From Thermoproteota archaeon (GTDB lineage: Archaea; Korarchaeota; Korarchaeia; B14-G2), in the NCBI GenBank assembly GCA_037917675.1, contig JAVCBW010000005.1, positions 32,001 through 96,000 of the forward strand: DNA of 64,000 nucleotides, written 5' to 3'. Position 1 is the first letter of the stretch. The number at the start of each line of letters is the position of its first letter. Of this stretch, positions 1 through 64,000 are shown piece after piece. A program made the translations under genes and the position numbers. The notes below the pieces were generated by a model that saw only the letters and a program-made list of their open reading frames with translations, did no database searches and was not told the DNA's origin.

Positions 1-645
1 CACTAGGATCATGGTCATCTCATGGGCTTTCTTCAGTTCCTCTAAGACCTCTAGGATCTGGGCTTGCACTGTGACGTCTACTGACGTTGTAGGCTCATCT
101 GCTATCAGGAGCTCTGGCTTCTCGCTTATCGCGCAAGCTATCACAACTCTCTGCCTCATTCCTCCACTGAACTCGTGGGGGTACTGCTTGACCCTCCTCT
201 CAGCATCTGGTATGAGAACTGACTTAAAGAGCGAGACTACACGCCTCCATACAGACCTCTTGTCTAGATTCTCCTCATGAGCCATTATCGACTCAGCTAC
301 CTGGAAGCCGCTTGTGTAAAGCGGGTCTAGCGCAGCTGTCGGGTCCTGGACTATGTAGGCTATCTTCGCTCCCCTGATCTTTCTCATCTCATCTTCTGGG
401 AGCTCTAGCAGGTTTATTCCATTGAACAGCACCCTACCCTTCACTATCCTCCCTGGTGGTGGGATCAGCTTGAGCACTGCTCTCATGGTAACGCTCTTCC
501 CACAGCCTGTCTCACCTACGAGGCCATAGGTCTCACCTCGTAGGACGCTCATGTTGACTCCATCTATGGCCTTAACTACACCAGCATACGTGTAGAAGTG
601 TACATGTAGGTCTTCTATCCTGAGGATCTCTTCTCTCCCGCTCAT
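1..645 (-). CDS. dppD: Peptide ABC transporter ATP-binding subunit (3' part outside window)
   Basis: Not in ORF track. Manual translation from ATG 645 gives MSGREEILRIEDLHVHFYTYAGVVKAIDGV...GLVGETGCGKS (Walker A)...YPHEFSGGMRQRV (ABC signature)...LLIADEPT (Walker B). Lies downstream of two permeases. Confidence 0.93.
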   Translation of the reverse strand, partial: MSGREEILRIEDLHVHFYTYAGVVKAIDGVNMSVLRGETYGLVGETGCGKSVTMRAVLKLIPPPGRIVKGRVLFNGINLLELPEDEMRKIRGAKIAYIVQDPTAALDPLYTSGFQVAESIMAHEENLDKRSVWRRVVSLFKSVLIPDAERRVKQYPHEFSGGMRQRVVIACAISEKPELLIADEPTTSVDVTVQAQILEVLEELKKAHEMTMILV

Positions 646-652
646 GCTCCCA

Positions 653-1675
653 CTACTCTCTTCCAGCTGCAAACTCTATGCGCCTCCTTATCCTAGGGTC
701 TAGCACGTCTCTGAAGCCGTCTCCTAGCAGGTTGAAGCCTAGTGCTGTAACGAACACTGCTGCCCCTGGGATTATAGAGTACCAGGGAGCCATCATGAGG
801 TAGTCTAGGCCATCGTATACTATCCTGCCCCACTCTGGAATGGGTGGCTGGGCTCCAAGCCCTATGAAGCTGAGAGCAGCGTTCAGTATCACTACTGTGC
901 CGAAGTCTAGAGTCGCCAGGACTACGATAGGAGAAACTATGTTAGGCAGTATGTGCTTGACCATTATCCTTAGGCTGCTGACCCCAATAGCCCTCGCAGC
1001 CTCAACGTAGACATTTTCTCTCGCGCTCAGTACCTGCCCTCTGACCAGCCTCACATAGCTTGGCCACCATACTATGGTTAGTGCTATTATAGCACTCTTC
1101 AAGCCAGCTCCCAGAGAGGCTGCTATAGCCATCGCTAAGACTAGTGCTGGGAAAGCCAGGAATACGTCTGTCACTCTCATGATGAGCTCATCGACCTTCC
1201 CGCCGTAGTAGCCTGAGAGCAGGCCTAGGAGTATTCCAGGTGGCACCCCGAGGGATATCACTACTATGCTGACTATCAGCGACACCCTTGCTCCAGTGAG
1301 CACTCTAGCAAAGAGGTCTCTGCCATACTCGTCGCAGCCAAATGGGTGGAGGAAGCTTGGCTTCCCGAGGCGTGGCCCAGCGAAGATCTTGTATGGGTCT
1401 AAAACTACCTTCTGCTCTATGACACCTCTGCTATAGAGGAACCCATATAGGCTGTTGATTAGCATGAGGATCTGTGGCCCGAACACCCCTAGGATTAGGA
1501 AGGCTAAGGCCATTGCAGCTCCAGCCTTAGCTAGAGGAGATCTCTTGAGCGCCTCATACATCAGCCCCCACTCTTCGAACATTGCTCTACGCTTCTTCTT
1601 CCACTCCCTCCACTTCTCTCCATAGCCTACTAGATCTAGGAGCTTATCTACTCCATGCGCTAGCTTTTCTATCAT
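653..1675 (-). CDS. dppC: Peptide ABC transporter permease (DppC/OppC)
   Basis: HPFGCDEYGRD, EAA loop YVEAARAIG, HILPN, LGDGFRDVLDPR motifs. Confidence 0.93.
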   Translation of the reverse strand: MIEKLAHGVDKLLDLVGYGEKWREWKKKRRAMFEEWGLMYEALKRSPLAKAGAAMALAFLILGVFGPQILMLINSLYGFLYSRGVIEQKVVLDPYKIFAGPRLGKPSFLHPFGCDEYGRDLFARVLTGARVSLIVSIVVISLGVPPGILLGLLSGYYGGKVDELIMRVTDVFLAFPALVLAMAIAASLGAGLKSAIIALTIVWWPSYVRLVRGQVLSARENVYVEAARAIGVSSLRIMVKHILPNIVSPIVVLATLDFGTVVILNAALSFIGLGAQPPIPEWGRIVYDGLDYLMMAPWYSIIPGAAVFVTALGFNLLGDGFRDVLDPRIRRRIEFAAGRE

Positions 1676-1684
1676 GCTCTGACC

Positions 1685-2695
1685 TCACAGCCTGACTCTT
1701 GGGTCTATCCAGGCATAAAGTATGTCGACGATCAGGTTTGCGAAGATGTATACTAGGCCTATTAGCAGGGTGACTCCGATTATGGCAGGGTAGTCTAGCG
1801 AGTATGCTGCCCGGACAGCATATCTTCCTACGCCAGGCCTAGCGAACACGGTTTCAGTTATCACCGCCCCGCTCAGTAGGCCTCCAAACTGGAGGCCTAG
1901 GACAGTCACTACTGGAACAAGTGCATTCTTGAGAGCATGCCTGTAGACTACCCACCTGTTTGGTAGCCCCTTCATCTTCGCATAGTCTACGAAGTCAGAG
2001 CCTAATGCATCTAGCATACTGCTCCTAGTTATCCTCGTGACTATCCCCATGCCTAGCATGGACAATGCTAGTGCAGGAAGTATTATCGTCTTGAGGTTTT
2101 CTGTAAACGCATGCCAGTCGCCGCACAGGAGGCTGTCTAGGATGTATAGGCCTGTTCTCACGACTTCAGGCTTAACTCCTCTACCACCTAGGGGGACAAG
2201 CCTGAGCTTGAAATAGAACACATACTGGAATAATATTGCAGTCAGGAATATGGGTAGAGAGGTCCCTATCAGAGAGAACACGCGTGCAATGTGGTCTATT
2301 ATAGAGTCTCTTTTGAGAGCTGATATTATGCCGAAAGGTACTCCAACAGCTATTATCAGTATCTCAGAGAGTATCGCCAGCTCAGCTGTAGCTGGAAAGT
2401 AGGTCTTAATGTCATCTATTACCTTCCTGTTGGTCACGGGAGACTTCCCCCAGTTCCCAGCGAAAACATCTCTCATGTAGTAGCAGAATGCAGTATACCA
2501 TGGCTTATCCAGGTAGTACTGCCTCCTGATCTTCTCAAGAACCTCTGGGTCAACAGCCTTTTCAGGGCCAGCCCACAGCCTAGCTGGATCTCCTGGAACC
2601 ATGTGGGAGACAAAGAACACTAGGAAGAGCATCCCAATGACTGTAGGGAGGAAGGTTATCACTCTACGTATCAGGTAGTACTTTAGCTCTGCCAC
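1685..2695 (-). CDS. dppB: Peptide ABC transporter permease (DppB/OppB)
   Basis: PGDPA, FPATAEL, RHALKNAL, ITETVF and IDPRVR motifs. Confidence 0.93.
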   Translation of the reverse strand: MAELKYYLIRRVITFLPTVIGMLFLVFFVSHMVPGDPARLWAGPEKAVDPEVLEKIRRQYYLDKPWYTAFCYYMRDVFAGNWGKSPVTNRKVIDDIKTYFPATAELAILSEILIIAVGVPFGIISALKRDSIIDHIARVFSLIGTSLPIFLTAILFQYVFYFKLRLVPLGGRGVKPEVVRTGLYILDSLLCGDWHAFTENLKTIILPALALSMLGMGIVTRITRSSMLDALGSDFVDYAKMKGLPNRWVVYRHALKNALVPVVTVLGLQFGGLLSGAVITETVFARPGVGRYAVRAAYSLDYPAIIGVTLLIGLVYIFANLIVDILYAWIDPRVRL

Positions 2696-2781
2696 CTACA
2701 TCCCCTGCCCTAGCCTTGGAAAAGCCCCTAAAAAGGCTTACGGAGAGAGCTATGAGCTGGAAGTAGGTCAGGATAACTGCT

Positions 2782-2788
2782 AAAAAAA
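2782..2788 (-). terminator. Candidate oligo-T terminator between the binding-protein and permease genes
   Basis: A7 on + strand (T7 on -) about 30 nt downstream of the binding-protein stop codon; archaeal intrinsic terminators are oligo-T tracts. Confidence 0.4.
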
Positions 2789-2815
2789 TGTTGGGATAGA
2801 GAGTGCTAGAGGAAG

Positions 2816-4828
2816 CTAGCCTACAATCACTCTGCCTGATGGAGCGACCATGATGATGTCCTTTGTAGTCTTGAATATCACAGCTTCAGCTGGGCTTAGC
2901 CAGATTACCTCTAGGCCTACGAACTTATATCCTCCTGTTGCCAGTGGATACGCGAAGTTATCTGGGTCAGCGTAGTCTGCACCCCAGCCTATGATGCCTA
3001 CATCGAAATCTCCGGTCTCCAGCTTGTCTATGTAGGTCGGCCATGCATATGCTGTGACCTTCACCTCCTTAAAGCCTAGCTGGCTCCATGTCTGCTGTAG
3101 GATTGTTGCTATCTGCTCTCTGACCTTGTTGCCCTCGTTGTATGCTATCTCAATGCTGTACTTCGATAGGTCTACTCCAGCCTGCTTGAGTAGCTCTTTC
3201 GCCTTCTCCAGGTTTAGATCATATTTCGTTATACCCTCCTCTGTATAGCCGAAGAGCCCTCTGATTATTGGGCCATAGACTGGGTCTCCATGGCCCATCA
3301 CTACTGTCTTTATTATCTCGTTGTAGGGTATTGCCCAAGCTAGAGCCTGTCTCACTAGCTTGTTGTTGAATGGTGGCTTAGCACAGTTTGGCACCAGGTG
3401 TACTTGAGCTAGGTCATAGCCTCTGCTCTCCTGGATGAACCTCCAGGTCTTCCCACCGTACTCTAGGGTTACTCCCTCCATTTGGGCTTCTACTGGAGCT
3501 GGTACATAGCCGAAGTCGGCGTCGCCAGCCTTCAGTGCTAGGATCCTACTCTGAGCTTCTGGGACTATCTTGTAGATGAACTCCTTTATCTTAGGCTTCG
3601 GTAGCCCCCAGTAGTATGGGTTGGGCTTTAGCACGACTTGAGCTTCATGCTCCCATGACTCGACGTAGTATGCTCCAGTCCCACATGGATGCTCATATAG
3701 GTACTCGGTGGCCCATGGGTCAGCTGGGGTTGCATGAGCCTTGACATACTCTTCTGAGACTATTGAGCCTACTATCGATGCTAGCAGTGGGAGAGCTGGA
3801 TATGGCTCTATCATAGGGACCTTCACGAAGCCTGCTATCTGGAAGTCCTTCTGGTATGGGACTTCAGGGAACTCCTTCTTGAAAATGCTAACCCACTCGT
3901 CTAGGCTCTTGACTGTATACGACTTGCCCTTTACCGGTACATCTAGGCCTCTTGCGAGCACATCGCTCATCTCACCATCGCTTACAACCGTGACTGCATC
4001 GACATCTATGAAATCTGTTATTATCCAGCATGGGCTCTCCTTTACCCCAGCAACCCTCTTTATCGAGAAGACGACATCAGATGGCTTCAGGTCATAGGTC
4101 TTGCCCTCATATGGGTCATAGAACTTCACTCCATCTCTTATCGCAAAGTAGTAGTTTAGCCCATCTGAGCTTACTGCCCATGCGACAGCTAGCCCAGGGA
4201 TCACGTAGTCAGTGTGGTCTAGGTAGTATTCTACTAGCCTCTCATACACGTTTCCAGCTATGAACCAGCCTGCTGACTCATATGAGACTGCTGGGTCGAG
4301 GGACTCAGGCTCACCTATCGTGACATACACTATCTGCTCTGGCCTTGGTGCACTGGGATCCTTCTCAAGCCAGTTTATCTTGAAGTCTGGGGCTATTGGA
4401 TTCATGTAGAAGTTCTTTACCCACTCCCAGTAGTGTAGCCTTATGTGAGGCTGGTATAGGTAGATTAACGGGAGCTCATCGTTAGCTAGCCTCTGGACTG
4501 CAGCATAGAGAGCTGCTCTCTTGGCAGCATCTGTCTCGTATCTTGCTGCTAAGATCAGAGCTGAGAGCTCCAGGCTATAGAGGCCACCTGGGTTTATGTT
4601 AGTCCATCTCATTAGCTCTCCTTCAGGTATCTTTATGGCTTGGTCATATACCACGACAAAGTTCGGCTTTACTGGAACCTCTTTTGTAACCTCCTTAACA
4701 ACCTCCTTAGTCTTGATGACCTCCTTTGGGACCTCTCTGACGACTTCCCTTGGAAAAGCTCCATATACCACTATACCGCCTATCAGTATCCCTACTATGA
4801 ACACTACAGCAAACTTCGCAGCTGACAT
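2816..4828 (-). CDS. dppA: Family 5 peptide-binding protein, circularly permuted, with N-terminal membrane anchor
   Basis: Start moved to ATG 4828 (GGTG RBS and TATA upstream, followed by a hydrophobic anchor). Motifs EPESLDPA, GTGAYYV, RQALAWAI, GWGADYADPD. Segment order is permuted (see findings). Confidence 0.9.
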   Translation of the reverse strand: MSAAKFAVVFIVGILIGGIVVYGAFPREVVREVPKEVIKTKEVVKEVTKEVPVKPNFVVVYDQAIKIPEGELMRWTNINPGGLYSLELSALILAARYETDAAKRAALYAAVQRLANDELPLIYLYQPHIRLHYWEWVKNFYMNPIAPDFKINWLEKDPSAPRPEQIVYVTIGEPESLDPAVSYESAGWFIAGNVYERLVEYYLDHTDYVIPGLAVAWAVSSDGLNYYFAIRDGVKFYDPYEGKTYDLKPSDVVFSIKRVAGVKESPCWIITDFIDVDAVTVVSDGEMSDVLARGLDVPVKGKSYTVKSLDEWVSIFKKEFPEVPYQKDFQIAGFVKVPMIEPYPALPLLASIVGSIVSEEYVKAHATPADPWATEYLYEHPCGTGAYYVESWEHEAQVVLKPNPYYWGLPKPKIKEFIYKIVPEAQSRILALKAGDADFGYVPAPVEAQMEGVTLEYGGKTWRFIQESRGYDLAQVHLVPNCAKPPFNNKLVRQALAWAIPYNEIIKTVVMGHGDPVYGPIIRGLFGYTEEGITKYDLNLEKAKELLKQAGVDLSKYSIEIAYNEGNKVREQIATILQQTWSQLGFKEVKVTAYAWPTYIDKLETGDFDVGIIGWGADYADPDNFAYPLATGGYKFVGLEVIWLSPAEAVIFKTTKDIIMVAPSGRVIVG

Positions 4829-4864
4829 GCACCCACCTTCAAGCGTTATGAGGTACTTGCTCCA

Positions 4865-4872
4865 CTTAAAAA
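4865..4872 (-). promoter_or_regulatory. TATA box of the peptide transporter operon
   Basis: TTTTTAAG on - strand 37 nt before ATG 4828. Confidence 0.55.
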
Positions 4873-4979
4873 TATTATTGGCTCGCTGCTTGGGAGCCTC
4901 TTCAGTAGGAGAAAGCTGATTAGCTGTGTTGTCAAGCAAGAGGGTTTGTACTGGCTTAGGCTCCTATGGCCTCCAGAGG

Positions 4980-5774
4980 CTAGACAAGGTATGCAGTTCT
5001 CAGCATATCTCTTATTCCTGTTCCGAAGCCTAGAGATGTCAGTATCCCTTTGATCAGCTCTCCTCTCCACTCTAGCTCAGGAGAGGAGAGGAGCTTGGCA
5101 AGCAGCAGGGCTACCATAGACTTTAAGGCTATGAATAGAGCTGCAGCTATAGGATATGGTTGGATGCTGAAGATCAAGCGTGGAATCACATGCTGCTCAC
5201 TATAGCCTTGGCTTAGAGCTACTGTAGTTGCTGTAGCATCGAAGTACTGGCTGTGAACTAACGCGGCTGTCGACTTCTGCTCGATAGCTATGTAGGCTGC
5301 TACCATGGGAGCGTTGAGTACTAGGGTGTAGGCTAGAGCCATGAGGTTCTTGGGAGCTCCTAAGAGAGCTAGTACTGCTATAGATGGTATGGGGACTAGC
5401 TGGAATAGGAGAGGGGAGCCAAGTATCTTCGATGCTATCGCTGCCACGAGGAATATGGCAGCCATCAGGACGAATATCAGAGGGGTTACGAGGAGGAGCG
5501 ACTGTATGGCCTCTGAGTCTCTTGCGGCTCTCAGTAAGCCTGCCATGACACCATATAGCACCATTGATAGAGTAAACTTCCTTGTCCCAATGAACCCCTC
5601 AAGAAGCTTCAGCTTCTCAAATATCTTTACTATCATGAGGAGAGCAGCTAGGAACACGATAACATAGACAGCTGTGTTGACTGGGTTGTATCCTGATCCC
5701 TTTAGCATGGGCTCTATGAAGTACTTCTCTATGAGCTCACAGAGACGCCTCATGAGCTCTTGGAGTAGAGGCAT
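4980..5774 (-). CDS. DUF63-family integral membrane protein
   Basis: GYNPVNT near the N-terminus and DATAT...GYSEQHV motifs typical of archaeal DUF63; multi-TM. Confidence 0.75.
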   Translation of the reverse strand: MPLLQELMRRLCELIEKYFIEPMLKGSGYNPVNTAVYVIVFLAALLMIVKIFEKLKLLEGFIGTRKFTLSMVLYGVMAGLLRAARDSEAIQSLLLVTPLIFVLMAAIFLVAAIASKILGSPLLFQLVPIPSIAVLALLGAPKNLMALAYTLVLNAPMVAAYIAIEQKSTAALVHSQYFDATATTVALSQGYSEQHVIPRLIFSIQPYPIAAALFIALKSMVALLLAKLLSSPELEWRGELIKGILTSLGFGTGIRDMLRTAYLV

Positions 5775-5780
5775 CTGAGC

Positions 5781-6578
5781 TCACCAGCTCCCTACTAGCA
5801 GGCAGCTCGCTGCTAGCAGGGCTAGTGCTGCTGCTATTAGAGCAAGCCAGGCTCCCTGGCTCCATGTAGCGACCTTGCGGCCATCTAGCTCCCATAGGGG
5901 GATTAGGTTGAAGAATGCTAGCCAGCTGTTTATCTCAGCTGAGTACCTTAAGATGCTTGTAGCAAGTAGCCCTGATGTCAGTGGAGCTAAAGCTAGGGAG
6001 GCTAGAGCTAGAGCTATATTGGTCAGCGGCCCTGCTGAAGCTATCAGCCCTAGATCTCTTCTCCTCCACTGGTATGCTGCAGCTATCACTACAGCACCTG
6101 GAGCAGCAAAGAGGATGAACCCTGTCAGCGACGTGGCCAGCATTATGAGAATCCCTGTCCAATAGGCTCTGAACTCCGCCTGGTACCCTAGATGCTGAGC
6201 TGTGAACTTGTGAGCTAACTCATGTAGCAGGAAGCCTGCTGTCACTCCAGGTGAGATGGCTAGAAGCGTCCTCAGCCCTCCTCTCTCTAGTATCCAGACG
6301 GAGAGTAGCAAGGCTGCTAGAGCTAGAGCCATGTCTGATAGCTCCCTACCTGTGAATCTTAGCCTCCCTCTGACTGGAATCTGGTACCATGGGCTGATAT
6401 GGTAGCGATTTAGAGGCCTTAAGGCAGCTGGCTCCTTTGATAGCATAGCTCCACAGTTCGCACAGTGGTATCCTAGCTCAGGAGACAAGCTGCACCTTTT
6501 ACAGAACACTGACCCACAGCTACTGCAGTAGTATGCGTCGCCGTGTATCAGCTGACCGCAGTAGCTGCAGGTAGGCAA
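5781..6578 (-). CDS. Site-2 protease (M50) with N-terminal double zinc finger
   Basis: HELAH, AGPLTN and FNLIPLWELDG M50 motifs; four CxxC in the first ~45 aa; TTG start with GAGGTG RBS. Confidence 0.88.
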   Translation of the reverse strand: MPTCSYCGQLIHGDAYYCSSCGSVFCKRCSLSPELGYHCANCGAMLSKEPAALRPLNRYHISPWYQIPVRGRLRFTGRELSDMALALAALLLSVWILERGGLRTLLAISPGVTAGFLLHELAHKFTAQHLGYQAEFRAYWTGILIMLATSLTGFILFAAPGAVVIAAAYQWRRRDLGLIASAGPLTNIALALASLALAPLTSGLLATSILRYSAEINSWLAFFNLIPLWELDGRKVATWSQGAWLALIAAALALLAASCLLVGSW

Positions 6579-6610
6579 GCTTACACCTCATGCACTAGAG
6601 CTTCAGCTTC

Positions 6611-6658
6611 TTTTAAAGAAGTTGTGTCAGATGACGCTCTGACCGCAAGCTTTAATTT
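6611..6658. promoter_or_regulatory. Divergent promoter pair with central inverted repeat
   Basis: TTTTAAAG (6611-6618) and TTTAATTT (6651-6658) flank GTCAG-N8-CTGAC (6626-6643). Confidence 0.45.
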
Positions 6659-6676
6659 CATACACTAGCTCCCAGA

Positions 6677-6997
6677 GTGGGTAGCATGAGGAAGGCTAGG
6701 AGAAGCAAGGAGGTCAAGGTATGGGCTAAGCTCCCTCGTGAGCTTGTAGAGCAGATTGAAGCTATAGCTAGAGAGGAGAGGAAGAGCAGAGCTATGATCA
6801 TAGGGCAGGCAGTCGATGACTATGTCAGAAGCTGGAAGCTTAGGAAGATGCTTGAGAGGTATAGGAGAGGAGAGCTTACACTGTCTGAGGCTGCAGACAA
6901 GCTTGGCATGAGCGTGTATGCTCTGCTTGCAATGCTAGATGAGGAGGAAGTCGACCTACTCGAGGAGGTTGAGGAGGCTCAGCTCACGTATGCTTGA
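6677..6997 (+). CDS. Ribbon-helix-helix + UPF0175-type HTH protein (antitoxin-like regulator)
   Basis: VWAKLPRELVEQIE..A.EE.KSRA.II..AV (RHH) followed by YRRGELTLSEAADKLGMS (UPF0175 HTH); start may be ATG 6686. Confidence 0.75.
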   Translation: MGSMRKARRSKEVKVWAKLPRELVEQIEAIAREERKSRAMIIGQAVDDYVRSWKLRKMLERYRRGELTLSEAADKLGMSVYALLAMLDEEEVDLLEEVEEAQLTYA

Positions 6998-7427
6998 GAG
7001 TTTTTCTCATGACTATCGCAGGGCAACCGTCCTCATAGTATAGGGGTATCCTCCCAGCTTGCTTATAGCCAGCAGACGAGTAGAGGCTTATTGCAGCATA
7101 GTTGTCCTCTCTGACCTCCAAGTAGACTTCCTCCGCGCCCTTCTTCTTGAGCTCCTCTTCTATAGCTTTCAGCAGAACTCTGCCAAGCCCCCTCCTCCTG
7201 TGCTGCTTGGATACGCATATCGATAGGAGATGCCCTCTCCTGCCTTCTATCCTCCCAGCTGCATATCCTACAAGCTCACCTGAAGCCTCACATACCAGGA
7301 GCTTGTGAGCTGGGCTCTTGAGCATGTATCTTATGAGAGCAGGTGGATATGGTGATGTAAAGCACTCTAGCTCGAGCTTCAGTATGCTCTTCAGGTCGCT
7401 TTCCCTACCCTCCCTGACCTGCTGCAA
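6984..7427 (-). CDS. rimI: Protein N-terminal acetyltransferase (RimI/Ard1, GNAT)
   Basis: RRRGLG acetyl-CoA motif, LEVREDN, YYEDG. Confidence 0.88.
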   Translation of the reverse strand: MQQVREGRESDLKSILKLELECFTSPYPPALIRYMLKSPAHKLLVCEASGELVGYAAGRIEGRRGHLLSICVSKQHRRRGLGRVLLKAIEEELKKKGAEEVYLEVREDNYAAISLYSSAGYKQAGRIPLYYEDGCPAIVMRKTLKHT

Positions 7428-7478
7428 GGCTAGCCCTAACTCTTATTACCAGGAGGATTTTAACCTGCTGGTGGTAGC

Positions 7479-8726
7479 TTGGACTACCGTGTAAGAGACC
7501 TCAAGCAAGCTGGTAGTGGGAGGCTCAAGGTGGAGTGGGCAGAGAGATACATGCCAGTGCTCATGAGGATAAGAGAGGAGTATTCTAGGAGCAAGCCCCT
7601 CATAGGTGTGAGGATTGGTGCATGCTTGCATGTGACGAAGGAGACAGCTGTCCTCGTTAAGACTCTTAGAGCTGGTGGAGCTGAGGTGTATTTGTGTGCT
7701 TCTAACCCCCTCTCTACCCAGGATGACGTTGCAGCAGCTCTTGTCGAAGAGGGCATCTCAGTCTTCGCGTGGAGAGGAGAGAGCAGTGAAGAGTACTATT
7801 GGAGTATTGAGAGAGTGCTCAGGGAGAAGCCTCAGATCCTGTTAGATGATGGAGCAGACTTGATAGCGACAGCACACGCTAAGGGTATGCTCGACGACGC
7901 TATCGGAGGGCAGGAGGAGACTACAACTGGTGTGATAAGGCTTAGAGCTATGGAGAGGAGTGGAGACCTCAAGATCCCTGTCATAGCAGTTAACGACGCT
8001 AGCTCAAAGAGGCTCTTCGACAACTACTATGGTACTGGGCAGAGCAGCTTGCATGGGGTGCTCAGGTGTACTAACATACTGCTCCCAGGGAAGAAGGTTG
8101 TAGTTTTGGGATATGGGCACTGTGGGCAGGGGATTGCAAGGATGGCTAGAGCTATGGGAGCACACACTATAGTGTGTGAGGTAGATCCCATTAAGGCTCT
8201 GAAAGCCTACTATGATGGACATGATGTGATGCCTTCCCTTAAGGCAGCTGAGATAGGAGATGTCTTCATAACAGCCACTGGGTGTAAGGATGTCCTGACG
8301 AGAGAGCACTTCATGAGAATGAAGTCAGGAGCAATCCTGGCGAATGCAGGGCACTTTAATGTGGAGGTCAGCATACCGGACTTGAAGTCAGCTAGCAAGA
8401 GAGTCAGGAGGATAAGAGGTGATGTTGAGGAGTATGAGCTTGAGGACGGCAGGAAGCTATATCTACTCGCTGAGGGGAGGCTTGTGAACTTGGTTTGTGG
8501 AGAAGGCCATCCAAGCGAGGTAATGGACCTCTCGTTCAGCCTTCAAGCCCTCTGCGCGAGGTATCTTATGGAGAACTGGAGAGAACTTGAGAGCAAGGTC
8601 TATGATGTCCCAGAGGAGGTGGATAGGAAGGTAGCTGAGCTCAAGCTAGAGACACTGGGTGTTGAGATAGATGAGCTCACAGAGGATCAGAGGAGGTACC
8701 TGGAATCCTGGAGGCTAGGGACTTAG
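7479..8726 (+). CDS. ahcY: Adenosylhomocysteinase
   Basis: ACLHVTKETA, SNPLSTQDDVAAA, EETTTG, FDNYYGTGQS, GHPSEVMDLSF. Confidence 0.97.
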   Translation: MDYRVRDLKQAGSGRLKVEWAERYMPVLMRIREEYSRSKPLIGVRIGACLHVTKETAVLVKTLRAGGAEVYLCASNPLSTQDDVAAALVEEGISVFAWRGESSEEYYWSIERVLREKPQILLDDGADLIATAHAKGMLDDAIGGQEETTTGVIRLRAMERSGDLKIPVIAVNDASSKRLFDNYYGTGQSSLHGVLRCTNILLPGKKVVVLGYGHCGQGIARMARAMGAHTIVCEVDPIKALKAYYDGHDVMPSLKAAEIGDVFITATGCKDVLTREHFMRMKSGAILANAGHFNVEVSIPDLKSASKRVRRIRGDVEEYELEDGRKLYLLAEGRLVNLVCGEGHPSEVMDLSFSLQALCARYLMENWRELESKVYDVPEEVDRKVAELKLETLGVEIDELTEDQRRYLESWRLGT

Positions 8727-9722
8727 CTACCTCCTCCAGAGGAGAGACAGGTCTATGGCCTTCTTGTCTACAAGAGACTCTGCTGTAAAGCCCATTTCCC
8801 TCAGGGCTTTAGCTAGGCTGGAGCTTTGCCCATGGTAGGTGACTACTAGCTCAGGGCTCACTGCCTCTACAACCCTGAGTAGGTCTTTGAAGTCAGCGTG
8901 GTCGCTTAGTGGGAAGCTGTAGTCAGCTCCAAGCTTAGCCTTGAAGCTGCTGACTGCAGCCCACCCTGAGAAGGCAATTAGCCTGACATCATGCCTCCTC
9001 TTTAGGGCCTGTATCATGGGGCTCCTAGAGGTGTACATTGGAGAGAGCATTACCCAGCTCTCTTTCTCCAAGGCTCCAGATGCCCTAGCCTTCGGGTAGC
9101 TCATGACAGCTGGGAGATCTACTCCAAACCTCCTATATGCCTCTGTGAACCTCACTATCATAGAGTGAGCTATGACCTGTGCTATGGAGTTGAAGAAGTG
9201 TAGTAGGATCTGAGCCTTCCCGAGAGGATATCCCATCAAGATGACAGGGTGGCCTCTGCTGAGCTCCTCCTCTATGATGTCTCGAGCCTCCTTAACTACG
9301 TCCTCAGCGTTCGGGAACTGGAAGCTGCTTGAGCCATACGTCGATTCTATGACTAGAACCTGAGCTCTCACAGGCTTAAACCCGCTCATGAATCCTCTAG
9401 CTCTCAGGCATATGTCTCCTGTGAACAGCAGGAAGTCCTCTATTAGAGCTGCTCTGGAGCCTAGGATGTGGCCTGTGTCGAGAAGCTTGACTCCAGCTAT
9501 GCTTTCACAAGTGAGGGCTACTCCCCTGAGCTTAGCTAGAGCAGCAGTCTCAGGGCTACACATGCACTTACAGCTCCTGCTTGGAAGGTGGTCGAAGTGT
9601 GCATGTGAAACAAAGCATGTACCCTGCGGCCTCTTGCTGTCTAAGCTGATCGTGCAGCCATTTAGCTCGAGAAGGACGCCTCCATGGCTTGACCTCAGCT
9701 TCATTTTCTCCATCCTAAGCAC
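8727..9722 (-). CDS. Metallo-beta-lactamase/beta-CASP nuclease
   Basis: SHAHFDH, GHILGS, TGD, IESTYG, LSDHAD and YHG motifs. Confidence 0.85.
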   Translation of the reverse strand: MLRMEKMKLRSSHGGVLLELNGCTISLDSKRPQGTCFVSHAHFDHLPSRSCKCMCSPETAALAKLRGVALTCESIAGVKLLDTGHILGSRAALIEDFLLFTGDICLRARGFMSGFKPVRAQVLVIESTYGSSSFQFPNAEDVVKEARDIIEEELSRGHPVILMGYPLGKAQILLHFFNSIAQVIAHSMIVRFTEAYRRFGVDLPAVMSYPKARASGALEKESWVMLSPMYTSRSPMIQALKRRHDVRLIAFSGWAAVSSFKAKLGADYSFPLSDHADFKDLLRVVEAVSPELVVTYHGQSSSLAKALREMGFTAESLVDKKAIDLSLLWRR

Positions 9723-9763
9723 GTGGGAAGTGAGCTGGATCCTGTAGTCGTTGAGTGTAGGGG

Positions 9764-9840
9764 TGGCGCCGAGGCCGGGATTTGAACCCGGGTCGGCGGC
9801 TCGACAGGCCGCTATGCTGACCTGGCTACACCACCTCGGC
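9764..9840 (-). tRNA. tRNA-Asp(GUC), intron-less, CCA encoded
   Basis: Reverse complement GCCGAGG...GCGGC-CTGTCGA-GCCGC...GGTTCAAATCC...CCTCGGC-G-CCA folds into a cloverleaf with anticodon GTC; TATA CTTTAAAG at 9862-9869. Confidence 0.96.
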
Positions 9841-9910
9841 TCAAGTCACATGTATGTTTTGCTTTAAAGATTTTACGCCCTCAAGCATCAGGCTATCGAG
9901 TGGTGTCTGA

Positions 9911-10885
9911 ATGGAGGCAAGGTGGCAGCTGCCTGCAGGTAGAGGCTTTGAGGCTAAGAGTAGGCTACTTAGCCTTAGGCTGGTGGCTGCAGCAGCTGTA
10001 GCCTTAGCTGCAGCTATAAGAGTGAAGAGGGGGCTTGTTAGGGCAAGCATCCTAGAGGCTTGGCCTAGCTCACTGGCGTGTAGAGAGCTAGCTGCTCCTC
10101 CTGGTAGCATGCTGGTACTGGTGCTTATTTCAGCTATATGCCCTAGCAGACAGCTCTATGTGGCTGTAAGCATATCTGTAGCATGCTTCATCTCAGCTTT
10201 CACGCTTACTTCAAGGTATGCTGGAGCTAGCGCAGCGTTACTCTACATGTGTGCCATGCCATCTACAATGATCCTCTTAGGCCAAGGGCTTGAAGGTATC
10301 AGTACGCTACTATGTTCAGCTGCTGTAATCTCATATACAGCTGGCAGGTATATCGCGTCAGCGTTCCTGCTTGGGGTCAGTGGAAGCTTTAGCATGCTGC
10401 CTTTGCTTGCCTTCCCTCCTCTCATAGGGAAGCTCGGTGGAAGGAGGCTGACAGCAGCCTTAGCATTTGCATGTGGATACCTGTGTGTCAGCAGCCCTGT
10501 CTGGCTTGCGCTCCCGAAGCCTGCTGCAGGCTACTGCAGGAGGCTTGCTGAGCTTGCCTGGAGAGTGAAGCCTACCTCACTTGCTTTGCTCCCCTTAGCT
10601 GCTGTAGCTACAGCTGTCTTCTCATGGCTTGCCTCAAGGAATGGGGAGGTAGAGAAGCTGTGTACTCTATCTGGGCTCATGTGGGCTCCACTGGCGCCAG
10701 GATGGGAGGTAGCCTCTATTCTCCCTCTTGCAGCAGCCTGGCATCCGAGATACCTTCTGCTTCTGCTCTTTGATGGAGTGGGTGTAGCTGCCCAGTTAGC
10801 TAAAAAAACGCTTCTCCATGCAGCTCTATGGCATACTGAGCTACTGCTGCTAGCTGGGCTCCTATACTCTCATGTGAGGAGATAG
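9911..10885 (+). CDS. Multi-pass membrane protein, possibly a GT-C-like glycosyltransferase
   Basis: Highly hydrophobic; ends 2 nt before the mannosyltransferase gene; no diagnostic motif; start uncertain. Confidence 0.5.
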   Translation: MEARWQLPAGRGFEAKSRLLSLRLVAAAAVALAAAIRVKRGLVRASILEAWPSSLACRELAAPPGSMLVLVLISAICPSRQLYVAVSISVACFISAFTLTSRYAGASAALLYMCAMPSTMILLGQGLEGISTLLCSAAVISYTAGRYIASAFLLGVSGSFSMLPLLAFPPLIGKLGGRRLTAALAFACGYLCVSSPVWLALPKPAAGYCRRLAELAWRVKPTSLALLPLAAVATAVFSWLASRNGEVEKLCTLSGLMWAPLAPGWEVASILPLAAAWHPRYLLLLLFDGVGVAAQLAKKTLLHAALWHTELLLLAGLLYSHVRR

Positions 10886-10887
10886 CC

Positions 10888-12072
10888 TTGAAAGCTAGAG
10901 CTCTAGTAATCTTTGCACCAAGCTTGATGATGGGAGCTTTGCTGGCAGCTACAGCATTCGAGCCACGTGAGCTAGTGTTTGATGAAGTCCACTATGTTCA
11001 GGCAGCTAGAGAGATCTTGGGGAAAGGCTTCTATGACATGCATACGCATCCTCCACTCGGTAAGGAGCTCATTGCAGCTGGCATGTGGCTTGCTGGAGAT
11101 AAGGCAGTCGGCTGGAGAGTGTTCTCTGTCATGTTCGGTGTGGCTTCAGTAGCTCTGCTCGCGCTGGCAGTCTACCTTGGGACTGGGTCTGTTCTAGCAG
11201 GGTTCATAGCCTCTCTAGGGCTCGCTTTAGACCCACTACACTTCACCCAGAGCAGAGTAGCTATGCTAGACATCTTCCAGACCCCACTGCTGCTAGGCGC
11301 CCTCACAGTAGTATTGAAGAGGAGGAGCTTGCTTGGCTTTTCCCTGGCAGGTGTCCTAGCTGGGCTAGCTGCTGCATGCAAGCTTCCAGCTGCTGTGGTA
11401 GGGCTTTCACTCGGCCTCTACTTCTCGTCTGGAGGGAAGGCATGGAGGATGAGGCTGCTTAAGCTCCTCTGCTACGGGGCTTCAGCTATAGCAGCTTACA
11501 TTCTGACTTATCTACCCTACTTTGCATGTGGCCACGGGCTGGTTGAGTGGCTTAAGGATACCCAGTTGTTCATGCTCTATGTTGGGACAACATTCAAGTT
11601 TGAGCATCCGTATATGTCTCCAGCTTGCACTTGGCTCATAGGGTGGAAGCCTGTCCTCTACTATTACAAGGTAGATCAGGGCAGCAACTATGTCCATGCT
11701 ATCCTGGCTCTCGGCAATGTAGCCAGCTGGCTCCCATCATTTGCAATCCTACTGAAGCAGCTAGCCTATCCGAGAGGAGAAATGGACTTGCTTCCCTCAG
11801 TGTGGTTTGCTCCATGCTATGTCTCACTCATGCTAGTTAGGAGGCCGACCTTCATATTCTACATGGAGCCTCTGATCCCAGCACTCTATATGTCGGTTGG
11901 CGTGGAGGTAGGGTACTTAGCAGGAGAGGAGAGGATTCTAGCTGCTGTCGCTGCTGTGATGCTCTACCTGGCTAGCGCTCTCTTTCTGCTACCACTCTCC
12001 ATGGGGATTCTCGTCCCAGTATCATACCTTAGGGAAATGCTCATAGTTGGGAGAGCGCTATGGGGAGGCTAA
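10888..12072 (+). CDS. Lipid-phosphate-mannose:protein O-mannosyltransferase (PMT/GT39)
   Basis: VFDEVHYV (DE motif), HPPLGK, GWR, SRVAMLD, HPYMSP..W and LGN motifs of the PMT family. Confidence 0.85.
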   Translation: MKARALVIFAPSLMMGALLAATAFEPRELVFDEVHYVQAAREILGKGFYDMHTHPPLGKELIAAGMWLAGDKAVGWRVFSVMFGVASVALLALAVYLGTGSVLAGFIASLGLALDPLHFTQSRVAMLDIFQTPLLLGALTVVLKRRSLLGFSLAGVLAGLAAACKLPAAVVGLSLGLYFSSGGKAWRMRLLKLLCYGASAIAAYILTYLPYFACGHGLVEWLKDTQLFMLYVGTTFKFEHPYMSPACTWLIGWKPVLYYYKVDQGSNYVHAILALGNVASWLPSFAILLKQLAYPRGEMDLLPSVWFAPCYVSLMLVRRPTFIFYMEPLIPALYMSVGVEVGYLAGEERILAAVAAVMLYLASALFLLPLSMGILVPVSYLREMLIVGRALWGG

Positions 12073-12588
12073 GAGCTGAGAGAGCAGGCCTCTCCTCTCC
12101 ATGAGCACTAGGATAGCTGAGCCTAGAGCTACAACAGACAGAAGCTCGCTAGCTAGGAGAGAGATGTATGTCAGAGCATATGGTAAGGAGTAGAGGTATG
12201 CTATGTAGGAGCCTACTATGGCTGTTATAACAAGTGAAGCTATCGCACCTGCAGCTAGAGGAGGCCCCCACCCCATCCTATGCCTCCTCTTCACCATGCT
12301 TCTCAGCACAGTGTAGGCTGCTGCTGATGCTAGAGCATTCGCTAGGCTTCCTCCGATCATGTCGATGGCAGGAAGACCAGAGTAGGCATTCCAGAGGAAG
12401 CAGCCTATTGCTGTCCCTATGGCAGCTGGAGCTAGCCCTACGGTAGCTGGAGCTATGACTAGCAGGGAGTCAGATACTCTTATTGAGACTAGAGACGGGC
12501 CTATGTTGGAGAGTGGCCCTAGCACTAAGCTCAGCACAAAGTACAATGCAGCTATGATAGCAGAGAGGGAAAGCTCTCTTGAGCCCAT
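12058..12588 (-). CDS. QueT-family (ECF S-component-like) transporter
   Basis: Start moved to ATG 12588. AIIAALYFVL, IRVSD, GCFLWN and D...GSLA pattern; about 5 TM. Confidence 0.72.
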   Translation of the reverse strand: MGSRELSLSAIIAALYFVLSLVLGPLSNIGPSLVSIRVSDSLLVIAPATVGLAPAAIGTAIGCFLWNAYSGLPAIDMIGGSLANALASAAAYTVLRSMVKRRHRMGWGPPLAAGAIASLVITAIVGSYIAYLYSLPYALTYISLLASELLSVVALGSAILVLMERRGLLSQLLASP

Positions 12589-12655
12589 TGAGCTGTGGGC
12601 AGAAGGCAGGCTTAAAAGGTTGGCGCTGAAGCTAGTGGCCTGTAGGGTAGTGAAG

Positions 12656-13540
12656 ATGAGAGTCAGGCTAGTCGCATGTGATAGCATGGGAGTTAGGAGC
12701 ATGTGTACTAGAGTTGAGGCAGATGGCGTCGTTCTCGTTATAGACCCATCAGCTGCGCTAGCTCCGCGTAGATATGGGCTTCCACCTCACAGGCTGGAGT
12801 GGGAGAGGCTGGATGAAGCTTGGCGTGAGATAGAGAGAGCCTGTAGTGATGCTGATGTGATGGTGGTCACACACTACCACCTCGACCACTACTCACCGAG
12901 GAGAACCTACCTATATGAGGGCAAGATCGTGCTCTTGAAGAGCCCTGAGGAGAACGTGAACTTCAGCCAGAGGAGGAGAGGCCTCTTCTTCACCAGCGAG
13001 CTCAAGAACATCGCTAGGGAAATCAGGTATGTTGATGGAGCTAAGCTCAAGTTTGATGCTACTACCATAGAGTTCTCTCCTCCTGTCCCACATGGAGGAG
13101 AGGGAACTAAGCTAGGATACGTGATCATGGTGAAGGTCTCTGAGAGCAAGGGAGACACTATGGTGTTTACCAGCGATATCTCAGGGCCTGTGTATAGGCC
13201 TGCCACAGAGTGGATAGTTAAAGCGAAGCCTAAGCTAGTCATCTTAGATGGGCCTCCAATCTACCATGAGAGATCAGAGGAGAGCTTAGCTGAGGCAGTT
13301 GAGAACATGGCTCAGATACTTGGAGAGAGCTCTGTGGAGAAGCTTGTGCTAGACCACCATGCGCTCAGGGACTTGAGTTATAGAGAGAAGCTTGCTCCTG
13401 TCTTTCAAGCTGGAGAGAAGCTGAGCAAGGCTGTTTTGACGGCAGCAGAGTATATGGGGGTGGAGGAGAAGCTGCTTGAGGCTAGCAGGCTCTACCTTTA
13501 CGCTAGAGAGGGGGCTGAGCTCTCCTCTATAGTTACCTGA
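12656..13540 (+). CDS. UPF0282-family metallo-beta-lactamase-fold hydrolase
   Basis: Start ATG 12656 MRVRLVACDSMGVRSM; APRRYGLPP, THYHLDH, VPHG, DHHALRD. Confidence 0.85.
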   Translation: MRVRLVACDSMGVRSMCTRVEADGVVLVIDPSAALAPRRYGLPPHRLEWERLDEAWREIERACSDADVMVVTHYHLDHYSPRRTYLYEGKIVLLKSPEENVNFSQRRRGLFFTSELKNIAREIRYVDGAKLKFDATTIEFSPPVPHGGEGTKLGYVIMVKVSESKGDTMVFTSDISGPVYRPATEWIVKAKPKLVILDGPPIYHERSEESLAEAVENMAQILGESSVEKLVLDHHALRDLSYREKLAPVFQAGEKLSKAVLTAAEYMGVEEKLLEASRLYLYAREGAELSSIVT

Positions 13541-13946
13541 CTGAGCGTAGAGCTTCTAGGAGCTTAGCCCAGAGCTCCTCTATGCTAGAGTACTCTAGCA
13601 GCTCTATGCCAGGTGCTCCAGCTATCATGGCTGATAGAAGGCTCTTCCTAGAGGACTCTACTACCGCTATAACTCTCTTCTCCATGGAGAGAGCCTTACA
13701 GACCTCGAAGCCAACGCCATGGCTCGGATAAGATACCTCAGCTACCACCAGGTCACACTCTGATAGGAGCTTAATGTTCCTCCTGTAGACCTCTTCACAG
13801 CTTAGTGGCTCAGGAGTACCTTGAGCAACATGCTCTGTGAGAACCTTGTGGCCAAGCTCCTTCAGCATGCTGACTATAGCCTTGACAGAGTTTATAGCTC
13901 TCCTATCTCCTCTTATCGGAGCTGCGACATACACTTTTAGAGGCAT
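13533..13946 (-). CDS. Nucleoside 2-deoxyribosyltransferase / DNPH1(Rcl)-like N-hydrolase
   Basis: KVYVAAPIRG, VLTEHV, VAEVSYPSHGVGFE, SAMI motifs. Confidence 0.8.
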   Translation of the reverse strand: MPLKVYVAAPIRGDRRAINSVKAIVSMLKELGHKVLTEHVAQGTPEPLSCEEVYRRNIKLLSECDLVVAEVSYPSHGVGFEVCKALSMEKRVIAVVESSRKSLLSAMIAGAPGIELLEYSSIEELWAKLLEALRSVR

Positions 13947-13947
13947 G

Positions 13948-14862
13948 CTAGCTACCGAAGAGCCAGTCCTCAGCCAGCTGTGCTGGGCTTGGTGTGTCTA
14001 GCAGCCTATATTTCCTCCTGAAGTGTGAGAAGATGTTCTCTAGGTCTCTCTCGAGGATCAACTGAGCCTCCTCATAGGATACTGGGACAGCCTGTGGGAA
14101 GTCGATGTAGTAGAGCACACCCTCCCTGTCTACTAGTATGTTATACTCATTTAGGTCTCCGTGTATGAAGCCTGCTTCCCTCACCATAGTCTCCACGTCT
14201 GACGTTATCTGCTCAAGCGCCTCTCTAGGGTTCTTAAGCTTGATATCTGATAGGTTTGGAGCAGGTGTCTCAGGTTCCTCTCCCTCAACCATCCTCATTG
14301 CTACAGCATGCCTGTTTACCCCGAGAGGCTCTGGGGTGCTCACTCCAGCTTTATGTACAGCTTCAAGAGCCTTCATCTCCACTTGGGCTTTAGCTCTTGG
14401 TACATCTATCCTACTGTCCTCTAGGTTAAGCTCTTGTCCTCTCACTACGACGGCAGCATAAGATAGAGACCTTCTTATGTGCCTGAACTCCTTAGCCCAA
14501 TACCTGTGGAACTTTATCACAACAGGCTCTCCGCTAGGCGATCTCGCCAAGACTATCTCAGCCTCCTTTCCCTCTCCTATGGTGTCTCCGACCTCCTCTA
14601 GAATCCCATGCCTCTTGAAATCCCATAGCGCTAGCGTGTCGAAGCCTCTCTCAAGTATCATGAGAGCGAACTCCCGATAGTGTCCTATGTATCTGTACTT
14701 GACTAGCGCAGCCTTCTCTAGGAACCTAGCTCTCCTCTCAACCTCAATACGTGGGTATGGTAGCTTATCTACCACACTTGACATCGGAACCCACTCGAAT
14801 GCTGTCCTTAAGCCCTCTACTACACGCAGGACCGCTATGTCCACCTCATCTATAGGTCTCAA
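13948..14862 (-). CDS. rio2: RIO2 atypical Ser/Thr kinase
   Basis: N-terminal wHTH (FEWVP...GFDTLAL), IGEGKEA, IKFHR, IHGDLNEYNI, IDFPQ. Confidence 0.9.
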   Translation of the reverse strand: MRPIDEVDIAVLRVVEGLRTAFEWVPMSSVVDKLPYPRIEVERRARFLEKAALVKYRYIGHYREFALMILERGFDTLALWDFKRHGILEEVGDTIGEGKEAEIVLARSPSGEPVVIKFHRYWAKEFRHIRRSLSYAAVVVRGQELNLEDSRIDVPRAKAQVEMKALEAVHKAGVSTPEPLGVNRHAVAMRMVEGEEPETPAPNLSDIKLKNPREALEQITSDVETMVREAGFIHGDLNEYNILVDREGVLYYIDFPQAVPVSYEEAQLILERDLENIFSHFRRKYRLLDTPSPAQLAEDWLFGS

Positions 14863-15071
14863 GCTCTCACGCTATAAGAAGCCGTATCGCCTGGCCCACT
14901 TAATGTACATCATTTTAGCCAGCTTAACCATGCTCTTATTGAGCTTATAGCTCACTCTAGCAGCTCCGTTCTGGCCAGCTGTAACGGAATGTGGCAGGTA
15001 ACCAAAGGCTACTGATAACACTACTTCAACCACAATTAGGGCAATAACCTAAAAAATATAAAGGTTTAGTC

Positions 15072-16427
15072 TTGACTCTTGTTATAATTCGTTATTCTGC
15101 TATCGTTTTTCAAAGCGGTTCCCGAACCCATCTTGGAGGTGTTCCATTAGGCCCTGTATCGACGGGAAGAGCTTCCTGCAGAGCTCCTTCAACTCCAAAG
15201 GCTACACCTCCCCCCTATGTGCTCACTAGAGTTGAATCCCCCGCTGAAGTCGTATTCTATGTGCGTGGAGAAGACGTTGAGAAGGTGGAGCTTAAGCCGC
15301 TGCACTACAGGGGTGTAGAGCGAGCGCTTATAGGCCTCTCAGCTGAAGACGTCCCAGCCTACGTCTCGAGGATCTGTGGGATCTGCCCCATAGCCCACCA
15401 GATAGCATCGTCTCAAGCGATAGAAGCCTCACTTGGCATCGATAGCCCACCTGAGACAGCTTCAATCGTGAGAAAGCTTGCATTGATAGCTGAACATGTC
15501 AAGAGCCATACACTACACCTGTTCCTGCATACGCTACCTGATCTCTTCTCATATGCTTACAACTCGCCTCAGGATGTGTTCACGATATCGAGAGCTGAGA
15601 GAGAGTATCCGAGGAAGATAGGTGCTCTGATAGCATTCAGCAACAGAGCTCTAGCAGAGCTAGGTGGAAGAGGCGTCATCTCCATGGTCTCGACAGTCGG
15701 TGGGGTATATAGTAGGCTTACATCATCCTCAAGAGAGAGGATCGAGAAGGAGCTAAAGCAGGCTAAGGCAGCGATAAGCTGGGCTAAAGACCTGCTGTAC
15801 AGCAGAAGGCTCTTGGATGAGGCCATGGTAGACAGGGAACTCTATGATCTACCTGAGGGAACCATGTTCATCACGACAGCTAGTGGAGGAGAGCTGTGGG
15901 GGGAGGCTAAGATGTATGCTGGGCGGAAACCGAAGCCTATCCTGATAGCAGACCTGCTTGGAGGTAGCTATTACGAGAAAGCTGTTTTAACTGGGCCTGC
16001 TGCCAGACATGTTGCTAGAGGAGGAGAAGTCCATGAAGCCATGAACTTGCTAACTCACATCAGGATAAGGATGGATGAGATCGAGTCATACTTGGATGCT
16101 GCTGAGAGGCTCCTGAATGAGCCTAGGCTATACCATGGCATGCTAAGGGAGAGAGTTAAGGCAGCAGACTCACAGGGAACTTCTGCAGTTGAGGCGCCTA
16201 GAGGAACACTAGTCCACTACTATAGGGTTGAGAGGGGAGCTATAGCTGAAAGCAAGATAGTGACCCCAACCATGTTGAATAGAGGCATCATGATTACGGT
16301 AGCTAACAGGCTGGTGAGGCTGGCAAGTGACCTAGCGTTCCCTAGAGACTACATCATAAGCAAGGCTATGGCTGCTATCAGGCTATTCGACCCCTGTATC
16401 TCATGCCTCTATCATACAATCAAGTAG
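15072..16427 (+). CDS. [NiFe]-hydrogenase large-subunit homolog (group 3-like), orphan
   Basis: L1 RICGICPIAH, SHTLH, EAPRGTLVHYY, IVTPT, L2 DPCISCLYH. True start uncertain: GGAGGTG at 15135-15141 is not followed by a canonical start codon; in-frame GTG at 15219. Confidence 0.85.
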   Translation: MTLVIIRYSAIVFQSGSRTHLGGVPLGPVSTGRASCRAPSTPKATPPPYVLTRVESPAEVVFYVRGEDVEKVELKPLHYRGVERALIGLSAEDVPAYVSRICGICPIAHQIASSQAIEASLGIDSPPETASIVRKLALIAEHVKSHTLHLFLHTLPDLFSYAYNSPQDVFTISRAEREYPRKIGALIAFSNRALAELGGRGVISMVSTVGGVYSRLTSSSRERIEKELKQAKAAISWAKDLLYSRRLLDEAMVDRELYDLPEGTMFITTASGGELWGEAKMYAGRKPKPILIADLLGGSYYEKAVLTGPAARHVARGGEVHEAMNLLTHIRIRMDEIESYLDAAERLLNEPRLYHGMLRERVKAADSQGTSAVEAPRGTLVHYYRVERGAIAESKIVTPTMLNRGIMITVANRLVRLASDLAFPRDYIISKAMAAIRLFDPCISCLYHTIK

Positions 16428-18036
16428 AGCTGTGGTAGCTATGAGCCTCTGGACGAGCTCTCATTGCAGCTTTCCTCAATATGACTGACAGCGAGATGAG
16501 CACAGCTACTGCAGCAGCCATCACTGCAAGTAGGGGGAGGTTTAGCTCTGGCTGCCTCAGCTTAGGACTAGGCTTTGCTGGTGTAGCTGTGAACCCTGCT
16601 GCTGAAGGCTCTGGCTGAGGAGATGGTTCTGTGTGAGCTGTTGGAGGAGGAGCTTGTGGCTGAGTAGGCTGAGTGATCTCTGGTGTAGCTGATGGAGCTG
16701 TAGCTGGAGGGGTAGGTGCGACAGCCTTCACCTCAATCACTCTCGTGTCTAGGACATAGTCACCATGTGCTAGGGTTATGCTCACGTTTAGTGTGCCTTC
16801 CGACTCAGCTATCAGCTTGAACACAGCCTCACCTGTAGCTCCTGGTTCTAACCTGACTAGAATGTAGCTTGGATCTATGCTGACATCAGTGGCATTACAT
16901 ACCACTCTGACTACGATATATACCTCACCTGTATTCGCCACATAAGCCTTTAGGTAGCTTTCCTCTCCTACAACTACTTGATCTGGTGCCTCTATCCCCG
17001 CTATGCTTGCCTGCACAGCCTTTAGCTCGATCTGAGGAAGCTGACTCTCTTCCTCTTCCCGTGGGATCTCAGCCTGTAGATGGCTGACTCTGAAGAGAGC
17101 TTTCCTTGTGAAGGTGTCCTCCCACTTCTCTCCAGTCGATGGATCTCTTATGAAGTCTATTTCGACAGCATATGAGCCTGGTGTGGCATCAGCTGGAATC
17201 TCCCACTTGACATTAGAGAACACAGCTCTGCTGCCAGGATAAAGGACTTTCGGCGGGAGCAGGTCTAGCTCATATCTTAAGCCAGCTGGATCTATTACTG
17301 TGACACTGAGGTAAAATGTCCCTTCTATGTTCCCTATATTCTCCACTATCATGTATAGGCTGACAGTCTCTCCTAGGTAATAGGATTCCTTAGAGGGCTC
17401 TACAGTGATGACATGGAATATGGGAGCAAGCTCTCTCACAACAGTGAAAATCACATGCTCCGTAAAGTCGTCTCTGTACTTAATCATGTTGTGTGGGTCT
17501 TGGATACAGTCTACTGCTATCTTATACTCACCTAGCTCAGCGTCCTCAGGGATGACCCAGCTTACCTTCCTAGCTACTACACCATAACCAGGAGAAAGGT
17601 ATGCAGGAGGCTCTACTACTATCGGGTAATGCTTTCCTGATGGCGAGATGAATGTCACAAGTATGTAGAAGTAAGCTGGCTCTACTCCTATATTCCTGAC
17701 TTTCACGTAGACTATGGCATGCTCTCCCCTCACGTATACCTTGGACTCAGCTGATACCGTTATGCTGAAGAAAGGACCAGGTGGAGGTGTCGGTTCTACA
17801 CGTGCCTTGAGCACCATGCTCTCACTGGAGCCATCACCATGCTTCTCAGATCCGTCAGCATACATCTCACCACTTGTGTTATGGGCAGCTCCCATGTTGG
17901 TGGCAGTCTCAGCCTGGATGTAGCTTTCTCCATTAGAGGTAGGTGATAGACTGAGAGATAGCTCTATGTGTGTAGTGGAGAGCTGTAGGAGGAGTGTTAG
18001 AGTGATGGCTGCTATGAGAAGATGAGCTATACGCAT
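16420..18036 (-). CDS. Surface protein: signal peptide, three Ig/CARDB-like domains, Pro/Thr-rich stalk, C-terminal TM
   Basis: Repeated unit Y..GE...(V/I).V.N.G...PG....V.W.IP.DA..G.Y; PTPPATAPSATPEITQPTQPQAPPP linker; TM followed by basic residues. Confidence 0.75.
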   Translation of the reverse strand: MRIAHLLIAAITLTLLLQLSTTHIELSLSLSPTSNGESYIQAETATNMGAAHNTSGEMYADGSEKHGDGSSESMVLKARVEPTPPPGPFFSITVSAESKVYVRGEHAIVYVKVRNIGVEPAYFYILVTFISPSGKHYPIVVEPPAYLSPGYGVVARKVSWVIPEDAELGEYKIAVDCIQDPHNMIKYRDDFTEHVIFTVVRELAPIFHVITVEPSKESYYLGETVSLYMIVENIGNIEGTFYLSVTVIDPAGLRYELDLLPPKVLYPGSRAVFSNVKWEIPADATPGSYAVEIDFIRDPSTGEKWEDTFTRKALFRVSHLQAEIPREEEESQLPQIELKAVQASIAGIEAPDQVVVGEESYLKAYVANTGEVYIVVRVVCNATDVSIDPSYILVRLEPGATGEAVFKLIAESEGTLNVSITLAHGDYVLDTRVIEVKAVAPTPPATAPSATPEITQPTQPQAPPPTAHTEPSPQPEPSAAGFTATPAKPSPKLRQPELNLPLLAVMAAAVAVLISLSVILRKAAMRARPEAHSYHSST

Positions 18037-18176
18037 GAACCCACCTAGGTCTTCTCTGCTGACAGCTGTAATTAACTTTATGCTAGTGGCATAGAACCGC
18101 GCTTAGAGTTAGGAGTGAGCTTAAGCGATGTTGTTATCAGCTGAGCTCTAATGCGGCATGGAGCCACCGGTAAAAG

Positions 18177-18183
18177 TTTTAAA
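18177..18183 (+). promoter_or_regulatory. TATA box of the dehydrogenase/H-protein operon
   Basis: AAAAG-TTTTAAA 37 nt before TTG 18220; RBS GAGGTG. Confidence 0.55.
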
Positions 18184-18219
18184 CTATGCATGTGGCAGCT
18201 GAGGCAAAGAGGTGTGCAT

Positions 18220-19824
18220 TTGCCAGATTTAAGGATCAGAGAGCATCCTATACTCGAATTTGAGCGTGGAAGGGAGGTTACTATCTACTTTGAGGGGAAG
18301 CCGATTAGAGCCTACGAAAGTGAGACGGTGGCTGCAGCCCTCTATGCAAGCGGCATCAAAGTCTTCAGCAGAAGCTTCAAGTATAGGAGGGCAAGAGGCT
18401 TTTTTTGCGCAATAGGAAGATGCTCAGCATGCATGATGGAAGTAGATGGAGTACCTAACGTGAGGACATGTATGGTGCAGGTCAGAGATGGCATGAAGGT
18501 GAGAAGGCAGAAGGGGTGGCCTACTGCAGAGACAGACCTGCTTGCACCAGTCCTAGAGAGAATGGACCTCTCCCCAGCAGCTTACCTCAAGAGGATGGCT
18601 AAGCCAGCAGCTTTCAGGAGAATTTATCTGAGGCTGATGAGGAAGTTCACAGGCATAGGAGAAGCTAGAGCTATAGGAGATGGGAGGAAGGCAAGCAGGC
18701 CTGAGGTCTATGACGTCGAGGTAGCAGTGATTGGGGGAGGGCCTGCAGGGCTGATGGCAGCTATTGAAGCAGGGCAGCTATGTAAGAGTGTGCTGCTCAT
18801 CGATGACAAGCATAAGCTAGGGGGGCAGCTGATAAAGCAGACCCACAAGTTCTTCGGGAACGTCAGCTACTGTGCTGGGCGAAGAGGCTTTAAGCTAGCA
18901 GATGAGATGGCTGAGAAAATCTCAAAGATGAGCAGTGTTAAGGTGCTGACTTCCACCTCAGCGTTTGCATACTATCCTAGAGAAGGGTTCCTTGCTGCTG
19001 TGAGAGATGGAAGCAGGATAGTCAAGGTTAGAGCTAGGAAGTACATAATCTCAACTGGAGCATATGAGAGGACTCTGGTCTTCGAGAACAATGACCTGCC
19101 AGGAGTCTATGGTGCAGGAGGAGTACAGACTCTCATGAACGTCTATGGGATCAAGCCTGGTGAAGCAGGGCTAATGGTAGGCTCAGGGAACGTTGGGCTG
19201 ATAGTGTCATACCAGCTGCTTCAGGCTGGAGTCGATGTAAAGGCCATAGTAGAGGTTCTTCCCAGGATAGGAGGCTACCTAGTGCATGCAGCCAAGGTGA
19301 GGAGGCTAGGTGTCCCGATACTAACTAGGCACACCATAGTTAAGGCACTCGGTAAGACACACGTGGAGGGAGCTGTGATAGCCAGGGTAGATGAGAGCTT
19401 TAATCCGATACCAGGGTCAGAGAGAAAGATAGACTGCGACTTCATCTGCATCTCAGTAGGGCTGACGCCAACCTATGACCTCATCCAACACTTCAAGCCG
19501 AAGATGCTCATGGTCCCAGAGCTAGGAGGCTTTGTCCCTGTTAGGGACGTCTATGGGAGAGTCAGGAGAGACGTCTACATAGCTGGCGACTGCTCTGGGG
19601 TAGAGGAGGCTGCTACAGCCATGCTAGAGGGAGCTATAGCAGGGATACATGCAAGCCTCATGCTCGGGTATGGGGGAGAGGAGGAGAAGAGGAGGATAGA
19701 GGAGTACATGAGGGAGCTTGAGGAGGAGAGGGGGTCACCTTTCAGTGAGAGGATAAAGGCTGGGCTGAGGGAGGTTCTTGTTGAGAGTATCGAGAGGCTT
19801 GAGGAGGGGGGTGAGCTTGGCTGA
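18220..19824 (+). CDS. PDH2-type dye-linked amino-acid dehydrogenase alpha subunit (2Fe-2S + FAD/NADH domain)
   Basis: TTG start after GAGGTG; FCAIGRCSAC...TC 2Fe-2S motif, GGGPAG, GGQLIKQTHKFFG, GSGNVG. Confidence 0.85.
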   Translation: MPDLRIREHPILEFERGREVTIYFEGKPIRAYESETVAAALYASGIKVFSRSFKYRRARGFFCAIGRCSACMMEVDGVPNVRTCMVQVRDGMKVRRQKGWPTAETDLLAPVLERMDLSPAAYLKRMAKPAAFRRIYLRLMRKFTGIGEARAIGDGRKASRPEVYDVEVAVIGGGPAGLMAAIEAGQLCKSVLLIDDKHKLGGQLIKQTHKFFGNVSYCAGRRGFKLADEMAEKISKMSSVKVLTSTSAFAYYPREGFLAAVRDGSRIVKVRARKYIISTGAYERTLVFENNDLPGVYGAGGVQTLMNVYGIKPGEAGLMVGSGNVGLIVSYQLLQAGVDVKAIVEVLPRIGGYLVHAAKVRRLGVPILTRHTIVKALGKTHVEGAVIARVDESFNPIPGSERKIDCDFICISVGLTPTYDLIQHFKPKMLMVPELGGFVPVRDVYGRVRRDVYIAGDCSGVEEAATAMLEGAIAGIHASLMLGYGGEEEKRRIEEYMRELEEERGSPFSERIKAGLREVLVESIERLEEGGELG

Positions 19825-20317
19825 GTACTTGAGTAGGGGATACCTCACTACAGGAGAGCTCAGGGGAATGGGGCTGATACCACCAGATGAGGTTGTTAGG
19901 GAGAAGAGAGTCGCTGTCATAGAGTGTGTCCAGGAGATCCCATGTAACCCTTGCTCAGCTATCTGCAAGGTTGGAGCCATACTGAAGGAGGGGCTGTGTA
20001 AGCCTCCTAGAGTAGACTGGGAGAAGTGTGTTGGCTGTAGGATGTGTGTCGCAATATGCCCAGGGCTAGCAATATTCTGCATCCAGATAAAGGATGGAAA
20101 GGGCTATGTGACCATGCCATATGAGATGCTTCCAAAGCCCAATAAGGGAGACAAGGCTGTTCTACTGAGCAGAGCTGGGGAAGAGCTGGGTGAGGGAGAG
20201 GTTGTGGAGGTCTTCAAGATGATCAAGGGAGACCCTGCTTACGTCATCACAGTAGAGGCTCCGAGGCCTGAGCTCGTCTATGAGGTTAGGGCAGTTAGGA
20301 TAGCTAAAGGTGGTTGA
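19817..20317 (+). CDS. Ferredoxin (gamma, PdhF-like) subunit
   Basis: IECVQEIPCNPC...C and CVGCRMCVAICPG clusters; TTG start after GGTGA. Confidence 0.85.
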   Translation: MAEYLSRGYLTTGELRGMGLIPPDEVVREKRVAVIECVQEIPCNPCSAICKVGAILKEGLCKPPRVDWEKCVGCRMCVAICPGLAIFCIQIKDGKGYVTMPYEMLPKPNKGDKAVLLSRAGEELGEGEVVEVFKMIKGDPAYVITVEAPRPELVYEVRAVRIAKGG

Positions 20318-20318
20318 A

Positions 20319-20597
20319 TTGGGTAGGGGAAAGAAAATAGTGTGCTTCTGCCATGATGTGACCGAAGAGGACATAATAGAAGCCATAGAAATGGGTTACG
20401 ATGACATAGAGAGTATAAAGAGGTTCACTGGAGTGACAACTGGTCCATGTCAGGGAAAGTCCTGCATGATGCATGTCCTGAGGATCCTGAGGAGGATGGG
20501 CAAGCTGAAGGAGGCTAAGACTACAGTCATCAGGCCTCCAATAGACCCAATTCCAATAGAAGCCCTCTTAGGTGATGATGATGAAGAAGAAGGCTGA
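20319..20597 (+). CDS. BFD-like 2Fe-2S (delta, PdhX-like) subunit
   Basis: VCFCHDVT...TGPCQGKSC...RPP. Confidence 0.85.
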   Translation: MGRGKKIVCFCHDVTEEDIIEAIEMGYDDIESIKRFTGVTTGPCQGKSCMMHVLRILRRMGKLKEAKTTVIRPPIDPIPIEALLGDDDEEEG

Positions 20598-21672
20598 CAT
20601 AGCAGTCATAGGGTGTGGAGCTCTTGGAGCAGGCATCGCATATAACATAGCTAGACTAGGCTGGAAGCCGCTGGTCTTTGAGGCCAGGTACTTCGGGTAT
20701 GGGTCAACAGGGAGAGACGTAGGTGTCATCAGGGGGAGGCATAAGGACCCTGATGTAGCTAAGCTGGCCTCAGAAGGCCTTAAGCTTCACGAAAAGCTGC
20801 CAGAGGAGCTTGAGTCTAATACCTTGTTTAGGCAGGACGGCGTGCTTACAGTGGCGCTTACAGATGAGGAAGCTGAGGCATTGAGGCGAGAGTTCAGCTC
20901 CTATGTGACAGGGGGGTTCAGGGAGCTCAGCAGAGAGGAGGCTGCGAGCAGATATCCATATATCAGGCTAGATGACGTGAAGCTCTGCTATCTTAGCCCG
21001 AGAGAAGGGTTGGTTCACCCGCTAGCCGTCCTCTGGGGGTACCTGGATGCACTCAGAAAGCTAGGTGGTGAGGTTGTTAAGCCAGCTGAGGTGACTAGCA
21101 TAGAAGTTGAGGGGAGACAGCTAGCTGTAAAGACTACAGCAGGCGAGTATAAGGCAGGCAAGGTCGTGGTGGCAGCAGGCTTCGAGAGCAGAGAGCTTCT
21201 TAGCAGGCTTAGAGTCGAAATCCCATTGGATCCTCTTGCTAAGGAAGCTCTGGTAACAGAGCCTATGAGGCCCTTCCTGGATCCTGTCGTTGAGAGGCCA
21301 AGTACAGGGCTTATGGTAGCTCAGACGATGAGAGGAGAGGTCATCGGGACAGTAGGATCCCTAGGGAAGACAAGCGACCTCAGCTTGTCGAGCTATAGGT
21401 TCCTCAGAGACTTCGCTAAGCAGGCTACCCAGCTTATCCCAGCTCTCAGAAGCCTAAAGGTGCTTAGGCAGTGGACTTGCATCTTAGACATGACACCAGA
21501 TGGGAAGCCGGTTATTGGTGAGACTAGCGTCAGTGGAGTATATGTTGCATGTGGTATGCATGACTATGGCCTCAGCTTGGTGCCTATAGTCAGTAAGCTA
21601 CTAGCTAAGCTTGTGGTGGAGGGAGTTGAAGACCCCCTGCTGAAGCCATTTTCACCAGAGAGGTTTAGGTGA
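20581..21672 (+). CDS. DAO-family FAD oxidoreductase (beta subunit, divergent)
   Basis: GCGALG FAD motif, GSTGR, TPDGKP, FSPERF terminus. Confidence 0.82.
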   Translation: MKKKADIAVIGCGALGAGIAYNIARLGWKPLVFEARYFGYGSTGRDVGVIRGRHKDPDVAKLASEGLKLHEKLPEELESNTLFRQDGVLTVALTDEEAEALRREFSSYVTGGFRELSREEAASRYPYIRLDDVKLCYLSPREGLVHPLAVLWGYLDALRKLGGEVVKPAEVTSIEVEGRQLAVKTTAGEYKAGKVVVAAGFESRELLSRLRVEIPLDPLAKEALVTEPMRPFLDPVVERPSTGLMVAQTMRGEVIGTVGSLGKTSDLSLSSYRFLRDFAKQATQLIPALRSLKVLRQWTCILDMTPDGKPVIGETSVSGVYVACGMHDYGLSLVPIVSKLLAKLVVEGVEDPLLKPFSPERFR

Positions 21673-21676
21673 GAGC

Positions 21677-23008
21677 ATGGAGGTTGTTGTCGTTGGAGGA
21701 GGTGTAGCTGGCGCTTCAGCTGCTGAGGCAGCTAGAGTAGCTGGAGCAGAGGTCACGCTGGTCAGCGTAGAGGAGCATGTAGGATACTCTAGGTGTGGGC
21801 TACCATACCTCATTGGAGGAAAGGTGAGGAGCCCGAGTGACCTGAGAGTATACCCTGAAAGCGACTTAGGGAGGATAGGAGTAAGGGTTGTTAAGGGGAG
21901 AGCTATCGACATCAGTAGAGATGGAAAGCTTAGGGTAGAGCTGAATTCAGGCGGCTCTACTGAATTCAGCTACGACTCTCTTGTCCTAGCTACTGGGGCA
22001 CGTGCTACTATTCCACCCATCAAGGGAGCTGATCTACCTGGAGTCTATACGCTTAGAACGATAGATGATGCTCTGGAGATAATGAGAGCTGTGAAGCAGA
22101 GCAAGAATGCAGTCATAGTGGGGGCAGGGTTCATAGGCTTAGAGCTAGCTGAAAACTTCACTGAACTAGGGTTGAAGACCACTGTAGTTGAGATGCTGCC
22201 TCACGTGCTTCCAGCTGTCCTAGACCATGATATGGCTAAGATGCTTCAGAGGCACCTCAGGGACCATGGAGTAGAGCTGTATGTCAGCAAGAGAGTAGAG
22301 GAGATAGCTGGAGAGAGCAGGGCTAGAGAGGTTGCGATACAGGAGGTTGGAGTTGTGGAAGCAGACTTGGTCATATTAGCTACTGGAGTAAGAGCTGAGA
22401 CAGAGCTCGCTAAGGCTGCTGGAGCTGAAATAGGGCCTACTGGAGGCATCAAGACAGACTGGAGGCTTCAGACAACTCAGCCAGAGGTATATGCGTGTGG
22501 TGACTGCGCTGAGGTCAGGAACCTGATCACTGGGCAGCCTACTCTCATCCAGCTAGGGACTGCAGCAGTGAAGCAGGGGAGGATTGCTGGAGAGAACGCT
22601 GCAGGCGGCAAGAGAGCCTACTTCGGTGGGCTTGCCTCAGCAGTCACCAAGCTCTTTGAGATGCAGATTGGTTCAACAGGCCTCACAGTCTGGCAGGCTG
22701 AGAGGGCTGGGCTCCCAGTTGAGAGCGTTAGGGTCGTAGGAAGGAGTAGGCCACACTACTATCCTGGTGCAGAGAGGATCTACGTGAAGCTTATAGCTGA
22801 AACAGAGCAAGATAGGATTGTTGGAGCTCAGATCATGGCTCCGCTAGAGGTGGCACCTAGGATAAACCTTGTCGCTACAGCCATCCAGGCTAGGCTCACA
22901 GTCAGTGAGCTAGCTGCAATGGACTCATGTTATGCGCCACCAGTCTCAGAGTATGTTGAGCCTATTGCTAGAGCAGCCCAGGAGCTACAGAAGAGGCTAA
23001 AGAAATAA
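21677..23008 (+). CDS. CoA-disulfide reductase / NADH oxidase-family flavoprotein
   Basis: GGGVAG, single redox Cys YSRCGLPY, GAGFIGLE, GDC, CYAPP. Confidence 0.85.
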   Translation: MEVVVVGGGVAGASAAEAARVAGAEVTLVSVEEHVGYSRCGLPYLIGGKVRSPSDLRVYPESDLGRIGVRVVKGRAIDISRDGKLRVELNSGGSTEFSYDSLVLATGARATIPPIKGADLPGVYTLRTIDDALEIMRAVKQSKNAVIVGAGFIGLELAENFTELGLKTTVVEMLPHVLPAVLDHDMAKMLQRHLRDHGVELYVSKRVEEIAGESRAREVAIQEVGVVEADLVILATGVRAETELAKAAGAEIGPTGGIKTDWRLQTTQPEVYACGDCAEVRNLITGQPTLIQLGTAAVKQGRIAGENAAGGKRAYFGGLASAVTKLFEMQIGSTGLTVWQAERAGLPVESVRVVGRSRPHYYPGAERIYVKLIAETEQDRIVGAQIMAPLEVAPRINLVATAIQARLTVSELAAMDSCYAPPVSEYVEPIARAAQELQKRLKK

Positions 23009-23033
23009 GAGCTGGTATCAGGTGGGGTAAGCC

Positions 23034-23444
23034 TTGGCTGAGAAGATTAAGGTAAAGGAGTATGAGATCGTAGTAGGGCTACTGTACTCAAAGGATCATG
23101 TGTGGGCTAAGAGAGAAGACAGCACAGTGAGGATAGGGGTCACAGACTATGCTCAGAAGGAGCTGAAGGAGGTCACTGGAGTAGAGCTACTAGTAGAGAA
23201 GGGAGAGGAGGTTGAGAAGGGAGACTCCATCGCCACACTAGAGTCTGTTAAGGCTGTAGCAGACGTCTTCACTCCAGTGACAGGGAGGGTAGTTGAGGTG
23301 AACACAAAGCTAGAGGAAGAACCTACCCTCATAAACGATGATCCATATGGTGAAGGCTGGATAGCAGTCATCGAGATCTCAGATCCATCTGAGCTAGATG
23401 AGCTGATGAAGGCAGAAGAGTACGCTAAGGAGGTCAGCAAGTAG
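23034..23444 (+). CDS. gcvH: Glycine cleavage H-protein (lipoyl carrier)
   Basis: YSKDHVW, GVTDYAQ, LESVKA (lipoyl-Lys), INDDPYGEGW. Confidence 0.93.
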   Translation: MAEKIKVKEYEIVVGLLYSKDHVWAKREDSTVRIGVTDYAQKELKEVTGVELLVEKGEEVEKGDSIATLESVKAVADVFTPVTGRVVEVNTKLEEEPTLINDDPYGEGWIAVIEISDPSELDELMKAEEYAKEVSK

Positions 23445-24417
23445 CTAGTAGCCACTCCACCTGCCGATATATCTCACATTCATCTCTTTTTGCAAGCTTC
23501 AAGCTCGGGTAGTTGTATATTGGGCCAAGAGGGCTCTCGTTATAGAACGGCCTATTACAGCCTAAGCATCCTGATGTGAGGAAGGGCTTTAGAGTACGGG
23601 CCTCGGCTTCAGCTATATGAGACCACTCTCCTAGCCCGATGAGAGAGCCTGTACTACTGAACTTGAAGTCTGATGGCCTTGCACCATACTCCTGGATGAG
23701 ATATAGCGCCAGCTGAAGCCCTCTATACCTCCTTACACTAGGGCTTCTTGCAGCATGCATTCTGGTACCTGGGAGGGGAGTTAGAGCAAAGAGGGCTATC
23801 TGAGCTCCGACTGACTTGAGATCTGTAGCAGTCTTGAGGAGCTCCAGGTCGCTTTCACCTAGCCCAGCTATCAGGTGGCATGAGACACGTCCTCTACCAA
23901 GCACACTGAGAGCCTTGTAGATGGTCCTCCAGATTCCACTCCATGTCAAGCCTCTCTTCACCTCTGCGAAGACACGAGGAGAAGCTGCATCGAGCCCTAT
24001 GCCTACTCTCTCAGCTCCAGCTTCCTTGAGCTGCTGGAGTGTCCTCCCTGATGTCGCTGTGACTGCTACTGAGATAGGCTTGCCAGCATCCCTTAAGGCT
24101 AGCAGCAGACTCGCTAGCCTCCTCGTATATCCTGGGTGAGGGACTGTCTGGACACAGACCCTGAGCAAGCTGCTCTCTCGAATCGAGCGTATGACATCAG
24201 TTAGAGGATAGCTTGGCCAGACTACCCTAGATAACATGTCTGGTCTAGATGAGCTGCTTCTAGCCTGAGCACAGAACACACAGTCATAGATGCATCTTCC
24301 CTTAGAGAACATGAGGTAAGCTGTAGTGGGAGAGGCAAGCGAATGTACTCTAGCTAGCCTGATAGCTCCAGCTGTCCCTACTGAGACCCTAACTTCAGCA
24401 AGCTCCTCACGTGAAAT
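23434..24417 (-). CDS. lipS2: Archaeal lipoyl synthase subunit LipS2 (radical SAM)
   Basis: CxxxCxxC (CIYDCVFC), AQARSS, LSRVVWP, TSGCLGCNRP (LipS2 motif TxGCPxCNRP with P to L). The family-type N-terminus RVSVGTA...PTTAYLM lies upstream of ATG 24312, so a start at ATT 24417 is proposed. Confidence 0.8.
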   Translation of the reverse strand: MSREELAEVRVSVGTAGAIRLARVHSLASPTTAYLMFSKGRCIYDCVFCAQARSSSSRPDMLSRVVWPSYPLTDVIRSIRESSLLRVCVQTVPHPGYTRRLASLLLALRDAGKPISVAVTATSGRTLQQLKEAGAERVGIGLDAASPRVFAEVKRGLTWSGIWRTIYKALSVLGRGRVSCHLIAGLGESDLELLKTATDLKSVGAQIALFALTPLPGTRMHAARSPSVRRYRGLQLALYLIQEYGARPSDFKFSSTGSLIGLGEWSHIAEAEARTLKPFLTSGCLGCNRPFYNESPLGPIYNYPSLKLAKRDECEIYRQVEWLLATC

Positions 24418-24962
24418 GCCTCCCTCACCTCTGACACTAGATTCTTTGGGAGAGTAACCCCCCTCTGCCCCTGGTATTCTCCTGAGTAGAGCTTCTCAAC
24501 AGAGTTGAGACACTTTGAGAAGACCACGTGTAGAAACCGGATCCCCCTATACACCCTTATGGGATATGGCTTCGACCAGAACACTTCAATCGTGAGCTCA
24601 CCACGAAAGCCTGCGTCAACATATGTGGTTGGAGCTATAAAGCCTAGCCTAGCAAACGTTGACCTGAGGCCGCATATAGCCATGAGGTCACTTGGGAGAC
24701 TAATGTACTCCTCGGTATGCATCAGGACAGAGGTGTATGGAGGGATCTCATAGCCGCTCTCAGGGATCTCCTCTATCTCATAGAAGTCAGCTGGGTTATC
24801 TCGCCCAATGTCTAGTGGACGCTTAAGGTCTCGAGGTATAGCTATGTATGGGCCTATATGGAGGTCTACCCCATTTTGCTGTATGGTATCCTCTAGCAGA
24901 GGCCTTATAGTAAGCCTGCCCTCACTCAGGTAGCTTTTCAAGTCGAAGTCTGAGAGAATCAA
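24378..24962 (-). CDS. dcd: dCTP deaminase
   Basis: TTG 24962 gives MILSDFDLK; NGVDL, LRSTFARLG, VDAGFRGELTIE, YQGQRGVT. Confidence 0.92.
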   Translation of the reverse strand: MILSDFDLKSYLSEGRLTIRPLLEDTIQQNGVDLHIGPYIAIPRDLKRPLDIGRDNPADFYEIEEIPESGYEIPPYTSVLMHTEEYISLPSDLMAICGLRSTFARLGFIAPTTYVDAGFRGELTIEVFWSKPYPIRVYRGIRFLHVVFSKCLNSVEKLYSGEYQGQRGVTLPKNLVSEVREAFHVRSLLKLGSQ

Positions 24963-24989
24963 GTAGACCCCTATGGCTGAGGTATGTAG

Positions 24990-24997
24990 CTTTAAAA
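24990..24997. promoter_or_regulatory. Bidirectional TATA box shared by dcd and xpf
   Basis: CTTTAAAA about 28-30 nt from both TTG 24962 (-) and TTG 25027 (+). Confidence 0.5.
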
Positions 24998-25026
24998 CAT
25001 CACTGCTGAGCAGAGCTGGTGGCATC

Positions 25027-25707
25027 TTGGATGCTATAGTAGACAGCAGGGAGCCACCGTGGATCATAGAGCTCCTGAAGAGAGTCTGCAGAGAGGTTGA
25101 GATCAAGCTGCTTCCAGTAGGTGACATAGTGGCCCATAGAGGTAGGCTGGGAGTTCTGGTTGAGAGGAAGACCGTGAGAGACTTCTTTAGCTCAGTGTGG
25201 AGTGGTAGGCTCTGGGAGCAGCTGGCAAAGCTTACTTCAGTAGAAGAGGTAGCTGGAGTGAGGGTTGCTAGGAGGATCCTGCTGGTTGAGGGGTCCTTCA
25301 CACAGCAAGCTTACACGCTGAGTGAGCCGAGGAAGAAGCTTGCTAGCGTATCTGGAGCCCTAATGGAGTGCCAGTTCAGATATGGTATCCCAGTCATCCA
25401 GGTGGATTCAGCTGTGATGCTAGAGGAGTTCATCAGGGTGCTTGTCTCTAGAGAGGAAGCTGGCAAGAACGAGGGGGAGCCTGAGGAGAGGTGGTTCAGG
25501 CCAGTCAGGGTCACTAGAGTGCCGGAGAGGGACGTTAAGGTCTATGTGCTGTCATCTATACCGTTCATTGGGAGGAAGCTTGCTACTGAGCTGCTGAGGG
25601 AGTTTGGGACGATAGCTAGGATAGCTAATGCAAGCAGGCATGAGCTCATGAGGGTACCTGGAATAGGAGAGAAGCTGGCGACGAAGATATACAAGGTATT
25701 CCACTAG
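25027..25707 (+). CDS. xpf: Short-form XPF/ERCC4 structure-specific nuclease with HhH2
   Basis: IVDSRE, VGD, VERK..RD, S...GRL.EQ; tandem HhH (IPFIG, VPGIG). Confidence 0.88.
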   Translation: MDAIVDSREPPWIIELLKRVCREVEIKLLPVGDIVAHRGRLGVLVERKTVRDFFSSVWSGRLWEQLAKLTSVEEVAGVRVARRILLVEGSFTQQAYTLSEPRKKLASVSGALMECQFRYGIPVIQVDSAVMLEEFIRVLVSREEAGKNEGEPEERWFRPVRVTRVPERDVKVYVLSSIPFIGRKLATELLREFGTIARIANASRHELMRVPGIGEKLATKIYKVFH

Positions 25708-25805
25708 CTGTAGGGTCGATCTCATATGGCAGCTTGCCTCTCTGAGCTGAACTAGGCTCCAATAACTTTTAAGCAGGCAGGGAGCTCGGGGGCGTTGGGG
25801 ATAGC

Positions 25806-27269
25806 TTGAGCTATAGCAAGGTGACTTCAGAGGTTATTGAGGAGCTAAAGAGCATAGTTGGGCCTGAGTACGTGTCTGACAAGCCAGCAGTCTTAGCAGC
25901 CTACCTGTCGAGGAGCATAATGGGCATTGAGGCTGTTAGGCCAGATGTCGTCGTTAGGCCGAAGTACGTGGAGGAAGTCAGGAAGGTACTGATGCTAGCT
26001 AACGAAAATAGGATCCCTGTCACGCCGATGGCAGGAGGCCTATCAGGAGGCTTCGCATTACCTCTCATCAAGCCAGCAGGTATACTCTTAGACCTCTCTA
26101 GGATGGATAGGATCCTGAAGGTAGACCCTGATGCAAGGTATATGGTGGTTGAGCCAGGGGTTAGGAACGGGCCTCTATGGGCGTACTTCAGGAAGAACTA
26201 TCCGGAGTATGCCCCTCCGATACCGGATGGCGCCCCTCCTGCAGCAACGGTTGTAGGAGACGCTCTGGAGAGGGGGTTCACGATAGTCACGAGTAAAGCT
26301 GGGCCTGCAGCAGACCTAGTGCTTGGGCTGGAGGTAGTCCTGCCTACTGGTGAGGTCATCAGGACAGGCTCTTGGGCTCTGCCAGGAGCTAAGCCCTTCT
26401 ACAAGTGGGGGCTTGGGCCAGACTTCACTGGGGTCTTCCTGGGGGCTCAGGGGACGATGGGTGTCGTCACAAAGCTTGCAGTCAAGATATTCCCTCACTC
26501 AGAGCACAAGGATATACTGGCTTTCGGCTTTGAGAACCCACATGACATGGTGAAGGCTACCATGAGAGTCTTGAAGCAGGAGGTTGGTGTCATGGTGCAG
26601 GGTGGCAACTGGTGGCTTGTGCCAACTAGGCTAGCTGAGGAAAACCCGAGGCTAGCAGATTACCAGTACTGGGCTAAACTTGGGGTTCCATTGTGGTTCA
26701 TGAACTTCGAGCTATGGGGGAGAGATGAGGAGGATCTAGAGTATCAGAGGAGGGTTGTGAGACGAGAGATGGAGAAGGCTGCTCAGGCAGGCATCAGGGT
26801 CAGGGAGTGGAAGCTCCACCCGAGGCAGAAGAAGAGTAGGCTGAAGAAGCCGAACAAAATAGCTATACCATATGCAAAGTGGAGGGGAGCATTCCTCTTT
26901 ATAACATGGTACACACCCTGGATGGAGGCTGGAGAGTTCGCTGAAATATGTGTCAAGAAGCTAGAGGAATACAGGTTCCCACCAGTCCTCTGGATTGCTT
27001 CCATAGAGCATGGGAGGGAAGCAATATGCATGCCTATAGTATGCTATGACCCTACAAGCTCAGAGGAGATGGAGAGGCTTAGAGAGTTCAATAGAGACAC
27101 AACAGAGATATTCGTTGAGAAAGGCTGGATAAACTACAGGCCAGACCCATATGTCCATGCACCAGCGATGTACTCTAGGGCAGCAGCCTACTATAGTATG
27201 CTAAAGAAGCTCAAGAAGGTTTTTGACCCCAATGGCATAATGCATCCAGGCAGGCTATGCCTGCCATAG
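25806..27269 (+). CDS. FAD-linked oxidase (GlcD/PCMH-VAO family)
   Basis: PDVVVRP, LDLSRMDRI, VEPGV, GLEVVLPTGEVIRTG, GAQGTMGVVT, FDPNGIMHPG. Confidence 0.85.
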   Translation: MSYSKVTSEVIEELKSIVGPEYVSDKPAVLAAYLSRSIMGIEAVRPDVVVRPKYVEEVRKVLMLANENRIPVTPMAGGLSGGFALPLIKPAGILLDLSRMDRILKVDPDARYMVVEPGVRNGPLWAYFRKNYPEYAPPIPDGAPPAATVVGDALERGFTIVTSKAGPAADLVLGLEVVLPTGEVIRTGSWALPGAKPFYKWGLGPDFTGVFLGAQGTMGVVTKLAVKIFPHSEHKDILAFGFENPHDMVKATMRVLKQEVGVMVQGGNWWLVPTRLAEENPRLADYQYWAKLGVPLWFMNFELWGRDEEDLEYQRRVVRREMEKAAQAGIRVREWKLHPRQKKSRLKKPNKIAIPYAKWRGAFLFITWYTPWMEAGEFAEICVKKLEEYRFPPVLWIASIEHGREAICMPIVCYDPTSSEEMERLREFNRDTTEIFVEKGWINYRPDPYVHAPAMYSRAAAYYSMLKKLKKVFDPNGIMHPGRLCLP

Positions 27270-27280
27270 GAGGTGAGAGC

Positions 27281-28513
27281 ATGGAGATTGAGAGCTATAA
27301 GAGGGAGATTTACAAGTGTATCCACTGCAAGACATGTAGGTTTGCCTACTCAGATGAACCTGACAGGATAGGTTATGGAAGCTATACTGGGATAGTTTAT
27401 GGGTGCTTAGCTGGAACCTATAACCTAGACTGGGAGGCATACTACAACTCTGGTAAAATGTGGATACTGAGAGGGATACTGGAAGGAGATGTCCCGATTA
27501 CAGAAGACCTGATAGATGTATTCTACATGTGTACTGAGTGTGGTAACTGCCAGCTCCAGTGTGAAAATGAGATACCGACAGTAGAGATATTCGAGACATT
27601 CAGAGCAGATCTGGTCAGATCTGGGATAGAAATTCATCCAAAGCATGAGAGGTTCACAGAGTTCGCAGTAAAGCTGAACAACCCATATGGGGAGCCTCAT
27701 GAGCAGAGGACAGAGTGGTTTGACGGCGAGAAGGATAGGAGGAGTGAGCTAGCATACTTCGTCGGGTGCACATCATCCTATAGGCTGCCGCATGTAGCTA
27801 AGGCTGTAGCAAGGCTTCTGAAGACAGCTGGGCTAGAGTTCCTGGTGTCAACAAGGGAAGTCTGCTGCGGCTCACCTCTACTGAGAGTTGGGCAGAGAGA
27901 TGTAGCGCTCAGCTTAGCTAAAAGGAACATAGAGAACTTCAAGGCAGCTGGAGTGAAGAAGATGCTGTTCTCATGTGCAGGATGCTATAGGACTTTCACA
28001 GTAGACTACCCGAAGCTCCTAGGTGACCAGCCGTTTGAGACTGTGAGTGTCATGGAGATGATAAAAGAGCTGATAGACAAGGGTGTGATAAAGCCTACAA
28101 AGAGCATAGATATGACTGTGACATGGCATGATCCATGCCACTTTGGTAGACACATCTACCTCTGGAAGAAGGGATCTGGAGCAAGCAAGGGAGAGCTCAG
28201 AGAATTTGCAAAGAAGTGGTTTGACATACCTAGGGAAGTACTGCATAGCATACCAGGACTCAAGGTCGTTGAGATGTATAGGAACAGGGAGAACTCTTGG
28301 TGCTGTGGAGCTGGAGGAGGAGTCAAGGCAGCTTACCCTGATATGGCTCTCTGGGCAGCCTATGAGAGGCTAAAAGAGGCTAAGGAGGCTGGAGCTGAGG
28401 CTGTAGTGACATCGTGCCCATTCTGTCTCAGGAACCTATCTGATGCAGCAAGGGAGTTCAAGAGTGATGTGAAGGTAATAGACCTAACTGAGCTAGTACT
28501 CCAGGCACTCTAA
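27281..28513 (+). CDS. Fe-S oxidoreductase, GlcF/HdrD type (two CCG domains)
   Basis: CIHCKTC, CTECGNC...C, CCGSP, HDPCH, CCGAGGG, CPFC; ATG 27281 after GGTGA. Confidence 0.87.
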   Translation: MEIESYKREIYKCIHCKTCRFAYSDEPDRIGYGSYTGIVYGCLAGTYNLDWEAYYNSGKMWILRGILEGDVPITEDLIDVFYMCTECGNCQLQCENEIPTVEIFETFRADLVRSGIEIHPKHERFTEFAVKLNNPYGEPHEQRTEWFDGEKDRRSELAYFVGCTSSYRLPHVAKAVARLLKTAGLEFLVSTREVCCGSPLLRVGQRDVALSLAKRNIENFKAAGVKKMLFSCAGCYRTFTVDYPKLLGDQPFETVSVMEMIKELIDKGVIKPTKSIDMTVTWHDPCHFGRHIYLWKKGSGASKGELREFAKKWFDIPREVLHSIPGLKVVEMYRNRENSWCCGAGGGVKAAYPDMALWAAYERLKEAKEAGAEAVVTSCPFCLRNLSDAAREFKSDVKVIDLTELVLQAL

Positions 28514-28542
28514 CCTACTCCACCATTGGATGTTGATGCAGC

Positions 28543-29376
28543 GTGACTGAGCTCGCCATAAAGCGTATAGAGCCTGTTGAGCTCTGGTTTATGAGGGAAG
28601 CTGCCTCAGTCACCTATACTGCTCTAGTGAAGCTAGGGTTCAGTAGAGCTGTTGAGCTCAGGCTATATAGGAGCTGGAGCAGGATGAGCAGAGAGCTCGC
28701 TGCTGAGCTCGCTGAAGTAGCATCTAGGCTTGGAGTAGAAGCCTCAGCAATCCAAGCCCCCTTCTCATCCTGTTCATTCCACCATGGCTGGCTTGACAAG
28801 CCTTGTATCTCGATAGCTCAGGATGCATATGAGGCTAAAAGGAGGGCTGTAGCTAGAGGAGAGCTGGAGCATGAAGTTGGGCACTCTGCTCTCCATGGCA
28901 GGCTCGAGTACTACCTGATCAGAGTACCGAAACCGCTGCTTAAGCTAGCAGATTTCATTGGAGAAGATGAGCTCCGTGAGCTGATACACATACTTGCCTC
29001 TGCTGTAAAGGATTATGAGGTCTCTGAGCTGCTTGCATCACGTGAGATCATAGGAAACCAGGTTGAGATGCTGCTGGAGCACCTTCCGGTATCTAGTGTT
29101 GAAGTGGATGCTGTAGCTAGAGGAGACCTTGTTGCGCTCGCAAATTTGGCTAAGCCGTTCTTCTGTGCTGCTCCGATAGCTGGGAAGTCTGGTGTCCTCA
29201 GGGAGGCTATGAGGAGAGAGGCAGCTAAGCTGCCTAGGTATGCTGAGGAAGCTGTTTACATGGCCATCTCCAGAGTTGCTGCAGCAGGCAGCTTCCATGA
29301 GAGGCTTAGGGAAGCCTCAGAGGTGCTGCTCAACACAGCTGCTAGAGATAACGATTTAAGCCTGGATGTAAGCTAG
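28543..29376 (+). CDS. Hypothetical protein with HExxH metal-binding motif
   Basis: LEHEVGHSALHG plus downstream KDYEV. Confidence 0.6.
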   Translation: MTELAIKRIEPVELWFMREAASVTYTALVKLGFSRAVELRLYRSWSRMSRELAAELAEVASRLGVEASAIQAPFSSCSFHHGWLDKPCISIAQDAYEAKRRAVARGELEHEVGHSALHGRLEYYLIRVPKPLLKLADFIGEDELRELIHILASAVKDYEVSELLASREIIGNQVEMLLEHLPVSSVEVDAVARGDLVALANLAKPFFCAAPIAGKSGVLREAMRREAAKLPRYAEEAVYMAISRVAAAGSFHERLREASEVLLNTAARDNDLSLDVS

Positions 29377-29379
29377 TAC

Positions 29380-30156
29380 ATGATGAGCTGCAAGCTGTCT
29401 TCCCTAGCTTTAGTGGTGCTGCTAGCAGCAGCCTTGCTGGCAGCAGCCTACTACTGGAGGAAATGCAGAGCTCTTGAAGCTGGGCAGGCGCCTCTGAGGC
29501 CTAAGAGCTCTGAAGCTGAGGTCAGCTTCACGCCCACAGCTGTTGGAGAAGCTATTAAGCTGCCTCCACCCATCACTAGAGGAAATGTCAGCGTCGAGGA
29601 GGCTATCTCACGGAGGAGATCCGTCAGAAGCTATGCTGACAAGCCTCTTAGCCTGCTTCATGTGTCTCAGCTCCTGTGGGCAGCTCAGGGGATAACTGAT
29701 CCAGCTAGAGGGCTGAGGGCAGCGCCATCTGCTGGAGCTACATACCCGCTGGAGGTCTATGTTGTCGTGGGTGCTGGTGGGGTCATAGGGCTAGAGGCAG
29801 GCGTCTACAGGTACTATCCGGAGTCTCATGAGATAAAGCTGGTTAAGCTTGGAGATTTGAGGAAGATGCTTGCTGAAGCCTGCCTTGGACAGAGTTGGGT
29901 ACGTGAGGCACCAGTCAGCATAGTGATCACAGCAGTATACGAGAGGACGACATCAAGATATGGTGAGAGAGGGGAAAGATATGTACATATGGAGGCTGGG
30001 CATGTGGGAGAGAACATATACCTCGAGTGTGTGAGCCTTGGGCTAGGCTGCGTGGTTGTAGGGGCATTCTATGACCATGATGTAGCCCGCATACTCGCGA
30101 TTCCAGCAGGAGAGAGCCCGCTATATGTGATACCAGTAGGCTTCCCGAGAGCATAG
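29380..30156 (+). CDS. SagB/ThcOx-family nitroreductase with N-terminal membrane anchor
   Basis: RRRSVRSY, LLWAAQG, APSAGATYP, MEAGHVGEN. Confidence 0.87.
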   Translation: MMSCKLSSLALVVLLAAALLAAAYYWRKCRALEAGQAPLRPKSSEAEVSFTPTAVGEAIKLPPPITRGNVSVEEAISRRRSVRSYADKPLSLLHVSQLLWAAQGITDPARGLRAAPSAGATYPLEVYVVVGAGGVIGLEAGVYRYYPESHEIKLVKLGDLRKMLAEACLGQSWVREAPVSIVITAVYERTTSRYGERGERYVHMEAGHVGENIYLECVSLGLGCVVVGAFYDHDVARILAIPAGESPLYVIPVGFPRA

Positions 30157-30165
30157 GTGGTCTCG

Positions 30166-31929
30166 TTGCCTAGGATAGCTATAGTAGATGCTAAGAAGTG
30201 TAAGCCATCTAAGTGTGGGCTTGAGTGCATAAAGTACTGCCCGATAAACAGGAGTGGAGTAGAGGCTGTTCGGGTAGATGAGGAAGCAGACAAAGCTGTG
30301 ATAGATGAGGAGAAGTGCACTGGGTGTGGAATGTGTGTCAAGACCTGCCCATTTAACGCGATCACAGTCGTGAATGTGCCAGCTCCACTGGAGGGAGAGG
30401 AAGTCCACAGATATGGTGTAAATGGTTTTGTCCTCTATAGACTTCCTATAGTCAGATTTGAGGCTGCAACAGGGATTATCGGGAGCAATGGAGTTGGAAA
30501 GACAACAGTACTTAAGATACTCTCAGGGAGCCTGCTCCCCAACTTCGGTAGAGAGCATGGGCCTAGCGACTTCAAGGAAGTTGCGTCAGCATTCAAAGGA
30601 CACGAGCTACAGGCATACTTTAGGAAGCTCGCTGACGGCAGAATTAAGATCGTTGTCAAGCCTGAGATGATAGACAAGATCCCTCAGGTGGTTAAGGGGA
30701 CCGTCAGAGAAGTTGTAGAGAAGTTTGATGAGAGAGGGGAGGCTGATAAGGCAGTTGAGCTCATGGAGCTTAGTAAGCTGCTTGACAGAGACGTCAGTAA
30801 GCTGAGTGGAGGAGAGCTGCAGAGGCTAGCCCTCTGTGTTGCATATATCAGAGAAGCTGACGTCTACATGTTTGATGAGCCCTCAAACTACCTTGATGTC
30901 AGGCAGAGGATGAGAGCTGCTAAGCTCATCAGGGAGATAGTCTCCTATGGTAAGGCTGTAGTTTTAGTTGAGCACGACTTAGCTATGCTAGACTATGTCA
31001 GCGACATAGTGCACATACTCTATGGCGTCCCTGGAGCATATGGTATTGTAAGCCAGCCATATGGCACCAGAGTTGGAGTAAACGTCTTCCTAGAAGGCTA
31101 TCTCCCAGAGGAAAACGTGAGGTTGAGGAGAGAAGCCATAGAGTTCGAGAGGAAGAAGCCAGCTGACAAGAGGAGCGCATCCATCCTTTTCACATATGAG
31201 AGCTTTAAGGTAAGCTATGACAGCGGCTTCAAGCTTGAGGCTATGCCAGGTGACATAAGGAGAGGAGAGGTCATAGGATGTGTCGGGCCAAATGGCATAG
31301 GAAAGACGACATTCGTCATTGAGATAGCTCGCTTTCTAAGCTCATCTGGGTCAGGGGTAAAGGTCTCATATAAGCCTCAGTACATAAAGCCTACATTTGA
31401 CGGGACTGTGGAGGAGCTGCTCAAGACTGTTGGAAGAAGCTTCTATGGGACAAAGCTATATCAGACAGAGGTGATAGGCAGGCTAGAGCTCGGAAAGCTA
31501 CTTGACAGGAGGGTGCCCACTTTAAGTGGAGGAGAGCTTCAGCGGGTGGCTGTCGCAGCATGCCTGAGTAGAGAAGCAGACATATACCTGCTGGATGAGC
31601 CTAGTGCCCACTTAGATGTAGAGCAGAGGTATGCTATGGCCAAGGCTGTGGCTAGGAGAGTAGAGAGCATAGGAGCTGCGGCAGTCGTTGTCGAGCATGA
31701 CATAATGGCACTAGACTACCTAGCTGATAGGATAATCCTCTTTGATGGAGAGCCAGGCGTGCATGGAGTAGCTTCGCCTCCAATGCAACACTATGATGGA
31801 ATGAACAAGTTTCTAGAGAGTGTTGGGATAACCATCAGAAGAGACCCAAGCACAGGGAGGCCTAGGGTAAACAAGCCTGGAAGCAGGCTGGATAGAGAGA
31901 TGAGGAGCGCAGGCATATACTACCGGTGA
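30166..31929 (+). CDS. rli: Ribosome recycling ATPase ABCE1/RLI
   Basis: N-terminal 2x4Fe-4S (CKPSKC...C...CP; CTGCGMC...CP), two NBDs (GSNGVGKT, GPNGIGKT, LSGGELQR), RPRVNK. Confidence 0.96.
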   Translation: MPRIAIVDAKKCKPSKCGLECIKYCPINRSGVEAVRVDEEADKAVIDEEKCTGCGMCVKTCPFNAITVVNVPAPLEGEEVHRYGVNGFVLYRLPIVRFEAATGIIGSNGVGKTTVLKILSGSLLPNFGREHGPSDFKEVASAFKGHELQAYFRKLADGRIKIVVKPEMIDKIPQVVKGTVREVVEKFDERGEADKAVELMELSKLLDRDVSKLSGGELQRLALCVAYIREADVYMFDEPSNYLDVRQRMRAAKLIREIVSYGKAVVLVEHDLAMLDYVSDIVHILYGVPGAYGIVSQPYGTRVGVNVFLEGYLPEENVRLRREAIEFERKKPADKRSASILFTYESFKVSYDSGFKLEAMPGDIRRGEVIGCVGPNGIGKTTFVIEIARFLSSSGSGVKVSYKPQYIKPTFDGTVEELLKTVGRSFYGTKLYQTEVIGRLELGKLLDRRVPTLSGGELQRVAVAACLSREADIYLLDEPSAHLDVEQRYAMAKAVARRVESIGAAAVVVEHDIMALDYLADRIILFDGEPGVHGVASPPMQHYDGMNKFLESVGITIRRDPSTGRPRVNKPGSRLDREMRSAGIYYR

Positions 31930-32396
31930 CCTCTCCTGAACCTGTATAGGTATATCCTATGAGATGTAGCTACATCATGTAGGTCAACTACCTTAGCAGG
32001 CGTCCAGCCTTCGATCGAAAACTCATGGGAAACTATACGGACGCCATCCCTCAGCTCTCTCTCAAACTTCGGTCTAAGCATGTTGTTTGTTGAAGTCAGG
32101 AGGAATAGGGTAATCACATCCGCATCTGAAAGATCTACCTTGAACATGTCCATGTTTAGAACCTTAACCCTGTCCTGTAGCCTGAGATCCTCTACTTTCT
32201 TCCTGATCACCTCACAGAGGTCTCTTCTTATCTCGACAGCTACAGCCCTAGCACCGAAGTCTCTGGCAGCCATGATCACTATCCTGCCATCACCTGCCCC
32301 TAGATCATAGACTATCTCGCCAGGCCTCACCTCAGCTAGCTCAAGCATCCTTCTTGCTACAGGCTCAGGGGTTGGAACAAATGGCGCATGACTCAT
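31920..32396 (-). CDS. Archaeal protein-lysine methyltransferase (aKMT/Dot1-like)
   Basis: PFVPTPE, YDLGAGDGR, LFLL...N..LRPK, VSHEF, IYLY; size and motifs fit crenarchaeal aKMT. Confidence 0.82.
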   Translation of the reverse strand: MSHAPFVPTPEPVARRMLELAEVRPGEIVYDLGAGDGRIVIMAARDFGARAVAVEIRRDLCEVIRKKVEDLRLQDRVKVLNMDMFKVDLSDADVITLFLLTSTNNMLRPKFERELRDGVRIVSHEFSIEGWTPAKVVDLHDVATSHRIYLYRFRRGHR

Positions 32397-32397
32397 G

Positions 32398-32565
32398 CTA
32401 TGACCCTAATGCCTTCTTCAATATAGCTACGACTTCGTCTTCCATTACAAGCCTACAACTCCCTTCTATGTCAGAGTCAAAGTAGGGGCACTCATTGCAG
32501 CACTCCTTTGGGTCATTTCCAGCCTTCACACAGTAGAAGTACTTAGGGCATCTCTCGCAGCACAA
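32398..32565 (-). CDS. 55-aa cysteine-rich microprotein (not in ORF track)
   Basis: MCCERCPKYFYCVKAGNDPKECCNECPYFDSDIEGSCRLVMEDEVVAILKKALGS; TTG start after GGGTGG; stop 1 nt before the methyltransferase ATG. Confidence 0.7.
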   Translation of the reverse strand: MCCERCPKYFYCVKAGNDPKECCNECPYFDSDIEGSCRLVMEDEVVAILKKALGS

Positions 32566-32720
32566 TCAGCCCACCCTGTAAGCCATCCTCTGCAACGTTA
32601 TCCCAGATGAGGTTATATCTGTTTCGCGTCGACCACATGGATCGCCTAGCAGGTACTCTGTGAGAAATCACCCCTAAGCTTAAAAGTGGCATCAAGTATG
32701 CCTTGAGAGAGGGTGTAGAG

Positions 32721-33929
32721 ATGGCTAAGAACATCTACGTTGAGGAATACGCTGGAGTACCGGTAGCGGAGCAGAAAATGGAAATCGTAGAGAGAAAGGG
32801 GGTAGGGCACCCAGATACAATATGTGATTCTATAATGGAGGCTCTCTCAGTAGAGCTGAGCAAGGAGTACCTCAAGAGGTTTGGTAGGATATACCACTAC
32901 AATGTAGATAAGGGGATGCTGGTTGCAGGGAGGTCTGAGAAGGCGTTTGGAGGAGGTAGAGTTATAGAGCCTATGCTCCTCGTATTTGGAGATAGAGCAA
33001 CGAGATATGTAGGCGACGATGAAGTCCCTATAGGTGAGATAGCTGTAGAGACAGCTAAAAGGTGGTTTAGAGATAACCTTAGATATGTTGACCCAGATGA
33101 GCATGTGAGGTATCAGATTGAGATAAAGGAGGGGTCTGAGGAGCTAAGAGACATTTTTGAGAGGGGAGAAAAGGTTCTTGGAGCAAATGACACGTCAGCT
33201 GCAGTAGGATATGCGCCTCTAACACCTCTTGAGAAGGCAGTCTTAGAGCTAGAGAGGTATATGAACTCCAGGGACTTTAAGAGGAGGTTTCCTGAGACTG
33301 GAGAGGATATAAAGGTCATGGGCCTTAGGTTTATCGATGAAGTCGTGTTCACAGTCGCTATGTCCTTCGTAGACAGGCACGTCGAGAGCTTAAGCGACTA
33401 CTTCAGGAGGAAAAGCGAAGTACTTAATGATGTCAGAGAATATCTGAGTAGGAAGATCGACATGAAGTTTAGGATAGACTTAAACACGCTAGATGACCCC
33501 TCTAGGGGGATGGGGGGAGTTTATCTGACAGTAACTGGGACTTCAGCTGAAGACGCTGACTGTGGGGAAGTTGGTAGAGGGAACAGAGTGAATGGCGTCA
33601 TACCTCTGAACAGGCCTGTCAGCAACGAAGCTGCAGCAGGGAAGAACCCAGTGAGCCACGTTGGGAAGATATACAACATACTCTCACATAAGCTAGCTGA
33701 GAAGATATATGGTGAGGTACCAGGGATAAGAGAGGTCTATGTGTGGCTGTTAAGCCAGATAGGCAGGCCCATAGATGACCCTCTAGCTGCGACAGTTGAG
33801 GTTAAGCTTGAAGATGGTGTTAAGCTCACTGATGTCAGAGAGAGGATCACTGACATAGTTGACGGGGAGCTCTCGAGGATTTCAGATTTCTGTATGGAGC
33901 TTGCGCTAGGGAAGCATAGGGTATGCTAG
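32721..33929 (+). CDS. mat: S-adenosylmethionine synthetase (archaeal type)
   Basis: EIVERKGVGHPD, ANDTS, GEDIKVMG, VGRGNR, AGKNPVSHVGKIYN. Confidence 0.96.
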   Translation: MAKNIYVEEYAGVPVAEQKMEIVERKGVGHPDTICDSIMEALSVELSKEYLKRFGRIYHYNVDKGMLVAGRSEKAFGGGRVIEPMLLVFGDRATRYVGDDEVPIGEIAVETAKRWFRDNLRYVDPDEHVRYQIEIKEGSEELRDIFERGEKVLGANDTSAAVGYAPLTPLEKAVLELERYMNSRDFKRRFPETGEDIKVMGLRFIDEVVFTVAMSFVDRHVESLSDYFRRKSEVLNDVREYLSRKIDMKFRIDLNTLDDPSRGMGGVYLTVTGTSAEDADCGEVGRGNRVNGVIPLNRPVSNEAAAGKNPVSHVGKIYNILSHKLAEKIYGEVPGIREVYVWLLSQIGRPIDDPLAATVEVKLEDGVKLTDVRERITDIVDGELSRISDFCMELALGKHRVC

Positions 33930-34582
33930 CTGAAGGAGAGCAGCATAGGATAGGAGCTACCATAGCTCTAGCACTCCTACTTGTAGCCTCATATGTGCTT
34001 GTGGAAGCTGAGGGAGGCGCTAGTAGGCTAGCCTATAGGTATGGGCTTGTACCTAGGCGTATAGTAGAGGGGAGAGCCCTGTATACGCTGCTAACATCTA
34101 TGTTCCTCCATGCTAACATCCTTCACCTAGCTGCTAACACCATAATGCTTCTGATTGCAGGCGGGGCTGTTGAGAGGAAAGCTGGAGGAGCCAAGCTTGC
34201 TATCATATTCTTTGCCTCAGGGGTATTTGGCGGGTACGCCTATGCGCTGACAGCTCCAACATCAACTACACCTGCAATAGGAGCCTCAGGTGGGGTATAT
34301 GGGGTTATTGCAGCCATGATGCTAATAGACCCATTTGCGATCACGTTGGTGGGCTTCATACCTCTGCCGGCTTTCCTCGGAGGGCTTATCTTGGCAGGGA
34401 TGGAGGTCTACTTTATCAAGGTCGGTGCAGCCGAGTATATTGCTCACACGGCGCATGCAGCTGGAATGGTGGTTGGGGGGCTTATGGCTATCGTACTTGA
34501 GCCTAGGAAGGCTATTAGAGGCCTCCTCGTGCTTGCTGCCACTCTTCTAGTGATCTACTACCTTTGGAGAGCTCTCCTCTAG
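33923..34582 (+). CDS. Rhomboid intramembrane serine protease
   Basis: TSMFLHANILHLAAN, GASG (catalytic Ser), AHTAH (catalytic His). Confidence 0.88.
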   Translation: MLAEGEQHRIGATIALALLLVASYVLVEAEGGASRLAYRYGLVPRRIVEGRALYTLLTSMFLHANILHLAANTIMLLIAGGAVERKAGGAKLAIIFFASGVFGGYAYALTAPTSTTPAIGASGGVYGVIAAMMLIDPFAITLVGFIPLPAFLGGLILAGMEVYFIKVGAAEYIAHTAHAAGMVVGGLMAIVLEPRKAIRGLLVLAATLLVIYYLWRALL

Positions 34583-35027
34583 GCTTGTGCCTATAGGCTC
34601 TGCTCTCACTTATGATGTGAACTACCTCTATACCCATGGAGGACAGCGTGTCAGATATGTACCTGCGATGACATCTAAACCACAGAGCTTCAGCACACAT
34701 TAGAGCAGTTGTCCCTAGCTTAGATATCTCTATGAGCTCTCTTATCCCCTGCCTGTAGCTATCAGTCTTGGTGTACTCCTTGTATCCTCCTCTCCTAAAG
34801 CCACCTAGGAGGCTACCTAGCCAGTAGTACCTTATCCCAGCTCTCGCCAGCTCAGCTTCAAGCAGCTCCCTGTTGAACTGTGGGTTCTTCCTGGATCTGG
34901 GGAATCGCCTGACGTCAACTAGCACCTCCACACCATAAGCCTTCAAGATTGAAATCAGCTGGCTTAGCTCTCTAGCTGAGTGCCCTACCGTGTATATCCT
35001 GAGGCCATCTGGCAAGCTTAATACCAT
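34515..35027 (-). CDS. DUF488-family protein
   Basis: IYTVGHS, LVDVRRFP.S, LGG.R, ALMCAE...CHR. Confidence 0.88.
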   Translation of the reverse strand: MVLSLPDGLRIYTVGHSARELSQLISILKAYGVEVLVDVRRFPRSRKNPQFNRELLEAELARAGIRYYWLGSLLGGFRRGGYKEYTKTDSYRQGIRELIEISKLGTTALMCAEALWFRCHRRYISDTLSSMGIEVVHIISESRAYRHKPRGELSKGSRSLEEWQQARGGL

Positions 35028-35161
35028 GAGGCCCGTGTGCCTATGGCCTTAAATTTCGCTGTGCTCCTGCAGTCTGCAGGTGTCGATCAGAGTAGGATGT
35101 AAGCTTGAGCTACAGCGACAACTCTTATAAGCCTGTCTAGCCGCTTAGCGTAGGTGTTCAG

Positions 35162-36604
35162 ATGCTGAAGCCTGTTAGAAAAGACAGCTACATCTGGGAG
35201 ATACCCAAGGCACCTGAGAGAGGTATGAGAGTACCTGTCACAATATACTCAGATGACATCCTGCTGGAGAAGATGCAGAGCGATAGGACACTAGTTCAGG
35301 CAGCTAATGTGGCTGCTCTCCCAGGGGTCCAGAAGCATGTGATCGTGCTGCCTGATGGACATGAAGGCTATGGGTTCCCGATAGGAGGAGTTGCTGCATT
35401 CAACATCGATGACGGAGTGATATCACCTGGTGGAATAGGCTATGACATAAACTGTGGAGTCAGAGTGCTGACGACTCCATTCAGAGAAGATGATGTGAAG
35501 CCTAAGATGAGAGAGCTGATCAGCGAGATGTTTAGGCTTGTCCCATGTGGTGTCGGGAGCAGAAGCAAGCTGAAGCTGAGCTTTGCTGAGCTGGACAGAG
35601 TATGCGTCGAAGGCGTAAACTGGGCGCTCAGGAGAGGCTTTGGATTCCCAGAGGACAATGAGAGGCTTGAGGAGGAAGGGAGCATGGAAGGAGCAGACCC
35701 CAGGTATGTCTCTAATAGAGCTAAGAGCAGAGGGCTAGAGCAGCTTGGGACACTGGGCGCAGGAAACCACTTTCTGGAGATACAGGTTGTAGACAAGATC
35801 TACAGTCCAGGGGTAGCTAAGGAGTTTGGGATAAGAGAGGAGGGTATGGTAACAGTTATGATACACACTGGGTCAAGAGGCTTTGGGCATCAGGTTGCAT
35901 CAGACTACATAGCTGTGCTCCAGAAGGCAGTCAAGAAGTATGGGTTAAAGATACCAGACAGGGAGCTTGTGTGTGCTCCATGGGGTAGCAAGGAAGCTGA
36001 GCAGTACTTTGCAGCAATGGTGTGCGCAGTGAACTTTGCATTCACAAATAGGCATATAATAATGCATCAGGTGAGGGAAGCTTTTGGAAGAGTGTTCGGG
36101 GCACACATCAAGGATGAGATAAGGCTAGTCTATGATGTGTGCCATAACATAGGCAAGATAGAGGAGCATGAAGTCGATGGAAAGACGATGAAGCTCATAG
36201 TCCATAGGAAGGGCGCTACAAGAGCGTTTGGGCCAGGGAGAAGCGAGCTTCCGAAAGCCTACAGGAGCATAGGGCAGCCTGTGCTCATACCAGGTAGCAT
36301 GGGAACTGCTAGCTACATCCTAGTTGGGATAAAGGATGGAGAGAAGCTGGCTTTCGCCAGCACAGCACATGGCGCAGGAAGGCTGATGTCCAGAGCTGCA
36401 GCAGTCAGAAGGTGGAGAGGAGAGCAGATAAGTGGAGAGCTCAGCAGGAGGGGGATAGTCCTCAAGGCAGCTAGCATGAGAGTAGTCGCAGAGGAGGCTC
36501 CTCAGGCATATAAGGACGTAGATAGGGTGGCTGAGGTATCACATAAAGTTGGGCTTGCGAAGAAGGTTAGTAGGATGGTGCCTATCGGGGTCGTCAAGGG
36601 CTAG
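35162..36604 (+). CDS. rtcB: tRNA-splicing ligase RtcB (no intein)
   Basis: PDGHEGYGFPIGG, GYDINCG, GNHFLE, HTGSRG, HRKGAT, PGSMG, HGAGR, YKD. Confidence 0.96.
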   Translation: MLKPVRKDSYIWEIPKAPERGMRVPVTIYSDDILLEKMQSDRTLVQAANVAALPGVQKHVIVLPDGHEGYGFPIGGVAAFNIDDGVISPGGIGYDINCGVRVLTTPFREDDVKPKMRELISEMFRLVPCGVGSRSKLKLSFAELDRVCVEGVNWALRRGFGFPEDNERLEEEGSMEGADPRYVSNRAKSRGLEQLGTLGAGNHFLEIQVVDKIYSPGVAKEFGIREEGMVTVMIHTGSRGFGHQVASDYIAVLQKAVKKYGLKIPDRELVCAPWGSKEAEQYFAAMVCAVNFAFTNRHIIMHQVREAFGRVFGAHIKDEIRLVYDVCHNIGKIEEHEVDGKTMKLIVHRKGATRAFGPGRSELPKAYRSIGQPVLIPGSMGTASYILVGIKDGEKLAFASTAHGAGRLMSRAAAVRRWRGEQISGELSRRGIVLKAASMRVVAEEAPQAYKDVDRVAEVSHKVGLAKKVSRMVPIGVVKG

Positions 36605-36606
36605 TG

Positions 36607-37404
36607 ATGCCCTTGAGAGGAAAGATAGCTGTAGCTGGCAAGGGAGGTGTCGGAAAGACTACCATAGCAGCCAGCTTAGCTAGGCTGCTCTCTAGGATGG
36701 GGCTTAAGGTGATAGCGGTAGACGCTGACCCCTCACTAGGCTTAGCAGCCTCACTAGGGGTGCCGCTTGAGGAGGTACGCCCTGTTCTCCTAGACAAGGC
36801 TCTAATAGCTGAGAGAACTGAGGTTTCAGGTGGATATGGGCTCTTCTTCAAGCTTAACCCTAGGGTTGATGACATAGTAGAGAAGTATGGGTTGCTTGGG
36901 CCAGATGGAGTAGTCCTTCTTCCTCTCGGGACAATAGAGCAGGCGGGATCAGGCTGCTTCTGCCCTGAGATAGCCATGCTCCGTGCCCTGCTAAGACATC
37001 TGCTGCTGCAGAGAGGAGAGGCGGTAGTCATCGACCTGGAAGCTGGACTAGAGCCATTTGGTAGAGGGCTAGCTAAGCACCTAGATGCAGTAATAGTAGT
37101 TGTTGAGCCTAGTGTGAAGTCTATCCAGGTTGCTGACAAGATCATTACCATGGCAAAGGAAAGTGGCGTGAGGAAGGTGTATGTTATAGGCAACAAGTGG
37201 ACAGGAGAAACAGCAGAGTTAAAGCGTATCTCAGAGCTGCTCATAGGAGTAGTGCCATACGATGAGCTAGTAGTTAAAGCTGATAGAGAGGGGGTTCCTC
37301 TGCTGGACTATGGTGAGAGCCAGGCAGCTAGCTCTCTCCTCGAGATCAGCAGGAAGCTAGTCAGCGAGCTAGGTGATCACGCTGATCGTGGAGGGGTGGG
37401 TTAG
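36607..37404 (+). CDS. CooC/AcsF-type nickel-insertion ATPase (MinD superfamily)
   Basis: GKGGVGKT, VDADP, FKLNP.VDD, GCFCPE (CxC), DLEAGLE. Confidence 0.83.
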   Translation: MPLRGKIAVAGKGGVGKTTIAASLARLLSRMGLKVIAVDADPSLGLAASLGVPLEEVRPVLLDKALIAERTEVSGGYGLFFKLNPRVDDIVEKYGLLGPDGVVLLPLGTIEQAGSGCFCPEIAMLRALLRHLLLQRGEAVVIDLEAGLEPFGRGLAKHLDAVIVVVEPSVKSIQVADKIITMAKESGVRKVYVIGNKWTGETAELKRISELLIGVVPYDELVVKADREGVPLLDYGESQAASSLLEISRKLVSELGDHADRGGVG

Positions 37405-38635
37405 AGGAATTAGGAAGCTTGGAAGGATAATGTTCATCATAGTGGATAGCAGAGATAACACTAGAATACAGCTTACCATCAGGAAAGAGGACAGCAGCAT
37501 ATGGGATGTAGCAAGTACCCTAACTCTAGAAAGTGTCATTAGGGCTGAGGGGGAGCCTGTTGAAGAGAAGATAGCGAAGGTAGACATGGAAGTAGCGCCC
37601 ATAAGCATAGAAGTCCTCTCGAGAGCAGACCCAAAGCTCCCAATAGACCCGACTGGCAAGACCCCAGCTCTCTTAGACACAAGACTGGACTATAGGCCAC
37701 TAGATCTCAGGAGGCCTGAAGCTCAGGCTGTATTCAGGGTTCAGTCTGCCCTGGTGGAGGGGATGGAATCATACCTGCGTAGCAGGGGGTTCATAAGGGT
37801 GTTTACGCCGGTCTTGATTGGAGCTACCTCAGAGAGCGGAGCAGAGGTCTTTGAAGTCGACTACTTCGGGAGGAAAGCCTACTTGAGACAGGATCCACAG
37901 CTCCACAGGCAGCTCACCATAATAGCTGGCTTCCCTAAGATATATGACCTAGGGCCAAGCTGGAGAGCAGAGAAGAGCCATACAACCAGGCATCTGACAG
38001 AATTCAACTCTATAGCAGTTGAAATGGCTTTCATAAGAGACGAACACGATGTCATGAGGGTTGAGGAGGAGATGGTCGTAGCTGGAGTCAAGAACGTAAT
38101 CGAGAAGTGTGAGAGAGAGCTCAGTTTGCTCAAAGTAGACTTAGAGAAGCCCAAGACACCGTTCCCAGAAGTCACGTTCCCAGAAGTCTATGATATACTT
38201 GGTGAAATGGGCTATGAAGTAAGGTATGGAGAAAGCTATGGGACTGAGGGAGAGAAGCTCCTCTGGGAGTATGTGAGAGAGAAGTATGGGTCAGATTTCT
38301 TCTTCGTCAATAGGTTTCCCTTTGCTGAGAAGCCTTTCTACGTCATGAAGGCTGAGCCACCCTGGGCTAGGAGCATAGACCTCATATACAAGGGGCTTGA
38401 GCTGAGCAGTGGAGGTCAGAGAGAGCATAGGTACAGCGTGCTGGTTGAGCAGATCCATGAGAAGAGCCTAGACCCTGAGAGCCTGAAGTGGTTCACTGAG
38501 TTCTTCAAGTATGGTGCTCCACCACATGGTGGTTTTGCACTGGGAATAGAGAGGTTCACAAAGCAGCTGCTAAACCTCCCTAACATAAGGGAAGCTGTCC
38601 TGTTCCCGAGAGACGTTAAGAGGCTGCTTCCATGA
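37373..38635 (+). CDS. aspS: Aspartyl-tRNA synthetase (archaeal type, divergent)
   Basis: OB-fold GWV, RLDYRPLDLR, motif 2 WRAEKSHTTRHLTEF, ELSSGGQR, PPHGGFALGIER, LFPRD; start may be CTG 37382 or GTG 37388. Confidence 0.87.
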   Translation: MITLIVEGWVRGIRKLGRIMFIIVDSRDNTRIQLTIRKEDSSIWDVASTLTLESVIRAEGEPVEEKIAKVDMEVAPISIEVLSRADPKLPIDPTGKTPALLDTRLDYRPLDLRRPEAQAVFRVQSALVEGMESYLRSRGFIRVFTPVLIGATSESGAEVFEVDYFGRKAYLRQDPQLHRQLTIIAGFPKIYDLGPSWRAEKSHTTRHLTEFNSIAVEMAFIRDEHDVMRVEEEMVVAGVKNVIEKCERELSLLKVDLEKPKTPFPEVTFPEVYDILGEMGYEVRYGESYGTEGEKLLWEYVREKYGSDFFFVNRFPFAEKPFYVMKAEPPWARSIDLIYKGLELSSGGQREHRYSVLVEQIHEKSLDPESLKWFTEFFKYGAPPHGGFALGIERFTKQLLNLPNIREAVLFPRDVKRLLP

Positions 38636-38645
38636 GGCTTAGTGT

Positions 38646-40238
38646 ATGAAAGCTAGCTTGATTCTGCTGCTTCTTCTCCTCCAGCCCGCCTACTATCAAG
38701 GCAAGTACATAGATTGTAGAGTACATATGGAGGTAGCTGAAAGTTTAGAGGTCTATGTGACCCTGACATATGAGGCACATGGGATAGTGAGCTATGAGTT
38801 AGATAAGCTCCTGCCAGACCTCCATGAGGATGCAGAGGAGGTCGCCAGAGAGCTCTTTGGCAGGGAATTAGAGGTAGAAGTGGAGGCTATAGGTGGCAGC
38901 ACAGTCAAGTTCCGTGGGGCCGTGAGCAGTGTAGTGGAGGAGAGAGAGCAGGGGCTCATGGTTCTTAGAACAGGTAGTCTAACAGTCACTAAAGGGATAG
39001 GAGGAGAGAGAATACCTAGATACATTGTTGAGCTCGAAGTTGTGGCTAGGGGATTTTACTTGCTGTCAGCTAGCCCAAGGCCTGAGGAGAAGACAGCTAC
39101 AAGAGCTGTCTGGAGGCCTGCAGCACCCTCATGCATGGTGGAATTCTGTAGGCCTAGCGTATCTGTAGCCTGGAAGATATTGGATCAAGCTGGGAGAGAG
39201 GTGGGGTATCCGTATAGGCTCAATTTGAGCTCAGAGTACAACCTCACTATAGCCTGTGAAAGCATGACATGCATACCACTGAGGTTTTCAGCGTCTCTTA
39301 TCGGCTATAATGTGACACTGCCTCAAGACAAGGTGAGCTTCAGGCTCAGGCCAGCTGAGAGTAAGAGCTTCACTATGCCATTCAATGTCTCAGCAGGAAG
39401 CTGGATGATACTGCTTGAAGTCAAGGATCTAGAGGGGCTTGGAGTCTATAAGAGAATACTCATAGCAGGCATAGCTGGAGAGCAGGTGCAGGCTGAAGCT
39501 GAGGTCATTGAGGAAGCTGAGAAAGAGGAGGCTGAGAGAGCTGAGCTTCAACTGGATGCGATATACCCAGCAGAGGTGTATATTGGAGACAGCTTCCTTA
39601 TCGTTGTAACCGTCACGAACAAGATGAGTAGGAGGGTGGCTATTGAGCTACATGTCAGAGGGATAGGAGTTGAGCCTGCTGAAGCCTACGCTAGCAAAGT
39701 GGTTGATGCAGGGGCATCTAGCATGCTTGAGTTCAAGCTGACTGCAGTCGAGCAGATAGCAAAGATACGGATCCTCGCAAGCACATATGGCTTAAACTAC
39801 ACGGTAGCTAGGGATATCATGGTGAGAGCGAAACCTAAGCCAACACATGCATATACTCCAGAGGCCTCTCCATATGCTTCTCCTACCATGGCTGGCATGC
39901 CAGCTACGACGTTAGCTCCTCAGCTAACAGCGCAATCATGGAAGCTGAAGCTACTGGCTGCTTTGGTAGCAATTGCAGTAGCAGCGATAGCTCTATACGT
40001 GAAGCTGAGGCCTAGAGAGAGAGCTGTGAGCATACAGAGAGGAGGGCTCAGCCATGATGAGGCCAGGGAGCTTGAGGAGGAAAAAAGGAGGATCCTTAGC
40101 AGGATAAGAGAGCTTAAGGAGGCATATGATGCATCGCTGATCTCTGATAGAGTATATGAGGAGCTTAGAGAGCTGTATGATAGCGAGCTTAAGGAGGTAG
40201 AGAGGAAGCTAAGCAGACTTCATAGCGCCGCTAGCTAG
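38646..40238 (+). CDS. Surface/membrane protein with beta-rich domains, P/T linker, TM and cytoplasmic coiled coil
   Basis: Signal peptide, Ig-like segments, PKPTHAYTPEASPYASPT linker, TM, tail ELEEEKRRILSRIRELKEAY...ISDRVYEELR. Confidence 0.65.
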   Translation: MKASLILLLLLLQPAYYQGKYIDCRVHMEVAESLEVYVTLTYEAHGIVSYELDKLLPDLHEDAEEVARELFGRELEVEVEAIGGSTVKFRGAVSSVVEEREQGLMVLRTGSLTVTKGIGGERIPRYIVELEVVARGFYLLSASPRPEEKTATRAVWRPAAPSCMVEFCRPSVSVAWKILDQAGREVGYPYRLNLSSEYNLTIACESMTCIPLRFSASLIGYNVTLPQDKVSFRLRPAESKSFTMPFNVSAGSWMILLEVKDLEGLGVYKRILIAGIAGEQVQAEAEVIEEAEKEEAERAELQLDAIYPAEVYIGDSFLIVVTVTNKMSRRVAIELHVRGIGVEPAEAYASKVVDAGASSMLEFKLTAVEQIAKIRILASTYGLNYTVARDIMVRAKPKPTHAYTPEASPYASPTMAGMPATTLAPQLTAQSWKLKLLAALVAIAVAAIALYVKLRPRERAVSIQRGGLSHDEARELEEEKRRILSRIRELKEAYDASLISDRVYEELRELYDSELKEVERKLSRLHSAAS

Positions 40239-40886
40239 CTCAATGAGCTTAGCATGGGGGTCTTTGCTGGCAACAACCCCAGATGATACCAGAACACCTA
40301 CTGTACCCAGCTCTATAGCCCTTGAGACATCCTCAGCTCTCTTCACGCCAGCACCACATAGAACAGCTACATCTGGCTCTCTAGACTTCACTAGCCTAAC
40401 AGCCTTCTCAATGACCTCTGGCTTAGCCTTGGTCACGCTTACGTCTCCTCCTATCAGCTCAGGAGGCTCATATGCTATATACGTAGGCTTAACTCCCATG
40501 CAAGCTGATACAGCTTGGATTGAGCTGGCACATACGCATGTTTCAAGCCTGAGAGCCTTGGCTTTCTCAGCTAGGTAGGCTAGCTCCCATATCCTGAGAG
40601 GCCTCTCAGAGTGGTTGAGGAGAACTCCTTTTGCACCAGCTTCTACGATAGCCTCTAATGGCACAGAGCCAGTGTGAGCACCTAGCTCAACTGCATCAGC
40701 AGATTGAGCCCAGCAGACTACTGAAGTAGATGAGGAGATCCTATAAAGCTCAGTGTGAGGAGGACACATCACAATCCTCACACCAGTCTCCTCTGAGATC
40801 TTCTCAGCACTCCTAGCTACCTCAACTGCTCTCTTCCCTATCGAGCTTGGATACACCTTCATGTTGACTACTATGATTGGCTGCAA
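40209..40886 (-). CDS. tpiA: Triosephosphate isomerase (archaeal type)
   Basis: VNMK, GAHTG, LLNHSE, AYEPPELIG, GAGV. Confidence 0.95.
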   Translation of the reverse strand: MQPIIVVNMKVYPSSIGKRAVEVARSAEKISEETGVRIVMCPPHTELYRISSSTSVVCWAQSADAVELGAHTGSVPLEAIVEAGAKGVLLNHSERPLRIWELAYLAEKAKALRLETCVCASSIQAVSACMGVKPTYIAYEPPELIGGDVSVTKAKPEVIEKAVRLVKSREPDVAVLCGAGVKRAEDVSRAIELGTVGVLVSSGVVASKDPHAKLIELASGAMKSA

Positions 40887-40887
40887 T

Positions 40888-41559
40888 TCACCACCTTGTC
40901 TTCAGTACAGCTCCCCTAGATGGCACTATGACCTCTATTCCTCTGGCTTCAGCTATGCTCTTGAACTGGCTCATCTCACCTGGCGTCCCATGGATTGGGA
41001 CTGCTATCTTCGCCTTCACAGCCTCAACCATCTTAACAGCATCTTCTACGCTTGCAGTCGGTGAAGGAGAGCCTACTGGGACGAACGCAACCTGAGCTCT
41101 ATGCTCTTCTAAGCTCTCAGTGTACCCTGAGTCTGCTCCATGTAGCAAGGCTAGAGCACCTATCTCCAAGACGTATAGTAGAGGATGCTTCCCAGGATGT
41201 ACTGCTCTGATGGCATGTATCTTGACGCCTGTAGCCTCTAGGCTGCTGCCTGCCCTAGCCTCATGTAGCTTACCCTCAGGGATCTTACCCCGTAGCTTCT
41301 GGTAGACATCTGGGTTCCCAACTATATGTGCTCCTGTCTTCTCGTGTAGGCGGATGGCTGAGGAAAGTGAGAAGTGGTCATAGTGCTCATGTGTATACGT
41401 GATTAGGTCTAAGGGCCCAGCTAAGTCTTCAGCAGCCACTAGGTCAGCAGGATCTATCAGAATGGCCTTCCCAAGAGCCCTGATGCCGACGCAGGAGTAG
41501 CCTAGATATGTGAAGGCTAGCTCACCCTCTTCTATGCTGACAGAATATAGCTCTCTCAA
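40888..41559 (-). CDS. Metallo-beta-lactamase-fold hydrolase
   Basis: IDP, THEHYDH, HGADSG, VPIHG. Confidence 0.82.
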   Translation of the reverse strand: MRELYSVSIEEGELAFTYLGYSCVGIRALGKAILIDPADLVAAEDLAGPLDLITYTHEHYDHFSLSSAIRLHEKTGAHIVGNPDVYQKLRGKIPEGKLHEARAGSSLEATGVKIHAIRAVHPGKHPLLYVLEIGALALLHGADSGYTESLEEHRAQVAFVPVGSPSPTASVEDAVKMVEAVKAKIAVPIHGTPGEMSQFKSIAEARGIEVIVPSRGAVLKTRW

Positions 41560-41615
41560 GAGACCACCCTAAGCTTAGGAGCATGTAAATTAAATTATGT
41601 CGCCCTATGTGATAT

Positions 41616-42323
41616 GTGAGAATCCTGATAGCTTACTCTGGTAGGTATGGTGAGAGAATAGTCCAAAACATAGCTAAGAGAGGGCCTAGACGCTGGAGCA
41701 TAGTGCCTATTGAGATCAGGCAAGCTCCTCACTTAGACTCTGACATCTATCCATATGTGCCTAAGGGGATCAAGAAGGCTGACCTCCTGGTTTCTCTCCT
41801 CGAGCAGGCTGAATCTGCTGCTCTGATACCTGCTGTGGCTGAGAAGGCTGAGGTGGATGCTGTGATAGCTCCAGTTGACAGCGATATCTGGATGCCTCAG
41901 GGGGAGATAAGAAGGGTACGTGAGGCTTTAGATGGAGTCTGCTGTGTTTTCCCAAGGCCATTCTGCTCTCTCATCCCAAGTGGACATAGGGTCATAGTAG
42001 AGTTTGCAGAGGTATTTGGGAGGCCAAAGCTCTCAGTACATGGAAGAGAACTTATAGAGGAGGTTGAAGTCATGAGGGGAGCACCCTGTGGAAGTACATG
42101 GCACGTTGCACAAAGGCTCATCGGGTGCTCACCTAAGGAAGCAGTACGTAAAGCTGCGTTACTACACCAGCTTTACCCCTGCATGGCTTCAGCTAAAGTA
42201 GACCCTATCTCTGGAGGAGATTCTCTCCTTCATATCTCAGCTAGGATTCTGATGAGAGAATTAGAGAAAGCCTTGATGGCAGCAGGTATGCTTGAAGAAA
42301 GCGTCCTTGAGAAAAGTAAATAA
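41616..42323 (+). CDS. DUF166-family protein
   Basis: G.YGER, PRPFCSL, FGRP, RGAPCGSTW, YPCMAS. Confidence 0.72.
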   Translation: MRILIAYSGRYGERIVQNIAKRGPRRWSIVPIEIRQAPHLDSDIYPYVPKGIKKADLLVSLLEQAESAALIPAVAEKAEVDAVIAPVDSDIWMPQGEIRRVREALDGVCCVFPRPFCSLIPSGHRVIVEFAEVFGRPKLSVHGRELIEEVEVMRGAPCGSTWHVAQRLIGCSPKEAVRKAALLHQLYPCMASAKVDPISGGDSLLHISARILMRELEKALMAAGMLEESVLEKSK

Positions 42324-42389
42324 GTGACATATCCCTTTTACTAAGGGGTCTCGCCGATCTACCAACATGACGGGATGATTGGTGGTATC

Positions 42390-43148
42390 TTGGAGAACTC
42401 TCTGAAAGTCCTTGAAGCACTCAAGACGCTTGCAAAGCCTGAGTATGTGATAAGAGTTAATAGGCTGAGGAAGGAGTACCAGAAGCTATCTGAGAAGCTG
42501 GGGGTGCCTTTCTCAGAGCTCTACCACCACCATCTCGTGAAGCTAACTGAAGCAGGGTTGATAGACTGGAGGAAATCTGGCATTGAAGATATAATAGTGT
42601 TGAGAGGAGTCAAAGTAAGTGAGGAGAACATGGGTAAGATTGAGGAGAAGCCTCTAGCAAATAAAGGAATGCTCAAGATCATAAGCAAACTTGAGACAGC
42701 AGTTGAGGACTTGAGGAAGAGCAGGGAGAGGGATATTAGGCTCCTCAATGAGACTGTGCAGCTTGTTAAGCAGCTACAGCAGCAGATAACTAGGACAGCA
42801 GAGTATAGAGAGAAGATAGATAACCTCGAGAGGAAGCTTGGAGTCCTCAGCAGCGTGGCAAGCAGCCTCAGGAGGCTATCAGAGGAGCTTATGAGGATAG
42901 CAGAGGGCTATCCTACTAGAGAGGAGAAGGCTGCTGAAGTTGGAGTAGTCAAGAAGGCTAAGGCAGAGGAGATGAGAGAGACTGTGATGAAGGTGTTTGA
43001 GAGACATAAGGGAGAAAAGCTGAAGTACATGGATATAGCTAGAGAGGCTGGAATAGACCCGAAGTACCTTGGGAGGATACTTACATCACTTGTTAAGAAA
43101 GGCAAGCTGAAGAAAGTAGAGCTGGGGGTTTACAAGGCAGTCCAGTAG
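42390..43148 (+). CDS. Putative DNA-binding protein: wHTH - coiled coil - wHTH
   Basis: N-terminal KLSEKLGV..SELYHHHLVKL.EAGLI; central heptad region; C-terminal MDIAREAGIDPKYLGRILTSLVKKGKL.KV..GVY; TTG start after GGTGG. Confidence 0.65.
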   Translation: MENSLKVLEALKTLAKPEYVIRVNRLRKEYQKLSEKLGVPFSELYHHHLVKLTEAGLIDWRKSGIEDIIVLRGVKVSEENMGKIEEKPLANKGMLKIISKLETAVEDLRKSRERDIRLLNETVQLVKQLQQQITRTAEYREKIDNLERKLGVLSSVASSLRRLSEELMRIAEGYPTREEKAAEVGVVKKAKAEEMRETVMKVFERHKGEKLKYMDIAREAGIDPKYLGRILTSLVKKGKLKKVELGVYKAVQ

Positions 43149-43167
43149 CTGCTGATAGGGATGAAGC

Positions 43168-44466
43168 TTGAAGACCCTGCTCTTAGTCTGCGATGGGCTT
43201 GGAGATAGGCCTGTGCGTGAGCTTGGAGGCAAGACTCCACTTGAATATGCAAGGCATCCGACCCTAGACTTCCTAGCTAACAGAGGAGACGCATATATTC
43301 TCCATCCAGTGAGGCCAGGGGTGCCTTCTGCTAGTGACATAGCTCATCTACACATTTTTGGATATGATACCGCTGTAGAGTACCCTGGTAGGGGTGTGTT
43401 TGAGGCCCTTGGAGCTGGAGCCAGCCTCCCTAAGGGGTCACTGGCCTTCAGGCTGAATCTGGCTACGGTAGAGCGTGACGGGAAGCTGCTCAGGGTTGTT
43501 GATAGGAGGGCAGGAAGAATACCTACCTGGCTGGCAGCTGAGCTGATTGAAAGCCTTAACAGAGAGCTGGAGGAGGTAGCTGGGTTTAGGTGTAGGTTCT
43601 ATTCGACAGTGGAGCATAGAGGGGTCTTGGTGATAGCTGGGGGGGATCTAAGCCCTCATATCACGAGCTGTGATCCCCATGAGGAGGGAAAGCCTCTTCT
43701 AAAGGTGAAGCCTGCTAGGAGGAAGGTGAGATACCCTTTTGACCCTGCTACGGCTGGGAAAACAGCTGAGGTTGTTAATGAAATCGTGATGAAAGCCCAT
43801 AGCGTGCTCAGCAAGCATCCCATCAACAGGAAGAGGAAGAAAGAGGGGAAGCCTCCAGCTAATGCTATCCTCCTCAGAGGAGCTGGGATAGCGTCTCAGT
43901 TAGAGAGCTTCACGAGGAGATGGGGTGTGAAAGCTGCTTGCATAGCTGGTGGAGCCATGTATAAGGGTATTGCTAAGGCTTTAGGGTTTGAGGTGCTGGA
44001 GGTAAAGGGGGCTACAGGGAGAGTTGACACAAACCTCAGAGCAAAGTTCTCTGCTGCCATTAAGGCATTATCTACACATGACTTCGTGTTCCTCCATGTG
44101 AAGGCAACAGACTCCCTATCACATGATAGGAAGCCTGTTGAGAAGGCTATGTTTATAGAGAGGATAGACTCTGAGCTAGCTCATGTAATTGAGGATCTGG
44201 GTGAAGTTGTCCTATGTGTAACAGGAGACCATACGACATCTAGCATGCTAGGGAAGCATACAGGCGACCCTGTGCCCATGGTAGTGTGGTATAGTGGAGC
44301 TAGAGGAGCTGGCTGTAGGTTTGATGAGAGGAGCATATTGTCTAGAGGCTTAGAGGTCTATGGCCTAGACCTCATGAGCATTTTGCTGAATGCAGCAGGC
44401 ATGCTTGAAGAGCTGGACTACGATGTTAGAGACGAGTCAGAGCCCCTTGAGCTCAGCTCTCCCTGA
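43168..44466 (+). CDS. apgM: 2,3-bisphosphoglycerate-independent phosphoglycerate mutase
   Basis: DGLGD, KTPLE, SDIAH, YPGRG, HVKATD..SHD, TGDHTT...H. Confidence 0.92.
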   Translation: MKTLLLVCDGLGDRPVRELGGKTPLEYARHPTLDFLANRGDAYILHPVRPGVPSASDIAHLHIFGYDTAVEYPGRGVFEALGAGASLPKGSLAFRLNLATVERDGKLLRVVDRRAGRIPTWLAAELIESLNRELEEVAGFRCRFYSTVEHRGVLVIAGGDLSPHITSCDPHEEGKPLLKVKPARRKVRYPFDPATAGKTAEVVNEIVMKAHSVLSKHPINRKRKKEGKPPANAILLRGAGIASQLESFTRRWGVKAACIAGGAMYKGIAKALGFEVLEVKGATGRVDTNLRAKFSAAIKALSTHDFVFLHVKATDSLSHDRKPVEKAMFIERIDSELAHVIEDLGEVVLCVTGDHTTSSMLGKHTGDPVPMVVWYSGARGAGCRFDERSILSRGLEVYGLDLMSILLNAAGMLEELDYDVRDESEPLELSSP

Positions 44467-44519
44467 GACATGAACTTAATTATAGGTAGCTCAGATAGTA
44501 CCTGGATGGTGTAACTGAG

Positions 44520-45347
44520 ATGAGAGTAGAGAAGAGTCATATGGAGGAGCCCACCAGGAGTTTAAGGAGAGAGCTTGGCATGTTCTCGCTAGAAGCCTAC
44601 AGGGAGATAAAGCTTAGGGAGGCTACTCTCCTGCACGGGCTTCCAGGGCTAGGGCTTGTTGGGAAGCTGGCTGTTGAAATGCTTATAGAGCACTTCTCAG
44701 CTGAGCCTGTAGCTAGGCTATACTCTGAATACATGTTTCTTCCAGATGGGAATGTTGGAGTAGGAGTACTAGAGGGAAAGGAGCTCTCTTACGTCACAAT
44801 AGACTTCTACTACACAGCTACCAGCTTGGGGAGAGAGCTCATATTGATGACTGCTCAGACCCAGCCAGTTAACTGGGGGCAGTATAGAACTCTACAGAAG
44901 GTGCTGGATCTCGCGAGATCCTGGGGAGTCACAAGGGTGATCTCGCTTGGAGGGTTCGCTACGGATATGGTTGGAGAGAGGAGGAAGGCCTATGTTGCAG
45001 CGAGTAGCAAGGTTCTCCTGAAGGAGTTCACGAAGTGTGGGGCTAGAGTGCTGCGGGGGGGATATGTGACGGGTGCATGTGGGCTGGTAGTTGGGATAGC
45101 TGCGATAAACGGCTTTGAGAGCGCGACCTTACTGGGAGAAACACTTGGCAGATACCCTGATCCAAAGGGGGCTAAGGCAGTCATAGATGTGCTTGATAAG
45201 ATGTATGGAATAGGGTTCAGAGCTGAGATCGTTGAGAAGAAGATCAAGGAAGTCGAGAAGACGCTTAAGCTGACTAGGGAGATGAGGGAGATAGTTTCTA
45301 GGAGAGAGGAGGCAGCTCAGAGGCCAGAGTACCCATATACTGTATGA
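44520..45347 (+). CDS. PAC2-family proteasome assembly chaperone (copy 1)
   Basis: GLPGLGLVGKLA, SLGGF, G.VTGA.G, LLGET...PDP. Confidence 0.85.
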   Translation: MRVEKSHMEEPTRSLRRELGMFSLEAYREIKLREATLLHGLPGLGLVGKLAVEMLIEHFSAEPVARLYSEYMFLPDGNVGVGVLEGKELSYVTIDFYYTATSLGRELILMTAQTQPVNWGQYRTLQKVLDLARSWGVTRVISLGGFATDMVGERRKAYVAASSKVLLKEFTKCGARVLRGGYVTGACGLVVGIAAINGFESATLLGETLGRYPDPKGAKAVIDVLDKMYGIGFRAEIVEKKIKEVEKTLKLTREMREIVSRREEAAQRPEYPYTV

Positions 45348-46102
45348 GGTGGGAAGTCTTGGAGAGCTGGGTTAAGACTATAAGATACAGCGACAAGATG
45401 TATAGGAGGCCAGTTATCGTAATAGGGTTCCCTGGAATAGGTCTTATAGGCCTTCAGGCTGTGAAATACATGGTTGAGAAGCTTGGTGCAGAGAAGGTTG
45501 CTGAAATATACTCTGAATACCTCTATCTCCAGGGCACGTCAACTGGGATCATAGTTAGGCCAGATGGCACATTCACCCTACCAAAGTATGCAATTTACGG
45601 GTATGATGGGACGCCAAACATGCTCTTAGTTGAAGCAGACACGCAGCCTGTTGCATGGGCAGTCTACAAGTCGCTGGATACAGTCTTCTCCTTCCTCAAG
45701 CAGTTTAACCCAGAAGGCGTGATAGTCCTCACCGGGTATAGCAGCCGTGCCGCGGGAGAGGTCTTTTATGTTGCTAGTTCAGGCTGGATGCTTGATAAGC
45801 TCAGGAAGCTGGGGATCAGTAGCAGAGCTAAAGTCGGCTCAATAATAATGGCAGCTGGCGCCAGCATAGTGCTCTCTAAGCTCTATGGCTGGCCTTGCAT
45901 ATCGCTCACAGCCTCAGCCAAGAGCGCGGTTGACATAGAGGGCACTAAAGCCATCATAGAGGTCCTATCTAAGCTCCTAGGGGTTAGCATAGAGCTAAGT
46001 GACTTAGATAAGATGGCTAAGGAAGCTGAAAGAGCTGAGATGGTGATAAAGCTCATCACACCCTCTACCTCACAAGAGGGTAGAGTGGACTACATACTCT
46101 GA
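45344..46102 (+). CDS. PAC2-family proteasome assembly chaperone (copy 2, more divergent)
   Basis: GFPGIGLIG, IYSEY, DTQP, LTGY; ATGA overlap with copy 1. Confidence 0.8.
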   Translation: MRWEVLESWVKTIRYSDKMYRRPVIVIGFPGIGLIGLQAVKYMVEKLGAEKVAEIYSEYLYLQGTSTGIIVRPDGTFTLPKYAIYGYDGTPNMLLVEADTQPVAWAVYKSLDTVFSFLKQFNPEGVIVLTGYSSRAAGEVFYVASSGWMLDKLRKLGISSRAKVGSIIMAAGASIVLSKLYGWPCISLTASAKSAVDIEGTKAIIEVLSKLLGVSIELSDLDKMAKEAERAEMVIKLITPSTSQEGRVDYIL

Positions 46103-46111
46103 GGATGATAT

Positions 46112-47188
46112 ATGCTTGAAGGAGTAACTGTATGGATAGATATCACAACACCAAAGGACGTTAGGCTATTCAGGACCTTAGGGGAGGAGCTGACTAAGCT
46201 TGGAGCTATAGTCGAATATACTGCTAGAAGACACGGTGAGGTCATTAAGCTGATGAAGAAGTTTAAGATGAGCTATCATGTTGTAGGGAAGTATGGGGGA
46301 TGGAGGAAGCTAGATAAGCTCCTGTCTTCAAGCAAGAGGATAGAGAAGCTGGCAGCCCTCATGGGCAGGAGGAAACCTAGTGTCCATGTCTCCTTCTCCT
46401 CCCCAGAAGGCTGTAGAGTAGCCTTTGGCCTAGGAATACCGATAATATGCATCAATGACACACCTCATGCATACCACGTCGGTAAGCTCACGCTGCCGCT
46501 AGCAGACTACGTGGTGGCTCCAGCAGCAGTGCCAGTAGAGAAGCTTGAGGCTCTTGGAGCTAAGAGGAGCAGAATAGTGCAGTATGATGGAGTAGATGAA
46601 GTCGCATGGATGAGGCATGAGAAGCCTAATCCAGATGAGCTGCTTAAGCTAGGGATAGACCCTGATAGAAAGCTGGTTTTGGTGAGGCCAGAAGAAAGCT
46701 ATGCTGCATACCTTGAGAACATAGTGGATAGAGAGAAGATACATGTGGAGCCTGTTATAGAGGTTGCTATAAGCCGAGAGGACTGTGAGGTAGTTTTCCT
46801 TCCAAGATATGATGAGCAAGCTAGGTTGGTTAGGAGACGCTATAGGGGGAAAGTGAAGACTCCTCGGAGCTTAGTTGACACAGCAAGCATCTACAGCTTT
46901 TGCGCTCTAGTGGTGAGTGGGGGAGGAACCATGGCTAGAGAAGCAGCTCTGGTGGGAATACCTTCGATATGCTGTTTTCCAGGAGGAGAACTTGATGTCA
47001 ATAGGTTCCTTGTTGAAAGAGGATTTCCAATATGGCATGCCTCAAGCTACTATCAGGCTGCTGGGATAGCTGAGAAGATCTTAGACGCACCTTCACGCTT
47101 CAGAGTAAACACCGAAGGAGCTTTAGCTGAGCTTGAGGACCCTATCCCAGTGCTAGTCAAGCTTATTGAAAAAGTGTCTTCTAGCTAG
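46112..47188 (+). CDS. DUF354-family GT-B-fold protein
   Basis: VWIDITTPK, S.EG.RVAFGLGIP, NDTPHA, GVDE, RPEE..AAY, GGTMAREAA. Confidence 0.82.
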   Translation: MLEGVTVWIDITTPKDVRLFRTLGEELTKLGAIVEYTARRHGEVIKLMKKFKMSYHVVGKYGGWRKLDKLLSSSKRIEKLAALMGRRKPSVHVSFSSPEGCRVAFGLGIPIICINDTPHAYHVGKLTLPLADYVVAPAAVPVEKLEALGAKRSRIVQYDGVDEVAWMRHEKPNPDELLKLGIDPDRKLVLVRPEESYAAYLENIVDREKIHVEPVIEVAISREDCEVVFLPRYDEQARLVRRRYRGKVKTPRSLVDTASIYSFCALVVSGGGTMAREAALVGIPSICCFPGGELDVNRFLVERGFPIWHASSYYQAAGIAEKILDAPSRFRVNTEGALAELEDPIPVLVKLIEKVSSS

Positions 47189-48133
47189 ATCACTCCACCT
47201 TTCACGCTTCCAGACATTGGTCCTCTCTGAAACCTTTCCAAGTAGATAGCAGGCTAGAAGCGGCAGGGTGACTGTAGCATCTCCTTCTACTGTGACAGCC
47301 TTAGCACTAGGCTTTATCTTACCCCAGCTGACAGCTTCACGAGGATAGGCTCCTGACAGGCTTCCATCCCACTCTACAGCAGTAGTCATGTAGATAGCGT
47401 AGTCTAAGCCTCCCTTGAACTGGTTCCACCATATGAGATGGTGCTTTGATATACCTCCTCCAATCACAAGGCCACCGCTCCTCTCCAGCTCAAAGGCTAT
47501 CGAGAATAAGAACCTCATGTCTGCTATCAGGTCAAGCTTCACTCCTCCTGTGACTGCAAGCGCTGTACCGAATGCTGAATCAAGGATGCCAGGGCTAAAC
47601 ACGGGAACCTTAGCATCTGAGGCAGCCTTGAGGATGGAGTTTTGGTCTTCTATCAGGCTTCCAGCCTCTAGCAAGAGCTTTGAAGCTGAGACCTCGCCTT
47701 TGACCCTATCAGCGAGCTTCCTGACGAAATTCTCGATAGGGATACCATAGCTCTCCTGTGGTATGAAGACGTTACCAAGCCTGTATATGCCAGCTTCCCG
47801 GAGCTGTGAGTCATCTGCCTCAAAGAACCCACAGTAGTACTTGTGCTCTGCTCTAGCTATGTCATGGTCTATAGCTCCTCCAGTTGTTATGACAGCATCA
47901 ATGAAGCCTCTTCTTATGAGCTGAGATATGACTCCACGAATACCTGTTGCAACCAGGTTTCCAGTGAAGGACATGAATATGAAGCATCTGGGATCAGATG
48001 CCATCTCAACAGCTATCTCAGCTGCCTGAGCTAGCTTCCTAGAGGTGAAGCCACCAGCCTTGCTCCAGTAGCCTATGAGGTCTATAACCCTCAGCGATGA
48101 GCTGACCTCATAATCCCTGACTTCAGGTAGCAT
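47153..48133 (-). CDS. dys: Deoxyhypusine synthase
   Basis: FTGNLVATG, RLGNV, GGGISKHH, DGSLSGA...EAVSWGK. Confidence 0.95.
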   Translation of the reverse strand: MLPEVRDYEVSSSLRVIDLIGYWSKAGGFTSRKLAQAAEIAVEMASDPRCFIFMSFTGNLVATGIRGVISQLIRRGFIDAVITTGGAIDHDIARAEHKYYCGFFEADDSQLREAGIYRLGNVFIPQESYGIPIENFVRKLADRVKGEVSASKLLLEAGSLIEDQNSILKAASDAKVPVFSPGILDSAFGTALAVTGGVKLDLIADMRFLFSIAFELERSGGLVIGGGISKHHLIWWNQFKGGLDYAIYMTTAVEWDGSLSGAYPREAVSWGKIKPSAKAVTVEGDATVTLPLLACYLLGKVSERTNVWKRERWSDLARRHFFNKLD

Positions 48134-48394
48134 GAGCGGATACAGGAATCATAGCATTTGAAGCTTATGTCAGCTATGCTATAAGCGGCCTATGAGAGCA
48201 GGCTATTGAAATGTGAAAGATGTAATTCTTAGATAGAGACGTTGTAGCTGTATTAAACCTTCAGATGGGACTCTGGATTACCCTAAAGCCCTATTAGAGC
48301 ATTTAAGCTCGATTATAGGGAAGTAGTTGGTAGAACAAGGCTCACATACGTCTATAAAAGTCTACCAACCGTGAACCCCTTAGAGGATGGTGGC

Positions 48395-49117
48395 ATGGTG
48401 TTCATACACTATATCGCTAGAGCAGCCCTAGGTGATGTAGACTGGTGGGTGCATAGGAGGTTCATAAAGTATGGGAGAGGAACATTTCCTGGACCTGCTT
48501 TCGAGGCTACCGTACGCGGGAAGAATGCTACCCTGAGATCTAGCTTTGAGCTCGAAGACCTGGTAGGCTGGGCTACCTTTAAGGCTGCAGCTGAAGCTAA
48601 GGTCTCTGTTAAGGGGCTTATATACGGCTATAGGGACTTCAGCGACGTGCTAGCTGAGATGGGATTTAGGGGGAGTGTAAGGAAGTCTGAGAGGGGGATG
48701 TTTAAGGCTGAGCTAGAGCTAGATGAGGTAGATGCCTGGAAGCTGGTAGAGCTATATGAGAAGACAAGCCCTCAGTGCATCATACTGCTTAGTGCGAAGC
48801 CTATTAGCTCAGCAGTCCCAAAGCTTACAGTAAAGAAGAAGATACCTAGACCACTGGTCGACGAGCTTAAGGTCGACTTTGCTGTCGGAAGAACTAGAGC
48901 AGAAGGCATCCACACACTGGTCTCAGAGGCCTTGATCCCAGACCTAGAGCCCAAGGCTTTCAGAAAGATGAGCTGCAAATACACACTAAGAGTCATGAAG
49001 ATACTGCCGCCTGAGCAAGGTGATATAAGGCTAGACTCGAAGAGAGAAGTAGAGATAGTCCGAGAGATTGAAGTGGATGGCGTGAAAAGGGTCGACAGCT
49101 TCAGCTGTATAGTATAA
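48395..49117 (+). CDS. Conserved-looking archaeal hypothetical protein
   Basis: Long ORF with host-like codon usage; VHRRFIKYGRGTF.GP N-terminal motif; ATG 48395 after GGTGG. Confidence 0.6.
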   Translation: MVFIHYIARAALGDVDWWVHRRFIKYGRGTFPGPAFEATVRGKNATLRSSFELEDLVGWATFKAAAEAKVSVKGLIYGYRDFSDVLAEMGFRGSVRKSERGMFKAELELDEVDAWKLVELYEKTSPQCIILLSAKPISSAVPKLTVKKKIPRPLVDELKVDFAVGRTRAEGIHTLVSEALIPDLEPKAFRKMSCKYTLRVMKILPPEQGDIRLDSKREVEIVREIEVDGVKRVDSFSCIV

Positions 49118-49150
49118 GGAACTTTAAGGTTCAGGTGGAGCTGGGGGTCG

Positions 49151-49759
49151 GTGCTAAGCTTGGAGGTAGAAGTCAAGACGCCTATAAGTGAGGGTGAGAT
49201 ACGGAAGCTGAAGGTCGGAGACACGCTATACGTAACTGGGACAGTGGTTACTGCAAGAGATCAAGCTCACAGAAGAGCTCTGGAGTATGTTAGGGTGGGG
49301 AAGAGGCTTCCAGTAGACTTCAGAGGGATAGCTGTCTACCACTGTGGGCCTATAGTCAGGCGGGTAGGTGAAGCATGGGAGGTAGTCTCAGCTGGCCCAA
49401 CTACGTCGAAGAGAATGGAGATGTTTGAGTACGACTTCATAGAGAAGCTTGGAGTGAGAGTTGTGATAGGGAAAGGGGGGATGGGAGATAGAACTGCAGA
49501 GGCCTGCAGGAAGTTCGGTGCAGTCTATGCAGCATTCACAGGAGGAGCAGGCGTACTGGCTGCTAAGGCCATAAAAAGAGTTGTAGGGGTCTACTGGGAC
49601 GACTTAGGCATGCCTGAGGCTCTATGGGTATTTGAAGTAGAGAAATTCGGCCCCCTCACTGTAGCTATAGACTCAGGTGGACGTAACATGTTCAAGGAGG
49701 CTCAGAAGAGGACAGCTGAGAAGCGAGAGAAAGCGCTGAAAGCTCTTGAGGTGATTTAA
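49151..49759 (+). CDS. Class I fumarate/tartrate hydratase beta subunit
   Basis: TARDQAH, YHCGP, AGPTTSKRM, IGKGGM, GMPEA. Confidence 0.92.
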   Translation: MLSLEVEVKTPISEGEIRKLKVGDTLYVTGTVVTARDQAHRRALEYVRVGKRLPVDFRGIAVYHCGPIVRRVGEAWEVVSAGPTTSKRMEMFEYDFIEKLGVRVVIGKGGMGDRTAEACRKFGAVYAAFTGGAGVLAAKAIKRVVGVYWDDLGMPEALWVFEVEKFGPLTVAIDSGGRNMFKEAQKRTAEKREKALKALEVI

Positions 49760-50635
49760 GTGGACCTCGAGGGTATAGTGAAGAGTACAGCCAAGACCTT
49801 GCTTAAGCTATCAGCTACAGTACTGCCACCTAGTGTTGAGAGAGCTCTGAGAGAGGCATATGAAAAGACCCCGGAGGGACCTGGTAAAGTGCAGCTTAGA
49901 GCTATAATAGAGAACATAGAGGCTGCTAAGAGGCTTGAGAAGCCTATATGCCAGGATACAGGGATAGTATCATTCTACCTGAGAGTTGGAGACGAGTTCC
50001 CAATCAAAAGCAGTCTAAAGCGGATCTTGACAGAGGCTACTGCAGAGGCTACAAGAGAAGTACCTCTCAGACCTAATGCTGTCGAGATACTAGGGGCAAA
50101 TACAGGAGATAACACAGGGACAAATATACCTTGGATCATTACAGAGCTAGTTGAGGGAGACTACATCGAGATAACCGCCTTTCCAAAGGGAGGTGGTTCA
50201 ACAAACGTGTCCCAGGTGAAGATGCTGAGCCCAGGGCTGGGGATGAAAGGTATATTGACCTTCTACATTGATAGCCTAGTGAGCGCAGGAGCTGCTGGAT
50301 GCCCACCATACTTCGTTGGAGTAGGGGTGGGAGGAGGAGAGAACATCTGTGTTGAGCTAGCTAAAAAGGCTCTGCTTAGGCCTGTAGGTGTGAGGGCTAG
50401 AGGAGAGCTTGGGAAGCTGGAGGAGAAGATGATTGAGGCAGGAAACCTCCTGGAGATAGGTGTCATGGGGACAGGAGAAGGACCGACTGTCTTAAATGTC
50501 GCAGTTGAAACAGCCTGTAGGCATCCAGCTTCGCTTCCAGTAGCTATTGTATTTAGCTGCTGGGCACTGAGGTACTCTAAAGCTAGAGTAGCTAAAAGTG
50601 GGGAGGTAGAGTACCTGACTCATGAGGTGAGCTAG
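49760..50635 (+). CDS. Class I fumarate/tartrate hydratase alpha subunit
   Basis: ICQDTG, PLRPN, PKGGGS, GCPP, HPASLPV...SCWA. Confidence 0.92.
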   Translation: MDLEGIVKSTAKTLLKLSATVLPPSVERALREAYEKTPEGPGKVQLRAIIENIEAAKRLEKPICQDTGIVSFYLRVGDEFPIKSSLKRILTEATAEATREVPLRPNAVEILGANTGDNTGTNIPWIITELVEGDYIEITAFPKGGGSTNVSQVKMLSPGLGMKGILTFYIDSLVSAGAAGCPPYFVGVGVGGGENICVELAKKALLRPVGVRARGELGKLEEKMIEAGNLLEIGVMGTGEGPTVLNVAVETACRHPASLPVAIVFSCWALRYSKARVAKSGEVEYLTHEVS

Positions 50636-50637
50636 CG

Positions 50638-52494
50638 TTGGGAGCTAAGCTTAGGGAGATAATAGCATCAGGAGAAGCAGGTAGGAGAGTTCTGCTTCTA
50701 GGTAACGAGGCCATTGCTAGGGGGGCTATTGAAGCAGGCGTCTCTGTAGCAGCATCCTACCCAGGGACTCCAAGCAGTGAAATAGGCCTTACACTAGCTC
50801 AGGTTGCTGATCAAGTCGGGATGCACTTTGAGTGGTCTGTAAACGAGAAGGTCGCTCTTGAAACAGCTGCTGCAGCAGCTATGTCAGGGCTCAGAGCACT
50901 AGCATTCATGAAGCATGTTGGCGTCAATGTTGCAGCAGACGCGTTCGTGAGCTTAGCTTATACAGGATGCCCAGGAGGCTTCCTGCTAGTTACAGCAGAT
51001 GACCCCAGCTGCCACAGCAGCCAAAATGAGCAAGACAACAGGTACTATGCTAGGCTGGCGCTAACTCCAGTGTTGGAGCCTTCAACACCACATGAAGCAA
51101 AGGAGATGACAGTTAAGGCATATAACATGTCTGAGGAGCATGAGATGCCATTTGTCCTAAGGACTACAACGAGAGTAAGCCACACACGGGGTATAGTGGA
51201 GCTTGGAGCCATAAGAGACAGGCCTAGGACAGGGGAGTATAGGAAGGATTGGAGGAGATATGTGCTGATACCAGCAAACACCAGGGTTAGAAGAGCTGTT
51301 CTCCTGGAGAAAGAGAGAGATCTCAGGGAGGAAGCTGAGAAAAGCGAGTTCAACACTGTTGAGGAGGGGGAGGGGGAGATAGGGGTGATAACATCAGGAG
51401 TAAGCTACTGCTATGTTAAGGAGGCTGCCAGAAGGCTAGGTATAAATCCTCCAATCCTAAAGTTAGGGTTCACATACCCTACACCCTACTCCCTCATAGA
51501 AAGCTTCTCAAAAGACCTTAGAGGAATACTGGTTGTAGAGGAGCTTGAGCCTATCCTAGAGACTGAAGTCAGGTGCACATTACAGAGGAGCAAGCTTCAG
51601 GTAGAGGTCTTCGGGAAGGCGACTGGCCACATACCGAGAGCCTATGAGCTGAACACGAGCATAGTAGCTAGAGCTCTCGCAAAGCTGCTAGGAATCAAGC
51701 TGGCTACTGAGGAGATACCTGACGCAGCTATCAAGGCTCCACCTAGACCTCCAGTCCTGTGTCCAGGATGCCCTCATAGGGGAGTAGCATATATACTCAA
51801 GCAAGTCATCGGCGATAAAGCAGTATATAGTGGTGATATCGGCTGCTATAGCCTTGTTGCAATCCCACCACACAACCTGATGGATAATATACACTGCATG
51901 GGAGCAAGCATAGGGCTGGCAAACGGCTTCAGTACAGCACAGAGGAAGCCTGTAGTAGCATTAATAGGCGACTCTACCTTCTACCACGCAGGTATACCGC
52001 CACTCATCAATGCAGTATATAACAGGCACCCTATGCTGGTAGTAGTCATGGATAACAGGATAACTGCTATGACAGGGTTTCAGCCTCATCCAGGGACAGG
52101 CGTCACAGCTGTAGGATCAGAGACTAGAGAGGTTTCTATAGAGAGCATTGCAAGGGCATGTGGAGTAGACTACGTAAGCACATTTGACCCATATGACATC
52201 GAAAGAGGGATAGCTGAGGTGAAAGAGGCCCTAAAGCACAGCATATCTGTTCTAGTTGCCAGAAGACTGTGCGCAATACTGGAGTGGAGAGAGAGAAGGA
52301 AGAGAGGAGAGAAGCCTAGAGCATACAATGTAGACGAAGAGAAGTGCATAGGATGCTTGAAGTGCATAAGAGACACAGGGTGCCCAGCACTGATAACGCT
52401 AGGGGAGAAGGTGCAGATAGAGAAGGATCTATGTGTTGGCTGTGGGCTCTGCTCCAGGACATGCCCAACTAAAGCTATAGAGGTGGGAAGCTGA
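50638..52494 (+). CDS. iorA: Indolepyruvate:ferredoxin oxidoreductase alpha subunit
   Basis: LLGNEAIARG, YPGTPSSE, MKHVG, SSQNEQD, LCPGCPH, GDIGC, GDST, C-terminal 2x4Fe-4S. Confidence 0.95.
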   Translation: MGAKLREIIASGEAGRRVLLLGNEAIARGAIEAGVSVAASYPGTPSSEIGLTLAQVADQVGMHFEWSVNEKVALETAAAAAMSGLRALAFMKHVGVNVAADAFVSLAYTGCPGGFLLVTADDPSCHSSQNEQDNRYYARLALTPVLEPSTPHEAKEMTVKAYNMSEEHEMPFVLRTTTRVSHTRGIVELGAIRDRPRTGEYRKDWRRYVLIPANTRVRRAVLLEKERDLREEAEKSEFNTVEEGEGEIGVITSGVSYCYVKEAARRLGINPPILKLGFTYPTPYSLIESFSKDLRGILVVEELEPILETEVRCTLQRSKLQVEVFGKATGHIPRAYELNTSIVARALAKLLGIKLATEEIPDAAIKAPPRPPVLCPGCPHRGVAYILKQVIGDKAVYSGDIGCYSLVAIPPHNLMDNIHCMGASIGLANGFSTAQRKPVVALIGDSTFYHAGIPPLINAVYNRHPMLVVVMDNRITAMTGFQPHPGTGVTAVGSETREVSIESIARACGVDYVSTFDPYDIERGIAEVKEALKHSISVLVARRLCAILEWRERRKRGEKPRAYNVDEEKCIGCLKCIRDTGCPALITLGEKVQIEKDLCVGCGLCSRTCPTKAIEVGS

Positions 52495-53087
52495 AGCCAT
52501 ACAGCATAGTTGTATGTGGGGTAGGAGGGCAAGGCGTTCTTTTGCTTGCCAGAACGCTTGCGGAAGCAGCGTTTGCAGGTGGACTTGACGTGATCCAATC
52601 TGAGATACATGGGTTAGCACAGAGAGGAGGAGCAGTAGTAGCTCATGTTAGATTTGGCAGCAGAGTGTACAGCCCTCTTGTAGATCCATATGGAGCCGAT
52701 CTAATGATAGCTCTTGAGGCACTAGAAGCTCTCAGGAACAGAGGGTATGCAGGAAAGGAGACTAAAGTCATATGTAACAAGGTGGTGCTCCCTCCACCAT
52801 CTGCAGCAGCTGCAAGAGCTGATGTGCCAAGCTTAGAGGAAATCAGGACAGCCTTCTCACACGTCAAGCTCTTCAGGTACATTGAAGCCAAGAAGCTAGC
52901 TGAAAGAGAAGGGCTCCCTCAAGGAGCTAACATAGTTATACTAGGCTTCAGCTTTGGCTTAGGGCTCATACCACTCGATGAGGAAAGCATAGTAAAGGGG
53001 ATAAGAGCTGTTGTATCAGAGAGATACCTTGAGAAAAACCTGAAGCTGTTCGATGTGGGCAGGAAAGCTGCTAAGGAAGGCGAGTAA
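52491..53087 (+). CDS. iorB: Indolepyruvate:ferredoxin oxidoreductase beta subunit
   Basis: SEIHGLAQRGG and E.LEALR. The conserved GVGGQG lies upstream of the ORF-track start, so CTG 52491 is proposed as start. Confidence 0.9.
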   Translation: MKPYSIVVCGVGGQGVLLLARTLAEAAFAGGLDVIQSEIHGLAQRGGAVVAHVRFGSRVYSPLVDPYGADLMIALEALEALRNRGYAGKETKVICNKVVLPPPSAAAARADVPSLEEIRTAFSHVKLFRYIEAKKLAEREGLPQGANIVILGFSFGLGLIPLDEESIVKGIRAVVSERYLEKNLKLFDVGRKAAKEGE

Positions 53088-53287
53088 ACATGTGTCACCC
53101 TGAGAATGCAAGAAAGCTGTAGGTGTATAGATCTCCATGTACTTCGTTGCAAAAACGTTTTGAAACAGAGTATGGTGAGTGAAACCGCTGCCTTTACAGT
53201 AGATAAGCCCCTAATCGACGATATCAAGTTCGTCGGAATGTTGAATAGCTTTAAAAAAACTGTAGGGCAAAGAGACATGTGGTAGAA

Positions 53288-53485
53288 ATGGGGGAGAAGG
53301 TAGCTGAGGAGAGGGCTTCTCTTGTACCGCTTACATCTATGATAAGCGATGCTGTAGAGAACCTTAATGAAGCAAACTTTGAATTAGAGGATGTGATTGT
53401 GATATTTACTACGAGAAGCATTTTGAGGAGAATACCGGAGCTAGATCACAGTCTAGTGCTTGAGTTCGGTTATATACCCCAGTAG
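53288..53485 (+). CDS. Small hypothetical protein (65 aa)
   Basis: ATG after GTGG with TTTAAAAA about 30 nt upstream; ends 17 nt before the pfkB gene; no motif. Confidence 0.4.
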   Translation: MGEKVAEERASLVPLTSMISDAVENLNEANFELEDVIVIFTTRSILRRIPELDHSLVLEFGYIPQ

Positions 53486-53502
53486 CCCCTATCTCAACTA
53501 GT

Positions 53503-54408
53503 ATGAGCGAAGAGGTATTTGACTTCCTGTGCATCGGGAGCATAACAATAGACTTGAACACGTTTGCTGGGAGAAGCATCAGAGCCACAGGAGGCTCTGC
53601 CTACTATACCTCCCTAGTGTTAGCTAGGTTAGGATGTAAGGTAGCTGTCGTCTCTAAGGTAGGTAGGGGTCTGGAGCATGTCAGAGAAGAGCTCAGCAAG
53701 GCAGGAGTGTATGTAGCCAAGCTGGATCTGCTCGACTGTAAGCCTATATTCTTTGAGAACACATATGATGCCTCTGGAAGAAGAGTCCAGAGGGCAGTAT
53801 GTGAGCTGCCTCCAATTATGAGCGAAGACCTGCCTGATATAGAGGCTAGATGCATACATGTATGCCCAACTATCGGTGATGTAGATGTGAGTGTAGTAGA
53901 GTGGGCTTCTAAGAGGAGCTTCACCTCAGTTGACATCCAAGGCTTCCTAAGGACAATAAGTGAAGAAGGCCGTGTCAAGCTTGCTTACAGCGATGACGCT
54001 GATAGCTCAGTTAAGCTATCAAACTTCGTGAAAGCTGACTTAGATGAGGCTATATGCCTGACAGGAAAGGCGACAGCCGAGGAGGCAGCCTGCATGCTAG
54101 CTGGAGACAGCAGGATAGCTGCAGTTACCATGGGTATGGAGGGCTCAGTAGTCTGCTGGAAGGAGCCTATGAGGATCCCAGCCTATGAAGCGAAGCAGAC
54201 TACTGACCCAACTGGAGCAGGCGACGCCTATGCAGCAGGCTTCCTCTTCTCGCTTGTATGTAGGGGTGCTAGTATCGCTGAATCTGGACATGTGGCTTCA
54301 GCTATAGCCTCATTTGCTGTTGAAGAGCAGGGAGCTGGCTTCAAGTTCACTTGGAGAGACATCGAGCAGAAGATAAGAGGCTATAGCGTGGCCTTAAGAA
54401 CTCGGTAG
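53503..54408 (+). CDS. PfkB/ribokinase-family carbohydrate or nucleoside kinase
   Basis: GSITID, GGSA.Y, DIQG, VTMG.EG, DPTGAGDAY. Confidence 0.9.
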   Translation: MSEEVFDFLCIGSITIDLNTFAGRSIRATGGSAYYTSLVLARLGCKVAVVSKVGRGLEHVREELSKAGVYVAKLDLLDCKPIFFENTYDASGRRVQRAVCELPPIMSEDLPDIEARCIHVCPTIGDVDVSVVEWASKRSFTSVDIQGFLRTISEEGRVKLAYSDDADSSVKLSNFVKADLDEAICLTGKATAEEAACMLAGDSRIAAVTMGMEGSVVCWKEPMRIPAYEAKQTTDPTGAGDAYAAGFLFSLVCRGASIAESGHVASAIASFAVEEQGAGFKFTWRDIEQKIRGYSVALRTR

Positions 54409-54974
54409 CCTCCTCTCCTGGCAACTGTCTCGCAGCTCCCAAAGACAGCTCTTATCCTCTCCTCTAGGGTTGGAGCACCTTGCCTCGTCTTCGCAACCAT
54501 ATAGAGTGAGCCGCCATCATTTAGGTATGCAGGTGCATCATCTATCATTGGAAAGACTACATGCCATCCAGCTCTGATCGGTGGGTTCGAGACTATTATA
54601 TCGAATCTCTCACCTTTGACTGGCTCATAGAGGTTTCCAGCCCTCACCTCGACGTTGCTAAGCGAGTTCAACCTCACATTCTCTTTAGCAAGCTGCACAG
54701 CTCTCCTATTGATGTCTGTCATGACAACCCTTAGCTTCGGATAGAGCTTAGCTAGAGCTATTCCTATCGCACCATACCCGCATCCTATGTCAAGCAGGGT
54801 TTCAGCGCTAGATGCATCTACAGACTTTATCAGCAGAAGAGAGCCGACATCGACTTTTCTCTTCGAGAAAACACCAGGGCTAGTCACATACCTGACTAGG
54901 ATTCCTGATAGCTTAAGCTCTACTAGAAGCCTGGAGCTAGCAGCCTTAGGCTTCTTCGAGTAGTAGTATAGCAT
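54381..54974 (-). CDS. Small-domain (RsmC/MTS-like) SAM methyltransferase
   Basis: GVFS...VD.GS, LDIGCGYG, DIN.RA, SNPP. Confidence 0.87.
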   Translation of the reverse strand: MLYYYSKKPKAASSRLLVELKLSGILVRYVTSPGVFSKRKVDVGSLLLIKSVDASSAETLLDIGCGYGAIGIALAKLYPKLRVVMTDINRRAVQLAKENVRLNSLSNVEVRAGNLYEPVKGERFDIIVSNPPIRAGWHVVFPMIDDAPAYLNDGGSLYMVAKTRQGAPTLEERIRAVFGSCETVARRGGYRVLKATL

Positions 54975-54984
54975 CAAAATACCT

Positions 54985-56148
54985 CTAGGCTCTCCTCCCT
55001 TTAACCCTATAGGCAGCATAGAGTATAGTAGCTAGGGCAGCTACAGAAGCCATAGAAGCTAGTAGCCATTTAGCAGCTAGCCTTCCTGGAGCTATGCTGA
55101 CTCTCACTACCTGCTCCTTCACAGTAGGCTTAACTGCCCCTTCACTCATGTAAGTGAGCTTTACTACAAGCCTAGTGGTATCTGGACCTCTGATCACTCC
55201 CCTGAGAGCAATATTGCTTTCCTCACCTGGAGGCAGCTCACCGAGAGACTCACGAGCTATCACCTCACCTAACTCCAGGTTTACGAGCTCAACAGCTACA
55301 TCGATAGCAGGGTACTTCCCAGTGTTCAGTAAGGTTATGTTTACTGTAACCACGCTCTCGTTAGCAGCTGAGTCTGGTGCTGATATCTTGAAGTGTACGT
55401 TAGCTGGCCTAACTACGATCACTGAAGTAGAGTCTGTTTGGCACAGTAGCCTTCCAGCGACCTTATAGCATGTGATCATGGTGACTACATTTGGGCCAGA
55501 CTTAGCATCGTCTGGGATCATTATTGGGATTGTAAGCTTCCTATCCTCTAATGGAAGAAGCTGCGGTAGCGCTAGAGTCTCATTTACCTCAAGGGAGCTT
55601 GATATAACCCTTATAGTTATGTTGCTTAGTGTCATGTACCTGCCTGGATAGGAAAGCCTATTTGAGATCAAAGCCATGAGAGCTACTGGAGAGCTCGGCT
55701 CAGCTTCCACTGGAGCTGCCGACATCTTAGCTACTATCTTGAACCTATGAACCCGTATCTTGAGCTCTTCTGTAAAGGATATAGTTCTATATAGGCCTTC
55801 ACCCACCTCTATTATTCCATCAGCCATCAGAGGGATCTTGTAGGTGCCTGGAAGAATATCCATGCTGACATTGACAAGATACTTCTCTTTTATCTCCTCT
55901 ACATCCAGGAAGAATGTTCTGCCTTGTATAAGCTGCATACCCTCTGGCAGGTCTATTGTTATATTCAGCTTAGCTATCTTATGAGGGAGAGCTCTAGCAG
56001 TCACATTAAGGGATATTGTGAAGAATCCACCTTGCATTATTTCTTTAGGATATATGTCTACTTGGTAGAACTGGCATTCAGACTCCATAGATCTAGGTAG
56101 GGTAATGCATAGCAGTAGCAGTAGGAGAGCGTAGCTTCTAAGAGGCAT
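54985..56148 (-). CDS. Surface protein with Ig/CARDB-like domains and C-terminal TM (COG1361-like)
   Basis: Signal peptide; IDLPEG, IP.D...G and LLNTGKYPA..V...L.PGE repeats; many N-x-S/T sequons. Confidence 0.68.
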   Translation of the reverse strand: MPLRSYALLLLLLCITLPRSMESECQFYQVDIYPKEIMQGGFFTISLNVTARALPHKIAKLNITIDLPEGMQLIQGRTFFLDVEEIKEKYLVNVSMDILPGTYKIPLMADGIIEVGEGLYRTISFTEELKIRVHRFKIVAKMSAAPVEAEPSSPVALMALISNRLSYPGRYMTLSNITIRVISSSLEVNETLALPQLLPLEDRKLTIPIMIPDDAKSGPNVVTMITCYKVAGRLLCQTDSTSVIVVRPANVHFKISAPDSAANESVVTVNITLLNTGKYPAIDVAVELVNLELGEVIARESLGELPPGEESNIALRGVIRGPDTTRLVVKLTYMSEGAVKPTVKEQVVRVSIAPGRLAAKWLLASMASVAALATILYAAYRVKGRRA

Positions 56149-56170
56149 GGTCTTGAGGAGGAGAGCATAC

Positions 56171-56178
56171 TTTTTAAG
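56171..56178. promoter_or_regulatory. Shared TATA box of the divergent surface-protein and peptidase genes
   Basis: TTTTTAAG centred in the ~60-nt gap. Confidence 0.45.
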
Positions 56179-56209
56179 GGGCATAGCCTACACCACTTGC
56201 AAGTTGGAT

Positions 56210-58018
56210 GTGAAGCTGAGAGTAGTTCTGGTAGGCTTGCTCATATCAGAGCTAGTCATAGTGCTCTCATCCTGGGAAGTTAAAGCTTACGTTGGGAAGA
56301 GCAAGTATATAATGTGGGTGAGAGTTGACGAGGAGAAGCTTAGACTTTGCTGCAATCTCACATTTGAGTACTTTAACAGTGAATGTAAGCCGATGAGAGA
56401 TCTATACTTCCATGTATATCCAAATGCGTTCACTGACTATGGAGGTAAGCTTGACATAAGCTGTGTCTCTAGCATCATGAATAGAGCTTTAGAGTATAGC
56501 ATAGAGGGAGCTGATAGGACAGTGCTACATGTAGTTCTGGACAGAGAGGTGAAGCCTGGTAAGGTTCATGCTATCACTATCAACTTCACTGTTTATGTCC
56601 CAGAGAAGCCTGATAGATTTGGATACAGTGGAGGTGTCTTTGCGCTAGGCAACTGGTATCCGATCCTAGCAGTTTATGATGATGAAGGATGGAACTTGGA
56701 TCCTTATTACCCTCATGGAGAGTCCTTTTACAGCGAGATTGCAGACTATGATGTCTACTTCATAGCTCCTAGAGGGATGGTTGTAGCAGCTACTGGAAGC
56801 CTGGTTGAGGAGAGAGAGGATGGAGATTTTGTGATCCAGCACTGGAAGGCAGTTGATGTAAGGGATTTTGCTATAGCCTGCTCAAGGTACTATGAGACGC
56901 TTGAAAACACAGCTCTTAATGGGAAGGTTCATGTGATATCCTATTTCCTCCCTGAAAATGAGGTGGGAGGTAAGGCTGCACTTGAGGCGGCGGTTAAGGC
57001 AGTTGATGCATATAGCAGCTTGTATGGTGAGTATCCGTTTGGAGAGCTTAGGATAGCTGAGGTAGGCGGGTGGTTTGGTGGAATGGAGTATCCTCAGATA
57101 GTTTTCATCTCAAGAAGGCTATATGATGGAAGTGACTTCATGCTTGAGTATGTTGTAGCTCATGAAGTTGGGCACCAGTGGTGGTATAGTGCTGTTGGAA
57201 ATGATGAGAATGATGAGCCTTGGCTAGATGAGGGGCTTACAGAGTTCTCTACAGCCATGTACTTTGAGTGGAACTATGGGAAAGGGTATGCTGAGGAAGT
57301 GTTTGACAGGATGATTAGAGAAGACTACTATAGGTTCCTTGATAGAAGAGGAGATCTACCTATCGCTAGGCCAGTGACATTCTTTGATGACACCCAGGCA
57401 TATTACACCATAGTGTATAGCAAGGGAGCTTTTGTGCTCTGGTATCTTAGGCATATCATTGGAGACGAGAAGTTTTTTGAAGGAATGAGAGAATTCTATA
57501 GGAGATACGTGTTCAAAGTCGCTACGATAGAGGAGTTCAAGGAAACTCTCGAGGAGGTCTTTGACATGGATTTAAGCTGGTTCTTTGAAGACTGGGTTTA
57601 TTCAGCTGGCATACCATCGTATTCGATCACTGGGGGAAGCCTGCTTCAGCTGAGAAACGCCACAGTTGTCCAGTTTCAGGTGAATCGGGTAGGCAAGCAG
57701 AGAGCTTTGGTCCCATTCGTGCTTGAAGCTGACAGGGAAGCTATCTACAGCGGGGTAGTGAATGTGAGTAGTAGCACAGCTTTTGTTAGAGTAGTAGTTA
57801 GTAGGAGGCTTGAGAAGCTAGTTCTTAAGCTTGATCCAGAGGACATTGTACCTGGACGAAGCAACCCGACTGCTGTGATAACTGTAAGAGGAGCTGAGCT
57901 GACGTACACTGAGGCCCATAGAGGATGGAGGAGGCTCAGCTTTCCTCTGATGGCTGCTATTGTATCGAGTGGGCTGCTAGTGTTAGTGCTTAAGAAGAGA
58001 AGAGCTGCCGCCAGCTAA
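56210..58018 (+). CDS. Membrane-anchored extracellular M1 aminopeptidase
   Basis: GGMEYP, HEVGH(x18)E (WLDEG), VYSKG; N-terminal signal and C-terminal TM. Confidence 0.9.
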   Translation: MKLRVVLVGLLISELVIVLSSWEVKAYVGKSKYIMWVRVDEEKLRLCCNLTFEYFNSECKPMRDLYFHVYPNAFTDYGGKLDISCVSSIMNRALEYSIEGADRTVLHVVLDREVKPGKVHAITINFTVYVPEKPDRFGYSGGVFALGNWYPILAVYDDEGWNLDPYYPHGESFYSEIADYDVYFIAPRGMVVAATGSLVEEREDGDFVIQHWKAVDVRDFAIACSRYYETLENTALNGKVHVISYFLPENEVGGKAALEAAVKAVDAYSSLYGEYPFGELRIAEVGGWFGGMEYPQIVFISRRLYDGSDFMLEYVVAHEVGHQWWYSAVGNDENDEPWLDEGLTEFSTAMYFEWNYGKGYAEEVFDRMIREDYYRFLDRRGDLPIARPVTFFDDTQAYYTIVYSKGAFVLWYLRHIIGDEKFFEGMREFYRRYVFKVATIEEFKETLEEVFDMDLSWFFEDWVYSAGIPSYSITGGSLLQLRNATVVQFQVNRVGKQRALVPFVLEADREAIYSGVVNVSSSTAFVRVVVSRRLEKLVLKLDPEDIVPGRSNPTAVITVRGAELTYTEAHRGWRRLSFPLMAAIVSSGLLVLVLKKRRAAAS

Positions 58019-58082
58019 GCTGTGGAGCTGTGGTACAGGAACACTTTAAGTATCAGCTAGGGGCGCGACAGAAGGTGGTAGC

Positions 58083-58751
58083 TTGGAGGTCACATATTAT
58101 GGGCATGCAGCTGTGAAAGTCAAGTCTGATGTCAATATGGTTTTTGACCCATGGGTGAAGGGGAACCCGAAGTTCAAAGGGGACCCCAGGGACATCGAGG
58201 ACGTTGATTTGGTACTCGTGTCACATGACCATGCTGACCATGGATTTAGTGATGCAGTGGAAATATGTAAGAAGACTGGAGCGAGCCTAGTAGGGATATT
58301 TGAGCTGGCGTCTAAAGCAGAGTCTATGGGCGTCAGGTCAGCCATTGGAGGAAACATAGGAGGACCTATTAGGGTTAAGGGTATTGAGGTGATCCTCACT
58401 CCAGCAGCACACTCCTGTTCAGCTGGTAGCCCAGTTGGCTTTGTAGTATTGACCAGTGAGGGAGCTATATACCATGCTGGAGATACAGGGCTCCTCTATG
58501 AGATGAAGCTGATAGGTGAGCTCTATAAGCCTAAGGTGGCTTTTCTGCCAGTTGGAGGATTCTATACGATGGGGGTTAGAGAGGCAGCTAAGGCTGTTGA
58601 GCTGATAGCACCTGAGAAGGTTGTACCCATACACTGGGGGACATTTCCTGTGCTAGAAGAGACGCCAGATAGATTCGTTAAGGAGGTTAAGAAGCTGAAA
58701 GTTGATACTGAGGTCGTCGTGCTGAACCCTGGAGAGAAGACTGAGATATAA
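58083..58751 (+). CDS. UPF0173 metallo-beta-lactamase hydrolase
   Basis: YYGHA, DPW, SHDHADH, YHAGDT, PIHWGTF. Confidence 0.88.
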
Positions 58752-58762
58752 AGGGCTCAGGC

Positions 58763-59512
58763 ATGCCTATTGAGAGAGTTAAGACAGGGATACCTGGACT
58801 TGATGAGGTGCTTCATGGAGGAATCCCTAGGAGAAATGTTGTGTTGCTTTCAGGAGGACCTGGGACAGGCAAGTCCATCTTCGGCCAGCAGTACCTGTAC
58901 AGCGGGCTTAAAGCTGGTGAGAATGGGGTTCTGGTTGCTTTAGAGGAGCATCCTGTCCAGATAAGGGTGAACATGGCTCAGTTTGGGTGGCATGTCCGTG
59001 AGTATGAAGAGCAGCAGAAGTTTGCGATAGTGGATGCCTTTACAGGAGGGATTGGGGAGGCAGCTAAGCGCGAGAGATATGTTGTCAGGGATCCAACAGA
59101 CATCCCATTGCTGGTAGATGTTGTGAGGGCAGCTGTCAAGGAGAATAGTGCCCAGAGAGTTGTCATAGACTCTGTGTCCACACTCTATATCACTAAGCCA
59201 GCTATAGCGAGAAGTGTCGTCTTACAGCTAAAGAGAGTTCTCTCAGGGCTAGGATGCACTTCAGTACTGGTATCTCAGGTGAGTGTGACTGAGAGGGGGT
59301 TTGGGGGGCCTGGAGTAGAGCATGCTGCAGATGGCATCATAAGACTTGACTTAGATGAAGCTGATGGAAGACTATGGAGATCTATGATAGTATGGAAGAT
59401 GAGGGGGACTAGCCACTCGATGCAAAGACACCCATTTGACATAACAGATAAGGGCTTAGTGGTATACCATGATAAGACACTTAAGATATCAAGAGGGGTA
59501 GTTGAGGGATAG
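58763..59512 (+). CDS. Single-domain KaiC-like ATPase (UPF0273 type)
   Basis: [39 protein letters not shown]. Confidence 0.9.
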
Positions 59513-59516
59513 CTGA

Positions 59517-60011
59517 ATGTCAGGAGAAGTCCCTCTCGCACCTGTTGGTAGAGAAGACATACATAAGCTTGAAGCTGCTCTCCTAGTTAACACCCTATTT
59601 AGACCTGAGGTTCTGGAGGCTATACGGTCGCCTGAGGAGAGGCTAACTTGGATCGATGCCTTAGCTGTAGCAGCTGGTGCACTTGCTAGAGAGAAGGCTA
59701 GGATGAGTATCAGGGAGATAGCTGAAGACCTAGGGAGAACAGAGGCCACTATAAGAGCGCACCTAGCTGGAAAGACCAAGGCAGGGGAGCTTATAAGGAG
59801 AACATATGAGGAGATGCTGAGGAAGGGAGGGAAGATAAGCTATATCCCGCTTCTAGAGCTTCCTGAGGTCAAGGAGCTGGTGGCAGCTCTCAAAGAGCTG
59901 CAGAGCACTATTAAGGTAGCTATAGACTCGCTTTCTAAGCTGCTTGAAAAGCTTGACAAGTTTTCTGGGACACTGACGGTGAAACTCAGTGGAGAAGAGC
60001 AAGGCATCTAG
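59517..60011 (+). CDS. KaiC-associated HTH regulator (COG1318-like) with C-terminal coiled coil
   Basis: TLFRPEV, ERLTWID.LAVAAGALAREKA, IAEDLGRTEATIR.HL.G.TKAG. Confidence 0.82.
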   Translation: MSGEVPLAPVGREDIHKLEAALLVNTLFRPEVLEAIRSPEERLTWIDALAVAAGALAREKARMSIREIAEDLGRTEATIRAHLAGKTKAGELIRRTYEEMLRKGGKISYIPLLELPEVKELVAALKELQSTIKVAIDSLSKLLEKLDKFSGTLTVKLSGEEQGI

Positions 60012-60816
60012 GCCTATCATAGGGGAAGCAGTATACCATTTGGCTTGCAAGAGAGGTGATGTGGAGAAGTATGTATTGATGCCAGGAGACCCAGATAGGG
60101 TCAGCAAGATAGCAAGCTACTGGGATAGCTTTAGAGTCGTCTCGGAACATAGGCAGTATAAGGTGTACAGCGGCGTATACAGGGGAGTTAGGGTCACAGC
60201 ATGCTCTAGCGGGATAGGAGGAGCCTCTACTGCTATAGCTGTAGAGGAGCTAGCTCAACTTGGTGCTGAGACTATAATAAGAGTGGGGAGTACTGGAGCT
60301 ATACAGCCAGGAATAGAGTGTGGGGATCTTGTGATATCTACTGCTGCAGTCAGGTTAGATGGAGCAAGTAGACAGTATGTCATCCCAGAGTATCCGGCTG
60401 TAGCAAGCTATGAAGTTTTACTAGCACTCATTGAGGCAGCAGAGCAGCTTGGAGTAAGGTATCATGTTGGAATAACAGCTTCAACAGACAGCTTCTATAC
60501 TGGCCAGGGGAGGCTAGGGTACAGTGGGTTCCAGCAGAGCTGGATGGAGAATATAGTAAGAGACCTGAGGAAAGCTGGGGTGTTGAGCTTCGAGATGGAG
60601 GCAGCTACACTGTTCACGCTATGCAGCATCTTTGGGCTTAGGGCTGGTGCTGTGTGTGCAGTCTATGCCCAGCGTGTCAGCGACGAGTTTGAGGTAAAGG
60701 GAGAGAAAGAGGCGTGTATGGTAGCAAATGAAGCTGTGAGGATACTACATGAGATGGATGAGGAAAAGGCTAGAGGCTCAAAGAGGCTCTGGCACCCATC
60801 TCTAAGGCTGCTTTAG
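59989..60816 (+). CDS. udp: Uridine phosphorylase
   Basis: PGDPDRV, GIGG.S, IRVGSTG, DSFYTGQ, FEME. Confidence 0.9.
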   Translation: MEKSKASRPIIGEAVYHLACKRGDVEKYVLMPGDPDRVSKIASYWDSFRVVSEHRQYKVYSGVYRGVRVTACSSGIGGASTAIAVEELAQLGAETIIRVGSTGAIQPGIECGDLVISTAAVRLDGASRQYVIPEYPAVASYEVLLALIEAAEQLGVRYHVGITASTDSFYTGQGRLGYSGFQQSWMENIVRDLRKAGVLSFEMEAATLFTLCSIFGLRAGAVCAVYAQRVSDEFEVKGEKEACMVANEAVRILHEMDEEKARGSKRLWHPSLRLL

Positions 60817-61401
60817 GAAAGCTACTATAGCCTTCCTAACCTCTCTGGAGACGACCTCAATAGGAGGAGAGCTATCTACTATGATACAGTCCTCCTCTTC
60901 TGCGAGCTCTAGATACCTTTCCCTCACTCTCCTGAGAGTATCTAGATCCTCGAATAGCTCTAGCTTACCCCTCTGCTGCCTCAGCTTCCGCTCCATAGCT
61001 AGCTGAGGGTCGATGTCAAGCAGTATAGTTAGATCAGGCCTTCCAACTTGGCTGTTTATAGCACGAATCCACCTGATGTCAGCGTATAGAGACTGGTAGG
61101 CATAGGAAGACAGCAGATACCTCTCACAGACGACATCATAGCCTGCTTTTAGGCTCGGAAGTATCAAGTGGTGATAGTGCTCTACTCTGTCAGCTGCAAA
61201 CAGCAACGCTAAAGTCCTCATGTCAATCTTAAGCTCCTTCTTAAGAGCCTTCCTTATCAGGGAGCCTATCAAGCCTCCTGTTGGCTCAGCTGTCTCCACC
61301 ACTCTTCTTCCAGAGCTTCTGAGCCACTCTGCTGCTATCTTAGCCTGAGTAGACACTCCAGCGCCATCTATTCCCTCAAATGCTATGAAGATACGCCTCA
61401 A
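60802..61401 (-). CDS. tmk: Thymidylate kinase
   Basis: FEGIDGAGVST, EPT, LLFAADR, ERY..SS.AYQ, PDLT. Confidence 0.92.
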   Translation of the reverse strand: MRRIFIAFEGIDGAGVSTQAKIAAEWLRSSGRRVVETAEPTGGLIGSLIRKALKKELKIDMRTLALLFAADRVEHYHHLILPSLKAGYDVVCERYLLSSYAYQSLYADIRWIRAINSQVGRPDLTILLDIDPQLAMERKLRQQRGKLELFEDLDTLRRVRERYLELAEEEDCIIVDSSPPIEVVSREVRKAIVAFLKQP

Positions 61402-61492
61402 GGCCTACACCAGAGTACTCGACACATCTGCTAGAGCCTATAGCTGCTAGTGTACAAGTTAATTATAAGGTGCATTACTGCTATAGGTTAGC

Positions 61493-62860
61493 ATGAGAGA
61501 GATAGTGCATCCAGTTGATTACAGGTATGGGTCAAGTGAGATGAGGCATGTTTTCAGCAGAGAGCATAGGCTCGAGCTTATGCTAAGAGTGGAGGCTGCA
61601 CTAGCTGAGGCGCATGCTGAGTTAGGTAACATACCTGAGTGGGCGGCTAAGGCCATCTCAGAGAAGGCTACACTCAAGCATGTAAGGCTAGAGAGAGTCG
61701 ATGAGATAGAGAGGGAGATAAAGCATGAGACAATGGCTGTCGTGAAGGCTTTAGCTGAGGTGTGTGGTGAAGCAGGAGGATACGTGCACTTTGGAGCAAC
61801 ATCAAATGACATATTAGACTGCACGCTCGCCATCCAAATTAAGGAGGCAGCGGAGATAATCGAGAGCAGGCTGGTTGAGCTCCTTAGGGAGCTGGCTCAG
61901 CTAGCAGCCGTATATAAGGAGACTATCTGCTTGGGGCGTACCCATGGGATAGCTGCCTTACCAGTTACTTTTGGATTTAAAATGGCTGTCTTTGCATCAG
62001 AGTTCAAGAGGCACCTGATAAGGCTACGTGATGTGGTAGATAGGGTTTGTGTCGGCAAGATGAGTGGAGCAGTAGGTACCATGGCAGAGTTCGGTGAGAA
62101 GGGGCCTGAGCTCCAGAGAAAGGTCATGAGAAAGCTCGGGATCAAGCCTGCTGAGATATCTACGCAGATAGTCCCCAGAGACCTCCTTGCTGAGTTTATA
62201 TGCTACCTAGGGCTGCTATCCTCCAGCTTAGATAAGCTCGCTAATGAAATAAGGAACCTGCAAAGGACAGAAATAGGAGAGGTTGAGGAGCCGTTTGAGA
62301 GAAGGCAGGTTGGCAGCTCCACCATGCCACACAAGAGGAACCCTGTCAGCTGTGAGAAGGTTTGTGGCCTGGCTAGGGTTGTTAGGGGGCTTGTGCTAGC
62401 TGCTCTAGAGAATGTGGTCTTAGAGCATGAGAGAGACCTAACTAATAGCTCATGTGAGCGTGCTATAGTGCCTGAAGCCTGCCTCCTTGTCGACGAGCAG
62501 CTTAGAACTATGGTCAGAGTCCTCAAAGGGCTTGTGGTCCATGAGGACAGGATGCTTAGAAACCTGCTTTCTGTCAGAGATCTGATCATGTCTGAGGCTA
62601 TCATGCTTGAGGCTGTGAGGAGGGGAGCTGATAGGCAGAAGATGCATGAGGTAATTAGACGCCTAGCCATGAGTGCGATAGAGGGAGGCAAGAGCTTTAG
62701 GGAGCTGCTGAAGCAGAGCAGCGAGATTAAGGAGTATTTCGCTGAGGAGGAGATAGATGAGATGCTAGATCTACGTAGATACATAGGGCTTGCTGCTGAG
62801 ATCGCTGAGAGGATTGCTAGCTCTGTTGCTGAGGCCTTAGGACCCGAGGAAGTCGCTTAG
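61493..62860 (+). CDS. purB: Adenylosuccinate lyase
   Basis: RYGS, HFGATSND, GRTHG, GSSTMPHKRNP, HERDL.NS. Confidence 0.95.
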   Translation: MREIVHPVDYRYGSSEMRHVFSREHRLELMLRVEAALAEAHAELGNIPEWAAKAISEKATLKHVRLERVDEIEREIKHETMAVVKALAEVCGEAGGYVHFGATSNDILDCTLAIQIKEAAEIIESRLVELLRELAQLAAVYKETICLGRTHGIAALPVTFGFKMAVFASEFKRHLIRLRDVVDRVCVGKMSGAVGTMAEFGEKGPELQRKVMRKLGIKPAEISTQIVPRDLLAEFICYLGLLSSSLDKLANEIRNLQRTEIGEVEEPFERRQVGSSTMPHKRNPVSCEKVCGLARVVRGLVLAALENVVLEHERDLTNSSCERAIVPEACLLVDEQLRTMVRVLKGLVVHEDRMLRNLLSVRDLIMSEAIMLEAVRRGADRQKMHEVIRRLAMSAIEGGKSFRELLKQSSEIKEYFAEEEIDEMLDLRRYIGLAAEIAERIASSVAEALGPEEVA

Positions 62861-64000
62861 AGTCCTCTTCTCCCTCTCTATGACTGGCTTGTGCTCTATA
62901 CCAAGCTGGCTGAGTATGCTTGCAGCTATCCTTCTTCCTATTCCAGGTATTCTTGACAGCTCATCTATGCTAGCTGAAGCCAGGTCGCTTAGAGACCTAT
63001 AGCCTGCCTCATAGAGCCTTCTTGCTCTAATCCTGCCAACTCCCTCTAGCTTCACAAGCTCTAGTAGCTCTTCTCTGACACCATGTCTCACTCTCCTCTC
63101 GAGTAGGGAGGTTAAGGCTGATTCCTCCACAAGCCCTAGAGCTCTAGCTATCATTGAAGCTGCCTTTAGAAGCCAGCTTGCAGAATCTACTATCCTCGCT
63201 AGGTCACCTAGCTGTACATTCAGCTTTTCCTCGATCTCCCTCTCGCTTCTCTCGTTTATCCAGCTCACGAGTGCAGCAGTCTTCTTGACAGCTGATAGGA
63301 ATTCACCATACTCAAGCTCATCTAGGGCAGTAGAAACCTCTGGCTGCGGGAACTCCTCTGAGTGTGTGTAGTAGAAATCCAGTAGGCCTCTGACTTCACT
63401 TCTCCTCACAGGTAGGTCTTCCATGTCTGGTGCTGATGCCACCATGTAAATGAAGTATAGAGGAGTCTTCTTGGCTTCACGTAGCATACGCTGGAACAGG
63501 CTCGCTGACTTAGGATCTATATATGACTTAGCTGTAGCTTGGCCTAGCTTAGTTGCTGAAAGCATGTTATCCTTCCTTGATATGAAGCCACCAGAGGCTA
63601 GGTATTTGATCACCTTAGCTATGCTCTTCTGGACTGCTGTCTGGCCATATTGGATGGCGAACAGCGTCTTTGAGAACCTGAAAGCCACCTCGCTCCTGGA
63701 TATAGGCCCCCACGTTGCTATGACACCTAGCACATGCGACCTCAGAGCTGGTGGATTGGAGAGCTTTGATTCTATTGGCTCAGGCTCTCCTCTGATGTAG
63801 CTCTCGAATAGCGCTTCTAGCTCAGCTCTGGACTTAGCTATAATTACAGCCTCCCCCAGCTCATCATATCCTGGTCTGCCAGCTCTCCCACAGTTGTGTA
63901 CGATGACCCCCTCTACTATGTAGGCTGGAGTTGGAGCTAAAGTCAGGTTGTATACTCTCTCAGGGTAGCTTAACTCATGTAGCCATAGGACCTTAGCCCA
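62837..64000 (-). CDS. hel308: Hel308/Hjm Ski2-like helicase, C-terminal part, intein-interrupted (5' part outside window)
   Basis: Frame is open to the window end: CGRAGRPGYD (motif VI), PEPIESKL, T.LG...A.SYIDP, GVGRIRARRLY (RAR motif), HhH. Confidence 0.92.
   Translation of the reverse strand, partial: WAKVLWLHELSYPERVYNLTLAPTPAYIVEGVIVHNCGRAGRPGYDELGEAVIIAKSRAELEALFESYIRGEPEPIESKLSNPPALRSHVLGVIATWGPISRSEVAFRFSKTLFAIQYGQTAVQKSIAKVIKYLASGGFISRKDNMLSATKLGQATAKSYIDPKSASLFQRMLREAKKTPLYFIYMVASAPDMEDLPVRRSEVRGLLDFYYTHSEEFPQPEVSTALDELEYGEFLSAVKKTAALVSWINERSEREIEEKLNVQLGDLARIVDSASWLLKAASMIARALGLVEESALTSLLERRVRHGVREELLELVKLEGVGRIRARRLYEAGYRSLSDLASASIDELSRIPGIGRRIAASILSQLGIEHKPVIEREKRTLSDFLGS
63893..64000 (-). 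mobile_element. Intein C-terminal splicing domain inside hel308
   Basis: WAKV...ERVYNLTLAPTPAYIVEGVIVHN followed by Cys(+1)-GRAGRP; blocks F and G with terminal His-Asn. Confidence 0.9.

What the first reader, a model, noticed from the sequence alone, without database searches (positions are those of the whole stretch)
18220..24417. PDH2-like dehydrogenase operon extended by a CoADR/Nox flavoprotein and a lipoyl H-protein, facing lipS2: candidate new lipoate-linked amino-acid oxidation system
Seen: six tightly coupled + strand genes (alpha, ferredoxin, BFD 2Fe-2S, DAO-type beta, single-Cys disulfide reductase, GcvH), overlapped at the 3' end by lipS2. No GcvP, GcvT or classical dihydrolipoamide dehydrogenase is in the window. 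Known: alpha-gamma-delta-beta is the gene order of Thermococcales PDH2 L-proline dehydrogenase, and LipS1/LipS2 insert sulfur into octanoyl-H-protein. Inference: the reductase may replace the L-protein, and the H-protein may carry electrons or C1/sulfur units for the flavoprotein complex (e.g. glycine or sarcosine oxidation, or reverse glycine cleavage).
Basis: partly seen in the sequence, partly recalled or inferred. Interest (0 to 1): 0.72.

Follow-up and report, generated by a model that had tools for sequence, protein, structure and literature searches.

The report
Flavoprotein operon joined to reductase–GcvH pair
In one genus of uncultured archaea, a four-gene amino-acid dehydrogenase operon has gained a CoA-disulfide-reductase-like flavoprotein and a lipoyl H-protein, which may stand in for the glycine-cleavage enzyme that this genome lacks.

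Summary
Six tightly coupled + strand genes (alpha, ferredoxin, BFD-type delta, DAO-type beta, a CoADR/Nox-type reductase, GcvH) end 11 bp inside a convergent lipS2.

The reading as one new lipoate-linked amino-acid oxidation system is not supported by conservation:
- The six-gene order occurs only in the window's own genus.
- Homologous alpha-gamma-delta-beta blocks in four other class relatives stand alone among housekeeping genes.
- GcvH beside lipS genes is common in archaea.

Part of the inference survives:
- The genome (92.7% complete) has gcvPA/PB, gcvT and a second, gcvP-syntenic GcvH elsewhere, but no Lpd. The best hit to the Lpd model is this reductase.
- Reductase and GcvH both look foreign to the phylum. 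The reductase groups with a Bathyarchaeia-type family and the GcvH with ordinary Thermoprotei-type GcvH.
- Only one other of 55 archaeal GcvH loci has a CoADR-type reductase nearby. There it sits with an AhpD-like protein in a genome without GcvP.

Best reading: a composite operon in which the reductase and GcvH form an NAD(P)(H)-lipoyl redox couple, probably an L-protein surrogate. This is unproven. No binding prediction or RNA evidence could be obtained.

The parts
18220..19824 (+). alpha subunit: N-terminal [2Fe-2S] Fer2_4 domain (Cys motif C-x4-C-x2-C-x11-C) plus an FAD/NAD(P)-binding Pyr_redox_2 domain. It is collinear with the N-terminal half of SoxA. It is about 50 residues longer than the alpha proteins of class relatives.
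   Evidence: TIGR01372 257 bits, model positions 13-488; best solved chain 1Y56_A, PH1363; Cys motif; 45-49% identity to alpha of four other genera.
19778..20317 (+). gamma subunit: small ferredoxin-like protein with a CxxCxxCxxxCP motif. The start is uncertain; an ATG at codon 31 of the ORF is also possible.
   Evidence: relatives align from residue 21-46.
20310..20597 (+). delta subunit: SO_alpha_A3 / BFD-like [2Fe-2S] domain. It corresponds to SoxA model positions 512-599.
20572..21672 (+). beta subunit: DAO-family FAD amine dehydrogenase of the SoxB / L-proline dehydrogenase beta family. It is a divergent subtype and its substrate is unknown.
   Evidence: soxB 181.4 bits, cut-off 529; 1Y56_B 148.6 bits; 31-33% identity to beta of four class relatives, which are 57-73% alike.
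21677..23008 (+). CoADR/Nox-type (group 3) pyridine-nucleotide disulfide oxidoreductase with redox Cys40. It is the only member of this family in the genome and the genome's best match to the Lpd model.
   Evidence: TIGR03385 347.4 bits, cut-off 578.8; 6PFZ 304.9 bits.
23034..23444 (+). GcvH, a lipoyl carrier with the canonical ESVKA lipoyl-lysine motif and no Cys. It is the more canonical of the genome's two H-proteins.
23434..24312 (-). LipS2 radical-SAM lipoyl synthase subunit (CxxxCxxC present). It is convergent with gcvH and overlaps it by 11 nt. LipS1 lies elsewhere, at C53:87687-88655.

Best explanation
The locus is a composite operon made of two modules.

Module 1 (alpha-gamma-delta-beta) is a self-sufficient iron-sulfur flavoprotein amine/amino-acid dehydrogenase of the archaeal L-proline dehydrogenase / SoxAB / HcnABC kind. 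Beta oxidises the substrate. Electrons then pass through the delta, gamma and alpha Fe-S clusters to the alpha flavin and on to NAD(P)+ or another acceptor.

Module 2 (reductase plus GcvH) was added in this genus between beta and a pre-existing neighbouring lipS gene. In module 2 the CoADR-type flavoprotein exchanges electrons between NAD(P)(H) and the lipoyl group of the adjacent GcvH. It would use Cys40, possibly helped by the family-specific Cys418 of the partner subunit. This does the job of the missing L-protein, most likely for the glycine cleavage system, whose P and T genes lie elsewhere. LipS2, with LipS1 and LplA encoded elsewhere, lipoylates GcvH.

Co-transcription with module 1 would then reflect shared use in amino-acid catabolism and NAD(P)(H) balance, not a single physical machine.

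Shown: gene content, coupling, phyletic pattern, absence of Lpd. Inferred: every catalytic step.
For: - Tight coupling of beta, reductase and gcvH.
- The four-gene block exists on its own in four other genera among housekeeping genes, and as pdhA-F-X-B in Thermococcus (PMC4364671 passage).
- In G008 the block is convergent with lipS2-lipS1 and has no reductase or gcvH. A beta/lipS junction therefore also exists without the pair.
- The genome has gcvPA/PB, gcvT, LplA-like, LipS1 and LipS2 but no Lpd. The top Lpd-model hit is the window reductase.
- Lpd passes its cut-off in only 1 of 43 genomes of the phylum, whereas GcvP is found in 41 of 43 and GcvT in 40 of 43.
- In G059 (another phylum, 95% complete) a full LplA-LipS1-LipS2-gcvH-gcvPA-gcvPB cluster again goes with no Lpd, and the orthologue of this reductase (43-44% identity) is the best Lpd-model hit.
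- Where archaea do have Lpd, it sits by the gcv genes in 3 of 55 loci, the position the reductase takes here.
- One independent GcvH + CoADR-type reductase + LplAB cluster exists, in G058.
- The L-protein of Thermococcus kodakarensis is still unassigned (section text of PMC11032457).
Against: - The adjacency occurs in one genus only.
- None of 25 strong homologues in other archaeal phyla is near a GcvH.
- The closest orthologue seen in context (G059) follows gap-pgk, and another (G132) sits by rubrerythrin and a flavodiiron protein. Both fit a general NAD(P)H oxidase or disulfide reductase.
- The gcvP-syntenic H-protein is the other paralogue.
- The one independent GcvH-reductase cluster (G058) lies in a genome with no GcvP found, and includes an AhpD-like protein. 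That points to a non-GCS role.
- No GcvH-reductase fusion was found among 20 longer GcvH-containing proteins.
- The reductase lacks the CxxxxC disulfide of Lpd.
- Other L-surrogate candidates exist: GlcD/CCG pairs beside gcvT.
- The window's beta is a divergent subtype, so a lineage-specific tie to the pair cannot be excluded.
Confidence: 0.4

Rival explanations
1. There is no direct reductase-GcvH chemistry. The reductase is the organism's general CoADR / NAD(P)H oxidase / persulfide-polysulfide reductase, placed behind an NAD(P)H-linked dehydrogenase to recycle the nucleotide. GcvH is an extra H-protein that simply sits beside its lipoyl synthase.
For: - It is the only CoADR/Nox-family gene in the genome.
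- Its best family matches are CoADR models, and its best solved relatives are NoxA-3, NADH oxidase and P. horikoshii CoADR.
- The G059 orthologue overlaps pgk by 4 nt after gap. The G132 homologue is next to rubrerythrin and a flavodiiron protein.
- GcvH lies within 6 kb of lipS genes in 8 of 55 archaeal loci without any reductase.
Against: - The genome lacks any other candidate with the Lpd fold.
- The 25-nt reductase-gcvH spacing with its own SD-like site is kept in the same-genus contigs.
- The reductase scores below the CoADR equivalog cut-offs (347 against 578.8 bits).
- It belongs to a separate family with an extra conserved Cys.
Confidence: 0.22
2. The pair is a GCS-independent NAD(P)H -> reductase -> lipoyl-GcvH thiol relay. 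It would work like the Lpd-lipoyl protein-AhpD-AhpC peroxidase of mycobacteria (recalled), here serving redox protection or a thiol/disulfide acceptor.
For: - G058 has GcvH - AhpD-family protein - CoADR-type reductase - LplA - LplB on one strand, in a 96%-complete genome where no GcvP and no Lpd were found.
- The window organism already has a gcvP-syntenic H-protein.
Against: - No AhpD/CMD or peroxiredoxin gene was seen among the window's annotated ORFs.
- The G058 H-protein is of the 'KW' type (EAIKW), a different H clade from the window's canonical ESVKA protein.
- The G058 reductase is only 32% identical.
Confidence: 0.15
3. One reading: all six proteins form one new lipoate-linked amino-acid oxidation system. 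Lipoyl-GcvH would be the electron or C1 carrier of the flavoprotein complex and the reductase its L-like component.
For: - All six genes are translationally coupled.
- The window's beta is a lineage-specific subtype. It is 31-33% identical to the beta of four class relatives, which are 57-73% alike. Its alpha is also the outlier and carries an extra C-terminal tail.
- Alpha plus delta equal the N-terminal half of SoxA but lack its GcvT-like folate domain.
Against: - The arrangement is confined to one genus.
- Homologous blocks work without the pair.
- Reductase and GcvH each have their nearest relatives in different outside lineages, so they did not come as a known unit.
- No other locus among the 55 GcvH loci or the 25 reductase loci joins a DAO/Pyr_redox block to either gene.
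Confidence: 0.12

Closest known systems
alpha-beta-gamma-delta dye-linked L-proline dehydrogenase of Thermococcus profundus / T. litoralis (pdhA-pdhF-pdhX-pdhB), and the PDH1 complex of Pyrococcus horikoshii (PDB 1Y56)
   Same: The gene order is the same: alpha, ferredoxin-like gamma, small delta, DAO-type beta (PMC4364671 passage). The best solved relatives of alpha and beta are 1Y56_A and 1Y56_B.
   Different: - Similarity is modest: beta 148.6 bits, and alpha matched over residues 165-342 only.
- No sequence of a characterised alpha-beta-gamma-delta enzyme was available for comparison.
- Alpha carries a Fer2_4 [2Fe-2S] domain and a C-terminal tail.
- The substrate is unknown.
- The operon continues into a reductase and GcvH.
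Heterotetrameric sarcosine oxidase SoxABDG (with HcnABC, opine oxidase and D-hydroxyproline dehydrogenase relatives, which are recalled)
   Same: Alpha aligns to SoxA model positions 13-488, delta to positions 512-599, and beta to SoxB.
   Different: - All scores are far below the subfamily cut-offs (257 against 1164; 181 against 529).
- There is no GcvT-like folate domain and there are no SoxD/SoxG homologues.
- A ferredoxin subunit is present.
Glycine cleavage H-protein / L-protein (GcvH + dihydrolipoyl dehydrogenase)
   Same: A lipoyl H-protein that passes the GcvH equivalog cut-off sits next to an FAD/NAD(P)H disulfide-oxidoreductase-superfamily enzyme. In three archaeal loci Lpd occupies such a place beside the gcv genes.
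   Different: - The reductase has a single N-terminal redox Cys, not CxxxxC.
- It scores 154.6 bits on TIGR01350, against a cut-off of 408.8.
- P and T are unlinked, and another H paralogue is syntenic with gcvP.
CoA-disulfide reductase / NADH oxidase / persulfide reductase family (PDB 6PFZ, 6RUZ, 4FX9, 3KD9, 3NTD, 8A56)
   Same: It has the same fold and redox Cys, with full-length alignment to these chains. It keeps Tyr361 and Tyr419, which I recall as the CoADR active-site tyrosines.
   Different: - It scores below the CoADR equivalog cut-offs.
- It forms a separate clade with Bathyarchaeia/Nezhaarchaeales proteins.
- Cys418 is conserved beside Tyr419 where 6PFZ and 6RUZ have Ala.
- It sits next to GcvH.
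LipS1/LipS2 lipoyl synthase of Thermococcus kodakarensis
   Same: LipS2 and LipS1 both pass their NCBIfam equivalog cut-offs. LipS genes next to gcvH are common in archaea.
   Different: Here lipS2 and lipS1 are unlinked. PMC10332631 (passage) says the two are usually syntenic.

Membership tests
alpha-beta-gamma-delta L-proline dehydrogenase (Thermococcus type) | Four genes in the order alpha, gamma (ferredoxin-like), delta (small), beta | tested here: met
   the known order is taken from the PMC4364671 passage.
alpha-beta-gamma-delta L-proline dehydrogenase (Thermococcus type) | Beta is a DAO-family flavoprotein and alpha an FAD/NAD(P)-binding protein related to PH1364/PH1363 | tested here: met
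   1Y56_B 3e-42; 1Y56_A 2.7e-37, partial.
alpha-beta-gamma-delta L-proline dehydrogenase (Thermococcus type) | L-proline as substrate | not testable with these tools
   Beta is only 31-33% identical even to the beta of class relatives. No curated model is passed.
Sarcosine oxidase SoxA/SoxB subfamilies (TIGR01372/TIGR01373) | Score over the curated cut-off, and a GcvT-like C-terminal half in alpha | tested here: not met
   257.4 against 1164 bits and 181.4 against 529.45 bits. No GCV_T domain in alpha or delta.
GcvH (TIGR00527) | Score over the equivalog cut-off and a lipoyl-lysine motif | tested here: met
   (124.9 against 115.85 bits); ESVKA motif.
GcvH as the H-protein of the glycine cleavage system | Genomic linkage with gcvP/gcvT | tested here: not met
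   The window copy is unlinked. The other paralogue lies 8.4 kb from gcvPA, and its clade is syntenic with gcvP across the phylum.
LbpA (sHdr lipoate-binding protein) | [quoted passage not shown] | tested here: not met
   The window GcvH has no Cys.
Dihydrolipoyl dehydrogenase (L-protein, TIGR01350) | Score over the cut-off and a CxxxxC redox disulfide | tested here: not met
   (154.6 against 408.8 bits, matching model positions 103-455 only). The only N-terminal Cys is C40.
CoA-disulfide reductase (TIGR03385 / PRK09564) | Score over the equivalog cut-off | tested here: not met
   347.4 against 578.8 bits; 335.1 against 458 bits.
CoADR/Nox/Npx group-3 flavoprotein disulfide reductases | Single redox Cys in an SxxC motif near residue 40, FAD and NAD(P)H Rossmann folds, and a dimerisation domain | tested here: met
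CoADR/Nox/Npx group-3 flavoprotein disulfide reductases | Physiological substrate (CoA disulfide, O2, persulfide or lipoyl protein) | not testable with these tools
The complex prediction could not be run (see Tried and rejected).
LipS2 (NF053743) | Score over the equivalog cut-off and a radical-SAM CxxxCxxC motif | tested here: met
   (278.2 against 270 bits); CIYDCVFC.

The most novel reading that the evidence does not exclude
The six genes encode one machine. A lineage-specific amine dehydrogenase, with its divergent beta, would hand electrons or an aminomethyl unit to lipoyl-GcvH. A CoADR-type flavoprotein would act as a new kind of L-protein using a Cys40/Cys418' pair. This would be a lipoate-linked amino-acid oxidation, or reverse glycine-forming, system without P/T-type partners.
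Probability: 0.12. Interest if true: 0.8.

Novelty: new variant of a known kind. Interest (0 to 1): 0.45.

Why it matters
Many anaerobic archaea have P-, T- and H-proteins and lipoylation enzymes but no recognisable dihydrolipoyl dehydrogenase. For Thermococcus kodakarensis the L-protein is still unassigned (PMC11032457).

This locus, together with G059, names a concrete and testable candidate: a Bathyarchaeia-type CoADR-like flavoprotein with an extra conserved cysteine.

If it turns over lipoyl-GcvH, a gap in archaeal one-carbon metabolism closes and group-3 disulfide reductases gain a new substrate class. If it does not, the locus is an ordinary juxtaposition of a proline-dehydrogenase-like operon, a housekeeping NAD(P)H oxidase/CoADR and a lipoylation target.

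Tried and rejected
- **Complex prediction.** No result exists either way.
- **RNA evidence.** No RNA holder was listed, so co-transcription could not be checked and no reads were laid.
- **Close-relative scans.** Scans with the reductase over genome contigs (8 loci) and metagenome contigs (10 loci) returned only same-genus contigs with the six-gene order. The other loci (23-38% identity) had no GcvH beside the reductase. The one exception is a GcvH 4 kb away in a Solobacterium MAG, next to a 26%-identical enzyme.
- **A grouping I dropped.** I first grouped the window GcvH with the copies that sit next to CCG/DsrK-like proteins, because they are its most similar relatives in the phylum (44-51% identity). 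The tree put those in a separate 'ESGKW' clade.
- **Fusion search.** The search for GcvH-reductase fusions found 20 longer proteins, none with Pyr_redox. This is weak evidence.
- **Composition.** GC and GC3 of the reductase and gcvH do not stand out from their neighbours.
- **RNA families.** The Rfam scan of the window found only a tRNA.
- **Literature.** A search with 'glycine cleavage', 'lpd', 'missing', 'archaea' and 'NADH oxidase' returned 0 papers. Searches returned no paper naming a CoADR/Nox enzyme as an archaeal L-protein. Jin et al. 2020 (PMC7657641) is not held. Supplementary files, such as the SI of PMC11032457 that may list L-protein candidates, could not be seen.

Full report
**What is there**

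The window is G000:C1:32001-96000, part of a 1.78-Mb archaeal MAG in 62 contigs, 92.7% complete.

The only named close relative is a same-genus record titled 'Thermoproteota archaeon isolate B14_G2'. The genome library places it in a small phylum of 43 species genomes. I take this phylum to be Korarchaeota from recall only; no tool named it.

Between 18220 and 24312 lie seven genes.
- **alpha, 18220-19824:** Fer2_4 [2Fe-2S] plus Pyr_redox_2.
- **gamma, 19778-20317:** ferredoxin.
- **delta, 20310-20597:** SO_alpha_A3 / BFD [2Fe-2S].
- **beta, 20572-21672:** DAO family.
- **reductase, 21677-23008:** CoADR/Nox type.
- **GcvH, 23034-23444.**
- **LipS2, 23434-24312:** on the minus strand.

The junctions are tight:
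- alpha/gamma and delta/beta overlap.
- Four bases separate the beta stop from the reductase ATG, with GGTGA across the stop.
- Twenty-five bases with GGTGGGG precede the gcvH TTG.
- gcvH and lipS2 overlap tail to tail by 11 bases.

AGGTG lies 5 nt upstream, and relatives align from residue 3-5.

**The flavoprotein block**

Alpha and delta together are collinear with the N-terminal half of SoxA (model positions 13-488 and 512-599), and beta with SoxB. All score far below the curated cut-offs.

The best solved relatives are the two chains of the Pyrococcus horikoshii L-proline dehydrogenase PDH1, 1Y56_B (148.6 bits) and 1Y56_A.

The order alpha-gamma-delta-beta is that of pdhA-pdhF-pdhX-pdhB of Thermococcus (passage of PMC4364671).

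Homologous four-gene blocks exist in four other genera of the class (G023, G024, G008, G018):
- None has a reductase or GcvH within the 20 kb fetched.
- Their neighbours are housekeeping genes: AdoMet synthetase, a class II tRNA synthetase, TldD/PmbA, adenylate kinase, CBS proteins and MoaA.
- In G008 the block is convergent with lipS2-lipS1, so a beta/lipS junction exists without the inserted pair.
- G023 shares xpf, rhomboid and AdoMet synthetase neighbours with the window.

One caveat applies. The window's block is the outlier. Its beta is 31-33% identical to those four beta proteins, which are 57-73% alike. Its alpha is 45-49% identical against 58-69% among the others, and carries about 50 extra C-terminal residues. 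The same-genus genome G001 has a further delta-beta pair on another contig.

**Conservation of the six-gene order**

The order was found only in the same genus: G001 contig C140, the same contig again as L047 from the metagenome collection, and one further metagenome contig, L048, which also carries dcd and xpf.

Scans with the reductase over one genome per species (8 loci) and over JGI metagenomes (10 loci) gave nothing else with the arrangement.

A wider search reached 158 archaeal genomes outside the phylum:
- 28 of 201 genomes hold a strong reductase homologue (E <= 1e-90).
- 81 of 201 hold a GcvH.
- For the 25 strong homologues outside the phylum, the GcvH is absent, on another contig, or at least 56 kb away.

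**The rest of the glycine cleavage and lipoate machinery**

Elsewhere the genome has:
- gcvPA/gcvPB on C60 and a second GcvH 8.4 kb from them;
- gcvT on C58;
- an LplA-like ligase on C23;
- LipS1 on C53 (257.6 bits against a cut-off of 230).

No Lpd was found. The best TIGR01350 hit in the genome is the window reductase (149.1 bits, cut-off 408.8). That reductase is also the genome's only CoADR/Nox-family gene at E <= 1e-40.

Across the phylum, GcvP is found in 41 of 43 genomes and GcvT in 40 of 43. Lpd passes its cut-off in 1 of 43, and 10 genomes of one genus have an Lpd-like protein scoring 312-335 bits.

**Which H-protein is which**

A tree of 34 H-proteins of the phylum gives four groups:
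- a clade of 19 (support 98/95) that includes the genome's C60 copy and the sole H-protein of most genera. Its members lie next to gcvPA or 5-9 kb from it;
- a trio from the other class(es), two of them immediately upstream of gcvPA;
- a clade of 10 (support 100/97) with an ESGKW motif;
- the window protein with its G001 orthologue, on a branch of their own.

The window protein has the canonical ESVKA motif and no cysteine. It is 55-63% identical to ordinary GcvH of Thermoprotei, Desulfurococcales, Aeropyrum and Coprothermobacter, but only 39% identical to its own paralogue. In a 64-row tree it is sister (SH-aLRT 91) to the Thermoprotei/Desulfurococcales group.

The window GcvH is therefore a canonical-type H-protein, but it is not the phylum's gcvP-syntenic one.

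**The reductase**

Its best solved relatives are NoxA-3 (6PFZ, 304.9 bits), an NADH oxidase (6RUZ) and P. horikoshii CoADR (4FX9, 3KD9). It scores below the CoADR equivalog cut-offs.

Its nearest database relatives are one unnamed protein at 56% identity, then a large family at 44-50% identity. Members of that family are labelled Bathyarchaeia or Nezhaarchaeales 'FAD-dependent oxidoreductase' or 'NADH oxidase'. Homologues within its own phylum are 30-40% identical.

In a 35-row tree it is sister (SH-aLRT 93) to the Bathyarchaeia-type family. It stands apart from the other homologues of the phylum, which group with bacterial ones.

Conserved residues in the family:
- invariant: Y37, S38, C40, P43, Y361, Y419 and C277;
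- C418, beside Y419, in 32 of 36 sequences, with a Cys at 417 in 3 more. 6PFZ and 6RUZ have Ala at that position.

From recall, Tyr361' and Tyr419' line the active site of S. aureus CoADR across the dimer interface. A Cys40/Cys418' pair is therefore conceivable, but I could not measure it.

**What sits next to GcvH in other archaea**

- Canonical gcvT/H/PA/PB clusters are common.
- Lpd lies beside them in 3 loci (G086, G091, and G133 at the locus edge).
- lipS1 and/or lipS2 lie within 6 kb in 8 loci.
- A CoADR-type reductase is nearby in exactly 1 locus, G058.

In G058 one strand carries an unknown 528-residue protein, GcvH (EAIKW), an AhpD-family protein, the reductase (FSPCLLPYY; 32% identical to the window's), LplA and LplB. 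No GcvP and no Lpd were found in that 96%-complete genome.

G059 (95% complete) has LplA-LipS1-LipS2-gcvH-gcvPA-gcvPB and no Lpd. Its best Lpd-model hit is the orthologue of the window reductase (43-44% identity). There it overlaps pgk by 4 nt, downstream of gap. The G132 homologue lies beside rubrerythrin and a flavodiiron protein.

**Reading**

The evidence favours a composite operon. One part is an autonomous proline-dehydrogenase-like flavoprotein block. The other is a reductase-GcvH pair added in one genus next to a lipoyl synthase gene.

For the pair, three facts make an NAD(P)(H)-lipoyl-GcvH couple the most economical reading, most likely standing in for the L-protein (confidence 0.40):
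- the tight spacing;
- the lack of any Lpd;
- the repeat of 'GCS present, Lpd absent, this reductase family present' in G059.

The same data also leave room for other readings:
- a general NAD(P)H oxidase/CoADR with no action on GcvH (0.22);
- a GCS-independent lipoyl relay of the G058 kind (0.15);

No binding prediction or expression data could be obtained. Every catalytic step is inference.

**Novelty and score**

Each part belongs to a known family. The arrangement, and the candidate role of a CoADR-type enzyme as a lipoyl-protein oxidoreductase in an Lpd-less archaeon, make this a new variant of a known kind.

My literature searches found no paper assigning such an enzyme as an archaeal L-protein. 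[quoted passage not shown]

Interest is 0.45. The locus gives a testable lead on a real gap, but it rests on one genus and on circumstantial evidence.

Noticed in passing
L035 (G040) 7787-10346; L058 (G042) 3307-5754; L037/L038/L036 (G032, G020, G024); L059 (G041) 3594-4281; L120 (G191) 224-5091: A separate clade of GcvH-like proteins has an ESGKW-type lipoyl motif. It sits beside DsrK/HmcF-like CCG iron-sulfur proteins that have an HmcE/TmcC- or NarI-like membrane partner, and often beside LplA and TusA. In G191 the row reads DsrE-DsrE-DsrH-TusA-NarI-CCG-GcvH-LplA. No GcvP was found in G191, or in G110, whose GcvH copy lies about 1 kb from a NarI-CCG-like hit. The proteins checked, those of the window's phylum, lack the two-Cys hallmark of LbpA. 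This looks like a lipoyl-protein/DsrMK-like sulfur or thiol module. I did not find it described, but I ran no dedicated literature search.
   Followed up: partly
L117 (G058:C2) 3303-8035, minus strand: The cluster reads unknown 528-residue protein - GcvH (EAIKW) - AhpD-family protein - CoADR-type reductase - LplA - LplB. It lies in a 96%-complete genome where no GcvP or Lpd was found. It resembles the mycobacterial Lpd/lipoyl-protein/AhpD relay, which I cite from recall.
   Followed up: partly
L016 (G000:C58) 2446-6157; L082, L083, L086, L087: gcvT is divergently adjacent to a GlcD-like flavoprotein (TIGR00387 348 bits, cut-off 568) plus a Fer4_8/CCG protein. This holds in the window's genome and in 4 of 6 other genomes of the phylum that I examined. 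In G024 the pair is 4.4 kb away, and in G040 it is absent. The pair could feed glycolate/glyoxylate to glycine, or it could be another L-surrogate candidate.
   Followed up: partly
window 25806-30156 (+): About 2.4 kb downstream of gcvH lie four genes in a row: a GlcD-like FAD_binding_4 protein, a TfrB/HdrD-like CCG protein (219 bits, cut-off 385), a 277-residue protein with no family, and a SagB-type nitroreductase-family protein. The genome holds several CCG paralogues.
   Followed up: no
window 21677-23008, residues 277 and 418: The Bathyarchaeia-type reductase family keeps Cys277 in 36 of 36 sequences and Cys418 in 32 of 36, next to the invariant Tyr419. The two closest solved relatives have Ala at the Cys418 position. 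A second redox cysteine across the dimer interface is possible but was not measured.
   Followed up: partly
L045 (G008:C4) 7164-12140: The alpha-gamma-delta-beta block is convergent with lipS2-lipS1. LipS1 scores 211.8 bits, just under its cut-off of 230. This is the same junction as in the window, without reductase or gcvH.
   Followed up: partly
L145 (G059:C27) 3744-7298: The closest reductase orthologue seen in context (43-44% identity) overlaps pgk by 4 nt, downstream of gap.
   Followed up: no
L092, L094, L095 (family f11 genomes): In 3 of the 8 f11 loci, a roughly 480-residue protein with a Cys-rich N-terminus and an FAD/NAD(P) Rossmann region lies within about 1 kb of gcvH, on the opposite strand. 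From recall it looks like a glutamate-synthase small subunit (GltD/SudA type). A fourth locus, L096, has it about 4 kb away.
   Followed up: no
window 653-4939 (-), 9767-9840 (-), 15072-16427 (+), 49151-53087 (+): Other content of the window: an oligopeptide-type ABC transporter, one tRNA, a [NiFe]-hydrogenase large-subunit-like gene, a two-subunit fumarase and a 2-oxoacid:ferredoxin oxidoreductase. These fit a peptide-fermenting anaerobe.
   Followed up: no
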